64,000 nucleotides of DNA from Amphiscolops sp. MND2022 (GCA_964187785.1 OZ076409.1:34102001-34166000), one strand, 5' to 3'; positions 1-64,000 are shown, numbered from the stretch's first letter. Program-made: numbers and translations. The notes: generated by a model from the letters alone, not told the origin.

Positions 1-1218
1 CAAGCCTACCAGCGTCTGTTTTACTATTCTAACAGCGTGATTGGTGCCTACTGACAGCGTCTGCCAAGTTTGGTGTCAATTGGAACTGTATCTGTTGAGA
101 AATTGACTAAAACAAACTGCACAAGAAGGTGCGCAAGAAGGCGAATTCTACGAAGTCTGGTGGGATTGCCTGAACACCTTATTCAAAGAGTGGGACCAAA
201 TTGCTGCCCACTATCGTAATCAGTGCAAGTTTATCGTATCGTTGCCAAAAAACGAGCTTGGGAGCTCTTTGCTGTTTGCCGGAATCTGAGTTGACACGTG
301 AAGAACACTGCATTTTGGAACACGGTGATACGGAACGTCAGTATCAGATCTAAATCTTGCCCAGTGGTCTGAATTCTCATTGGTTGTTACTGTAGTGTAG
401 CTGGCTATACTTGTGATCGCGTGACCAATTTTGAGCCAATTTTGCACGTTTCCAGCACTTGTAAAAGCCATTTGAGTGATTTTCGAAAACAGTTGAAAAA
501 TCCAAAAATCGTTGAAAAAGGCTCTAGCGCGAAGCTGGAGGCAATCATCAGCTACGGAAGGTTATTTTTCTGACTTGTGTGGCTGACAAATTGTGCTGTG
601 TCATTTTGTACCCAGTACGAGTGATAAAACTGAATTTGACTTTGTTCAGACACACGTTTTGAACGAAAATCCCGAAAACGCCAGAAAAACTATCAGTGTA
701 AATCCTCAATACTTCCGCTGTACAGGAGGCAGACCCAAAAAGCCTTCATTTTCCAACGGAACGGACCCAGTAGACCTTCCTGGGTGCAAACGAGGCAAAT
801 CCCACGGTTCAAAAAAATTGCCGGCAGGGGTCATAAATTTTGGACTCCTCTGGAACTTTGAAATTTGATCCTGAACAGTTCAAGGCAGCAGTTTTAAGTG
901 CCTGCGACGCACTCTGGACTACATTTTCCAACCGAAAATTGCTAGGAGTTACCTTGAGCAGGGTTTTCGATATCCAAAAGAGACCCTGAGTGTTCCGACT
1001 TAGCCAAAATCACAAAATTTTGGGAGGAGCAACTTCCTAGTGACGAAAAATTTGACCGGATTGCCCGAGTGTGACACCTTTTTGAACACTCTGGTGCCTC
1101 ATTTTGGTGTTATTTCGCTGTATCGAGTAGCACCAACGCCGAATATTACGCCAAATTTGCAGAGAACTCTTTTGGGCAATTGCAAAATACCCAAATCTCT
1201 CGAGGTTGAGAGGCGAAG

Positions 1219-4200
1219 TTGATACCGAGTTTGCTGAAAGACTCCTTTGAGCCACATCCTGCTACATCTAACGCTGGAATGAAACCTTCGGAACAATTCC
1301 AACGCCTCTGCTTCTTTTTGAAGGGGGGAGAGGGGACCAGCGCAGCACAACCAATCGATGAACCGGCCTCGATATCTTTGAACAACGCAACCATGGGCAT
1401 TGCTCACACGTCGCCTAGGGATCGAGGCGGGTTGCTCGAGAGCAATCATGGTACTGATGACCCAAAAGATGAATTGATATCTCCCGAACAGTTGAAATTC
1501 ACGGAGGCGATATCCAAAACTATAACTAATGCGTTGGCTCCCTTGATTGCCAATCGTGATCAAACCGCTGTTCGACCAACCTTATACAGAGGTTCGAAAG
1601 ACGGGACTGTTGAAGAGTGGTTGCTCGTGATGAAACGGTATTTGGAGCGAGTTTATTCCAATGCTTCACCTGACGACAAGACCTGGGCGATAATCGATCA
1701 CTTAGGTGATGAAGCTCGGAGTTTTATAATCAACAAACCGGAGTCCGAACGGGATTCTCACGAGAAGGTGACTACCTTGCTCTCCAGCAGATTTGGGTCT
1801 GGGAGTAACCGCTGGCCAGTGAGGCAGGCTTTCAGGCTGCGGAATCAGCTTGAGAAAGAGGGCCTGATGCAGTATCTAGATGCATTAGAGGGTCTGAGGA
1901 GTCAGGGTTTTCCTGATGAGCCTATCACAACCCGACGCTATGAAATCTTGCATCGGTTCATGGATGGGGTCAGCGATTCCGTGTTGCAACGAGAACTGAC
2001 GGTAGTGTTTGCGACTGAGGCGTATCTAGCCGACCCACCTACCGTGGAATCACTTCGGTTCACTGTACAGGAACTCCAAAGGAGTCGTCACCAACAACAG
2101 CCTCGTGACCCAGGGTGCACCGAGACTGTACCTTATCAGTACCTACAGAGCGACGAAGTGCCGGGGTCACCAGTGGCTCCGCAGCATGAATTGCTGCCAC
2201 CCCTTGCACGCCGGTCGGCGCGATTGCCGATGCCGGCTGCGTCAGTACACACAACCCCTGAATACAGACAGACCGCAACCTTAGAGCAATCCGCGCGCTG
2301 CTTGCAGAGTGCTTGCGCGAGACGCAAGCTGGTGGTGCATCGCCCGGAGCATATTCTTGACCCACATAGTGAGCCCCAGCAAGGTGCTGCAGCAGCGGTT
2401 CCAGCGCCTGCTGTCCCAGTGAAATCGTGCACAACTGAGGTGTCTGCAGGTTGTCCAACAGTATCAATCCAGTCAGAAACTTCCAGCCCTAGGGCTGAAG
2501 AAAAGAAGAAAACGGATGCAACGCAAACCCTGTCTACTGCCTCTGGCAGGGTATTAATGCTACGTCCAGCTGACCAAGCCACCGTAAATGCTCCATTGAC
2601 TGTCACCTGTGGCACAAAGCAGGTGCAGACAGGTTTGGAGTCCACAACGTTTGACCCTAGTGGCCGGACTTTATTGTCTGTACACCTAGTACTGGCCTCG
2701 GAGCAACAAATACGCCCAGATTTGACCTTGGAAAAATTGAAGCTCGAGTTAGCTAGCAATTCGGCTGTCAAAAAGATCTCCTTACCACTGCCAGAAGAAT
2801 GGTATACTGAAGGCGAAGCTAGTACGTGCACGGCATACACCCCAGTTCCTGTGCATGCCAACATAGATGGCGTGGACATGAAATTTGATGCCAGCGTGGT
2901 AGTAGATGTGTTCCCTCAAGGAGTGTGTCTAGGGCCACATGAATTACGCTGCTACAGCATCAGCAAGCAGGAGCCCACGGGTGAGGCCCGCATAGATGAG
3001 CGTGCGTCGCTCGTTGTATCTTTTGCAGTGCCAGATGCCAGCCCTATTCCACTGAGAGGAATGGTCGACACGGGGTCAGGCGTATCAATCATGAGTTTCT
3101 CAGCCTTCAACCGTGTAGCCTTGCGGACTGGTGTAGCGCTACAACCTTACCGAATCGACTTGTATGCTGCTAATGGGAAGACGATGAAAACTTTTGGAAT
3201 AGCGGAGAGTGTGCGCTTCCAACTTGGTGGATATGAACTCGAAACAAATTTCGTGGTCGTTGATGACGCACATGGCTTGGAAGATTTCTTGCTGGGTAGG
3301 AATTTTCTGCGAACATACAATGTGATGGTAGATCTAACCTCCATGAAACTTGTGGTGCGAGCACCGGCTAAGCCTGTGTGGCATCACGCACACGCCCAGA
3401 CGAGTGACGAAGCCTTATCCAGCGCGGTAGTTTTGGATCAAGACGTAGTGCTCCAGCCGTTTGAACGTGCTGTTTTACGAGCTAAGTTGGTCACTTCGAA
3501 CTTGGAAGCTTTTGCTTTCAGTAATGTTGTGATTAACTTTGCAACACCGAACCGATTGCTGAAGAACACTATATTTGTGGAAGACACTATAGCCACTGTT
3601 GGAGAGACAGGTTCGTTCTATGTCTCTGTTGGCAATCTGACAAGCAATGCCCAGAAAGTGAAGTGCGGCACCATGCTTGGTACTGCTGCACCAGTACGCC
3701 TAGTCTACCATGCAGTTCCCCAAAGTGTGCTAGCGCATAAAGGCGAGAGTGACGAAAAATCGGACTCCCCAAATGAGTTCGTCAACAGGGTCTATTCTGA
3801 AATGGACCTGAACTCGCATTCAAGATGTTCGTCGTCGTCGGAGTTCGAGTTTCTCTCCTCTACAGACCCATCGGAGGAGGGGTTGTCAGAGCGCGAGATC
3901 AGAAAGCGCACTGACCCTGATCTCTTGGCCCCTATTCCTGGACCCGAATCTCAGTTAGAGGAGGTACAAAAGTTGTGGGGGAAGACTGCCCGCGACTCGC
4001 TGAACAACATCCTTACGGAATTTGATGACCTATTCATGAAGCACAAAGCAGACATTGGTCGCTGCACAATAGCCAAGCATCCTGTTGAGTTGGAGCCTGG
4101 GGCTGTACCGCATCGTGAAGGTGCTCGTAGAATGTCTCCTGACAAGGCGGAGCGTGCCAATCAGGAGGTACGCAATCTCCTGGCTTTGGGCATGATCCAA

Positions 4201-7200
4201 CCTTCGCTATCACCTTGGGCGAGTGGGATTGTGATGGTAAAAAAGAAAAATGGGGAGTTGCGATTCTGCTGCGACTTTCGCCCCCTCAACGCTGTCACAA
4301 TAAAGGACGCGTATCCCCTCCCACGCATCGATGAAAGCCTTTCACGCTTGGGTAAGGCCAAGATTTACACCAGTATTGATTTGGCCTGGGCTTTCTGGCA
4401 GATACCAGTCCGCAAAGCAGATAGGCAGAAAACGGCCTTTGCCTGCGAGCTGGGTTTGTTTGAGTGGAGACGTATGCCCTTTGGGATGTGTAACGCTTCA
4501 GCTACTTTCCAGCGAGCTATAGCGCGAGCGCTACGGAAAATTGTGAACCGTGAAGGAAGCATGGTGATGGCGTACATTGACGACATCGTCATTGCTACCG
4601 AGACAGTCGAGGACCACATGGTACGCTTGCGCGAGGTATTTGAATGTCTGCGCGAAGCTGGCTTCAAAATGAGAGTCGCTAAGTGCGACTTTATGAAGTC
4701 GGAAATCAAGTACCTGGGACGTGTGGTCTCTGCCGAAGGTATCAAACCTGATCCTAAAGCAGTGGTAAAACTACGCGATTGGGAAGTACCGAGGAACAAA
4801 ACGGAGATGCAAAGTTTTTTGGGCTTCGCCAACTATTATCGAGAGTTTATTCCTTGGCACGCCAAGCTTGTGGCCCCCTTGAATGCTATTACCGGCCTGG
4901 GCGCAACTTTCGCCTGGGGGGATGAGCAGCAACAGGCTTTCAACGCCGTCAAATTGGCTTTGATTGAGGCAACTGCCTTGGCGCAACCGGACTCGGTGGG
5001 CGAATTTGTGCTGGACACTGATGCCAGTGCTGTTGCAATTTCCGGCATTTTGCATCAGTGGCAGGGTCCTCCGGGCGAAAAGCGCCTGAGACCAATTGTG
5101 TATGGTAGCAAGAAGTTGAATGCCACTCAAGCGAAGTATGGCGCTCCCAAGCTTGAAATGTACGCAGCTTATTATTTCATCTTGAAGAATCACAGTTATC
5201 TCTGCTCCAGAAAGTTTACCCTTCGGGTTGACAATCAAGCTCTCTCTTGGCTCAAAACGTATTCCACTGATCAGGCCTTGATTGGACGATGGATTATGGC
5301 ACTCGAGAAGTACCATTTCAAAGTTGAGCATCGTCCCAGAACACAGCATAGGAATGCCGATGGCCTCAGTAAACGAACCAATGATTATCGGTGGCGAGAG
5401 AAGCAGCTCGAGAAGCTGCCAGCTGTGACAGACAAATGGAATTTCCTCTCACAGGAGGAGTTTGACCAGCTGCCCGTTGCACCCTGGTTCGATTTGCATG
5501 GTCGGGTGATACCCAATCACCCCCAATTGCCCGCTCACTTGCGGAACACTAAACCAGACCCCACAAATGCAGTTTGTCGTGTTGCACGACGGCGTAAGCG
5601 CCGTCAGGCCGCTGAGAAAAGGGAGAGGGCGCTACGCGCTCCTCTACCTGAGGCACCAGTGCCTACATTGCAAGCTCACGAAGACTTCTATCCAGATTAT
5701 CCTGAGGACTGGATTGACGTCACTGAAGAGGCTAGGCAAGATTACTTGCTGCCTACACATGTGGCAAATATCCCCTCACGCATGACATATGCCCTTGACG
5801 AAACAGTGGAGCAAGCCATGGCTTCCGCTCCAACGGTGGTTAGGCAAGCTGCCCTAGCCATCAAAGACTTAGACACGGAACTTCATGAACATGCCAACAC
5901 GGTGCATGGCATTAAGGATCTGCTTTTGGCGCAGAATCGTGATGTGCATGTTCTAGCCATAAAGAAGTTGGTAGCACAAGAGTCTATTGATCATGACATT
6001 TTTCCTGACGACGTGCGTGCTTTCGCACGTAACTATTACAAGCAGAAAAAAGATCTTCTGTTTGTAAACAAAAATGGAATTCTTTGTGTTAAGTATCCAC
6101 CTCAGCAACGTCCATTGCACGAACGTCCGTGCATGATTGTAATGCCACAATTGTACCAGCATGAAATTTTGTTTCGTGCTCACGATGCCATGGGCCACCA
6201 AGGCATTGCAAAGGTGGTTTCGCGAATCCAAGAACGCCACACCTGGCCAGGTATTCGCCGCAGCGTTGGTCAGTACGTGAGTCAGTGCCTCACGTGCCAG
6301 CAAGTACGTGACAGGCCGGGTGACGTTCGGTTTCACTTGAAAAATATCCAAAGTGGGTATTTCAATGAGTTGGTCCAGTATGACCATCTGAAAATATGCC
6401 CCTCCGATAACAATAACACCGGCATATTGGTAATAATTGACCATTTCTCCAAGTTTGCGGAGGCTGTACCCTGCAGCCATGAGGATTACGATGCAGTGAC
6501 CACGTCTAGGTTGCTTTTGCAGAAATGGTTTGCCAGACACGGCACGCCTACGCGGATGCAATCAGACAATGCCCCCAACTTGACCGCAGAGGTATCCAAT
6601 GAGTTCATGAGGGCATCTCAGGTCACAAAAGTTACCTCTACGGCGGGTCATCCGCGCACCCAAGGCCTGGTGGAACGACAAAATCGGACTTTGCTGACTT
6701 TGTTGCGGGTATTCTGCTCGCGTCGCATGAGAGATTGGGACCAGCATTTGGATGAAGTCATGGGAGCGTATAACTCAACGCGCCACGCCACGACTGGGTT
6801 TTCACCCTACATGCTGACCCGAGGGACCGAAAAGGCTATTCCTCTCACCTATCTGTATCCGAAGTTCGCAGCCAGATCATTTGAATCGCACGGAGCTTAT
6901 GTGGAGCATATTCTTGCTCGTCAGCAAGAAATTCATGACTTGGTGCGTAGAAACACGCATCAGGCGCAACAACGTCAAAAGATAAAGTACGATCGAGCTA
7001 TTCGTGCAAACGCATACAATGTGGGAGACCCCGTTTGGGTATTCTGCCGCTATGTACCTCAAAAAGGATCACCGAAGTTGATGAGAGCTTGGCGTGGTCC
7101 GCACAAGGTTGTCCATGTACTACAAGATGGTCGCGTGTATATCCTGGACTCAGGACAAAAAGTGCACTTTGAGCGGTTGAAACCTCATCATGGTGGCCCT

Positions 7201-9531
7201 ACGGAGTTTGTTGCGCTTCCCTCGGGGAGTGGCGAAGTGGTCGTTGTCATGGATCCTGAGCCTGAGCACTCTAATGAGGAGATCCGAGATGACTGCTCAC
7301 AACCCTCATATCGCGAGGAAGAACCGCTCTCTGAAGCATCAGATGTATCGCTACCATCAAGGAGACGCCACTGGATGGACACCAGGTTGCGTACTAGAAT
7401 GCGAGCTGGAGGCAGTCGTCTCCACTATCAGCAATTTGATTATTCCAGTTCCGACCCAGAGCGTTCGCGCTCTGACGACTTGCTGTCAGATGCCCGAGAT
7501 CATTCCCAGGCAGAACCTTTGGCGCTATTCGAAGCCTCAATGCCTCCCGATGAACAACCTCGGTCATTTGAACCTGCCAATGACTACGAGTTTCCAGTTT
7601 TATCCGAATCTGAAGCTATTCCGGAAGTACCGCAATCGCAAGATATTCCCGTTGCAACTGGAGAAGCCGAATTATCACTAGCGGGTACATCTGCTCCTCT
7701 GTTGACAAATCCTACATTGACGGATGTGCCTATTAGTATTCCCCAATTGCCGAATGGTACCTCCAACCTCCAAAACACTGAAACCCGTGACACCGAGTTA
7801 TCCAACACCAACGAGCCAACTGCTCGGAACAATGTCCCTAGCACGCGCGGCAGGGGCAGATCGCGAGCTGCTCTATCTCGTTGTTCGACACGAGCAACAA
7901 ATTCCCGGTCGCAGAACGTGAGCGTGCGCGCTCAAAGGACTCCCAGTCGCAGAGGACGTCCTCGAGGACGACCTCCTCGGAGGCCACGAGGACACACTAT
8001 TTCTTCACGGCAAACAGCTCGTGAAAATGACACACAGCCATCAATTACATCCGATTCTGACTCTGATGCGCCCACCGCGCAGCTTACATCCGATGTTGAC
8101 CAAGGCGCAACGCAGGTTAACCCACACTATGGCTTACGCCGGAATCGAGTACCTCGATATCGATGTGGAACCTGTGGGCTTCGCGATTGCACTTGTGTCA
8201 TGGCTCTGAACAGATCGCCCACTATCCCACTTGGACCTGTGAAAGCTCCGGTGGATCCGAAGCCTCAACCTCTTATCCACAATGGTAAACTTCTTGTCAG
8301 TCGCGTTGTCATCCGCGCAGAGAAGACATACACCGGACTAGAAAGAGAACGTATCTTCCCTGTAGACGTCGTGCTGGAAGAATTATCTAAATCCAAGATT
8401 GCTGAGGAACCTTGTCCTCGCTTCAAAGAGTGGACAAGCGATCTCCGCGGATTGGAATTCACGCTTCCCGTCACAGTGCCTCCTGTCACTCCTAACATTG
8501 TATTTGGACCTTTCAATTATGAGAGGGAACCCATCCAAATGGTCCGCTGTATCACCGCTGACCTCCTATCTGACAAATACGGCATCACCTGTCAGCCTGG
8601 TGAAGTGTATCGCCCAGCCCAATTTTGGTGGTTGCTTGTAACTGCCCCACATGCTCACTCTTTGGTACAGCCTGACAGCTTGCGGAGCTGTCTAGAAAGT
8701 TTGCGGACTGTTGTCACAGAGGAACTCATTTTGTGCTTCCACATCGTTGATCTTTATCGTGGAAAACTACGGTTCCGATGGTGGCTAGAGCTGATTATCA
8801 CTTTGTTCGCTAGCTTCCCTCGTATCCGCCTTTTGGATGATTGGACCCATTCCTTCACCGAGCCTGTAACGATCCACACTGCACTTGGTACCCTGGATTC
8901 ATGGTCAACAGCAAATGTGGATAATCAGTCTCTGTCGAGGTCCGTATGGCAGGATCTATCTGCTATTCGTGGACAGAACCATATAGACCCAGCTGATGAA
9001 AAAGGTCCCGGACGTCAGATTGTTTTTCCTGGTGCCCTACGACCAAATTTGGTCGACTACATTATTTACGACCAAACTGATTTCTTGCAGGTGCAGGGCC
9101 ACGTGGCAATTTGCTGCCCTGCAGACCTTAATACCAATTCTGCTGCCTTGCGCTACGTTCTTCGCGAGTGTGGCAGCGACAAAATAGTCCAACTTCGCCC
9201 AACAGTTGGTGAAGTCCTCACTATCCCATCCTCATTATCTTTTATGGATAATCAAGTTATTCACCTAATGATAACACGCCCCTCCCAGCGTTCACCACAA
9301 ATCACCGATGACTTTGTCTTATGCTTGGAGCACTTGAAAGCTTCATTATTGTCCAACGAAACCCCTGATATTCATTTCCCCATAGTTGACCCTGAACGCC
9401 CACTTCGCAGTTTGGACAACTTTTATCATAGTGTCATGGACGTTTTTGCAGGAACTGATATCACTGTATTTCTGCATGATCGCGTCTATGTCTCTATTGC
9501 CAGTATTGAACAATTTCCTGGCATCACTTAG
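1219..9531 (+). CDS. Gypsy gag-pol polyprotein with C-terminal AT-hook-like, Cys-rich and tandem macrodomain-like extension
   Basis: 2770-codon uninterrupted ORF (first ATG 1279). Capsid-like motif (YRGSKDGTVEEWL), protease VDTGSG (~3064), RT YIDD (4573-4584), RNase H (LDTDAS...NADGLS), integrase HHCC (HDAMGH...CLTC), D,D-E core, GPY/F-like WRGPHKV, then ~800 extra residues. Confidence 0.95.
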   Translation: MIPSLLKDSFEPHPATSNAGMKPSEQFQRLCFFLKGGEGTSAAQPIDEPASISLNNATMGIAHTSPRDRGGLLESNHGTDDPKDELISPEQLKFTEAISKTITNALAPLIANRDQTAVRPTLYRGSKDGTVEEWLLVMKRYLERVYSNASPDDKTWAIIDHLGDEARSFIINKPESERDSHEKVTTLLSSRFGSGSNRWPVRQAFRLRNQLEKEGLMQYLDALEGLRSQGFPDEPITTRRYEILHRFMDGVSDSVLQRELTVVFATEAYLADPPTVESLRFTVQELQRSRHQQQPRDPGCTETVPYQYLQSDEVPGSPVAPQHELLPPLARRSARLPMPAASVHTTPEYRQTATLEQSARCLQSACARRKLVVHRPEHILDPHSEPQQGAAAAVPAPAVPVKSCTTEVSAGCPTVSIQSETSSPRAEEKKKTDATQTLSTASGRVLMLRPADQATVNAPLTVTCGTKQVQTGLESTTFDPSGRTLLSVHLVLASEQQIRPDLTLEKLKLELASNSAVKKISLPLPEEWYTEGEASTCTAYTPVPVHANIDGVDMKFDASVVVDVFPQGVCLGPHELRCYSISKQEPTGEARIDERASLVVSFAVPDASPIPLRGMVDTGSGVSIMSFSAFNRVALRTGVALQPYRIDLYAANGKTMKTFGIAESVRFQLGGYELETNFVVVDDAHGLEDFLLGRNFLRTYNVMVDLTSMKLVVRAPAKPVWHHAHAQTSDEALSSAVVLDQDVVLQPFERAVLRAKLVTSNLEAFAFSNVVINFATPNRLLKNTIFVEDTIATVGETGSFYVSVGNLTSNAQKVKCGTMLGTAAPVRLVYHAVPQSVLAHKGESDEKSDSPNEFVNRVYSEMDLNSHSRCSSSSEFEFLSSTDPSEEGLSEREIRKRTDPDLLAPIPGPESQLEEVQKLWGKTARDSLNNILTEFDDLFMKHKADIGRCTIAKHPVELEPGAVPHREGARRMSPDKAERANQEVRNLLALGMIQPSLSPWASGIVMVKKKNGELRFCCDFRPLNAVTIKDAYPLPRIDESLSRLGKAKIYTSIDLAWAFWQIPVRKADRQKTAFACELGLFEWRRMPFGMCNASATFQRAIARALRKIVNREGSMVMAYIDDIVIATETVEDHMVRLREVFECLREAGFKMRVAKCDFMKSEIKYLGRVVSAEGIKPDPKAVVKLRDWEVPRNKTEMQSFLGFANYYREFIPWHAKLVAPLNAITGLGATFAWGDEQQQAFNAVKLALIEATALAQPDSVGEFVLDTDASAVAISGILHQWQGPPGEKRLRPIVYGSKKLNATQAKYGAPKLEMYAAYYFILKNHSYLCSRKFTLRVDNQALSWLKTYSTDQALIGRWIMALEKYHFKVEHRPRTQHRNADGLSKRTNDYRWREKQLEKLPAVTDKWNFLSQEEFDQLPVAPWFDLHGRVIPNHPQLPAHLRNTKPDPTNAVCRVARRRKRRQAAEKRERALRAPLPEAPVPTLQAHEDFYPDYPEDWIDVTEEARQDYLLPTHVANIPSRMTYALDETVEQAMASAPTVVRQAALAIKDLDTELHEHANTVHGIKDLLLAQNRDVHVLAIKKLVAQESIDHDIFPDDVRAFARNYYKQKKDLLFVNKNGILCVKYPPQQRPLHERPCMIVMPQLYQHEILFRAHDAMGHQGIAKVVSRIQERHTWPGIRRSVGQYVSQCLTCQQVRDRPGDVRFHLKNIQSGYFNELVQYDHLKICPSDNNNTGILVIIDHFSKFAEAVPCSHEDYDAVTTSRLLLQKWFARHGTPTRMQSDNAPNLTAEVSNEFMRASQVTKVTSTAGHPRTQGLVERQNRTLLTLLRVFCSRRMRDWDQHLDEVMGAYNSTRHATTGFSPYMLTRGTEKAIPLTYLYPKFAARSFESHGAYVEHILARQQEIHDLVRRNTHQAQQRQKIKYDRAIRANAYNVGDPVWVFCRYVPQKGSPKLMRAWRGPHKVVHVLQDGRVYILDSGQKVHFERLKPHHGGPTEFVALPSGSGEVVVVMDPEPEHSNEEIRDDCSQPSYREEEPLSEASDVSLPSRRRHWMDTRLRTRMRAGGSRLHYQQFDYSSSDPERSRSDDLLSDARDHSQAEPLALFEASMPPDEQPRSFEPANDYEFPVLSESEAIPEVPQSQDIPVATGEAELSLAGTSAPLLTNPTLTDVPISIPQLPNGTSNLQNTETRDTELSNTNEPTARNNVPSTRGRGRSRAALSRCSTRATNSRSQNVSVRAQRTPSRRGRPRGRPPRRPRGHTISSRQTARENDTQPSITSDSDSDAPTAQLTSDVDQGATQVNPHYGLRRNRVPRYRCGTCGLRDCTCVMALNRSPTIPLGPVKAPVDPKPQPLIHNGKLLVSRVVIRAEKTYTGLERERIFPVDVVLEELSKSKIAEEPCPRFKEWTSDLRGLEFTLPVTVPPVTPNIVFGPFNYEREPIQMVRCITADLLSDKYGITCQPGEVYRPAQFWWLLVTAPHAHSLVQPDSLRSCLESLRTVVTEELILCFHIVDLYRGKLRFRWWLELIITLFASFPRIRLLDDWTHSFTEPVTIHTALGTLDSWSTANVDNQSLSRSVWQDLSAIRGQNHIDPADEKGPGRQIVFPGALRPNLVDYIIYDQTDFLQVQGHVAICCPADLNTNSAALRYVLRECGSDKIVQLRPTVGEVLTIPSSLSFMDNQVIHLMITRPSQRSPQITDDFVLCLEHLKASLLSNETPDIHFPIVDPERPLRSLDNFYHSVMDVFAGTDITVFLHDRVYVSIASIEQFPGIT

Positions 9532-10647
9532 CTTCAACGTAAACTTTTGTTTGGTTAATTTTCTATTTGCTATCCTGATATCTCATGCTTGATATGCGTT
9601 GCTTGTTACCTTGTGGTAGCGTGCGTTGAAATCCATTGCCAGAACCACACTCCACTTCTTTTCAAGGGGGGAAGGGGTGTCTTCAACGCCCAATCCATCC
9701 TCTCGCATTTTCTTCGCATTCTTTGTTAGTCATTGCTATCTTAATATTAATGAAGGTGCTCAACGATTAAAGCCCGGGGAGCCCCAGTGCAATAAATAAC
9801 CCAAAAACTCTACATGTATTGCTACGCCCAAAAGGTGCTATTTTTGTTTCTTTTCCAAGATTTCCAGAAGTTTCCTCCAGATTCCAACGTGATATCCGGA
9901 AAAATAAGGAGCGCGCGCGTTCCTGATCTGCAAATGGCAAGATTTGATCTACCTTTGTCTGCTTTACTCCAGTGCTTACTCTTACGAGCAGTTCGTAGTT
10001 TGCTTCTGATGCGCTCCTTGACAAATGCTATTGAACTCTATACAGGTATGGAGCTGCATATCAGTGCGTGTTGCCCAAACCAAGCCGAACTTTAAAAAAA
10101 AAATATTAAAGAAACAGCTTGTCTTCCTTTTAAACAGTGGTTTTTCTGCTGAAAAGAAGTTTTAGCGAAAAGAACTTTTAACTGTGCTGCAAACTGAAAT
10201 TTTATTGCCGTGGAAAAGATGTTTTGCTGAGAACCACGTGCGCTTTGGAGCGTGAGCGCTCCGTAAAAGAAATTTTAGACGTCCAAAAACCAAAGTGCTA
10301 GCAGGATCCTAATCAGACTTTTGCAGAAAACTCGTGCTAAAAAAGTGGTGCTTTTTTGATTGATGTATGGAATCTTGGATTTGATTAATTTCAAGGTGCA
10401 TTTTTGAGTACTGGTTTTCTAGCTCTCGAGCTAGCTCTGTTTCAACAGTTTCTGGACGATGCAGGTTCTCTGGATGGCTAGAAGCAAGACCTCATGGTTG
10501 CCCAATCAGCAAAAGATGACAGTGCCACTGGACCGTTGCAACATCACCAGTTTGAGACCCCCGTGGATTGCACTCGTGATGTGGCGATGTATTCAATGCC
10601 AGCCTCTCCGCATGACGGGGACGTCATGCATAAAGCCCGGGGAGTGA

Positions 10648-11404
10648 TGTAACGGCAAGCTCTGGTACAGCAATATCAACCGATTTTGCAACTTTGACAT
10701 GTTCAGAAATTTTGTCAAAAATTCTAATCCGATGTGTGACGTGGCACTGAGCATGTGATTGCTCTTTTCGCTGTTTCCACGAAATTGGCAGGTACTTCGA
10801 CAACAAAGAGCAAGAACGAGCAAAAAGACGGGCGCGCCGCCATGACAGAAGCCAGAGACGGCAAGAACATCCGAAAATAGACTCTTTTTGAGGTGCTAAC
10901 ACCGGTTTTATCGATTTTCAGCATCCGGAAACCGTAAAAATGAGTCTTTTCGCCTAAAGATCCTTGTTTGGTGCTTGGAGCCCCTGCGCCCCAGCTTTTT
11001 AGCTGTGTGGTTTGCCATATTCGTGCCTGTTTTCATGTATTTTCAGTGATTTTGGCTGTATTCAGTAGCGTTAGCGCTAGTTTAGATCTTATTCCCCAAT
11101 TTTAGATCTTATTCACATGTCACCCTGGAACTGGAAATTTACCTTATTCTTGGCATTGTTTTTATATGCTAGTTAAGCGGTGGTCTTTAGAGAGTCAGAA
11201 AGATGCCCGTTACTATTAGCAATCAAAGACTAGGACCGGTTGGACAGTATTCGTCGAAGCACCCGCGGCCCCGGGACGTATTTCACCCCTGGAGGCAAGA
11301 TGGATCTGTGGCGATGGGCGCCTGTCCCGAGCGATTCACCCATTCCTGCAGGTTCCTCCACCTCTGTTAACGCGTTAAGCGACCGATAACTGCTTGCCGT
11401 TACA
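10648..11404 (+). repeat. 3' LTR of Gypsy element 1 (757 bp)
   Basis: Begins TGTAACGGCAAGC and ends GCTTGCCGTTACA (perfect 13-bp terminal inverted repeat). Preceded by AAAGCCCGGGGAGTGA. The flanks (GTGA / TACC) are not a TSD, so it is not a solo LTR. Confidence 0.8.
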
Positions 11405-11513
11405 TACCCTTTGGAAAATCAAAATGTTTTCCAAAAAATACAAACAGTTCCAAATAACCAAAATTGGGCCGTTTTGCACTTTTTTGTGAGGTGACTTTAA
11501 AATGAGGGAAATA

Positions 11514-11516
<3 letters not shown>

Positions 11517-11592
<76 letters not shown>
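11517..11592. repeat. (GA)n microsatellite
   Basis: About 37 GA units with one interruption. Confidence 0.98.
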
Positions 11593-11600
<8 letters not shown>

Positions 11601-12414
11601 GAGAGCGTTTTAGCCTCTTTTGGTGCCGTTTAGTTCCTGGGCTAGAAAAAATGGACGCTCTTGAAAGTGTTTTTTTTCAAAACCATTTTCCAGCTCAAAC
11701 TACGTTTTTTTTGTAAGAAAACGAAAAACAATGAAATCCCAGGTGGTCAATTTCCTGAACCGTCCTGGCAAAAAAATGTCCCGACACAATAGTCTGATAC
11801 TTCAAATATATTTTTCCTACTGAAAGTCCCTATTACAAGGATCGCCTGCTGGATAATCCATGGGAGTGTGTGATAGGGATTCATTGAAAAAGGAATTTTT
11901 GTGAACAAATTGATTGTCTTGGATTCGAGTTAAACTCATAAACTAGGTTTCGTTCCCATTTTAGTGAGTTTTGTTACATATTCTATCAGGTAAATCCCTA
12001 GATGCAGTAGGCTAAGCTTTCGAATTTTCAATGTGAACAGAGAACATTGCCTCATCAATTTAAAGCAAGCCAGAATGACGGTTTTGTAAAGTATCAAAGA
12101 TTATTTAACAACTGACATTTCTTGACATACTCAACGTTCCAACTTATGCATTTCGTTCAGTTCAGAACGTGAATTTGAGAAAAGTAGGCCGAACGAGTTA
12201 TTTGTTTTGAATATCTCCGGTATTGGGATTTGCTCAAATGCAACAAGCTTGATTATTGACGGAGATTACAATTTTCATGTGCTGTGTTCAGAGCAAGTAT
12301 GTCAAGAATTTGTATAGAGCTGGGTTCAAAACTGGAACTCAAAAACTTAGCTTGAAGTTGTTGAATTCAGTTTTATTTGTTACTCCGATAACTTGAAAAT
12401 TCAAAAATTTTGGT

Positions 12415-14968
12415 ATGCTTTCGAAGTATTTTTTGTATCTATTTGCCTTTTCAGGCTGGCAAATTGTCTATCTAACGGCTAAAGGCACATCTAATGAAAA
12501 TGAAGTTTCACTTATAAAACCAATCCACGTCGCAATAATGACCGGATGTGACTCCCATTTTTCAGTTACTGCACAGGTAGCTTCTTCCTTGCTCAAATGG
12601 CCTTCAGTAGAAGGGAAGTATCGCGTTACATACGTAACGAGCTCTACCTGTAAAGACCGCGTGGAGAAATTGGGCGCAGTGTTGCATGACTCAGGAATTT
12701 GGTATTACCCTATAACCGACCCTGATGTTGGGTTGTTTGAGATGTACAACAATCTTTCCATGGGTTGGTAGTTTTCATGAGAATATTCAGTATTTTAAGC
12801 AGCTTTTTCAAGATTCAAAATTTAGCCCGAAGAAGACTGCAATTTAAATGTTTTTAAATGTGGAATCATAGCTTTAGGAGATTCAAAAACCAAATTATCT
12901 CTTTGCTTCAGGCGTATTGACTCACACGATAGCTGGTTTGGAGAGCCTCATGCAGCACGACAGACCTGATGTCGTTATAACCGAACCTTTTGGAGCAGTA
13001 GCTGGAACGGTAGCCGAAAAATACGATGTACCATTTTTGTTAGGCGCAACGATGCCTCTGCCGTCTCCTCGCGCTGGTAAAAAAGGCATTAAGGCTGCTG
13101 CTCCTTTGACTCTTTCCATAGTTTTGGACGAGACAAACCCAACTTGGTTGCTCAAAGCAGCTTATACCTTTTATTGTCATATGGGTACAATAGTTAGCGA
13201 AGTGCTTACCTATCGAGCACATTGGAAGCTGAATGAAATTCGTCGGAGTCACAACCAGGAACCGCTTGACAATCTAATTCACTTGTTCACCTATTACCCT
13301 ATACTTTCCTTGTTGGGTTAGTTGCCAAAACTTGAGAAGAACTGTTCGCTTTTAAAACTCGCATTAGGGGTCATTTATTTAGGGTTTTTTAGTCCTGTTT
13401 TTAGCCTTCTCTGCATCTTTCATTTTCTTCAGTCTATTTACTGAAATTTCAGTACAATTGTAGAGAAACTTTGTCGATATCATTGATACGATAAAATAGT
13501 TTTTAGACCTTAGTGATTTAGTTTTTAGATTTTAACTAAACTAACACATTTTAAATGAGGCTTCTATTCAAAAAATCTCCACAAACCAACTATAACTGAC
13601 TTTTGCAGTATGAGTATTATCTGAAATGAACGTTGTAGAATTTACATTGTGGACACTTAAAGCAGTATTTACACGCCAAGGGTCAATGCAATGTTCCCAA
13701 ATTTGGCGTCCAACAAAGTCAGTATTTTAGACCAGAACAAAAATTTATAATGTTTTTCGCTAAATTAATCTACTGTGCTTCAGTTTCGAAAACTTTGAAT
13801 TTCCATGAAGAAAATAGAGAAGCCTCTCCAGCAATTAATGTTTGACTTCGAAAAATGTATTTTCATTCTCAAAATGACATCACGTAATTAAAGAGTTCAA
13901 ACAGAACGTATTTGGTTTTGTAGAAATATTGTTGTGGTTTTTTTATTGTACAGGAAAACCATTGGCCCCTGAATTTGATAGTGACCGCGACAAAGTGTTC
14001 CATGTTGGAGTTCTTCCAGACGTTTCTGGCAACGTGGAGTTCAAAATGTCAGATGATTTGCAGTGGTTCATTGATCAAAGCGACCGGCCTTTAATTTACA
14101 TCTCTCTCGGCACTTATTTCGCCTTCTCTGAGGAGCATTCTGAACTCGTGATGAAAACTCTGGCACAACAGTCCACCTTCAATGTGATCTGGTCGAACAA
14201 ACGATGGACTCCGGAATTAGACGGGAAACTGGACAAGCAAAAATTTTTCATGCGCCCGAAACTTGCTCAACGAAATATTTTGGAGTGCGGAAAAGTGTAA
14301 GTGCGTTTTCTGTATAAAAAACTTGAAAACGAGTCGCCATTAATACTATTACCCAACTACTCAAAGTTGGAACACTCATAAGAGCTTTATGAATGAGGCA
14401 TCATAGTTTTTAATACCTTCTCTTGTAGAGCTTTTTGCACAATCTTTTGACCAAACCCATGACGTCAAAGGAAGGAACAAAATTGTTATATTTTAGAAAA
14501 GTATTTGTGACGCACTGTGGAGTCAGTTCTCTGATTGAGAGCATTCGTGCAGGAGTTCCAGTCATCGGCGTACCTCAAGGAAGAGATCAATTTTTTCTCG
14601 CACGCAACCTGAAGACTGCCAAAATTGGAATTGAACTGACAAGTGAACCTGATCCGAAAGACTTAATCCATGCAATAGAAATAATTCTGTCAAACTGGAA
14701 TTTCTATCACAACAACATGAAAGAAGCCTTGCATCAGATGACACACAAATCACAGGAAAACTTGGAACGGATTATTGACATGTTTGTCGCGAAAGGTCAT
14801 GTCGTCACCTATGGCGAGGAAGGGTCACTTTTCCCTACATCTCATGCTTTTGCAGCGGCTGGAATAGTTGTGTGTGCTGCTTTGGGATTAATCATTTTCA
14901 TGCTTCGCTGTGCAGTCCGCCTATGTCTCCGCAAAAGACCAAAGACAAGGAAAGAAAAAACCAACTAG
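12415..14968 (+). CDS. UDP-glycosyltransferase (UGT, GT1 family), ER membrane type, 4 exons
   Basis: Exons 12415-12763, 12912-13316, 13954-14296, 14497-14968, all GT-AG with matching phases. Signal-peptide-like N-terminus, IYISLGT, UGT signature (AQRNIL..KVKVFVTHCGVSSLIESIRAGVPVIGVPQGRDQ), C-terminal TM helix and KEKTN dilysine-type tail. Confidence 0.92.
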
Positions 14969-16254
14969 ACCTTGAAGCACAGATTTATCTAGGAATTTTG
15001 AAGAACAAGTGGCAAATCAAACTCCTGACTAATATAAACCTTCCCTTTAGCCGTGAACTCATTAAATATTTTCCCTCTGTTTAAGTAACTATTAATTCAA
15101 CGTTTGAGCTCCTACTGTGGGGTAGTGGGGAGTTGGAATGAAAGAATTAGTAGAAGCGATCCGATGTTTGATGTTTTTGAGTTATTCATACCAACAAAGA
15201 ATCAATGTTTGAATGGATTGGTATGGCATAATGTATCTTGTGTTGATTCAAGCTAATGAAAATGCTTGGGTATGTAAAGATTTAATTTCAACAAAAAATG
15301 AAAGAAATAATTAAAAAAATAGGACGCCCGCTCAACAGCGGGATATTTTCCGCCCCAAACTGTTCTAGCAACGACATAAGGAAACACTTAATTTAAGAAC
15401 TCGCTAAGTACCTAAATGATTTGTTATTGAATTACGTAAAATTTAATGAAAAAGGCAACCTAAATGATATATACAGTCTGAATTTGAGAAAACCGAGGTG
15501 AGAGGGATCTCCAATTGAACCCTTTATGACATTCGAAAATTGTACATTTCTCGATCATCTCCCCAAAAAAGCTACAGTACCTTAGTTGCAGCCACCTGGT
15601 CAACTGATTATGGTCTTGAAGCTGTGACTTTCACTCTAGGTAAAAAAAAGTGTGACTGCCTGATGTTGTCTACCTAATTTTGTTTTTCCTCGCCAATTGT
15701 TCATAGGTTCCCAAACCATTAAACTAAGCCAGAGGTTAGGAGCTTGCTAAAACACCATTTTTGCTGAGTTTAAAGAGATTCAGAGATTTGACCCCAAAAT
15801 TGCGCTAACACAAGACAAAAGTCTTCACCACTAAACCATTGTCCCCAGAAATAAGAAAATTGGATATTTATTCACCACTTTTCTTCGAAAAACTACTTCC
15901 CAAGCATAAAATCAAAAGAAGTAGCTCAAAAATTTGTTTTTCAGTTTCTTGGAACTTCAATCTGTCGGATACACCCTAAATCTTAGGGAAAACTTCAATA
16001 TGGATATTTTGACTTAGCTTTTTGAGATATCTAAGTTTTTTTTGTGTTTCTAAAATGAGGTTCGCAATGCAACGGAAACGTCCAAACGTACAAAAATGGT
16101 GAGAAACTGTGAAAAGGTAAAATTTTAGTCATTTTTGAATTCAAGCCATGCATCCGTTTAGAGACTAAAAGTGGTTTCTTCCAAACAGCAGCTGTGGATA
16201 CTAAATGATACTGAAAGCTCTGAAGATACTAAGAAATAACAAAGTTTGCACTGA

Positions 16255-16453
16255 NNNNNNNNNNNNNNNNNNNNNNNNNNNNNNNNNNNNNNNNNNNNNN
16301 NNNNNNNNNNNNNNNNNNNNNNNNNNNNNNNNNNNNNNNNNNNNNNNNNNNNNNNNNNNNNNNNNNNNNNNNNNNNNNNNNNNNNNNNNNNNNNNNNNNN
16401 NNNNNNNNNNNNNNNNNNNNNNNNNNNNNNNNNNNNNNNNNNNNNNNNNNNNN
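16255..16453. other. Assembly gap (N run)
   Basis: About 200 N bases. Confidence 1.
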
Positions 16454-16604
16454 NTTTCACTTGGCCCAAAAAGAAACCACTCATGAGTATTATACCAGCA
16501 AATAATTCTAAATCGTTAATTGAGTATTTCGCTTCAAAATCCGTTTAAAATCTTAACGCAAATGTTACTGGTTTCCATTCTTGGTTATATTGCTGTTGCT
16601 AGCG

Positions 16605-17063
16605 TAATGATCATGCAAAATGAATATTATATTACGCAAATATTACTGTTTTTCAGTTTAGTACCAGTTTTGGAGAAACTACCAGATCATCGAAATCTGC
16701 CACTTTTAAATGACATGCTTCAATTTTGGTACCAGTCACGAGAATCTCTATTCGTACTTTGGGATTTTTCGTGTCAATCAAAACAATTTCCTTTGATATA
16801 AAATTGATTTAATTCAAGTTCTTTTGCCTTTCTAATAATGATCATGCAAAATGAATATTATATTACGCAAATATTACTGTTTTTCAGTTTAGTACCAGTT
16901 TTGGAGAAACTACCAGATCATCAAAATCTGCCACTTTTAAATGACATGCTTCAATTTTGGTACCAGTCACGAGTATCTCTATTCGTACTTTGGGATTTTT
17001 CGTGTCAATCAAAACAATTTCCTTTGATATAAAATTGATTTAATTCAAGTTCTTTTGCCTTTC
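16605..17063. repeat. Two near-identical tandem copies of a 231-bp unit
   Basis: TAATGATCATGCAAAATG... begins at 16605 and at 16836; only a few substitutions differ. Lies just after the gap. Confidence 0.9.
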
Positions 17064-17134
17064 CAAAAATGATTACATACTCAAAATCAGCGGACCAATG
17101 AGAGAGCAGCGGCAAAAGTGTCATTACAGCAGCA

Positions 17135-17258
17135 GTGTTGGCGTGGAATCCAGGACAAGCACTGTCGTGGAATCCAAGACACGCTCAACATCAAAGGTAA
17201 ATTTTGTCCTGGATTCCACGACATTGCTCAATTTTCGTGTCCCGGATTCCACGACAAG
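17135..17258. repeat. Small palindromic (MITE-like) element
   Basis: Two forward copies of CGTGGAATCCA(G/A)GACA, followed by two reverse-complement copies TGTCC(T/C)GGATTCCACGAC. Confidence 0.6.
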
Positions 17259-18102
17259 CAGCAAAATAGCTTGCCTGTGCACTGTAATGATGTCTCCAAA
17301 GGTCCCCCATCAACTTTCGTTGCTGTTTTGCCCCCTTTTACATTTTTCTCAGTGGCCCTGCTCGCTATATCCCAACTTCTGACTTTATATCCGAATTAAA
17401 TTGCGTTTCATTGAATAGATGGTCGATGTTCAAAAATATTGCATTTTCATAATGCATTGGCTACTCTCGAGTCTCAAGATTGTCTTAGAACGCCGGGGCT
17501 GAAAATTTCCCGGGACTTTGCCGCGAAATGTAAAAAAGGGCTATTCATTGTGGTCTGGAGGAAATCAAACCTGTCACTGTAAAAGTCATGCAGTCGAAAT
17601 GCTCAGACTGAAAATTGCATAATACTATTTTCAGGCTTTTTTCTTCCAAAAATATATTCACCACATATATGCTACGATCCAACCAATCGAAGCATATATT
17701 TTCAGCGAGTAATTAATTTCAGAAATTAGTTTTTTTAGGGAGTAGCGAAAAAAGCCATGTCAAATCTCTGACAAAATATTTTCCCTTTCCCACATGAAGT
17801 ATTAGCGGGAATTCATGAAATCAGCTTTCTGATTTTCAATATTAATTTGGATTTTATTGAAATCATTAGCATATTTCATTCAAAATATAGACCAACCCTG
17901 TCAACAGACAAATTCACTATTGTAAGAGGAACACATTATTTTCAGACATGATAGGAACATCTCTAGTCGGCCTCCCGTTTAAGGCTCGAAAAGTACAGTC
18001 TTTCGAATTCACTAGCGACTTGTTTTTGATAAACTTTAAGACTGTCACAGTGCCGAATAAATCAAAGAGGTACTTGATGCAAACATTCAAATGATGTTTC
18101 AG

Positions 18103-19504
18103 AACTTCTCCGAAAAAAGACACACCGAAAAAACCTGCCAAAAAGACTGCATTGATTGGTGGAAAATCAAATGGAGGCAAAAGCAGTGCATCTACAACGA
18201 GCAACGGAACTGCTGACTCTGATAGGTCGGCTTCTACTACAGGGGCAAGCTCCAAAAGTGTAAAGTCTGGACTATCTTCGTCTTCTACCAAACTCTCGAG
18301 TAAAAGCTCTGCTTCTAAACACTTTATTGAACGCAATAAAGAACTGGCTGCAGACGCTGCAAGTATGATACCAATGACCCCTGAGGAAAGGTCAAGGTTG
18401 GATTCCTTACTCGAAAATGTTGACCTCATGGATGATGATGAAGGTCTTGATGAAGATGCTAACGATGCTGCTTCAAATGGATCCCCTACAGGTAGTGCTC
18501 CTTTTGTGGGCGGCAACAGTCGGAAACATCTAGGCGGCGGAAAACAGAAACGAAGGTATCACGCGATTAGTGCGCAGGAGGAAAAACTACTGACGGAGAT
18601 CGATGACAGGCTCAGTGGATATTTGACTTTTGAACAGTTTAAACAAATATGTTGGCAAGATGCATCTGAGAGTGATACCATGTCTGCAACCTCGTCATCT
18701 GCCTTGGAAAAGGGAGATGATAAAATAAGGGAAACAAGAGAAGATAGAATCAGTCAAATCAGGTTGGCCCATATCGATGAAAAACTCAGAAGACTCAAAG
18801 TTGCTGGCGAGTCTCAGAAAGATGGAAGTTTTTCAGAAGATGGGACTAATGTTCCCGCTATAAGTCAGTTCCAAATGCAACAATTGCTCAATGAGGTAGG
18901 AACGCAATATGCTAATGATACTGCCCAAGGAATAATGTATCCCAAACCCAACAAAGAAGAACTCAGAACCCTTCTTAACAGAGAAACTAATTTGGAAGAT
19001 GAAGTGAGAGACTGGAATTACATAGAATACGATAGAAGCAAAAGCTTTTCAGAAGAGCTCAGAGAGCTTACAAAGTTTGCAGATGACATTGAGACTTACC
19101 TCGCCATTGAGTATAACATCGAGGAACTTTCAGATGACAATAATCCTGGTACCAGTGCTTCTCACATCGCAAAAACAGAGGGTGCGGTTACATCCATTGT
19201 TGGGTCTAGAAATTACACCGTGATAGAAATTTCCAGAGAAATGGAGTATTTGGATAAAAGGGCCGATATGTTGATGCAAAGGCTGCATAATTTACCCGAG
19301 ATCCGAGATGTTAATATTGATGATGTTCCTAGTCATCAGGATATTGTGAGGAGTGTTACGTTTGAGGATATCGAGCAAAATGAAAGACTATATGAGTTAG
19401 ACAGAGACATGGACAATCTGAGGAAAAAGTTGGAGTCCCTGGAACAGTTGAGGAAAGATACAATGTCGAATATTTCTGTTGACACTTCAACTAACGACAC
19501 TTGA
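18103..19504 (+). CDS. FSIP1: Fibrous sheath-interacting protein 1-like, terminal coding exon (5' exons not identified)
   Basis: Acceptor TTTCAG at 18102 opens the frame. The motifs FIERNKELA..MTPEERSRLDSLL, LLTEIDDRL and GDDKIRETREDR..RLAHIDEKLRRLK resemble remembered FSIP1 blocks (FIKRNIELA..EKKRLVELL, LAEIDIKL, RLREIDEKLK) in the same order. Confidence 0.7.
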
Positions 19505-20228
19505 CGTTAATCTGTGTAACTTTTCTATTGAACAGTTTATAGTAGTTACTTGTGAATAGTCTGTACAGTTTTGTAAATTATCCAGATTGTAAATAGAACA
19601 GCTAAAAAGTATAAATACGCTTTTGATTTTGGGCAATGCTATCTAATAAAAAATGAATTTGTAAATGTTGTCTTTTATTATGCTTTTCTTGAAGACATCT
19701 GGTCTGTTACCATATTAAATCTCTAGAATAACTGTATTTTGCCTGTTGTTACCTTAACTGTTACAAAATGAGTCCTCGTTGTATCAGAATACAATCCAAA
19801 TCCAATAAGGCAAAAAATGTAACTCAAATAGTTTCCTGAGTTCTTGCCGGTTCTGAGTTTTGTCATTCTGAATATGAAATCGTGGCCTTTCCCTAACATG
19901 AGACCAAATAGGACATTTTGAATACGATTTTTACCGAGAGTTGAGAACTGTTTGCTTTTCCAGAACTTTCTGTATTGTTCTGTCGGATATGAGTTGAAAT
20001 GATCAATGTTCCCAATAGTAACAAGTTCAAAAATTTTGACAACCTTCACTCTCTGCAACTGGAACCGAAAATATTTCTTTTTACTGTTTTCATGAGAAGT
20101 AGAGCAGTATTCAGATATGTTTCTTCCTGGGAACTTTCCATCGAGAAAGTTTTCAAAAGTCAACTCTTCGATTCATTATTCTCCATCCTAGAATTTATCA
20201 TTTCCCGCCCATATTTCATGGTGGATTA

Positions 20229-20970
20229 GAATGTTGAAAACGTTCAACAAGGCACGAATTTGTTGTCCAATAGTCTTCTATGAAGAGATAAATGCAGTTT
20301 CTAAAAGAAAAATTACCCCAAAATGGCAAAGTCCAAATTTTTTTCGATTTTTAACGTTTTTATGCAATTTCTGTCAAATTTTCGACAGACTTGATTGGAA
20401 TGTTGAAAAGAGTGAACAAGGAACGAGTTCGTTGTCCGGTAGGCTTTTCCGAAGAATTAATTGCGGTTTTCAAGTTGAAAAATATCTCAAATAGGCACCG
20501 AAATGGACAAAAAACCCAAGTTTTCCAGTTTTGGAAGTTTTTATGCAATTTTTGTCAAATTTCGATAGACTTCTGGGATTGGATTGTTGAAAATGGTCAT
20601 CAAAGTAAGAATTTGTTGTCCAGTAGTCTTTTATGAAGAGATAAATGCAGTTTCTAAAAGAAAAATTACCCCAAAATGGCAAAGTCCAAAATTTTTTCGA
20701 TTTTTAACGTTTTTATGCAATTTCTGTCAAATTTTCGACAGACTTGATTGGAATGTTGAAAAGAGTGAACAAGGAACGAGTTCGTTGTCCGGTAGGCTTT
20801 TCGAAGAGTTAATTGCGGTTTTCAAGTTGAAAAATATCTCAAATAGGCACCGAAATGGACAAAAAACCCAAGTTTTCCAGTTTTGGAAGTTTTTATGCAA
20901 TTTTTGTCAAATTTCGATAGACTTCTGGGATTGGAATGTTGAAAACGGTCATCAAAGTAAAAATTTGTTT
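20229..20970. repeat. Tandem repeat, ~353-bp period built from two related ~170-185-bp subunits
   Basis: ATAAATGCAG recurs at 20288 and 20641. GAATGTTGAAAA-like starts recur about every 170-185 bp. More degenerate units continue to about 21800. Confidence 0.85.
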
Positions 20971-22488
20971 GACTCCAAAACCAATGACTCCAAATGCGTC
21001 GAAAAATCGAAAAAGTTCATTATTTCGTTTTTATGCAACTTATATGTACTTTTTGAATCGTTTTGGAGTCAGAATGTTAGCAAACGTTCAACAATGATTG
21101 TGAACTCATAATCCAGTAAGCTCTTGAGAAAGAATTTGCAGACTTCGGTTGGAAAATGGTCAAAATTGACCGCAAAGAGTCGAAATTTTGACTATTTCTG
21201 ACATTTCCAGTGAGTTTTTATTTGAGACTAGAAACTTTTGATATTGAAAAATTATAAAGATGAAAGCTTCCAAAAGTTTAATATGATAAAATTAGGTCCA
21301 GCACGTTTTTGGATAAGAAATTTGCATATTTTTTGGCAGAAAGTTTCCTGAGAACATTTTATGCACTTTTTTGTACAACTTTCAAGCTACTTCCTTGCAT
21401 AAAGAGGTTTAAAAAACTCACTAATGACTAATCCTGGTATCCAGTAGGCATTTTTGAAGATGCAACTGCAGTTTTTTTGGAATTGGCGTCAAAAACACCC
21501 CAAAATCCAACAAACGACAAAAAAGCACGTTTTTTGACAAATCAATCCAATTTTTGTTGAAACCACGAAAGTTTTGTGGAATAGGAATTCCATTTACCTG
21601 AACGTTGAAACAATAAGGTATTCAAAACGCAATTTGGGAAAGAAAGTACGATGAAGTTCTTCGAGTTTACAACAAAGGTATCAGAATTTCCCAATTTTCG
21701 ACAACCAAGTAACAATTTTGGAACCTTTACAAAAAGTTACTTCAATCAGAAAACCCATAGGCTCAGGATTGAAACGTGCAGCTGCCGGTAGTGTTTCGGA
21801 AAGATAACAGACAAGGTTTTGTCCACAATTTTCAAAAATTTCATTTGAAATTGTAAAATTCTTTTTCGACCTTATTTGTGAAGTATCTAATATTCAAAAA
21901 GCTCCAAGCAAAATCACTAGATATGGAGTAAACCTTCAAATGGAAAATGTTTTTGCAGTTTCCCACGTAAGTAGAAAACCTGAGAATGACCCAAAAACAA
22001 AAATGAAAAGAGGCATTTTCCACAATCATCAAAAAACTCATCAGTTCCAAAATATCAAAAGTAACGAAGAGGTCACCCCCAAGACTCGGGAAACTTATTT
22101 CCTTTACAGAAAACCTCAAAAACTAAATTTTGTGAAAAATGTTTTCGAAAATTGTCTTCCAAAAGTTTCTCTTCACGCGGTAAGTTGCATAGTGCCGAAA
22201 GTACAAAAAGTGGGCAGCTATTGCAGAAATAATAAATTAGGTGTTGCCTTTTAAAATGGACTAAGATGCAAATCAAAGCTTTATTCTTCGAACTTTTCTT
22301 TCATAGTGCTTTGGCTATTCTTGAGCCTCAAATTTATATAGTTGTAGAACAGTTTGGGGCGGAAAATATCTTGCTGCTCAGCGGGCGTCTTGTTTCTATA
22401 TTGATTCGAACATATCTGAAACTCGTATGAATATGCAAATCAAGTTTGCGACGCTTTCCTATTCATTTCAGTGCGAAATGTCGTCACT

Positions 22489-25400
22489 ATGAGCAACATT
22501 AAACTCTGGTTGTGTTTGTTGGTCGTGTCTGTTCTGAGCTGCGGTAGAACCTGTCACTGCCATGACCTGTATGACGAACACCTAGACATCAATTGGCTTC
22601 CTAATGGAGACTACCTCCTCACCTTTAACTTCAATTTCTCCTTCGCCTCCAAGTCGAACTACACCAAAACAGGGGGTCTACTTTTCGACAGGTTTCCCAA
22701 GGTTATCCATGATGTAATGAGCAGACATTCCATGAACGAGTTTCATTTGTCTTTGACTCAAGGTAGTGCTAGCAGCTTAACCGAAAGTTGATCCCATTTT
22801 TTATGAAAAAAACTTTGCCTCTTTTGAATTGTTGATTTTGGTTTATAAATACCAATATACACAAAAAACTCTTACCGTGTGTAATAATATTTTGGTAATA
22901 TTCCAAATATGACTTCGAATCATGACCGTGTATTCAATACTTATTTAGTGATAACATTTTTGCGCTTCTAGATGAATACTATTGTATGGAAATGCCAAAA
23001 TATATTTTTAAAAGCGATATTTTCTGGAAAAAAATACTGTAGTCCAATTCTTCATATTGAAGTTTTCCATCTTTTGATGACAATCTTCTCATGACAATCT
23101 TTTCATGACAGGCCTGTTTCTAAAAGCTTATATATTCAAATTTCATCAAATGCTAATATTGCCTTGATCGTCTACAAGGTATGTGGCGCTATAAGCAATT
23201 TGGCTACCCCATGGGGTACACGCCCAACCCCAGTGGAGCAGAACTGTGGATCTGGTTCGGACAACAGGTGTCCCTGGATGACCTCAACAGCGAGTGGGAC
23301 CTCTCTGTAAACTCTTTAGCCGGCCTCTTCTGTGCATCTCTCAACTTCATGAGCACTTCTTTCAGTGGCACTCCGGCCAGGGTCTTGAAGCCACTCTCCG
23401 GGCATGTTGTACAAAATAATTCGAGAAGTTTAAATGCAGTAGATTAGGTCGCTTGTAAGTTAAAGTGCAAAAGAAGCGAGAGTGCCGACACCGAAGTTTG
23501 CGCTAATTTGATTGGTCAAAACTATTTGATCTTTTTCAGCATTTATCGAATTTGACAACCGTGCCAGAACATGTCGTTGGCAGAATTCTGAAAAATTCAT
23601 CATCGGTTTTCTAAAAACTTCGTTTCGAGGCACTGAGCAATTCCGCGACACCAGTACATTTTAAAGACTAATCTTGTGCTTGTTTTATTTAACATTAAGT
23701 TCGGAATGTAAAGAATTTGCAGATGTTAACAATTTAAACTTGCTGAGCCATTTTTCCCAGAGAGCGCCGCCTAGGCGTTAATGGGTCTGTCACAAGCACA
23801 ACAAGTGATAAGCTCGTTTTTTGGTAAACCTAATTCGCGGTTGAAAAGATGTTTCAACTGTTACTACAATAGTTTTTCATAATTTTCACAGTCTTGCGTT
23901 GATTTTGGGAACAATTACACTATGGTAGCAAAAAGCGACGTACAGCTGAAAATTAAATCTTATTCAGTTTGTGAAGAACTTTTTTCATTCTCAACCGGAA
24001 GTGAAATCAATCACTCTTGAATTAAACATTGTTGAAAATGGTCAAACCTTTGGATTCATACGTTGTTTGCAAAATCGTTACACTTCGCGAAATGGGTTTA
24101 TCATACAAAGAAATTAAAGAAAAGTTGGGTCTTAAATCTCGATCGACAGCTCAAACAGCTTATCAGCGTTTTTTGAGAACGAACTCTTATGTGGCGAAAA
24201 AACCTCCAGGCCGGCCAGAAAAGCTCAGCGAAAAAGAGCAAAGACTAATAGTTCGAAGAGTGGAAAAAGACCCAAAAACAACATTAGAACGAGTAAGAGT
24301 ACTGCAAAACTCTTTTTCAACGTCAAAGACAGTTTCTAAATGCACTATTCGAAGAATCCTGAATTGTTTCTAGAAAAGCCGCAAAAAAGTTTAACTTGAA
24401 CAAAAAACAAAGGCTGGTCAGAAAACGCTGGTGCTCGAGAATGTTGAAAAAACCCTTGGTTTTTATCCAGCGTCAATTTTCACCGAAAATGGGAAAAAGT
24501 TATGGAATTTTTTGAAAGAAAAATTATTTGAGAAAAATCTCAAAGTGCCGAAAAAACCAAAACGAAATAAAAATATTTATCAAATCAATCACTTTGGTAG
24601 AGTGAACTAATTAATAGCGCTTTTGATGGTGCTGTCAATGATACAAGACGAGATTGAATAGTGTGCGCTTGAATAGTGATGGCGTTGTGCGGGTGTTCAG
24701 GAAAACTGGTCGTCGCTTTTGCCCGAAAAACACACAGGGAATACGCACAGACAAAAGATCTATGATGTTTTGGGGGCCATCAGATCAGATGGTAGGAAAA
24801 TGCTAATTAAATGTCCCGCAACACTCAACAGTTACGGATATTTGGAGATTTTGAAGCAATACGATCGACATTTGAATATACCGGATTTGGTGTTCCAGCA
24901 AGACAACGCCCCAGTACACAAAAGTGAAGTTGTTCGCAATTTTCTGGCCCAAGAGCAATGGGAGGTGCTGGATTGGCCAGCTTACAGTCCTGACCTGAAT
25001 CCTATTGAAAATATTTGGGCGATTTTTAAAAAAAGCTTGCGAGGTCAGATTGTTACCTGGGAGAATTTAGAAGAAAAGGTTATGGAAGTGTGGAACAACA
25101 TAAACACTGATGTTGTTCGCAACTTGTACTCATCGTATGAGAATCGTCTGGTGAAGGTAATCAAAAACCATGGTTGTTTGACGGGATATTGATTTATTAT
25201 TTGTTTCAACAGTTGTTTCAAATTTTACTGTTCTGAGTTTTTTTTAAAAAAATGTTGGTGTACGTAGCTTTTTGATACCATAGTGTATGAAATAACTGAA
25301 AACATTCTTACTTTCAATTGAACGGATGGAATTAGAATTAATATGCTCTTGATTATCGCCATTCTGATCACTTTTAACAATGAAAACAGCTTTTCAATCA

Positions 25401-28400
25401 AGTTTATTAGATCTCAGTTCACTGCATAGTCAAGAAACCAAAACTTTTCTTACAACATTCCTATCGTCGTATAGCTTCCACTCAACTTTGAAAAGCTCAG
25501 CTGCGAAGTATGCAAATCTACCTGCCGAGATAGTTTGCACTGAGAATCTAACTCCCTGGAAGAAGCTACTACCATGTGAAGTGTCTTCTGGCATTGTTCA
25601 GCTACTGAACCCCAATCAAATATTCAGTTCCAAGTATACGTCTTTGGATGTAGCTGCATTCACCGAGTGTATTTCGAACGACTGCTCAGAGACACAAACA
25701 GGGATGTGATCAGAATCTGTAATCAGAAAATAAATTGTCGTACCAATTGTGTCTTGTGCTAATCAACCTGGTCTTTTGGCCATGGCTTTTTTGTTTCCGT
25801 TGGTTTCTTTTTGGACGCAACCACGTTCGTTGCTTTAAGCTAAAATAGAGGTATGATATTAACTGCTTTTGATACCTGAGATTCAAAAGTTATGGTCTTT
25901 CTTTAGAAGAATTGTTTTTTTTTAACACTTGGTTTTTTTCAAAGTTGGTTCATTGATCATCCTTGTATTCACTCAGTGCTGAAAATGACTGCTGCTGTGG
26001 TTTTTGATGGCTACAAGTATCACGATTACTCCAGAACCTTTTCACTCCTGACGTTGCTCCATAAACCCTTGGGTGTACCGTGCCCAGTAGCTGGGACAAC
26101 ATCAGTGGAAGCCCGAAGCTCTAAACCCGGTTGCTCCCTGATTTTGTCAACCAGAGGGAACTCCGAGATTTCCCAAAAGTTGGCGATTACTTCTAATGAG
26201 TGGTACACTGACATTAATTTGATGAGAAGGTGTAAGGAAGAAAAAACTGGAATTGAAGATACTGAGATGAAGAAGAAAGATGAAGTTAAGAGAGCCGTTT
26301 CTCCTCTTTTGGTGCAGAAGTACTTGTCAACTTCTACAGGTGATGCTTGTTTGTGTTTATCGAAATTTTTAAAATTCTATTAACGATAGTTTGCGTCCGA
26401 ACTGAAAAGTTTGAATAGCAATGAATTAGGTTAGTTGTCTCGATTTGTCTGTCAATCGGAAACTCACAGGAGCTATCTTGCTAGTTCATTGATTGATGTT
26501 CGATGGTAGGAAATATTCGCGTTTGGGTTAACGAACTATTAATTCCACTTGTTGAAATCAAAATAAATGGCTTTTTTGTCTAATGGAATATCTAGCTACT
26601 TCAACCTCTAGCATAATCGGTAGCATTTTGAATTCCAGTTTCTTTATGGCATTAACCTTCGATTTTTTGTTTTTGGTAATTTTTGAATAGATTATTACTA
26701 GCCACTGCAATTATTGTTTCAAACTTGCAAGCTTCTCATTTGCAGGTTTCAATGAAGAGTTCATAATCTGTCAGATCAGCAACAAGATAGGACGAGATGT
26801 GAAAATAGGGTACTTTGACCTGGTGCCTTGGCACTTCCGTCTCCTCACGCACACTCTCACCATCGTGTCCTCTAATGGGTCCACCATACAACCCACCTTC
26901 TTCAGTTACTTGCCTTCCATCGACAGAGAAAGGTACACATTTTAATCCTCAAGGACTAGTATTAAAAAGCTGCTTTACCTGTGTCAAACTGGGGATTTTT
27001 TTCGCTTGCTTTGAAGAAATTCCGTTTCATTATTTTCTCAATAGCAGGAATTATATAGAAACTTTGGCGATAAGTTTTTTTTCAAATGAGTATGTTCGTT
27101 AACCGAGTACCTACTGTAGAAGATTCAGATAGTTTGTTTGGCATTGAGTATAAGCGTGAGATTGAAATTTCTCGAGCTGTCGAGAGCTTCGCATTCATTC
27201 ATTCAAATGTGAATGTGAAACTTCGCATACGCTTAGTAGTTAGTTATATTTGCTTTAGCCCGAGAAGAATTAGGGCGGTGTAAACTGGTACAACAATTAC
27301 TTGTGCGCTATATTAAGATTAAACAGAAGTTTATCGTTATTCCAGATATGCTTCCAGGGTTGGCCTGTTTTAAAACACGCCAATAAGAAACGTTTTAAAA
27401 CATCAATAAAAAACGTTTTAAAACATTTTATTAAACATTTTGAGATTTGAATAAGATAATCAATTGTTTTTTATTTTCGATTGTTTTCACCCCCTATTTT
27501 TTGAATGTGATATATCGTTTATAACGAAAGGCAGCCAAATTCTGCTTTTTGTATCGCCAATTAAACAAGAAATAATTTTCTTCAATTTACATTTAATGTA
27601 ATTAAAGATTAAGAAACAATATCCTTTTCTCAGTTTGAAGCGGAATATTTATAAACAATAAAAAAGAAAAAAACATGTTTAATTGCATAAAAAACTGTTT
27701 TATTTGATAAAAAAACAAACAAATGACCAACCCTGTATGCTTTGCCCCGCAGGGGCCTATTTTCATCAATCTTGTAGAATCCATTAGTCGAAGAAGAACG
27801 CTCTGCAGGATTGGCTGATTATAATCAAATTTTATTTGAAGTATTTCAATCATCAGCCAAAATAAGCGATCAGCCAAAATAAGCCACTTTTTGACGTGAA
27901 TGAGTTTTTTGATGTTCAAAAAATCAACAGTTTCTGACTTTTGTTCCGGGCACTGTACAATCAGAATGCGTTCCAATCGCTTTAGACTTGGTTCTTTGCA
28001 AACTAAAACCTAAAACGTGTTTTCTGATCCTTTCTTTGAATTTGTCTTTAAAAAGTTTTTAGTTTTCTCTATTTTGATTTTTGATCAATTTAGTATAGAA
28101 TATATTGATTTTAATAGAATTGAAGTGATTAAAATATTGTTTTTATTTCGTTTGAAAGCCAACCCTGATTCGAACAACCTCTTGTTTCAATATGTCGATA
28201 CAATAAGCAATATAGTCCTGGAACTATAGTTGAGACAGTTTACACTGGCCTTCTACGTTTGTGATTGTCGCAATGGAAGAGAACTACAGCTGAAAGTTGT
28301 TTTCAGATCTTCCACGTTCGAGATGGAGTTGGTTCTTCCGGCTGATGAGAGTATTGAGATCACAATGAAGATCCGAAAAGTGCTTCTCAAGTGGACAGAA

Positions 28401-29077
28401 CACCCTCCCGACCCTCATCATGGACACAATTACGGGCCCTCTATTGTATATGTTGACCTGGACGGGTTCACCTATAGGTAGTGTTAGCAGCTCCACTAGG
28501 AATTACCAATCCTTAGGTCTCGATATGTTATCAAACATTATTATACCCCTGTGTTGGATCGATCTATGTATCTGAAGACAAACAGTTCAAGCCTTAAAGA
28601 TGGTTTCAAGTGATTTTTCGTTGACAATTGATAGCAAATGTGTTCGCGCTCTTCTTCAAAGTAACGAAATTACTCATGTTTTTATATTTTTTCTCAGAAT
28701 TTTGTCCTAAATTGAAAAATTTTTAAAAAATGAAAATTGGTTTAATTTTGTTTTGATATAATTTTCTGCTCAGAATATTCAATCAGAACTGCAAACACTG
28801 ACCACTTACTTCTAGGGTATACTCAGAGCCTCTCATCATCCAACTGATGGTACCCGATTTCAGTATGCCTTACAATGTCCTGTGCCTCTCTTGCACCATC
28901 ATGACCATCGGCTACAGTGCGGCCCAGACCCTAGTCACAAAGCGGTACATGTTTGTTTCTCGCAAAAGCAGCGCCAATTCTCTGAAAAATAAACTGAAGA
29001 ATCTAAAAACTAAAATCTTGTCTCTGCTCAAACGAACAAAAACTGATGAAATATCTTCCAAAGATAAGGACCAGTGA
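22489..29077 (+). CDS. PIGT: GPI transamidase subunit PIG-T (Gpi16), 7 exons
   Basis: Exons 22489-22762, 23179-~23430, ~25500-~25701, 25977-26339, 26746-26932, 28307-28477, 28816-29077. Diagnostic motifs: LSLTQGMWR, PSGAELW, LAGLFCASLNF, EIVCTENLTPWKKLLPC, VPWHFRLLTHTL, LLKWTEHPPDPHHG, PDFSMPYNVLCL. The boundaries of introns 2 and 3 are uncertain. Confidence 0.93.
23918..25285 (+). mobile_element. Tc1 (DD34E) DNA transposon in PIGT intron 2, defective
   Basis: TIRs CACTATGGTAGCAAAAAGCGACGTACA / TGTACGTAGCTTTTTGATACCATAGTG, flanked by TA on both sides. Confidence 0.92.
24038..25192 (+). pseudogene. Tc1 transposase pseudogene
   Basis: HTH and GRPEKLS N-terminus. FQQDNAPVH...WPAYSPDLNPIE with 34 residues between D and E. 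Frameshifts near 24360, plus a ~165-bp insertion (~24487-24653) at the first catalytic Asp. Confidence 0.9.
27182..27350 (+). repeat. Dispersed repeat family, copy 1
   Basis: GAGAGCTTCGC...CATTCAAATG.GAATG.GAAACTTCG...CCAGATATG is also found at ~48531-48700. The shared tail GCCCC..AGGGGCCTATTTTC resumes after the inserted MITE. Confidence 0.75.
27355..27735. mobile_element. hAT-type MITE
   Basis: Termini CAGGGTTGG / CCAACCCTG; 8-bp TSD TATGCTTC / TATGCTTT (1 mismatch); AT-rich interior. Confidence 0.8.
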
Positions 29078-30027
29078 TGACGAATTTGATGACGTTTGAA
29101 TTCAATCTTGATTCTTGTTGAACCCTTGATGGAAATTCCAGTTGATACTTAATGCTGTATAAATTCACTTTGTATTATAGCCAAACTTGAATATTTTCCG
29201 TAACTTGAAACCGTTTGTTTTTGCTGAATTTTACTGTATTCATCATATCTCGAGCCAATATATTATTTCTACAGTTATACCTTGTCATCGAAGTCCGTTT
29301 AATCCAAGTTGAATGATTAGTGGAGACTTACTGGTTAGTTTTTTGAGCATCATAGAAATCTTGAAACAAAGGCACTAAAGTGCTTACACGGGAGTCGTGA
29401 ATAATTATCGCGAAGGTGTGTGTTACGTAAAGCAGACGCAATATTGCAAATACTTCCTGAAACAATTGTGACAAGGAAACTTGAATAAAGAATAAGCGAA
29501 AAACTTCTGACATGTTATTGCAAACAAACATATTGTCCAAGAGGTCTGGTTGACTGCCCCATGCATTTTGTGACGAAAACCACTCCCTCAAGGAATCAAT
29601 TGTGTGAAAAACTAGTAATGCCCCGTAAAATAGTTTCTAGCAATTTTTAAACCTGTCTGCCAAAAAACATTGAGCCCAAGTTCTTCGGCTAAAAAACTAT
29701 CTCTCGCATACTGAGTTTATGAACATTTTAACTTGAGCCGTTTCCAATTTTCTGATTATACGCGGTGAAAAAAGTAAAGAAAACAAAAATAACAGAAGAT
29801 AGGCTTTAATGGAGCGTGGAATATAGCACCAGAAGCGAAAGTTCTCAGCTTTCGCAAGGTCGTCTTCAGGCAAAAACGTATCAAGCTGAAACCTTCAGAA
29901 ATTCATTGACAAACGAGTAGTCGAGAATGTTTCCGAAATTCTTTTTTGAAAAGTATACACAACTGCGTTGGTTCTGGAAGGAAGCAAAGGCAAGTTTGTC
30001 TAAAATCAGGCGAATAAATGCTTCGTG

Positions 30028-30699
30028 CGTTCTAAAATATCGCAACTCAAGATGAAGTTCAAAACCAAAAAGCTCGCAAACTCACAAATACAACAAATTG
30101 TCAGCTAGGAAAGTTTCTCAGAATTTTAGCTAGTTTACAAAAATGTTTGAAAGTAACATAGCCCATATTGAGAAAGCTAGAAAATACTCGATTTTCGAAA
30201 ACTCAAAATTCAATTGAAATTTTTAAAATTTGCAACTTGAAATTTTTGGAAATTTTTTCTATTAGGAGACTCCTTTTAATCTCCCGAAGCTATTGAATTG
30301 TCCTGATTGGGAATTTGTTTGAAATCAGGAAAAAAAATCTACTCTATTTTGTGTTTATGAACACTGCAATACATGTATTATGATAGGCTATACGAACTGT
30401 ATTTAGGAAATTGATTTTTATTCGAAATCGAAAAAGTTTTTCAATCAAATCATATCAGAATCCCCAAGGGATTGGGTGGCAAATGATTGACCAAAAGGTT
30501 TTCAAAAATATTTTCTCAATTTTGTGAAAATCAAAAAACAAACTTCACAAAATTTAGTCAATGTACAATTTCTTTTTTGGAAACTACAAACAATTCTAAA
30601 AAACTTTCCTAGCTGACAGTTTTTCCGATTCGTGGCCATTTTTGAATTTGAAATTTGCAATTGTAAGCAGATGAGTTGCGATATTTTAGAACGTTACTG
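30028..30699. mobile_element. MITE with long inverted arms (Tc1/mariner-like right end)
   Basis: CGTTCTAAAATATCGCAACTCA (30028) is inverted at ~30672-30693. TGTCAGCTAGGAAAGTTT (~30099) is inverted at ~30601-30618. The right end is ...GTTACTG followed by TA; the left end looks truncated. Confidence 0.65.
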
Positions 30700-31760
30700 T
30701 ACCCATAAAATGCAATGATCTAAAAACTTGCTGCAATGTGCTTTGAGGTGGTCTAGGTTTTGAATTTACTGATACTTTGCCCTATTACTCCTCAGCTTTC
30801 ACGAACAAAAAATGTATCTTTGAACATTACTAGGTTTTCATTATTTTTCGAACACTAAAGTTTCCTAATTTCCGGAAATTGTTTCCGAAAATTTGTTCAT
30901 TTCATGCACGTTTTCCCTAACAGCAATTGTAGCTGGAATCGTTCCGCTTTTTGGGCCAGTGGTAGGGTGTGAGGTGTATGAGTTCGAATTCTCTGAACAA
31001 AAAACGTTCCATAATATCAAATTAAACAATAATATATCATTCCTTTTTACATCATGCCACAATGATTTCGAAACGCAAAGTAGCATCTAAATATTAAAGT
31101 TGAAGTGATTTCAAGAACTTTTCTTAATTCGTAAAAAAGTACCTTCTTTTTGGATCGTTATTTCAATTTTCACAACTACCTGAAAAAGGTCGCCGGCAGT
31201 AAGAAATCAGAACTGATTTGTAAATATTAGCAAAAATTGGATCACCAATGACTCAAAATTGCCTTCATGAAGTCTAATCTTGCCTTGTCTGCTTCTCCAT
31301 TTCTCGATGTGCCGCAAAACTGAAAACGGCTAAATTTTATCAGCAGCTGATGTTGATTTTATTAATCTCGAAACGTGATCAACAAGGAATGTCAATTCTG
31401 AAACGAACCCTAATTTTAGAATCATAGAATGCTTGCAGTCAAATTATTACGAACTCTTGGAAGTTCCATTACATAGTTCAAGCTTATACGTTTCTCAGAA
31501 ATAGGGTTCTAATTTTTCTACAAGTTTCTTAGTTGTTGCCTAAGTTAAAACCACCTGATCAACTCCATTGAAGTTCATCTCTTTATCTGAAAACAAATTT
31601 CAAACAGAATCGCTTTTATTGGTGTTTTTGTTATTTTTAAATTGCCCAATATTAATAACCACTGGGAACATATCAGCTTCCAACTTTTTCCTAACTTTTC
31701 AAAGTTGAACGTCCGACTCAAATCGCAGGTATTCATAGGCAGAAAACAAGTGACCACGAG

Positions 31761-34269
31761 TGTTACGACATGCCAACGAGTCGTTCTGAGTTGAACTTAT
31801 TCTCACTGACTTCGTAGGGGTATAGAAGTTTCTTGTTTCCTCTTCTACTTCTTCCTCGGTATTTTCCCTAATGGTTCCCCTTGTTTCAGGTTTCAAGAGT
31901 TTCAACATTTCCTTCTGAGATTCGATAAGAAGATTCTTAATCTCTGATGTTATTTCCTCTTTCAAGGAAGCCCTTAAACTTTCTAAGAGGCTGTTTTCAA
32001 TCCGGGGGGATTTTGAGTTAGAGGGCCCCGCTACCTCATCGTCCTGGTTTAAGGAACAAGGATTTCCTACTACTATGGGTGAAATTAAGCCTTCACTTAC
32101 GTTCTCATTGGTGCTTTGCTGATCATTCCTTCTTTTCTGGCTTCTTGTTGTTGACATTTTGTGGAAAAATTTGATCTTGAAGAATTGATTTCTTTCAGAT
32201 ATATTTTCTAACAAGATAGAACAAGGCAAGAGTTTGATGAAATTGAAAATTCAACTGAATTGTGCAATCACAAAAGACTGAGTCCCTCAGTTAGCTAAAA
32301 TCATCGTATATATACCCTCCTAGCATCATTTGATCACGAGTTAAGTCCTAATTTCCTTCGAATAATTAGTCATTTCCTGTATTTTCGGTGCAAAAATCAT
32401 TTTGTTCCCAATTTCACGTCGACATTCCGTCAAATTTTAAGACACGGCAAATCTAATCTAGCATTAGTCATCAACCGTAATCATATTATTTCAGCTCGGC
32501 GTCCTTTTGTTTCCTCCCAAGCAGGAAGTAGATATTACTTCAGTCTGTCAAACCGGAAATATTTCCGTTTTGCTGCTTTGGTTCGTAAGAAACTGACGCT
32601 GAGGTGACGCCGGCATGAACAACTAATGCCTGAATTTTGATATTTCGCTCGGAAAAATGCTATGACTAATGTTTTCAGCTCTGTAATTTCCAATGATGCT
32701 AGGAAGGAAATGAAATTAAGATTAAAGAATTAGCAACAACCTCAAATTAGTTTCAAATTAAATAATTAATGGTTAACAAAATAAAACAACGACACATTGA
32801 CGCTTGATGGCTTGATAGACTAAATTGTCTAATTCAGACTTCTGCCCCAATTTAATAATATTTCAATCCCAAATGCTGACTGATATTATTTTAGCATTCA
32901 TCCGATGAATATACATAACACTCTGTCAACAGGTTTTAACTTGCACGTAAAATAATATTTCGAACAAAAGTTTGACGACGTGAGAACGGCACTTTGTGGA
33001 TTTTCTGAACAAGCAAGAGTTCAAAACCTTTTATCATCAGATCTTAAACATTACAAAAATGTACAATAGCAACACAAACATTTATTCTGAGTTTATGCAC
33101 ATTGGGGTCAAAGCAATGACCATCCTGATTAGGGGACGACGACGTACCGGCGTCCAATTAAACACAACAAGGTAATAGCACACGCTTTATGTAGTACAAA
33201 ATACAAACGTATGAAAATATATTTCCAATACGAAAATACTATCGATTTACTTTCGTCATGCCCATAAACTGTGACTTTCACCTACATTATACGGGGATTT
33301 CCATTTCAACTTAAGTTTTAGAGCAGAATTAATCCGGCAAAGGAAATATTTGACGAAAACGTGGCGTAGGTCTTCAAATTCCCTACTAATTGTCTTGTTA
33401 AATCACCAAACACTTTAAACGTATTCCTAGCACTAATTAGTTTGATTGATATTCATCATAATTTTTGGATGGACTAAAACAACTTGTCTTGATGGAATTT
33501 GGACGTACCGTGGACGTACGTATTAGTATTAGGCCTGGTCCAGCATAGTGGACGTAACGCGGACGTAAATTTGAAGTAAGAATTAGTCCGCGCCTAGAAG
33601 ACAACACCGTGACGTCACTATGGCGGAAAATTGGAATGATTTTAAGTAGTGTCACTAATATAGGCGGTAAATTGGAATGGTTCTCTAGTGAGAGCGGACG
33701 GAACGGTGACGTCACACTATATACTTTCAAGTGTGCTTCTTACCGACATCTATTATACATGTATTCTTTATTTTGTTTACTTAGCGCAGTGCCAACATCC
33801 TAATCCGCACTAATTGCTGTTCAAAGTGCAATTAAGCTGCCTTTCTTAGAAAAGGAGTGAATATCTCAGTGTGTCATCTCAATGTAGTTTCTATTTTAGA
33901 TTCAGATAATGTCCTTTTTCCAATGGTGATTTTGGATATATTTTCATTTAAATCGGTTTATGGTCTTTATTTCACGGCGTGTTTTAATTTAGTTTTCAGG
34001 TGGCGAATGTTTCTATTTTGGCGCACTAAGGACGTCCTACCGGATGTGCGTGAAAACATCTTATTTCATTTTAGTTTCTGTTCTCATTTTGTTGAAATTT
34101 TACGTAAGTTGGGCGTTCATTTTCGTATTCTTAGTCACAGTTTATTTCAAAGATAAGGTTTTAGAGTTACCAGTTAAGTAAGATTTGGGGAATCTCAGGT
34201 TTCCTCCGTGTCCTCTCCCGATCTTCAGTCGTCTACAACCACAAGCCAGACCGGGAGCGGGCTGTGACA
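31761..34269 (-). repeat. 3' LTR of Gypsy element 2 (2509 bp)
   Basis: Direct repeat of 45535-48049; roughly 17 substitutions/indels counted by eye (~99% identity). Confidence 0.95.
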
Positions 34270-34864
34270 GGGCCGCTCTTGTATGAAGATTGACGCTGCC
34301 CGGGGCTCTGAGTTGTGAAGCAATTGACGAAGTAGTGGCGACTGGTTGTACTCTCCTCTCTAAATCGTTCAAAGGGCTTGCCTGCAAGAAATTTATCATC
34401 TTTGGTGTTCCCGGCGGGGTGTTGAAGTAAGAAGAGGCGTCCTCCTGGTGCACTTTTTCGAGGTATTCTGCTATTCTACTACTCGTTGTCGACTCTTTTT
34501 CGCCTGCCGAGGGTTCAACAACAAATATGTCAGATGACAAGCTTTCGTCAGGGCTCTCTGGAGAGTCGGCCATTACTCCTTCTTCGGGACTTTCCGACTG
34601 TGGGTATTGACCCGATTCCACCGTTTCAAAGCTCGTGCTGAGTTTCATTTTTTTGCATTCAGCTTCCAGAGAGTCCAGAGAGAGGTCGAGGAATTCTTCC
34701 TCATCTGCAGTAGCTTCCGCAGACGAATTCAGTATTTCGACAATTATTCTGGGATATTCTTTGTTGACTCTAGGTAGCGGGGTAGAAGCCCTCGTGATCT
34801 CACCCTCTTCTTCACTTCACGACGAGATGTCGATCAATTCGTATATATCTAGTAGATTATTCAT
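34142..34864 (-). pseudogene. Accessory acidic Ser/Glu-rich ORF of element 2 (element sense strand), one premature stop
   Basis: ATG at 34864 (MNNLLDIYELIDISS*SEEEGEI...) is in frame with the 168-aa ORF starting at 34648. The frame reads across the internal/LTR junction into the 3' LTR. Confidence 0.5.
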
Positions 34865-35084
34865 CTTCTTTGTGAGGTTTCTTTCTTTTTGCAGCTGTCG
34901 TTCGTATTTAATTGTTCCACAATGAATTTAGGATTAATTAGGATTAAGGAGAATATTGGGATAAATCCCTCCATTCTGATTGGTTAAACAATCATTTTAA
35001 TCCTTTTTAATCTTCAGGTGTTGACGCTGAGTCAACGTCGTTTTTTATTGGCTGCAAATTGAATTAATCCGCTTAGCCAAGTTT

Positions 35085-35330
35085 GTCAACGTTATGCTGA
35101 CGTCATTTTCGCTAGCTTAGCTAACTTTTTGTTTTGTCACCGTTATGATGACGTCATTGTAGGTCATGGGATTAATTTCTCAACACTCATAACCCTTTTG
35201 TCGACGTTATGCCGACGCCATTTTCGTCGATATTTCAATCAACTTTTAGTGCCGACGTTATGCCGGCGTCAATTTCGTTGGTGATTAACCAACTTTTAGG
35301 TTTTGTCACCGTTATGATGACGTCAATTTT
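35085..35330. promoter_or_regulatory. Array of five ~50-60-bp-spaced CGTTATG...GACGTCA (CRE-like) motifs between divergent ORFs
   Basis: Copies near 35090, 35140, 35204, 35256 and 35310; three contain the perfect palindrome TGACGTCA. Promoter function is inferred from position. Confidence 0.5.
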
Positions 35331-35361
35331 GGGTTTGTTTTCAGATTGCCTCTTTGGAAAA

Positions 35362-38300
35362 ATGACTTCTCCCCATGTGGACCTTGGCGCGCAGAGTGGC
35401 AACGAAACTCAGTATGTGTTTTCAGAGGGGGACGTACATCCGAGTGATGCTGACAATGTTGGTCTAGCAGCAGAAGGTGAGTTCATCATTCCCTGATCCA
35501 TTAAGCTTTCGTGAATAATAGTTTGCATAGTTAGGCCTTTCCATGTTTGTATCTTCACAGCTTAGATTTTCTGACGCGTCGATACTGGGAATGTGTGTTC
35601 TTTTTAGTTCCTGTTACGACTTCTGTCGTTGCTGCGTCGACCGTCCCTCCTGTAAATGTTTCTGTTGCGAGTACTGGAGTTTCTGCGTCGCCTATAGTCT
35701 CTGTTGTGATCCCTGAAGCTTCCGCTGTCGTCCCTGTTCCGCCTGTTCCTTCTGCTGAGTCTTCTGGTGCAGTTGCTGCTTCAATTGTTCCGTTGGCTGG
35801 TGCTTCTCCCCCATTGCCTCAGGAGGATTCAGATGTGCCTCTTTCGCAGTTTCTTGCTAGGTCAAACATCCCTAGTGCAATTTCTCCTCGCGTAGGTGAG
35901 GACGTCTGCCCCCCGCTTGAAAACGAGAAAACCGGATCTCAGAAGATTGTCCGTGGAAAAGGAGCTGATGTTGCCGCTAAGACGTCTCCGTGTTTCTCGC
36001 GGTATTTGCCGAATTTTGCCGAAACCTTCTCCCGGCCTTCCACTCAGGGTGAGTCTTCATTCAATTGCTGTTTTTTCTTTTCTGCTGTTTTTTTTGCGTT
36101 TGTTGATTTTGCTATGATGGTCTGTGGTTTTGATAAGTATCTGCAATTTCGTTATTTAGTTGTCATGATTGATTGTTCCTTGTATTTTGCAGTTGCTCCG
36201 TCCAAACCTGCTGTGTCTTCTGGGAAGCGTCGGCGCACCGTCACTTTGGCTTCTGTTGCCCAGACGCAGACGTTTCAGATCGAGAGCAGCGGAGGTGAGG
36301 ATTCTCAGGCGGGGCTTGCCGCTTATACTACGCAACAAGCTGCTTTGTTTGGTGAGGCTGTTGCTTCTGAGCTGGAGACTCGAACCGTGGAGCCTTTCGT
36401 TGCTAGTTAGTAATTTTTCCTTCTTTCTTTTCAGTTGTCCGTTTCTTTGTGTGGGGGTGGTCATGTATCTGGGGTGGGTGCATCACTGATGCCGTTTTCC
36501 TTAGTCTATAGAATTTCGTTTTGTTATAGAATTTGAAGAGTTGGTGACGCGGGTGGAGACCAGTCTTGAGAGTGCTAGTCCGTCCAGGCGGCGCAATCGT
36601 CCTCCAAGTCTTCGTACTCGGCTACGACGCAGTATGGTTAAAGATCACCCTGTATTTGAGTTGTTTGTGAGCGGCTCTAGTTCTGGTGTTGAGACAGCTT
36701 TCTTCTGCACCATCTGCGAGCGGGACGTCTCCATAGCGACGAAAGGTGTTCGTGAGATCAGTCGGCACTTCGCAAGCGATAAACATTGGTTGCTCGATGT
36801 TACTTATCGTGTGCATCAGGGCTTGCAGGTTTACAACAAGCTGCTGGATCCTATGGAGTTGAGCGAATCACAGACGCGGGACTACCTGGCCCTTCCATTC
36901 AAAGAGAGACCTGAAGGCTTCAGTTTCCCTGAAGATCTGTTGCCTGCTTGCACCCGGATAGATTCGAGTGTGCCACACATGACTATGATAAACTGTCTGG
37001 TCGAACTTCTTCGCAGTGGAGGCGACTATCTGCTGTTGCGGAAATTGTGGGGACATTTCCGGGCTACTCTTGGAACAGATAGTCCGTTATACAATTTAGC
37101 ATGGAGCCGTGGAGAGTCCCTGGTGAGTTGTGTTATCTTTGTTATTGGTACGTGTTGGGTGTTCACACTTGCTCATCGTTTTTTTGTTATACTTTTGGTG
37201 GTCGAGTTTGTGACGGCTTGATATAAGGAGTGTTATTGTGTTTTAGTCATTGCTGTGCCAAGGTTTGTTTCCTCGAGTGCTACGTGTGTTGATCGCTCGG
37301 ATCAATGACTTCAAAAGCTACAGCATTGTGTTTCTTGATCGAGGAGGAGGAAAGCAGTGTCTTGTGCGGACATGGGACAAAAATGTCTTGCTGGAAGTGT
37401 GCGTCGACGTCCAGACGGCGGGTCAACACGTTCCCCTCGCTGAGTTGAGCTCCTTGTCTTGCATCCTTGGGAGTGTTCCTGGTGGTCAGTTGCCCTTGTC
37501 CGTCGAGGGTGCGAGTCCGTCTCTGTTGCGAGTGTTGAGTGATGCTCGTGAGGATGGCCACCAGTTCATCTTGAGCCGCAATTTCACTGAGGAGGTTTTT
37601 CTCAGCTGTTTTCGACAGGCTCATCAATAGGTGCTGGGCATGATGGAGGTAACTGCTATGGTCGATTACCTGATGCTGCGACTGAAGGGGGCTCTGCAGG
37701 AGCCTTGGCTTGAAGATACTCGTGTGCTCCGTCGCTGTGTTGTCGCTGGCCGTGTTGCCTTTTGTGATCTGCGCGATGTTGCTGCCGAGTTGATCCCTGT
37801 GTGGAACTCTGTGAGGGAGTTCATCCGCTATACTGGACCGCGACATATCAAGGTTGAAACCGATATGGTTAGTATTGTTGGTTCAAGTTTTTACTTGTGT
37901 GATGTTGTTCTTCGTAAGTATGGGTAGGGTAGTTTATGGGATTAGTTGGTATATTAGTATGTTTCTGTTGTTCTGTTTCAGATGCGGGGAACTGACAGTC
38001 AAATCTATTGTGACAACACGAATCGGTTGCGTCTCGGGCTTCTCGTGCACGTGCTTGATCTCTGTAAGTGTACGTCGTCTTGTTGTCGCATCGGCTATAG
38101 TTAGGTAGGTATTGCAAAAGTTTGTTGTTTAGATCGTTGTACCTTCAAGAAGCAGTTGTCTGGTCGTGAGGACTATGGCTTCCATTGTTACATGGAGATA
38201 TGCCAATTTGTGTACTGCCTGCTTTCCCGTACACGTCAGATTTCTAGTTTGCCTGAGCTTCACGACTGGGAAGCCTATATGGATGCCTCCAAGATCGAAG

Positions 38301-39324
38301 CTTTTAAGAAGATCGACACTGCCGACTTTTTGTTGAGTCACGATTTCGGCGAAGAGTTGCAGCGAGGGAAGACTGGCGAGATGCAGGAGTTTCGAAATCG
38401 TTGTCGAGAATTCATGGATCGTTTAGTGGACGTACTTTTAGAATCAAATCTTGTGTCATCTGATTTCTTGCAAGGTGCTTATTCATTCTGTCCAGAGCTT
38501 CTATTAGAGGGGGATGACCGTTACAGCTTCTGTTCAGCAAGTTAGTGCGAGTGCTGGAACGTAGTGGTGCTTTAAGTAGTGAGGAGGCTAAATCTGGATC
38601 TGAGGAATTCGTGACCTTCGTTGTGGACGCTCGACGTCGTCATGCTGAATCTGAGAGGAGTGCTGAGTCTATTGTGGATGTGATGAGCTACTTCCTGGCC
38701 GATTATAGTTTCCTGGCTCGAAAGGACTTGTGTAAGATCCTGAAGTTGTGTTGTTTGGTCATGCGGCGTCCCGCTACGGATTATCCTGAGGTGAATATCT
38801 CATTGAAAGACTGTTCGGTACCTGCCTCCATGATTTCATCTTGTCTCCGAGGTGTGCAAAGTTACGTGCGGAACCCGGATTTTAAATTGGGTGTTTTCTT
38901 TAGTCAACACACTATGGATTGTGTGCGTGATGCTATTTCTGGGGCTCGGGAGTTCATGTCCTCTTCCAATTTTGATCCGTGGAATCGTTTGTGTGTGGGT
39001 GACCGTGCTGAGTTCATCCAACGTTACAGTGAATTGTTCAAGGCGCACATTGATCGTCGGAAAGAGGAATCATATCAGCGATTCCGGGCAGCCAATCAGC
39101 GCGTGCATCGTGGTGCTGTTGATGTCAATGTGTTCTCGTCGTCGTCTTGTGGTCGTGGAGCAGGTGGGGTCTCAGCTCCCTCTATGAGTTCTCCTTCGAA
39201 GACGTCTTCTAAGCGTCCCCGTGCACAGACGTCCAAGGATGGTGGTAGTAGTGTATCGTCATCGAAGAGTGCAAAGAAAACATCAAAGAAACAGTCGAGT
39301 AGCGCCACTAGTTCCAAGAAATGA
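35362..39324 (+). pseudogene. Antisense, spliced cargo gene of element 2: BED-type zinc finger / hAT-transposase-like protein (two lesions)
   Basis: Exons 35362-35476, 35608-36048, 36193-36405, 36530-37122, 37247-37867, 37982-38063, 38133-39324. All six introns are GT(R/T)AGT...YAG and phase-compatible. Contains FFCTICERDVSIATKGVREISRHFASDKH (C-x2-C...H-x5-H). In-frame TAG at 37628-37630 and a frameshift near 38525. Confidence 0.75.
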
Positions 39325-39564
39325 TGAACCTTTGTTGTTATTTTGAACTTTGTTAGTTTGATGTCCGTAGTTTGTATATTTCTTTTGTTTGTTACCTGCT
39401 CAAGCGGGCTGTTGATTTCATGTTGATAATCTCGTAAAAAAATATTGAATGACTGTAGTATATAGTCATTGAGAAAAGAAGAGAAAAAAATTGAAGGCCG
39501 TAGTATGCCTTTAATTGAAATTGTCAGGTCGGTTCGATCTGGACTCTAGATGATTCTTTTCCTT

Positions 39565-42500
39565 TTACATAGTCGTAGTCAGAGCGTCAAGTCGTCTGAA
39601 GTCAGGATTCGTGTTAGGTTTAGGGTAAGGTCGTAAGTTGTATTTTGCTATTTTTCTCGGATTATATCCAATAGTTGTAGGCGGTGAACTGGGGGGAATA
39701 GGTGGACTTTCAATGAGTGGGGGCGTCGTATGTATGGGTTATCCCCCACGTCTGTAGTAAGATTTGAAAAGTCCGGAGATGGCGGCGCTTTGTCGTCCGT
39801 AGTTTCAGGTTCCTTGTCCAGTATTTGTTGCGTCGCCGTTTCGTCCTGCGTGTTCGCTACCTCTTGTGTGACTGGTTGTTGATGGTTGTTTTCGTTTTCT
39901 CGCGACTCGTGCTCGTCGATCTGTTTCCCGAAATCCATTTCCCATGAGACTGCGTACCACTCATTGTGTGAAATTTTGACATCTGGATCGGGAAGGTAAT
40001 TGTCGGCTCGTACTGTGACGTCAGGCAATCGTTGTTCTGGCACGTAAGGTCGTATGCGAATTCTGTGTAGTGTTTGTGTATATCTTGTGCCAAGTTTGCG
40101 TATTGTGTAGTTATTATTGGAAAGCACTTTGATCACTATGTACGGGCCAGTCCATATGCAGTCTTGGAACGCAAACTTCGTCGACTGGTTGTCGGCTTTC
40201 GGATTGAGTATGTAACAATAATCGTTGATCTTCAGTGGAGCTGCAGACGCTTTGCGGTCGTAATATTTTTTATATTTGAGGTAGGATAGCATTATATTGT
40301 CCTTCGCTGTCGCTCGTACCTCGTCTATTTGTTTTTGTATTTGCTCTGCTATGTCCGAGTTGGGCGTTGTTTTCCACTTTGGCTTGATCCCCAATTTTAG
40401 GTCGAGGACATTGTAGGGTATTCGTCCGTGGAATACTGTAGATGGTTCACAGCCCAGAGTCTCGTGGTATGTTGTATTGTAGTTCATTACAGCTATTTGG
40501 ACATACTTGTGCCACATTGAACGTCGTTCACCCGTCGAAATTTTTAGTGCGGTTTTGATTGACGCGTGTGTTCTTTCTAAAATTTCGATCGTCTGTGCAT
40601 GTTTTGTAGACGCATGGCTGATTTGAATCTCGAGTATTTGGGCTATTTCTGTGACGACTTCTGATCGAAATTGTGAGCCCTTGTCTGATAGGATTAGTGT
40701 TGGCAAGTATGCATGTCTTGTCATAACGTCGACAATGCATCGTCCGATTGTTTTCGCTGTGACATTCTGTGTTGGATATGCAAATAGGTAACGTGAAAAT
40801 ACGTCGATCATCGTAACGATGTTCTGGTATCCTGCAGAGCTTGGCAAATTTGGTAGTATGTCAATTTCAAGAATGTCCTCCGGACCAAGGACGTGTTCCG
40901 TATTGTTGATCATTTTCGGTCTGATTTGGCTGTTGTTGATTCGTTTGTATTTGATGCAGTCTTCGCATTGCATTACCCACTGTCTGATTCTTTTTGCTAG
41001 GCCGGGGTAATAGTACTTTGATCGGCATTCTTGAATCATTTTTGTAATCCCCGGGTGTTTTCCCATTTGTCCATGTATTGCCTTCAAGAGTTCTGTAACC
41101 AAGTGTTCGAGAATTAATATTTGGTGGTGGGTAACTTGTCCACATTCGCCGTAGTACTTTCGCATTAATACTCCATCTTTGACAATTAGTCTGCTTTCGT
41201 GGACTAGGAGGCGTTTGGCTGTCGGATCAGTTTGTAATAGGTGTTTGTCATAATCTTCAGAAATCAGTTTCTTTTTGATTGCTTTGAAAACTAGGTTTGA
41301 ATCTTGTTCGACTCTGATGCGAGCATCCTCTTTTATTGCTCCAAAGGTATAAGATGCTTTATTTATTGGAATTGGGGTGGTTTCTTTGATGGCTAGTTTA
41401 ATTTGGGACGTCTCCTCGTCGCGCGCATTTTGTCTAGCTTGTTCCTTCTGCAATAGGATTTCTTCTTCTGTTTCAATTGTTTCATCCGGAAGGAAGAAAA
41501 GCTGTTCCTCATCCGCGACGTCCGTAGATTGGAGATTCACTTGGATGGGCCTGATTGTAATATCCTCTCTTATTTTCAATTCAACTCGTTCTTTGGGGGT
41601 AAGTTCAATGCGTGATAAGAAATCAGCTGCAGTGTTTTGCGTACCAGCGACGTGCATTATGTGGAAGTTGAATTGTAGCACATAGTCACACGCGTTCCAC
41701 AGCGTAGGCGGTATGGCTTTTGTTTGGAAGAAGCGCGTGACTGACCTGTTATCGGTCATTACGAGTGTTGGTAGCGTCGCTTCCCACAATATATGGCTGT
41801 ATTCTAGAAATGCATGGTAAATTGCTAGGAATTCTTTGCAGTAAATAGACATTTTTAGTTGAGCTGGGGAAAATACTTTCGATCCGAATGCGACCGGCGC
41901 AAATGTCTTCTTTTTTGAATTGAGTTTTTTGTCGTTGTTTTCCTCAATCATTAGTGCATAGCCGGAGGCTCGGAAACTGGCGTCCGTCATCAGGACGTAC
42001 TGTCGTCCTGTGATTGGTTGTTTGAGTGCCAAACAGCAAGCTTGCGCCAGTGCTGCGTTGATAGCTTTGTAATGGTCAAGTAATTCTTCTGTGATTTTGA
42101 TTTGTTTATCTGCTTTCAACAATTCATAGAATCCGAGTAATTTTTCAGATAATCGCGGGATGTAACTGCGATAATAATTGACAAAACCAATGTATCTTTG
42201 TACCTGCTTTTTTGATTTTGGAAATCGTACATTTGCCAGAAATTTTTGTATTTTATGGTCTTGGGGGGCAATTCCTTGCGGAGTGATTGTTCTTCCAAGA
42301 AATTCAACCTCAGTCACCCCGAAATGGCATTTTTCTATGGTTAGTTTAAGCCCCGCTTGTCTGATGCATTCGAAAACGGCTTTGATGTTACGTATCAGTT
42401 GCGTCACTAAATTCGCTGCGATCCCGATATCATCCACATATTGTGCGCACTGGTCGGCTTTGATCACTTTGTCTAAGTATTCTCTCATGAAACTTGAAAA

Positions 42501-44495
42501 TGCCGACAGAGCCCTGCTCAGTCATTGTGCTAAGCGTCTGTAGGCAAACGTCCTGCTTGCGAAGTTAAACGCCAGCATTTCAATGGATCTTTGATCTGCC
42601 ATTTGTAAGCAGTGGTATGCTTGAGAGCAGTCTAATTTGCAAAATAGCTTTTTACCAGCTAGGTGTTGAGCCGCATCTGACAAGGTGCTAACTGGATGGT
42701 TATTGTTGATGTAGTCATCTGAGATTAGTGCGTTTATTTTTCGCAGGTCGACAAGTAGACGCAATTTGCCATTTGGTTTCCTCTGTGCGAAAATTGGGCT
42801 TGCATACTTTGAAAATGGTAGGGTCGTTATTATGCCGTACCTGTGCATTAGCGCCAATTCGACTGTTAGGTCTTCTTTCAAATTGATTGGTACTGGCAAA
42901 CTTTGCGTGTAAATCGGACGCTCGTCTTTCGGAGTTAATTTGACTTTGAAGTTATTGTTGATTCCAATGTCAAGGCGATGACGCGCAAAAATGTCGTTGT
43001 ATTCGATTATTGTTTGTTCAAGTTGCTTCCTGTCATTGCCTTCGGTTTCGGAGCCTTCCCACTGGAACATGTCAAGGAATTTTTGTCTTGATTCTGGGTC
43101 TTTGGTTGGATCTAAGTTTTCCTTTTGGATGAGTTCACGGATTTCCTTCAAGATCCGACGTTGGATTGGCGTATGTTCTTCTTCGTTCCCTGGATTCTCG
43201 GGTGTGGGGAACCAGAGGTTTTCATCGCTTTGTTCATGTTCATTTGATTTTATAAGTTCGCTGATGTACATGTGTGTGTCATCAGGATCTTCTAACAATT
43301 TGAGTGCGGCGGCGTCAACTGGTCGTATTTGTTTCGTGTCCTCAGGTTTGAGGATTTGTAGTTCTGCCAGCTTTGTATGATTCTTTATTGTATGTGGGAA
43401 ATCCGTTAGGTTGGCGATTCTGATGTTGAGCCTTTTGTTATGGGCTGTCGCCAGAGCTGGTGCAACAATGATTGTTGCTGTTTCATCAAATTGTGGTAGT
43501 GGTTGTACCGCACCAGTGACGTCATGCATGTTTGTGGTTATGACTATTGCGTTTACTGTTGTTGTCTGTTGAGGCGGCAGTGTCTGATGTCCTTCTGCCA
43601 TTATTTGAAGCGATTTTGGGTTGCATTTTTTCATTTCGTCTGTCATGGCTAACGTCATTTCGACGTGCGGGAAATTGATCGTCCCGTTGGCGGTGTCGAT
43701 CACTGCTTGGTGATTTCTCATGAAGTTTAATCCTATGATAGGGAATGATGTTCTCGATAAGATGACGAAGGTATCTGTGAAAGTGTATGTCCCGATATTA
43801 AACTGAATATCCGCAGTGGCTATTGGTTGTTCTAGTTGTGCGTTTGCGCATTCAATTTTGAAAGGAGGTTGTGGGTATTCTTTTATGACACAACTATCGG
43901 TATTCATCTTGATGGCATTATAGTCTGACCAGGACATAGCATTGATGAACGCACCTGAGTCGACAAGTCCGTCCATGGTGATTTCTCCGAATTCGAGTGG
44001 TAAATAGAGCATTCTTCTCTTTTTCTTTAGGACTATAGTCGAGTGGAGTGGTAAGTACGTCTCTCCATCTTTTTCAGTAACAAACTCTTTGATAGAGTTA
44101 AGAGATGTGGGGAAATCCTCTGGGAAGATAGGTACTTGGGTGGAGCCGTGGGTATCTTCCTTTGTCTGTGTTGACGATGGTTGGTCGTCGAGGGCGTTTT
44201 CGGTTTGTTCTGTTTGGGTTATTGTGGATTGTGTTGTATTGGTGAGGGGTGGCTGGGTGAGAAGATTTGGGTGTTGTTTGTGGTCGTCTCCATGATCCTC
44301 ATCTTGTGTCAGTTCCTTTTCGGTTTGTATGAGGGGTCTTCGTATGGAAGCGAGTGCCTGACGTCTCAGCCAGTCCTCTGTTGGAGTTCCATCGCATTCT
44401 ATTGTTGTTTCGTTGGTGTATGTAGTAGGGGGATCATTTGGTGAATACGCGCTCGCGTCTACTGTTTCCCCGAAGCGCAGGCGCGGCGTATCTAG
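39565..44495 (-). pseudogene. pol of element 2 (PR, dUTPase-like spacer, RT, RNase H, integrase)
   Basis: The -1 frame is open from 44495 (LDTPRLRFGE...) into LVDSGA protease, YVDD RT, TDAS RNase H, HHCC and DDE integrase, WTGPY. One nonsense TGA at 42522-42524 (LAQ*LSR), and a probable 1-bp deletion near 39720 that displaces the KYNLRP tail ending at 39565. Confidence 0.9.
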
Positions 44496-44501
44496 TTTTT
44501 T
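44445..44501 (-). promoter_or_regulatory. -1 programmed ribosomal frameshift signal
   Basis: Slippery heptamer A AAA AAC directly before the gag TAG, followed by a GC-rich stem (ATACGC CGCGCCTGC...GTAGACGCG..GCGTAT). The -1 frame is the pol frame. Confidence 0.85.
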
Positions 44502-45931
44502 GATTCAATGACAGAGTTAGCTGTCGTTGGTTGGACGAGAACGTCCCTTTTTGATTCCGGGTTATTGTGACGCTTAGGTCGTGGATCGTTGGCAGAGTTG
44601 GCTCCGTTCCAACAATCTTCCGTTTTGTGAGGTTTGCCGCATGTGTCGCATTTAAGCGATTTGCCTGCACTAGAGTTGGTTTGGCCATTGTTCTTCCTGA
44701 TCTGCATCCATTTGTCTCTCTTCATTTTCCTACATTCTGCTTTGTAGTGTCCAAATTTGTTGCAGAAGAAGCAATATCCCTTTTTGACATTTTGCGTCGT
44801 GCTGTCGACTTGTTTGGGTTCAGTTTTTGTTGGGGCCGGTTCTACTTTATTTAGTGGTACCAGTGTTACTTCATCTGGCGCCCCAAGGCCGTTAAGCCTC
44901 ATTTCTCTTTCCAAGTGTAGCACAATGTCATTATACGGCTTGTCTTCGAGATACGCCCTGTTTAGTATCTTTTTTACATGATCTGGCATTTTTGCGTATA
45001 TTGCCTTGTCAATGAATTGTTGGGCTTCAGATCCGAAGGCTTCTTTGGCGGTTTTTTGAAGTACATCCAGAAATTCGTGGAGTTTCTGGTTCGAGGGATC
45101 GAATTTGAGCGCATCCCATTCGCATCTGGCCTTTGCCATGGACAAATAATCTCCGAAACGTCGTTTGAAAATCGTCATGATTTCATCAAGGGAATCCTTT
45201 TTCGTGTCTTCGATATTACAAAATGCTTGTAAAGCATCTCCTCTGAGGAGGGAGTGGAAGTAGTTTATTTTTTGAATTTCCGTAAGGTGTGGGTACATTT
45301 TGATATTATTGCGAAAAAGGTCTTCGAAAAGCTCGAATTTTTCCGACTTCCCATCGAAGGTCGGGAGTGACGTCGTGAGTGCTTTTGGCATGGGCAGAAT
45401 AGTGCCATCATTTTTATCTGTGGCAAATAAAGTCCTTGCCGCTACTGGACGTTCTTTTGACGGCGGTTGGCTCTGAGACCTGGCTTTTGTTCTTTTTGGC
45501 TGGTTTGTGGAATCGGTTAGGACTCCTGTCACCATGTTACGACATGCCAACGAGTCGTTTTGAGTTGAACTTATTCTCACTGACTTCGTAGGGGTATAGA
45601 AGTTTCTTGTTTCCTCTTCTACTTCTTCCTCGGTATTTTCCCTAATGATTCCCCTTGTTTCAGGTTTCAAGAGTTTCAACATTTCCTTCTGAGATTCGAT
45701 AAGAAGATTCTTAATCTCTGATGTTATTTCTTCTTTCAAGGAAGCCCTTAAACTTTCTAAGAGGCTGTTTTCAATCCGGGGGGATTTTGAGTTAGAGGGC
45801 CCCGCTACCTCATCGTCCTGGTTTAAGGAACAAGGATTTCCTACTACTATGGGTGAAATTAAGCCTTCACTTACGTTCTCATTGGTGCTTTGCTGATCAT
45901 TCCTTCTTTTCTGGCTTCTTGTTGTTGACAT
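44492..45931 (-). CDS. gag of element 2
   Basis: ATG at 45931 (inside the 5' LTR), capsid motif LPTFDGKSEKFELFE, zinc knuckles CFFCNKFGHYKAEC and CDTCGKPHKTEDC. Confidence 0.9.
   Translation of the reverse strand: MSTTRSQKRRNDQQSTNENVSEGLISPIVVGNPCSLNQDDEVAGPSNSKSPRIENSLLESLRASLKEEITSEIKNLLIESQKEMLKLLKPETRGIIRENTEEEVEEETRNFYTPTKSVRISSTQNDSLACRNMVTGVLTDSTNQPKRTKARSQSQPPSKERPVAARTLFATDKNDGTILPMPKALTTSLPTFDGKSEKFELFEDLFRNNIKMYPHLTEIQKINYFHSLLRGDALQAFCNIEDTKKDSLDEIMTIFKRRFGDYLSMAKARCEWDALKFDPSNQKLHEFLDVLQKTAKEAFGSEAQQFIDKAIYAKMPDHVKKILNRAYLEDKPYNDIVLHLEREMRLNGLGAPDEVTLVPLNKVEPAPTKTEPKQVDSTTQNVKKGYCFFCNKFGHYKAECRKMKRDKWMQIRKNNGQTNSSAGKSLKCDTCGKPHKTEDCWNGANSANDPRPKRHNNPESKRDVLVQPTTANSVIESKN
45517..45534 (-). 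promoter_or_regulatory. Primer-binding site (probably tRNA-Leu)
   Basis: TGGTGACAGGAGT immediately follows the 5' LTR; its complement ACTCCTGTCACCA resembles tRNA-Leu 3' ends (tRNA identity is inferred). Confidence 0.7.
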
Positions 45932-48049
45932 TTTGTAGAAAAATTTGATCTTGAAGAATTGATTTCTTTCAGATATATTTTCTAACAAGATAGAACAAGG
46001 CAAGAGTTTGATGAAATTGAAAATTCAACTGAATTGTGCAATCACAAAAGACTGAGTCCCTCAGTTAGCTAAAATCATCGTATATATACCCTCCTAGCAT
46101 CATTTGATCACGAGTTAAGTCCTAATTTCCTTCGAATAATTAGTCATTTCCTGTATTTTCGGTGCAAAAATCATTTTGTTCCCAATTTCACGTCGACATT
46201 CCGTCAAATTTTAAGACACGGCTAATCTAATCTAGCATTAGTCATCAACCGTAATCATATTATTTCAGCTCGGCGTCCTTTTGTTTCCTCCCAAGCAGGA
46301 AGTAGATATTACTTCAGTCTGTCAAACCGGAAATATTTCCCTGTTTTGCTGCTTTGGTTCGTAAGAAACTGACGCTGAGGTGACGCCGGCATGAACAACT
46401 AATGCCTGAATTTTGATATTTCGCTCGGAAAAATGCTATGACTAATGTTTTCAGCTCTGTAATTTCCAATGATGCTAGGAAGGAAATGAAATTAAGATTA
46501 AAGAATTAGCAACAACCTCAAATTAGTTTCAAATTAAATAATTAATGGTTAACAAAATAAAACAACGACACATTGACGCTTGATGGCTTGATAGACTAAA
46601 TTGTCTAATTCAGACTTCTGCCCCAATTTAATAACATTTCAATCACAAATGCTGACTGATATTATTTTAGCATTCATCCGATGAATATACATAACACTCT
46701 TTCAACAGATTTTAACTTGCACGTAAAATAATATTTCGAACAAAAGTTTGACGACGTGAGAACGGCACTTTGTGGATTTTCTGAACAAGCAAGAGTTCAA
46801 AACCTTTTATCATCAGATCTTAAACATTACAAAAATGTACAATAGCAACACAAACAAACATTTATTCTGAGTTTATGCACATTGGGGTCAAAGCAATGAC
46901 CATCCTGATTAGGGGACGACGACGTACCGGCGTCCAATTAAACACAACAAGGTAATAGCACACGCTTTATGTAGTACAAAATACAAACGTATGAAAATAT
47001 ATTTCCAATACGAAAATACTATCGATTTACTTTCGTCATGCCCATAAACTGTGACTTTCACCTACATTATACGGGATTTCCATTTCAACTTAAGTTTTAG
47101 AGCAGAATTAATCCGGCAAAGGAAATATTTGACGAAAACGTGGCGTAGGTCTTCAAATTCCCTACTAATTGTCTTGTTAAATCACCAAACACTTTAAACG
47201 TATTCCTAGCACTAATTAGTTTGATTGATATTCATCATAATTTTTGGATGGACTAAAACAACTTGTCTTGATGGAATTTGGACGTACCGTGGACGTACGT
47301 ATTAGTATTAGGCCTGGTCCAGCATAGTGGACGTAACGCGGACGTAAATTTGAAGTAAGAATTAGTCCGCGCCTAGAAGACAACACCGTGACGTCACTAT
47401 GGCGGAAAATTGGAATGATTTTAAGTAGTGTCACTAATATAGGCGGTAAATTGGAATGGTTCTCTAGTGAGAGCGGACGGAACGGTGACGTCACACTATA
47501 TACTTTCAAGTCTGCTTCTTACCGACATCTATTATACATGTATTCTTTATTTTGTTTACTTAGCGCAGTGCCAACATCCTAATCCGCACTAATTGCTGTT
47601 CAAAGTGCAATTAAGCTGCCTTTCTTAGAAAAGGAGTGAATATCTCAGTGTGTCATCTCAATGTAGTTTCTATTTTAGATTCAGATAATGTCCTTTTTCC
47701 AATGGTGATTTTGGATATATTTTCATTTAAATCGGTTTATGGTCTTTATTTCACGACGTGTTTTAATTTAGTTTTCAGGTGGCGAATGTTTCTATTTTGG
47801 CGCACTAAGGACGTCCTACCGGATGTGCGTGAAAACATCTTATTTCATTTTAGTTTCTGTTCTCATTTTGTTGAAATTTTACGTAAGTTGGGCGTTCATT
47901 TTCGTATTCTTAGTCACAGTTTATTTCAAAGATAAGGTTTTAGAGTTACCAGTTAAAGTAAGATTTGGGGAATCTCAGGTTTCCTCCGTGTCCTCTCCCG
48001 ATCTTCAGTCGTCTACAACCACAAGCCAGACCGGGAGCGAGCTGTGACA
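45535..48049 (-). repeat. 5' LTR of Gypsy element 2 (2515 bp)
   Basis: Direct repeat of 31761-34269, bounded by the PBS and the TSD. Confidence 0.95.
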
Positions 48050-48530
48050 ACGAGTGGATATAATGTTCGTCTTTTGGACCGCTCAATACAATCAACACAG
48101 TTAGAAAGATTTTTTACGACAAGCACTGAGTTTCGGACATGCTTGCAAATATGAATTTGATTGAACTCTTTGTGATAAAAATTAGATAGTTTCGTTACTG
48201 CCACCTGTCACAAAAAGACGTTTTTCAGCATTCTTTTTTTTTAATATTTCTGCTTTAACAGGAATATTATTGTAACCTCAAACTTACTACTTTTTTTCAG
48301 AACAATTTTTGTCGTGATACTGGATAATTCAGATATTTTGTTCGGCAGTGACTGTAAGCGTGGGAAAGCTGCCGACAACAATTCAATTCTAGTGCGATGG
48401 AACGAGCGAGTGGTAATTATCCAATCGTATGCTGACGTCATTGAGATGAAGCGAGCGAATGTTCGTATTTGTGCTTTCGTTGCCCCGAGTTATTGAGATG
48501 AAGCGAATGAGTGTTAATTATTCGTTCGTT

Positions 48531-48780
48531 GAGAGCTTCGCCTGCATTCAAATGCGAATGCGAAACTTCGTCTACGCTTAGTAGTTATATTTTCTTTGGT
48601 CCGAGAAGAATGAAAGGCGGTGTAAACTTGTACAGTGATTACATGTAATTGTGCGCTAAATAATGATTGAACAAGAGTGTATTGGCATTCCAGATATGAT
48701 TCTTTTATTAATGATTTTTTTGTTTCAAAAAAAAGATTGAAGCAGAAATAGTACTGAGCCCCGGAGGGGCCTATTTTCCA
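48531..48780 (+). repeat. Dispersed repeat family, copy 2
   Basis: Homologous to 27182-27350 plus 27744-27765. Confidence 0.7.
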
Positions 48781-50030
48781 AACAGGGAAGCCTAAGTTCC
48801 GAGCTTTTGATGCCTTCCCCACTTGACTGGTTTAAAAAAACGATTGGGCCAACAGTAGCATGCTCCCCGCTCAAGACAACATGCGCTAAATTTTTGAAGA
48901 TATCAACTTTCTTCTTTCGAAAACCTTCTCTAAAAAGTTCCACAGTGCTTAAAAAATGGCGCTTTCTTCAATCGCGGATTGACTTTGCCTTTTGCGGTAC
49001 CATTTTTATTAGGTATGAAAATGTTCAAAAGAATTTAGAACTACTCAAAGAACGGGAACAAAAAACTCTTAACTGCCTCGCGTTTTGTCTTTCCCGTGGA
49101 ACAGAAATTAAGGATTTTTCTCAATTGACAGATTAATCGTTCGCTGGGATTTTTAGACGCACTCAACAAAGTTTAAAAAAGTGATGGTGATAAGGATTAC
49201 AATTTGACTTTCTTTAAAATCCAGATCTGTTTTCTCGTTCATCAAAATAAACTAAGTTTATACTCTACCGTTTTAAATTTTCAGTGAAGCTTTGTGGAGC
49301 TTTCTGTGAACATGATTTGTAAAATTGAAAATTTGGGATTATTTTGAAATATGAATGAAATTATTGAAAAAGTTACTTCTGGATATTGTTCACTGAATTA
49401 GTGTTTCCCCGAAAATTTATTGGAGAGTGCTTGACAAGATTTTTGAAATTTTGCAGTTGCAGAAGTATTTTTGAGCCCCGAAGCGTCCGACTTTACTGAA
49501 ACGTATTACGTTTTATCAGAAATCGTAATCGGTATAATTCAAAAGCGAAGCAGTTAGATTCGATCCACATTTTCTAACTGACGGAACCTGACAAGGAGAA
49601 ATAAATGTGCTAAATCTGAGAATTCAACCATAATTACCGAATTTTTCTTGATTTTGCACGCTATAAGTTTTCCAGAAAACGCTATGACTGTGGTTCAAAA
49701 TTAAATAAGGTCTTAAAAGCCTAACGTTGAACGTTTTAAGTTTAGAAACACTTTTTCGAAATCAAGTTGCTTTGTGGAAACCTTAACATCGACAAGTTAG
49801 AAGCGTCTTAGCTGTGTGAAACTTTTTGGTACATTCAAAGTTCAAAAACTCGAATCTCCAAACGAACTTGACGTACTCTGAGAAAAAAACTATGATTTTT
49901 CGAGACAAAATGGATGAAGTCATTTTTAAAAACTTTTCTTCAAGAACAGGAAACCCCGAATGTTTTAAAAAGCATATAAAAAATCAAAAAGGTTGGGGAT
50001 TAGGAAACCGCAAGGAGCTAACGTTCGGAC

Positions 50031-51400
50031 CGAAGCTAGGGAAACTCGTCGAAAAGCAACTCGCCGAAAACACAGACAGGAAAAACAAGACAGGAAAACT
50101 CGTCGAATACAAAAGTAAACTAACCTCAGTCAAGCAGATAATTGATTCAGCCATTGATAAAATAAAATATTCAAAGTAAGCGTCTTAGAGGACGCACATG
50201 TGAACTAATTACTTTTGATTGACAGCGACGCTGATGTTCGAACAAGCGGCACTATTTTCAAACAAAAATTAGGAAACAACTTTAAACACCAGTCAACAAC
50301 TTTTTTTCAACTGCATTGAATTTCAACGTACACGTGTAAGAAAAACATACAACCACAGCGTGCGTGCGTAAACCAGATGTGTCAATCCATATGCTCCTTG
50401 TGCGTTGAGTTTTCGATAAATAGTGTTCCTAAATATTGAAAAATGAATGAACTTGGACAAGTGGAAATGTCTCCGCCGCTAATGTGTGATGTCCGAGTTC
50501 GAGCCTAGTCTTTGGTAATTTTTCATTGAAATTACGGAAATTGATAAGCCCGATTCCCTAAAATTCCCAATTCCGGAATCTTGGGGTGTCGGGTTGAGAC
50601 GAGGAGGGAATACGAGGCAGGTTCTCGGTCAAATCCGGAAATATTAAAGTATCTCGCTCGTATTTTTGGGGTGCCGCAATAGTATCAACTCGTTTGTTGC
50701 GGAGAGATCTTTTCAGGGAAGAAATCATTGGAAGTTGCACTTTAGCACTGTCCGGTAGCTGCAGAGAAACAGAGCCGATTATGCACTGCGGCATCATATC
50801 AGAGGTCGTTGTTAGCTCGTCCATTTTTGTGAGTGCTTTCAGGACATCAATTCTTGCAGCATCTGGGGCATGGTTGTGGCTGTTGGTGTCTTTCACGACG
50901 GTATCGCACTGCACATGGATTCTTGATGAGCAAGTGCCTCTGTTTTCAGATCTACAATACGTCGTACCTTGTGATTCTGTATCATTTAGATAGACAAATT
51001 GATTGAATATTAGTTTTTTTACCTTTGCGAGTTCACGTGTTCAATGCTCATGTTGAATGATTTTGATTGATAATAATAAAATTGAATGATAGCAATGTAA
51101 GCAATGTTAGTGATTCGGATTTTTGAAACTTATATTGTTGGCAAATTTATATCTTCTTTCAGTTAGCACCTTTATCTTTTCAATTCGGAGTTATATTTAA
51201 CTGGAGTCAAATAATCGGCAGCAATTAGTCAGTTTACCTGAGACGCGTTTGGATGTGGTATTTGTGCTTAATTGGCGTTGTTTAATTATTCGGCGAGTTT
51301 GCATTTGATTTTCGACGAGTTAATTTTCGACGAGTTTTCCTACCTTTCTTTTCGGCTAGTTGTTTTCGGCGAGTTGTTTTCGACGAGTTTTCCCCATACC
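50031..51400 (-). mobile_element. Mutator-like (MULE) element, internally deleted
   Basis: TIRs built of AACTCG(T/C)CGAAAA repeats at both ends. TSD TTCGGACC (50023-50030, 51401-51408). Contains a FLYWCH remnant. Confidence 0.8.
50558..51051 (-). pseudogene. FLYWCH zinc-finger N-terminus of a MULE transposase
   Basis: KLIFNQFVY...TTYCRSENRGTCSSRIH...HNHAPD matches the FLYWCH layout. Frameshift near the start; DDE core absent. Confidence 0.7.
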
Positions 51401-51733
51401 TTCGGACCTAAGTATTTCACGGAGCTTTTCGTCGCTTTCCTTCAAACAAAAAATAATTCCCCAGAGAGATGAACTTTGGTTAATGCGATAGAAAAGGTAT
51501 CAGGAACCAAAGAACCGTATACATAATAAAGCGCCCAGACAAAAGCGCCCAGTCAAAAGCCCCTCGATATGAAGCGCCTCTCACTATTTTCGAGCTAATT
51601 TCCCCGCCTCTGATTAAACCAAAATGAAGATGTTAAAAATGACAATTCACTAACAATGCCAGATTTGGCATTTCCACACCTAACAAATCCCAATTTGAAA
51701 ACACCAGAATTTCTTCTTATTTCACCATTTTTT

Positions 51734-52927
51734 ATTACACTTGCGATAAGCAAGTGTTATGGGAAAGTGCGGGTGCTTTTTTTTCCGCGCGACAACTCTC
51801 TCATTTCACGCGGCAACTCGCACGTTTCACGCGTTCGTGGTCTAGTGGTAAGATGCCTACTTTTCAACCCAGAGGTTTCGTGTTCGAACCCGTGGGTATG
51901 CGCTACTTTTTTTACAAGTATTCCGAAGCAGAAAGTTCTCACATTTTTTGGCACTATGAGACTTTTCGGCTTTGTGAGACTTTTTTTCGAAATTTTTAAA
52001 ATGTCCCCAAAGAGTCCTCCTTTCAATTTTTTGAAATTTTGCAACAGAACGAATGTTAAAAAATCCCAAAAGGTCCCCCTTTTTCAGAATTTTTGGCACT
52101 ATGAGACTGTTCAAAATTCTCATTTTTGTTTTTTTGAAAATTTTTTAAAGACTCCTCATTTTTTTTCAAAAATTTTCAATGTTTACAGAGGGTCCACCCT
52201 TCTGTTTGTTTGATATTTTGCAACGGAACGAATGTTAAAAAATCCCAAAGGGTCACTTTCTCCAGATTTTTTGGCACTATGAGACTGCCATTAAAATTTC
52301 CATTTTTTGTTTTATTTCGAAATTTTTTTAAAGACTCCAAAGAGTCCCCCTTCAATTTTTCGAAATTTTGCAACAGAATGGGTAATAAAAAATCTCGAAG
52401 GGTCCCCTCTTTCACAGTTTTCAGCATTGTGAGATTTTACAAAAGGAATAATTTTCGTGTTAAAATTTCGAGGTTTTCTCAGGCCCAGCACGCTATATCC
52501 GATTTTTGTTTTTTTTTATAAAAAAAGACCAGTTTTTTTCTATGCGACTTTTTTTAAAAATTTGTTTCACCGAAGCCCCTCCTCAATTTTTGCCGGAAAC
52601 GAAAAGTTTTGCGAGAGTTAAGGACTCCTCAAGGTTTTCGCCACTATGCGACTTACCGGAGACCATCAAAAATATTTTTGAAAAAATTTTTTCCTCATTT
52701 TTTTGTTTTTTTTTAAAGGTTTTTCGTTGAGAAAGATGGTTTTTTGCTGTTTTCAGTTGGGGAAGAATGGTTCTCGAGACTTATGCGTATCCCTTCGGGT
52801 ATTTTTGGCGCTGTAAAATTGATGAAATTTTAATGTCCTTTTACCCTTGGTTCTTCGTATGATATTGCTTATTTGGTTTCTTCAAAAGTTCGCAAGTGTT
52901 TGCGAAGCACGGCTTCGCCTCTGTGTA
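51734..52927 (+). mobile_element. Non-autonomous Helentron/DINE-1-like element with tRNA-like head and internal tandem repeats
   Basis: 5' subTIR ACACTTGCG (51737) with adjacent inverted copy GCAAGTGT (51750); 3' subTIR CGCAAGTGT (52891); hairpin GCGAAGC-ACG-GCTTCGC (52902-52918); internal degenerate repeats of TTTTTGGCACTATGAGACT... Confidence 0.7.
51828..51905 (+). other. tRNA-derived (Glu-like) Pol III promoter; not a functional tRNA
   Basis: A-box TGGTCTAGTGG and B-box GTTCGAACC at tRNA spacing, TTC at the anticodon position, poorly paired anticodon stem. Confidence 0.6.
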
Positions 52928-53327
52928 CCAAAATATACTGTTTTCTTTGAAAGCTTAATGAAAATTATTTATCGACTTGTTTTAAAATGAAAACTTATAA
53001 TTAGTTTATTGGAGTGAATCATTGTAAATTGTTGGTAAAATAGAGTCAGCAAATCCTCTGTAGCCTATGATTGCGGCGCTTTTGACTGTGCATTTTGGGC
53101 GCTTTTGTCTCGTAATCAAAGCCTCAGACGATGGCTGTAAATGGATTAATATCAGCTGGCTTATCAGAAACCATGGGGATGGATGTTATCGTTGGAAATT
53201 CAACCAGCACTTACCCAGCTTGTGTTTCAAATTCACCAGTTTACCCAAACCTATCCCTTTGTTTGGATGTTCTGGCCAACCAACACAGATATACAACAGC
53301 CAAAATCTCCCAATAGGGACAACTAGC

Positions 53328-54306
53328 AAGACCGTTTTTGTCAAGCCTTTGATAGGTTGAACCTTATTGTTTTAAATTGGTCCTTTTGAAACGGTTGAGA
53401 TGTTGAAATGGAAAATCTCAGGAGCAACCGGCATCCCGATTCATGAGCAACGTCTGTTTCTGTCAGGAACATTGCTCCAAGATGGCAATCTGCTAATTTG
53501 GCACTGTATTCAGCATCAAAATGTTTTGAATCTGACGCGCACAATTCCAGGCGGGCGGATGTTGCATGTTAAGAATTTGATGATTGATAAATATATAAGT
53601 TTGGAGGTGGGAAATTACGAAACTATTGGGAATGTCAAAGCCAAAATTCAAAATTTTACTGGTTACAATACATTTGACCAGAGGATAGCTTTCAGTGGCA
53701 AAGCACTCGATGACAATGACACATTGCAACAATGTGGAATTTTGAATGAAAATCAGCCTCTATGTTTAATTCTGAAAAATAACAATGAAAGTGGCTGATG
53801 AAGATTTGGATCCGCAATACAATTTCTGCTATCCAGAAAAGGACTATCTTAATTTTAGTCGCGGCGGAAAACCGTTCAAAAGACCTGTTTCATGGCAAAA
53901 GTTTGCAATCAAAGTAAAAGGTAAGTATGAGAATGACATTTGGTTGGGGACCATGGCATCAACGAATCGTACTTTCAGTGTTTATGGCGAGTGGCCCGTT
54001 TCTTATCATGGAACAAGCCTCGAAGCTGCTGATCATATTGCGAGCAGAGGATTCGAGTTGAGAAAAAGCAGAAGAGAAGCGTATGGGAAAGGAATCTATT
54101 CCAGCCCGGACCCAGAAGTGGCGGAAGGATATGCTAAGAAGTTTATGCACGAAGGTAAAGAATATAAACTCATGTTCATGAACAGAGTGAACATGAACAA
54201 CACTAACGAGGTGCTTACGGAATTCGGAATGTATTATATTACTTCCAATGAAAATTCCATCCGGCCATACGCTATATTGATTAAACAAGTGAACACAAAC
54301 CAATGA
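53328..54306 (+). pseudogene. Tandem ubiquitin-like domains fused to a PARP-like ADP-ribosyltransferase domain (NEURL4/GIG2-like type), disrupted
   Basis: Ubl1 KTVFVKPLIG*TLLF*IGPFETVEMLK..GIPIHEQRL..IPGG; Ubl2 ISLEV..ETIGNVKAKIQ..DQRIAFSGKALDD; ART RGG..RP.W.KFAIKV, WPVSYHGT, YGKGIYSSP, RVN, IRPYAILIK. Stops at 53358 and 53373, and a frame change at 53785-53798. Confidence 0.8.
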
Positions 54307-55585
54307 ACTTGAAAAAGCACTATAATAATCAAAACAGTATTCATCAACAGTCATTTGAATCAAAAAGGTATTACAAACATTTGTAAATAGTTCTAATAAG
54401 TACAGTTACGCAATCGTTTTTCGATTTGATCAACTAATGCCTATATGTATTGAAACTGGTGTCGTAAAACTTCATTATTGCTTTGTCAAGCCTTTTTGGG
54501 TTGGATAGCAACTACCTGAAGCTAAATGTGAGGACTGATTTTTTCCTGTTTGTGCTACGTTAGCTTGCACTCATGCACATAGTAGGGTTTTGGAAGATCC
54601 TAGCTATCACTTCCATGATCAGAAAAGATCACAGGACCCTACTGTATCTTGAAACATTACTTTCACCCCGGCCAAATCGAAACTTTTGCTCCATTAACTC
54701 TGTAATCAGTGCTTTCACGTCTGAAAAACTACAAAATGATTACATATTTGCTGTTCAACAACTCATTTTTTACGCTTTTGAATGATGTACTTTTAAAATT
54801 ATTTTAATTGAACTCACGTCAATTTTTAGTCGGCGCTTCATGAAGTGAAAGCAACTATACTAGTGACATTTTCAATCAACACGAACTTACCAAAATAGTT
54901 CTTCAAAGTTCTAGAAATCTTAGAGTGTCAAAATGGACCATTTGGCCCAGGGAAATGAATTATAATCTCGGTCTCGGCTTGTTCTTCTTGAATAGTAGTT
55001 GCCACCAATGCTGATAAATTCCGAATATACAAATTTCAGAATCCCATGCAATTTCGATCAGTTTCCTTGATTTTTAACCTCCAAAGACCCCGAATGGACA
55101 CTTGATTCACCCACTCATACAAATAAATTTCACCATTCCCAATTGAACAGATGCGCAAGCGCTAGACCTCCTTTTAGTTGCTTTTTCGATATATTTTTTG
55201 TCTTTTGGATAATTTCTTTCAAGTGTCCAAATTTTGAATCTCGCAAGTGTAAAGCTAACGTTTGGTGAATTGTTACTTTGTCAACATTGTCGCTTTGACT
55301 AAAGGACAAATTACAAGGGTGAATTCTTCCACCCAGACGGTAGAATGTCATTAGGAGTTGTTTTCTATCCGTTTTCAGACGAGTGACGTTTACTTCTAAC
55401 AATGCTTTTCCGCGACTCAAAACCAAAAAAAGCCTTTTGGAGTTGCAAAAAAATAGGAACATCCAATTTACAATACAATTATCCACATTTTAGGTGTTTT
55501 CTGTTTAATCTGAGATTAGGTTCGATTGATTACTGGTACAACTGAATAACTTCCGACTTTCTTGCACAAAGCATACAGTAATTCA

Positions 55586-55818
55586 GGTTACATTCGGTTT
55601 CATTCCGGTTCATGACCTTACCGAGATTCGGTTCTAGAACTACAAACTTTGTTATATGTCTAGAGTACCTGCTAGTGTTGATAAATACATATTGCATCAA
55701 TACTAAATTAGATATTTCTTTTACAATACTTTGATATCTACAGTCTAGACCTATACCAAAGAAATTCTCTTTTAGTAACCTTTCTTTTCTTAACTACTGA
55801 GTTTGTTAGAATAGAACT
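55586..55818 (+). repeat. 5' LTR of element 3
   Basis: Direct repeat of 61095-61329 with several mismatches, including the terminal bases. Confidence 0.9.
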
Positions 55819-57646
55819 TGGCGCAGTCAGCCAATTTTTAAATAAATTGAAACCTTCTTAACAAACCGAAACTATGGCAGAAAAAATATCGTAAAAAACT
55901 TCGAAACTAAAAACACAGGCGGAAATCCGGTATTTACACCGAGACAATGGCTTGAAAGATTCAAACAATTTACAAAACAGGAACACAAAATTGATATTAC
56001 ACCCTTACTCAAAGGAGAAGAAATAACTGATTCCCGTTGGGCCGCGAAAGAACAAGCAACAAGAAGATTTCATCTGGAGAGTGGGACCGGAAGCACTCTT
56101 CCAAATAACCCGAGCAGAATACAAGACAGACCCGGGCAGCATAAAAATAAAAAATCGAATCCGGTTATATACCGCATACTATTTACCGAAACGAAACACT
56201 TACCACAACCGAAGAGATTTTTTCTGGGCGAAACAATCAGGAGAAGAAACACCGGAGAAATTTTGGAGACGACTGATTGAAATTGAAAAAGAATGCAACC
56301 TCGGCACTATCTCAGCCGAAGAATTACAAATCTCAAAATATATGACTGCAATAACCAACAAGAAAATAGGGGACAAAATATTGAAAGAAAAAAACGCTGG
56401 AAATGAAGAAAATAATTGATTTAATCAAGCAGAACACATACGAAAAGAAAAATAAAAATATTACAATCCCGGAATCATCTCATCAAAAAAACAATTGACA
56501 AAAGAAGAGCGGATACAGAGAATGGAAAGATTCGGAACAAAACCGAAAAAGAAACAATTCGGAAACAGACCATGCAGGTTTTGCAACGCACCAAATTGGT
56601 CCCCTATACATAAATGTCCGGCAGTAGAAGCAAACTGTAACAAATGCGGAAAGAAAGGCCATTTCGCAAAAGCATGTAGACAAAGACTGTAGAATAACCG
56701 AACAGTGAAAAGACTACCCGAAGACGAAACTCAACAATCGAACGAATCAACTAGCGAATCAGAAGAAAGCAAACACCACATCAAAGAAGTAGGAACAATC
56801 GAAGAAAAGAACAAACACTACACGGCAACAATTAGAAAAAACGGAGTGAAGAAAGAATTTATCATAGACACCGGATCACCAAAAACAATAGTGCCACCCG
56901 ACGAAAAATTTATGAACACACCGAAATTCAGAAAAACCAAACCGATACCAAGATGTAAATAAAAACGAAGTAAAATTCAGGGAGAAAGTTCCGGTGAATA
57001 TCGAGTACGAAAATAACAAACAGAAAATGGAAATTCTGATAACTGAAAGAACAGATATAACGCCGTTACTCGGGATGGACTGGATGAAAACATTCAAACT
57101 AACTATCGGAAGAATGCAATTGGCCGAGATCAACCAATCAGAAGAGGAGAAAATCATTAATAGATTTCCGGTTTCGTTCGAAAACAATGAAACGATAAAA
57201 GACACCGAATTAAAAACACAACTAAAACCCGGACTTTTCCGGTAAAACACTTTACCCGGTAAAACAATAGGCCCGACCGGTACCAATACACCTACAAGAA
57301 GATGTTGGAAGAGAATTAGAAAAAACTGATTAAATCCGGACCCTTAGAGAAATTTAAAGATGTCGACGAAGATTGTTTTGTATCACCGGTAGTAATCACA
57401 GTGAAAAGCGACAAATCACTGAAAATAACACTAGACTCCTGGAAGCTGAATGATAGTTGCATCAAAATGAGACCACATATGCCGAACATGGACGAACTCT
57501 TAAATCAGATTTCGGTAGAAATAACACGCTTCCGAACAATGCAACTATTCGTTTCCAAAATAGACGTAGATTAGGCATAGGGGCAAATGAAGTTATCCGA
57601 AGAAACTAGCCGACAATGCGTATTCACATTACCCGGAGAAAAATTT

Positions 57647-58017
57647 CATTACAACACACAACTTTCATGAGCGTGAAAAGCCTATTAAAAATCCTCGAAC
57701 GCCCCATGAGGGAATTTTCACTGGCCCCAGTGTATTACTTTTTGTATTAATATTACCTATTTGTATTTTTTTAAATTTCTGGAAGCTTAAGGTATTTTAA
57801 TAATTGGTAAAAACAGAGATTTTTGTATCTACTTTATCATTAAAACCTGATACGACTTATAGAGTTTTCTAATAAATGACCCCATTCTCAGGATTCATTA
57901 ACAACTGAAAATTGTATCAGTAATCCTTATACTTCAATGCATATTGGCTTATAAGGAAAACTTATGCATTTTAGACACGTATATTCACGCGTACTCTGAA
58001 AGTTTTGTCTTGTAATG
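57647..58017. mobile_element. MITE inserted in the RT of element 3
   Basis: Imperfect TIRs CATTACAACACACAACTTTCA / TGAAAGTTTTGTCTTGTAATG; splits the RT motif GEKF|SGYYRF. Confidence 0.75.
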
Positions 58018-61000
58018 CTAGTGGCTATTACAGATTCAAAAAAGGGTTTTACGGACACGTCGATATACCCAAAATACAAATTGACCGAACACTCGGATAC
58101 TGCACCCCAGCTTGGTTGGACGATATAATAATAGTAACACGCGGAAACAAACAGGATCACGAAAAGAAACTATTCGACATCCTAAACAAGCTAAAGAAAG
58201 CCGGTTACCAACCTAGCAAGAAAAAATTAGAAGTCTTTATGAAACAAACAAAATGGTTGGGCCATGAAATTGATGAAAACGGAAAAAAACGAACTGAGAA
58301 AAAGTAGGAGCCATCTTAAAATTGAACCCACCGGAGAATACCAAAGAGTTATAATCATTTCTCGGAGCAATAAAATTTATGGAAAAATTTCTAACGAATT
58401 ATTCGGAAAGAACAGACCAGCTACGGAAACTATTGAAAAAGAATGAAGCTAGGAATTGGGGAACCGAACAAGACGAAGATTTCGGAAATATAAAGCAGAT
58501 GCTAACCGAAGGCCCGTGTTTAGCCCACTACGCGAAGAACAAAGACAATATCGTAACAACAGATGCTAGCACAACCTGACTAGGAATTACACTATGGCAA
58601 AAACAAGACAACGGAAACACAAAACCGATAGCTTACGGAAGTAGGCATTTGAATGATACCGAAAAAATATTCCATCGGTGAGTTAGAATTACTGGCAGTA
58701 GTAAGGGGACTGGAGAAATTTCGATTTTATCTCTACGGCAAAAAGGTTCACCTATATACGGATCACCAAGCTTTAGAACCATTAATCAAAAGAAACCGGA
58801 GCAATAAACAAAACAGTGCGAAGTTAACGAAATGGTTAGACCGTCAACCGCATTTTGATTTATCAATACAGCATATAGTCGGCAGCAATTTGAAATTTTC
58901 CAATTCTCTCAGCAGAAATCTGGTAAGGGGAGCCACGCCGGAAGAAAATTACGATGAAGAATACGTAACTTATATACTTGCCGAACAAACCAAATAGAAT
59001 TTGAAATACGGGCAATTATTCGGGGAACAATCAAAACGCAACAATTGCATCACCGAAAGAATAAAGAACGATTCCGAACACAAAATTGAGCACAAAGCGG
59101 ACCAATCACAATTCAATGGATTGTTTGAGAACAAAAACCACGTGAACGAAACCGAACAAAGTGAGAGAACAACATCCGGGCAGTCTGATATTACCACTTT
59201 GAAAGACAGTCAAACATCAAAAAATGAAAACTTTGACAAAATGGACAGCGAAAACTTTTACCATTGGGGAGCTACCCGAGAAATAATGGATATTATTAGA
59301 AGGAGAAACAAAAGCCCGGAGACAAGAAGACTGGTTGAACAACGGAATGCGCTATCACGACCCGACACATTGAGACGCCGCTATGGCCAACAGACGCAAC
59401 GTACGGTTTTTGCTCCGTCCTGGCCAAACAAGCGCAGCAGAGAAGAAACCGCTGAAATTGATGCCGAATTATTCCGGAGAGCAAACAGACTGGGGGCGGT
59501 CATCAACCAATACTCGAAGTGCAAGACTAACAACCGGACGAAAAACGGGAAGAAGGAGAGCTCGATCAAGAAAACAAAAAAGACTTCATAATTATGCGGG
59601 GCGATTATTTACCGACTGTGGATTTGACTAAATACAGACGGCAAAGAAGCGAAGTATATCCAGATAAATCACATCGTCGGAAAATTTACCGCAAACAAGA
59701 AGGCATATCAAAAAAGCCGAATTTGAAATTTTGGTGGACCTGAAGACGCTGATATCGAAAGCAGCAATCGACCCGGAGCTAACTCGAGTAAGAACCAGTA
59801 TGCGCCGAGAAGACAGAGAAACCATACCGGACGGCTACCGGACAGTTTTCAATAAACTGCCAACGAGATGGGGCCTAGTATTCGTCGACAACCAAATCGT
59901 CGTACCCATCGACCTCAGACGGCGACTACTAGACATTCTACACTTCGGTCACTCCGGCATCACAAAAATGACATCCGACGCCAAATTATTCTGGTGGATG
60001 AACAAGAAACAAAACATCGGAACGCAAGTCAAGGATTGCACAGCATGCCTAGGATCAGATACAAATCTTAATTATCAATTACCGAAAAAACAATACGGAA
60101 AACCAAAGAAACTATCTGAACCCCGACAAGAAATACAAATTGACTTTACCGGAAAACTACACAATAAAAATCTAAGCTAAGACTGTTTCAGCTACGGATA
60201 GACAAAAAAGTCCAATCTATGTGGGCCGTGATGTGGAAGGTGAAATAACTAACCACATCATAATGGCGAAGACGAAGAACGAAGAAAAACAGATGGGAGA
60301 AAACATAAAGTCACTGAAGAAGAAAGATTGGGTTAGACCTCCCTCTTCCTTTGTCGAAAAAAAGTATAACAAAAATCCCGAGAAGGGAGGTTCCAAAACA
60401 AAATACAAACTGCAATAAACGGAATTGAGAGCACCGTAAAAACGGACACCGGGAAAATAATTAACCGAAAGTTTATTTCGGGACCACTATTTCAGACCGA
60501 GAAGAAAACACCAAGAGAGCCAGCTATCAATACCAACGGCGAGATCAATCCGAAAAAGACGCACTGCCTCCGAGGTCTTGATGGCAAATACGGCAGATGA
60601 GACGAAATACTCCGTGACATACTAAACGGAAAATTGAAGATCGTGCAGAACCGAAAGCAAACACGGAAGAAGACGACTGTGATGATGACGAAGAGATGCC
60701 GGAAGAAATTGGGCCAACAACACCGAAATTATATGATACCTCCCAACAAGACGGACGATTTGCTCCTATCCGGACAAACCCGGATGAGGACGCGCTACAA
60801 CTGCATACCGACGGTGAGATATCGGGTGAGAACTTAAAAACAAATTTAAGACGGTCACCCCGAGATGGTAAAAAAACCGAACAGATACGGTACCATACCA
60901 TATACTGGAAGTTTTTGGGGTTAGAAGAAAAATGACTAAAAGGAGATTGTATTTTTACAGGAATCTTGTGGACCCGAACAAAGGGAACGCCAATGCAGGA

Positions 61001-61094
61001 GAAAATTCAAAAGCCTGCGGATTTTCTGCCAGAAGAAGGAACGCCCCCAGGACCCTCAAACCAGAAGTAAGAAAGAGAAAAGAAAGAGGGGAAA

Positions 61095-61329
61095 TGTTAC
61101 ATTCGGGTTCACTCCGGTTCATGACCTTACCGAGATTCGATTCTAGAACTGCAAACTTTTAGTTATATGTCTAGAGTACCTGCTAGTGTTGATAAATACA
61201 AATTGCATCAGTACTAATTTAGATATTTCATTTACAATACTTTGATATCTACAGCCTAGACCTATACCAAAGAGATTCTTTTTTAGTAACCTTTCTTTTC
61301 TTAACTACTGAGTCTGTTAGAATAGAACA
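61095..61329 (+). repeat. 3' LTR of element 3
   Basis: TGTTACA...GAACA after the PPT, followed by the TSD ATTCA. Confidence 0.9.
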
Positions 61330-64000
61330 ATTCAATCCTGTCATACGACATGTTGATTCCAGAAATGAACAAAAAGTAACTAGCACTGTAGCAGTCAAAT
61401 AGAAACTACCAAAAGCCAAAAATAGGTTGTGAGTTTCATTAGTCTGTGCTGAATTACCATGCACTCAAACACATAGTAGTGTTTTCAATGATTACATTTA
61501 TCACCACTACCAGGTTCATAAATTTAAAACTCTGTATTTTGAAAATGTATTTTCACGGTCAGCCAAAAAGTTTTGCTAAAAACGGATATCGAATTCATTT
61601 TCAACTTTTCAACTACCTACGAAATTTATCAAGCGACTTTAGATAGTGATTTTGATGATGCTGGGAAAGGAAATTTAAAATTCTTGAAAACGGAATTAAA
61701 GGTTGTTTTGAAAACAACAAGTAACACATTACATCAGGAAACGACATTTATACACAATACTTGTTGTATTACTTGAGTAACATTATTCAACGATGTGTTA
61801 ACGTCAAGCAACGTACAAGTTTAGAAAACAAGTTGAAAAATAACGGGCATTGACATAACATACGTAAAACGGACGCTCTTATAATCCATCAAACATATTA
61901 CAATGATTATGGTATAATTTTTAAAAAACGTTGTTCAATAAAACTACCAAAATGCACTCTCATAGACTTTCGTCCAAAGTTCTCCCTGTCATTACAGTTT
62001 GATCATAAGCTGTGACCTCCTCGTTTAAATCATGTCAAAAACACTGTAATTTCATAATAATTCGTGAAATCTCAGCCTAAATATCATATTCCGTTCAAAT
62101 TCATCCTTAGTCGACGCAAGAAAATGATGAGGAAGTTATGATTTTCTTGAATTTGGCATAGTTCTTGACGTAACATCAATTTCAAGATTAGCTGATTTTT
62201 TCCGACGTAGTGCTGACGTAAGTTCTAAATCGATATAACTAGCATCTCCTACTGACGTAGTGCTAAAGTGCTGATAGGTCAAAAGAGCAAAAGAGTCTGT
62301 TGGTGATTGCCAATGCCGTTGGTAGGAAACGTGGGATCTTAGAGATACGGCGTCTCTTGAAACACACTGTTGAAGGATTAGGACATTGAGAACCGCCAAA
62401 AATGGCAATCACATTTCCTCGTCCTCCTCATTGGATATCAATGTACAGAGTCATCCTGGAAACCGTTTCATGACAACACTTTGATTTTATGGTAACAACA
62501 CAATAAATTAGGAAGTTTTGAAAAGGAAGTATTCAGGTGCAATCAATTTTATGTATACACAGGATTCTTTTTTCGAAATTTTAATAAACTTTACAAATTT
62601 TTACATAGTAAGTTGAGAGTCTTCCAGGATCTTCTCCAAGGTATCTTCTGTTTGAATGTTTTCCTTGAATAATTTAACCAACTTGAGAAGATGAGAAGTA
62701 AATTCAAAAATAACGATTCCTTTGGATGTGCTCAAATTTGAAAAGCCGAGTCTGTATTGGTTTTAAATGATCTTCGTTTGATTTAACTTTATCAAGATAC
62801 CATGAAGGAACATCGGTTCACCAAAACAAATATATACAGCAAGCGGATCATCTCTAATGAACTAGTTTGAGTTTAAAAATAGTAAGGTTATGGTTTAAGT
62901 TTAAAATAGTAGTTACGCAAAACAATTTTTAGTTACGTTATGTAAAAAGCACAAACTTCTTATTTAAAGTTACTTAGTTTTTTCACAACGCACAAAAAGA
63001 AGTCTCATTTTGATCATCTTTGGTGAACAAGATTGCAACATACCATAATACTGCATTCAAGATCCAACTTCGGAAAGTGCACATCCGGTATTGTTATGAC
63101 TCGTGAAAGGGATGCCGATGCGAAACACAGAGCAGAAATGCAAAATTGGCCTTCAAGACCGCCCAAACTTTCTAAGTATGAAAACCAATTCTGTTAGAAA
63201 CTTGTGTAAGAATCCTGATAAAGTGTTGTTCATTTAAAGCTCGTACAAACTTTAGAAGTTTGATACTGTCCCTGGTGACAAAATTGTGCTTGGTATGTCT
63301 ACGGTTTTCACAACGGCAGGAAACGCTTGAAGACATTGTCCATTCCGTGTTCACGAATAACATACCTTGTTACTGCCGCGTAGGAATTTCAATGCACTCG
63401 GTATCAAAAAAATGTAGTGTCATTGATGTCTTAAGCAACGTTTCGAGATAGACGTCTAGGTGTGGACCCATTGCTGGTTGGATATTACAGAAGGTCGTCT
63501 CGTTGTCAAAGATTGATTCCTCTTTGAATATGATCAAACATCCTCGAGCCATTCTTTCAGTCATAGATTTCAAATTGACGTAGCTGGCCCATTTATAGTG
63601 CCACATCTGCAGCATGGAGCTTGGTCACGTCTTAGTTGGTGTAATCGCAATGTCTAAGCTTGTTGAAAACTAGTATTCGGTGGTAACTATCTTGTGTATT
63701 GTTTCTGACCTTATGGTGATGTTGAATCTTTTGGTTGAAAAAATTGTTCAACGGAGCAGGTATTTTGTCAACACAATGGTTGCTCTTTTATGATCGCTAC
63801 CACATTCCCCCGCCGGCAATTGACGGTTAGGAATTGTTGTTTACACTACAAGTAACAAGAACATAATGTACAAAGTTAATGAAGTAAGCAAGTTAATAAA
63901 ATGTCACTACTAAGAGTTTCAACGATAGAGAGTATATTTTGGTTTTGACACTCCACATATGTACACAGGAAGACCGTATCGATCTGGTGCCTTCCTGGCC

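Follow-up and report, generated by a model that had tools for sequence, protein, structure and literature searches.

Antisense aORFs located between pol and the 3′ LTR have been described in Gypsy retrotransposons, namely maize Grande (gene23), rice RIRE2, Retand (TRP28, PF04195) and Botrytis Boty, and nearly all described antisense extra genes of LTR elements come from plants (available text of PMC7264820 and PMC11963269). In the same accessible sections, their origin and function are called unknown and a regulatory role is proposed, and Grande gene23 is reported to have its own upstream promoter and a nuclear product (PMC7264820, PMC11963269). The plant aORFs are stated, in the part of PMC7264820 available, to be without similarity to other transposons. 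Among animal LTR elements, bdelloid Vesta and Juno carry DEDDy and GDSL ORF3 genes (PMC5408684, in part), and Oikopleura Tor expresses env from an internal promoter (PMC4402516, in part).

We analysed a 64-kb stretch of genomic DNA (hereafter the window), which contains a Gypsy element with a two-gene accessory cassette between pol and the 3′ LTR: a spliced antisense gene and a divergent sense ORF. The antisense gene fits the antisense aORF-3R class, sharing with the plant and fungal aORFs, as far as the available text describes them, its position, orientation, presence in most copies and gag-pol-like conservation. What sets it apart from those aORFs is its six introns, its CCHH finger, its length of ~1,085 codons, the divergent partner ORF and the swapping of the cassette; the accessible text of the Retand paper never uses the word "intron". 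Our Pfam scans gave no match to PF04195 of TRP28 (in the 91-member scan, among the 25 of 36 families listed). Like Vesta/Juno and Tor, the window element is an animal LTR element with captured family-specific genes after pol, but the extra genes of those elements are env-like or enzymatic, and no antisense multi-intron gene or transposase origin is described in the available parts of those sources. Among the papers listed in our literature searches, judged by titles, opening lines of abstracts and the accessible portions (including those of PMC12477816 and PMC8220671), none was found to describe a multi-intron or transposase-derived antisense gene in an animal Gypsy element. We regard the accessory cassette as real, conserved and undescribed, with prior annotation possible.

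Structure of the element and its antisense gene

The window lies on contig C1 of an assembly of 1.07 Gb with 13 chromosome-size contigs, which was searched for copies. The Gypsy element is 16.3 kb long and located on the minus strand, with the following features.

31756-31760 and 48050-48054: left and right copies of the target-site duplication, 5 bp
31761-34269, minus strand: 3′ LTR, 2.5 kb, TG..CA ends
34142-34864, minus strand: second accessory ORF, in sense orientation relative to the element, final codons inside the LTR
34930-35345, no strand assigned: conserved non-coding block separating the divergent ORFs, putative divergent promoter
35362-35476, plus strand: exon 1 of the antisense gene, ATG at 35362
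35608-36048, plus strand: exon 2, low complexity, fast-evolving
36193-36405, plus strand: exon 3
36530-37122, plus strand: exon 4, CCHH finger at 36706-36786
37247-37867, plus strand: exon 5, premature stop at 37628-37630 in the window copy
37982-38063, plus strand: exon 6
38133-39324, plus strand: exon 7, Ser/Lys tail at its end, disrupted in the window copy by a frameshift between 38518 and 38545
39648-44504, minus strand: pol (PR, RT, RNase H and integrase by Pfam), stop near 42522 in the window copy
44492-45931, minus strand: gag, first ATG within the 5′ LTR, frame passing through the PBS
45520-45534, minus strand: PBS-like site beginning with TGG, directly after the 5′ LTR
45535-48049, minus strand: 5′ LTR

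The two LTRs are 99.2% identical with TG..CA termini and are flanked by the 5-bp duplication, in agreement with an earlier note on this DNA, which had placed the gene inside an LTR pair with a target-site duplication. The same PBS-like site is also found in the distant group C, and the order of gag followed by PR-RT-RH-IN (Pfam) is that of Gypsy. The host element therefore has the LTR pair, TG..CA ends, short duplication, PBS and pol order of Ty3/Gypsy. No tRNA was found within the 64-kb window. An FSIP1-family ORF near the element would fit an animal genome.

The antisense gene comprises seven plus-strand exons (35362-39324) between pol and the 3′ LTR, which sum to 3,257 nt (~1,085 codons) and are separated by six GT..AG introns of 69–144 nt with phases 1,1,1,0,0,1. 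The plus-strand, six-intron gene of roughly 1,080 codons in the earlier note was thus recovered, as were the low-complexity N-terminus, finger and basic tail that it had described: exons 1–3 are rich in S/A/V/P, exon 4 encodes a finger of the form C-x2-C-x16-H-x5-H, and the tail comprises 32% Ser and 14% Lys. Exon 7 was largely helical in a crude propensity scan. The window copy is broken by one stop (exon 5) and one frameshift (exon 7), both absent from the earlier note, and its pol and second ORF are likewise interrupted.

Splice sites were aligned in 38 copies besides the window (loci L046 and L058 were omitted from a set of 40). GT/AG is intact at 300 of the 304 sites of introns 3–6, and intron 2 retains it at 69 of 76. 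Intron 1 is the least secure junction, because its acceptor lies in the same column in only 16 of the 38 copies and a shifted AG is frequent (21 of 32 group-A copies offer an in-frame AG no more than 40 nt away). The bodies of introns 3–6 are 46–55% identical to those of the window and the exons 59–79% (29 more distant copies), and exons 3–7 were all stop-free in 22/38 copies. The gene model far exceeds chance.

Group-C copies have a single 870-aa exon, with introns 4–6 absent. A group-C profile matched window exons 4, 5 and 7 end to end (E 1e-13 to 1e-33), with exon 4 ending at position 211, exon 5 beginning at 213 and both parts of exon 7 in order; since this uninterrupted exon aligns across window exons 4, 5 and 7, it confirms the exon joins. 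At the site of intron 4, a GTnAG donor was present in 17/17 located copies of groups A, B, D and E (four others were not located), and the site was read through in 12/12 group-C copies. When the integrase tree was rooted with an unrelated Gypsy element, the root fell within group C, where the branch was very long, a placement unreliable for polarising introns 4–6. Introns persist in an antisense gene of a retroelement because the genomic RNA that is reverse-transcribed is the opposite strand, from which they are not removed. Intron gain or loss inside a retroelement is observable in this Gypsy clade.

Association of the gene with the Gypsy clade

Antisense pol was found directly behind the gene in 65 of 70 copies selected by the gene, comprising 37/40 close copies, 10/10 group-C copies (LTR pairs in nine, clear 5-bp duplications in four) and 18/20 further distant copies. 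Of the five exceptions, two have internal deletions, one carries a nested Gypsy insertion, one is rearranged in tandem and the last is a locus resembling group-D DNA. Among 14 copies selected by RT, 13 carry the gene in the expected position and orientation and the 14th has LTR sequence there; no empty-site elements were seen in this sample, which was taken from rows outside the accessory match list and favours divergent accessory versions. Relatives at 25–35% identity occupy the same position, and the same place and strand are kept in groups whose pol is only 45–75% identical.

Selection was estimated between copies. The dN/dS of the accessory core was 0.05–0.12 (in the nine of 14 pairs with unsaturated dS), that of pol 0.02–0.11, and that of a reverse-complement control 1.0–2.2; exon 2 and the tail evolve faster than the core. 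Groups C, D and E each formed one clade in both the integrase and the accessory tree (support 98–100; 59 rows, after 12 of the 70 loci were dropped for short or missing hits), and the gene is therefore as old as the clade.

We conclude that the gene is almost certainly an integral, functional accessory gene of this Gypsy clade and not a nested hAT, because of its context in the 70 + 14 copies, the purifying selection, the broad co-divergence with integrase and the absence of TIRs. This upholds the earlier note's proposal of an integral accessory gene and its report that no TIRs surround it: the longest inverted match across the gene was 10 nt, within the 7–13 nt obtained in 100 shuffles. There are accordingly no termini beside which an 8-bp target duplication of the hAT kind could be placed. 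Passive insertion of a hAT within one family would have precedents, since nested insertions do occur in this element family (locus L046), and locus L110 holds fragments of the gene but no pol closer than 10 kb. However, L110 resembles rearranged DNA of a group-D element, and a passive insertion is at odds with the missing TIRs, with the constant place and strand across groups with such divergent pol, and with a dN/dS resembling that of pol. We consider such an insertion scarcely credible, and it was rejected as largely refuted. An artefact reading was also rejected, as was an env-like gene, which would be on the wrong strand.

Four genome searches gave at least 150, at least 51, at least 146 and at least 135 scored matches, in lists that may overlap; the 7,550–11,114 first-look candidates are not copy counts. 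A representative search returned 269 related proteins, and ten of these database relatives, looked up by cluster, were all ENA records without a protein name. The family probably exists in other species, as suggested by three database relatives that match the source genome at only 28–53% identity. Searches of metagenome and viral contigs gave no relatives, and an exon 4 query in the "longer" homolog search gave no match.

Relation to hAT transposases

The earlier note had proposed an accessory gene derived from a hAT-like DNA transposase. Its accessory status stood; the hAT derivation was not established, the Pfam, PDB and profile tests being blank at low power. A hAT origin is plausible, and judged from sequence features we lean somewhat towards hAT ancestry; the gene is not filed as a hAT transposase. 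hAT transposases (Hermes, Tgf2 and Ac) share with the window gene an N-terminal Cx2CxnHx3-5H finger pattern, a core of 600–800 aa and a basic C-terminal patch (available text of PMC4890040). The CCHH finger fits the BED pattern Cx2CxnHx3-5(H/C) given in the same source (PMC4890040), and its ligands were kept in 51/51, 59/60, 50/51 and 50/51 rows. There is also a weak resemblance in Atlas features: a search with the whole core placed hAT-type clusters (the families FAM200/ZBED5 RNase-like, DUF4371 and DUF659) in six of the ten best rows with scores of 0.81–0.84, which is a lead only. A second Atlas search with the C-terminal half pointed to helical proteins of the FAM98/RLL type, not to hAT.

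Sequence and profile comparisons were blank. Pfam hAT models matched 0/91 members and zf-BED one of 91 (E 0.013, under the cut-off), Pfam scans of the exons and relatives gave no informative family, and PDB sequence searches returned chance matches only. By eye, the product runs through helices and strands into a long, mainly helical part, an order that would resemble hAT, with exon 5 as the alpha/beta part that would correspond to the RNase H-like core. This strand/helix match was not borne out by hhalign, in which comparisons with the source genome's own hATs had probabilities below 1%, no better than reversed controls. An alignment of the A4 and A5 profiles gave a single match, finger to finger, with an E-value of 0.06. 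The likeness of the C-terminal region to the hAT dimerisation region, suggested in the earlier note, found no support in Pfam, as PF05699 was not found in the C-terminal segment, whereas three host hAT ORFs used as a positive control did match. Inspection of the DDE residues was also unfavourable: no conserved acid occurs at the positions equivalent by eye to the triad. The CxxH after the second aspartate had no counterpart, as no Cys or His column reaches 90% outside the finger. Beyond the finger, the columns conserved at 90% or more are mostly W, L, F, G, S and R and include no D, E, C or H; some acidic columns reach 70–98% D/E. Unlike hAT transposases, the window gene is thus without TIRs, PF05699, conserved DDE/CxxH residues or a significant profile match, and it moves by retrotransposition within an LTR element.

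These negatives are weak, because controls showed the tests to have low power. The C-terminal half of a true hAT from the source genome found no Hermes chain in PDB, and hAT subgroups aligned to one another at probabilities of only 0.06–83%; an Ac-type profile did find Hermes. A genome search for DUF4371 recovered none of seven candidates, and its control was also silent although such a gene exists there.

A functional accessory gene of non-hAT origin would be a lineage-restricted C2H2-finger protein of another fold, derived from a host gene or from a virus or transposon. Every hAT-directed test being blank, the unnamed records of all ten relatives and the second Atlas search are in its favour, but the low power shown by the controls blunts the first of these, and core length, finger-first layout and the first Atlas search point to hAT. 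We regard this origin as a real possibility, if the less probable of the two; it is compatible with the function proposed below. If the hAT fold is correct, a transposase would have been co-opted by another class of transposon and not by the host. A hAT origin would also be a case of the similarity to other transposons that plant aORFs are stated, in the available part of PMC7264820, not to have.

The accessory cassette and its possible function

Two CCAAT boxes lie in the non-coding block (34930-35345) between the two ORFs, together with three copies of the TGACGTCA palindrome (35098, 35149 and 35318). At least one TGACGTCA palindrome occurred within a 10-kb stretch in 40/40 close copies. The block upstream of the ATG is better conserved than the gene, with a median distance of 0.09 versus 0.25–0.29 for exons 4 and 7.

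The second ORF encodes an acidic protein of ~232 aa in unbroken copies and has a premature stop at 34819 in the window copy. It was open over more than 200 aa in 29/40 copies, had analogues in groups C, D and E, and showed a median dN/dS of 0.17 (255 pairs); no Pfam match was obtained. At its N-terminus, 51 of 69 copies have a SIM-like core flanked by a Ser/acidic stretch, compared with 2/69 on the control strand, by a degenerate pattern drawn up after the motif was seen; the motif was found in none of 12 group-C copies. The predicted sequence fits the SIM consensus, an hhXh/hXhh core flanked by acidic or Ser residues (available text of PMC8616421).

The antisense gene has been exchanged between elements, as old divergent versions (~60% identical) occur on near-identical pol. 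Copies with RT 96–99% identical bear exon-4 products that are 58–66% identical in 12 of 14 cases (a sample biased to unseen versions). Among 31 group-A copies, accessory distances correlated weakly with RT/IN distances at rho 0.23–0.39 (0.31–0.39 for integrase alone), and those of the promoter block strongly at rho 0.74–0.85. The exchange would have taken place by recombination during reverse transcription, for which the conserved block and the end of pol may provide homology.

The antisense protein has a disordered N-terminus, an invariant CCHH finger, a conserved core of ~650 aa and a basic tail. The best overall explanation, to which we assign a probability of roughly one half, is a nuclear accessory protein that binds DNA, has no catalytic activity and serves to regulate or protect its own element. 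Block 34930-35345 would serve as a divergent promoter for both ORFs. The large protein would be a nuclear DNA-binding protein, most likely derived from a hAT transposase by loss of the DDE site and retention of finger and scaffold, and it may act in trans on the DNA of its own element, either sustaining transcription or shielding it from silencing. The SIM-like motif may allow the small ORF to engage chromatin machinery that depends on SUMO. Because purifying selection acts on it in a multi-copy element, the protein presumably benefits the lineages that transpose.

That the protein is non-catalytic is very probable. A protein still active as a transposase or nuclease, cutting DNA on the element's behalf, would account for a long core under strong purifying selection and for the partly acidic columns, but the residue classes of the most conserved columns and the hAT aspartate/glutamate positions placed by eye offer no conserved acid, there are no TIRs as a substrate, and the element has its own integrase and 5-bp duplication; we consider catalysis very improbable. 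Whether the protein is a regulator or anti-silencer rather than a targeting factor is an evenly balanced call. As an integration cofactor, it would anchor the integrase complex at particular sites in chromatin or DNA, and its versions would alter target preference. The DNA-binding-type finger and basic tail and the presence of the gene in nearly all pol-bearing copies suit such a role, and an exchange of versions on a single pol backbone would widen the range of targets. Its separate antisense transcript, however, lies outside the Gag-Pol polyprotein, so that packaging would not be assured, and the weak coupling to integrase distances speaks against a tight partnership. We consider the cofactor role unlikely. 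Divergence faster than that of pol, together with version swapping, is more in keeping with host conflict than with a fixed integrase partnership.

For the preferred reading of a regulatory or protective protein, an analogue exists in plant DNA transposons, whose VANC proteins are fast-diverging, element-encoded and proposed to act on their own element's DNA. These anti-silencing proteins, named for Arabidopsis transposons in the available text of PMC12859917, are an analogue in function only. A more elaborate and tentative form of the preferred reading is that a domesticated, catalytically dead hAT transposase, encoded antisense with its introns, and a SUMO-binding partner on a shared divergent promoter form a sequence-specific anti-silencing or self-activation module, with versions swapped in a host arms race and very high copy number aided thereby.

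Antisense genes of LTR elements are a standing puzzle, for which the window family offers hundreds of copies of an unnamed protein on which selection can be measured. The version swaps on one pol backbone constitute a natural experiment by which the version of the gene can be related to expression or target choice. For annotation, spliced element genes of this kind resemble host genes.

Gag start and LTR-adjoining tract of the main Gypsy element

The gag frame of the main Gypsy element starts about 130 codons within the 5' LTR (window 45535-45931, minus strand) and reads through the PBS. Because the frame begins within the 5' LTR, the gag start is present in both LTRs (45535-45931, minus strand, and 31761-32157). 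Gag similarity likewise extends into the LTR in group C, a set of related elements from the same genome that bear the accessory gene. No classic long polypurine run was observed in the tract preceding the 3' LTR (34270-34290); the tract adjoining the 3' LTR was C-rich both in the window copy and in group C.

Variants of the accessory gene

The antisense spliced accessory gene of the group D elements (L091-L102, approximately 4200-5400 in gene orientation) lacks intron 3 and retains intron 4, as numbered after the six-intron model of the window copy. It also has additional exons, which are short, and a long intron rich in tandem repeats. These exon and intron differences are intron turnover within the gene of a retroelement. 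One decayed derivative, L067 (G000:C3:87537436-87547435), has an LTR and the accessory gene with part of an LTR and lacks gag-pol, and is most likely a deletion product.

Second Gypsy element and other coding pieces

The window also contains the following features.

Additional coding features of the window
1210-9531, +, second Gypsy element, unrelated to the main one; one open reading frame, 2,773 aa long
14429-14968, UDP-glycosyltransferase exon
18095-19504, FSIP1-family ORF
24680-25192, DDE_3 transposase fragment
50558-51040, FLYWCH fragment
53376-54306, +, two ubiquitin-like repeats, then a PARP/ADP-ribosyltransferase-like domain in a different frame (PF00644, E 1e-7 for the PARP-like part)
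55846-60180, decayed LTR element that includes a zinc-binding piece of an integrase

The frame of the second Gypsy element includes approximately 900 aa downstream of the integrase core, of which the final 443 aa had no Pfam match; judged by eye, its C-terminal end may be macro-domain-like.
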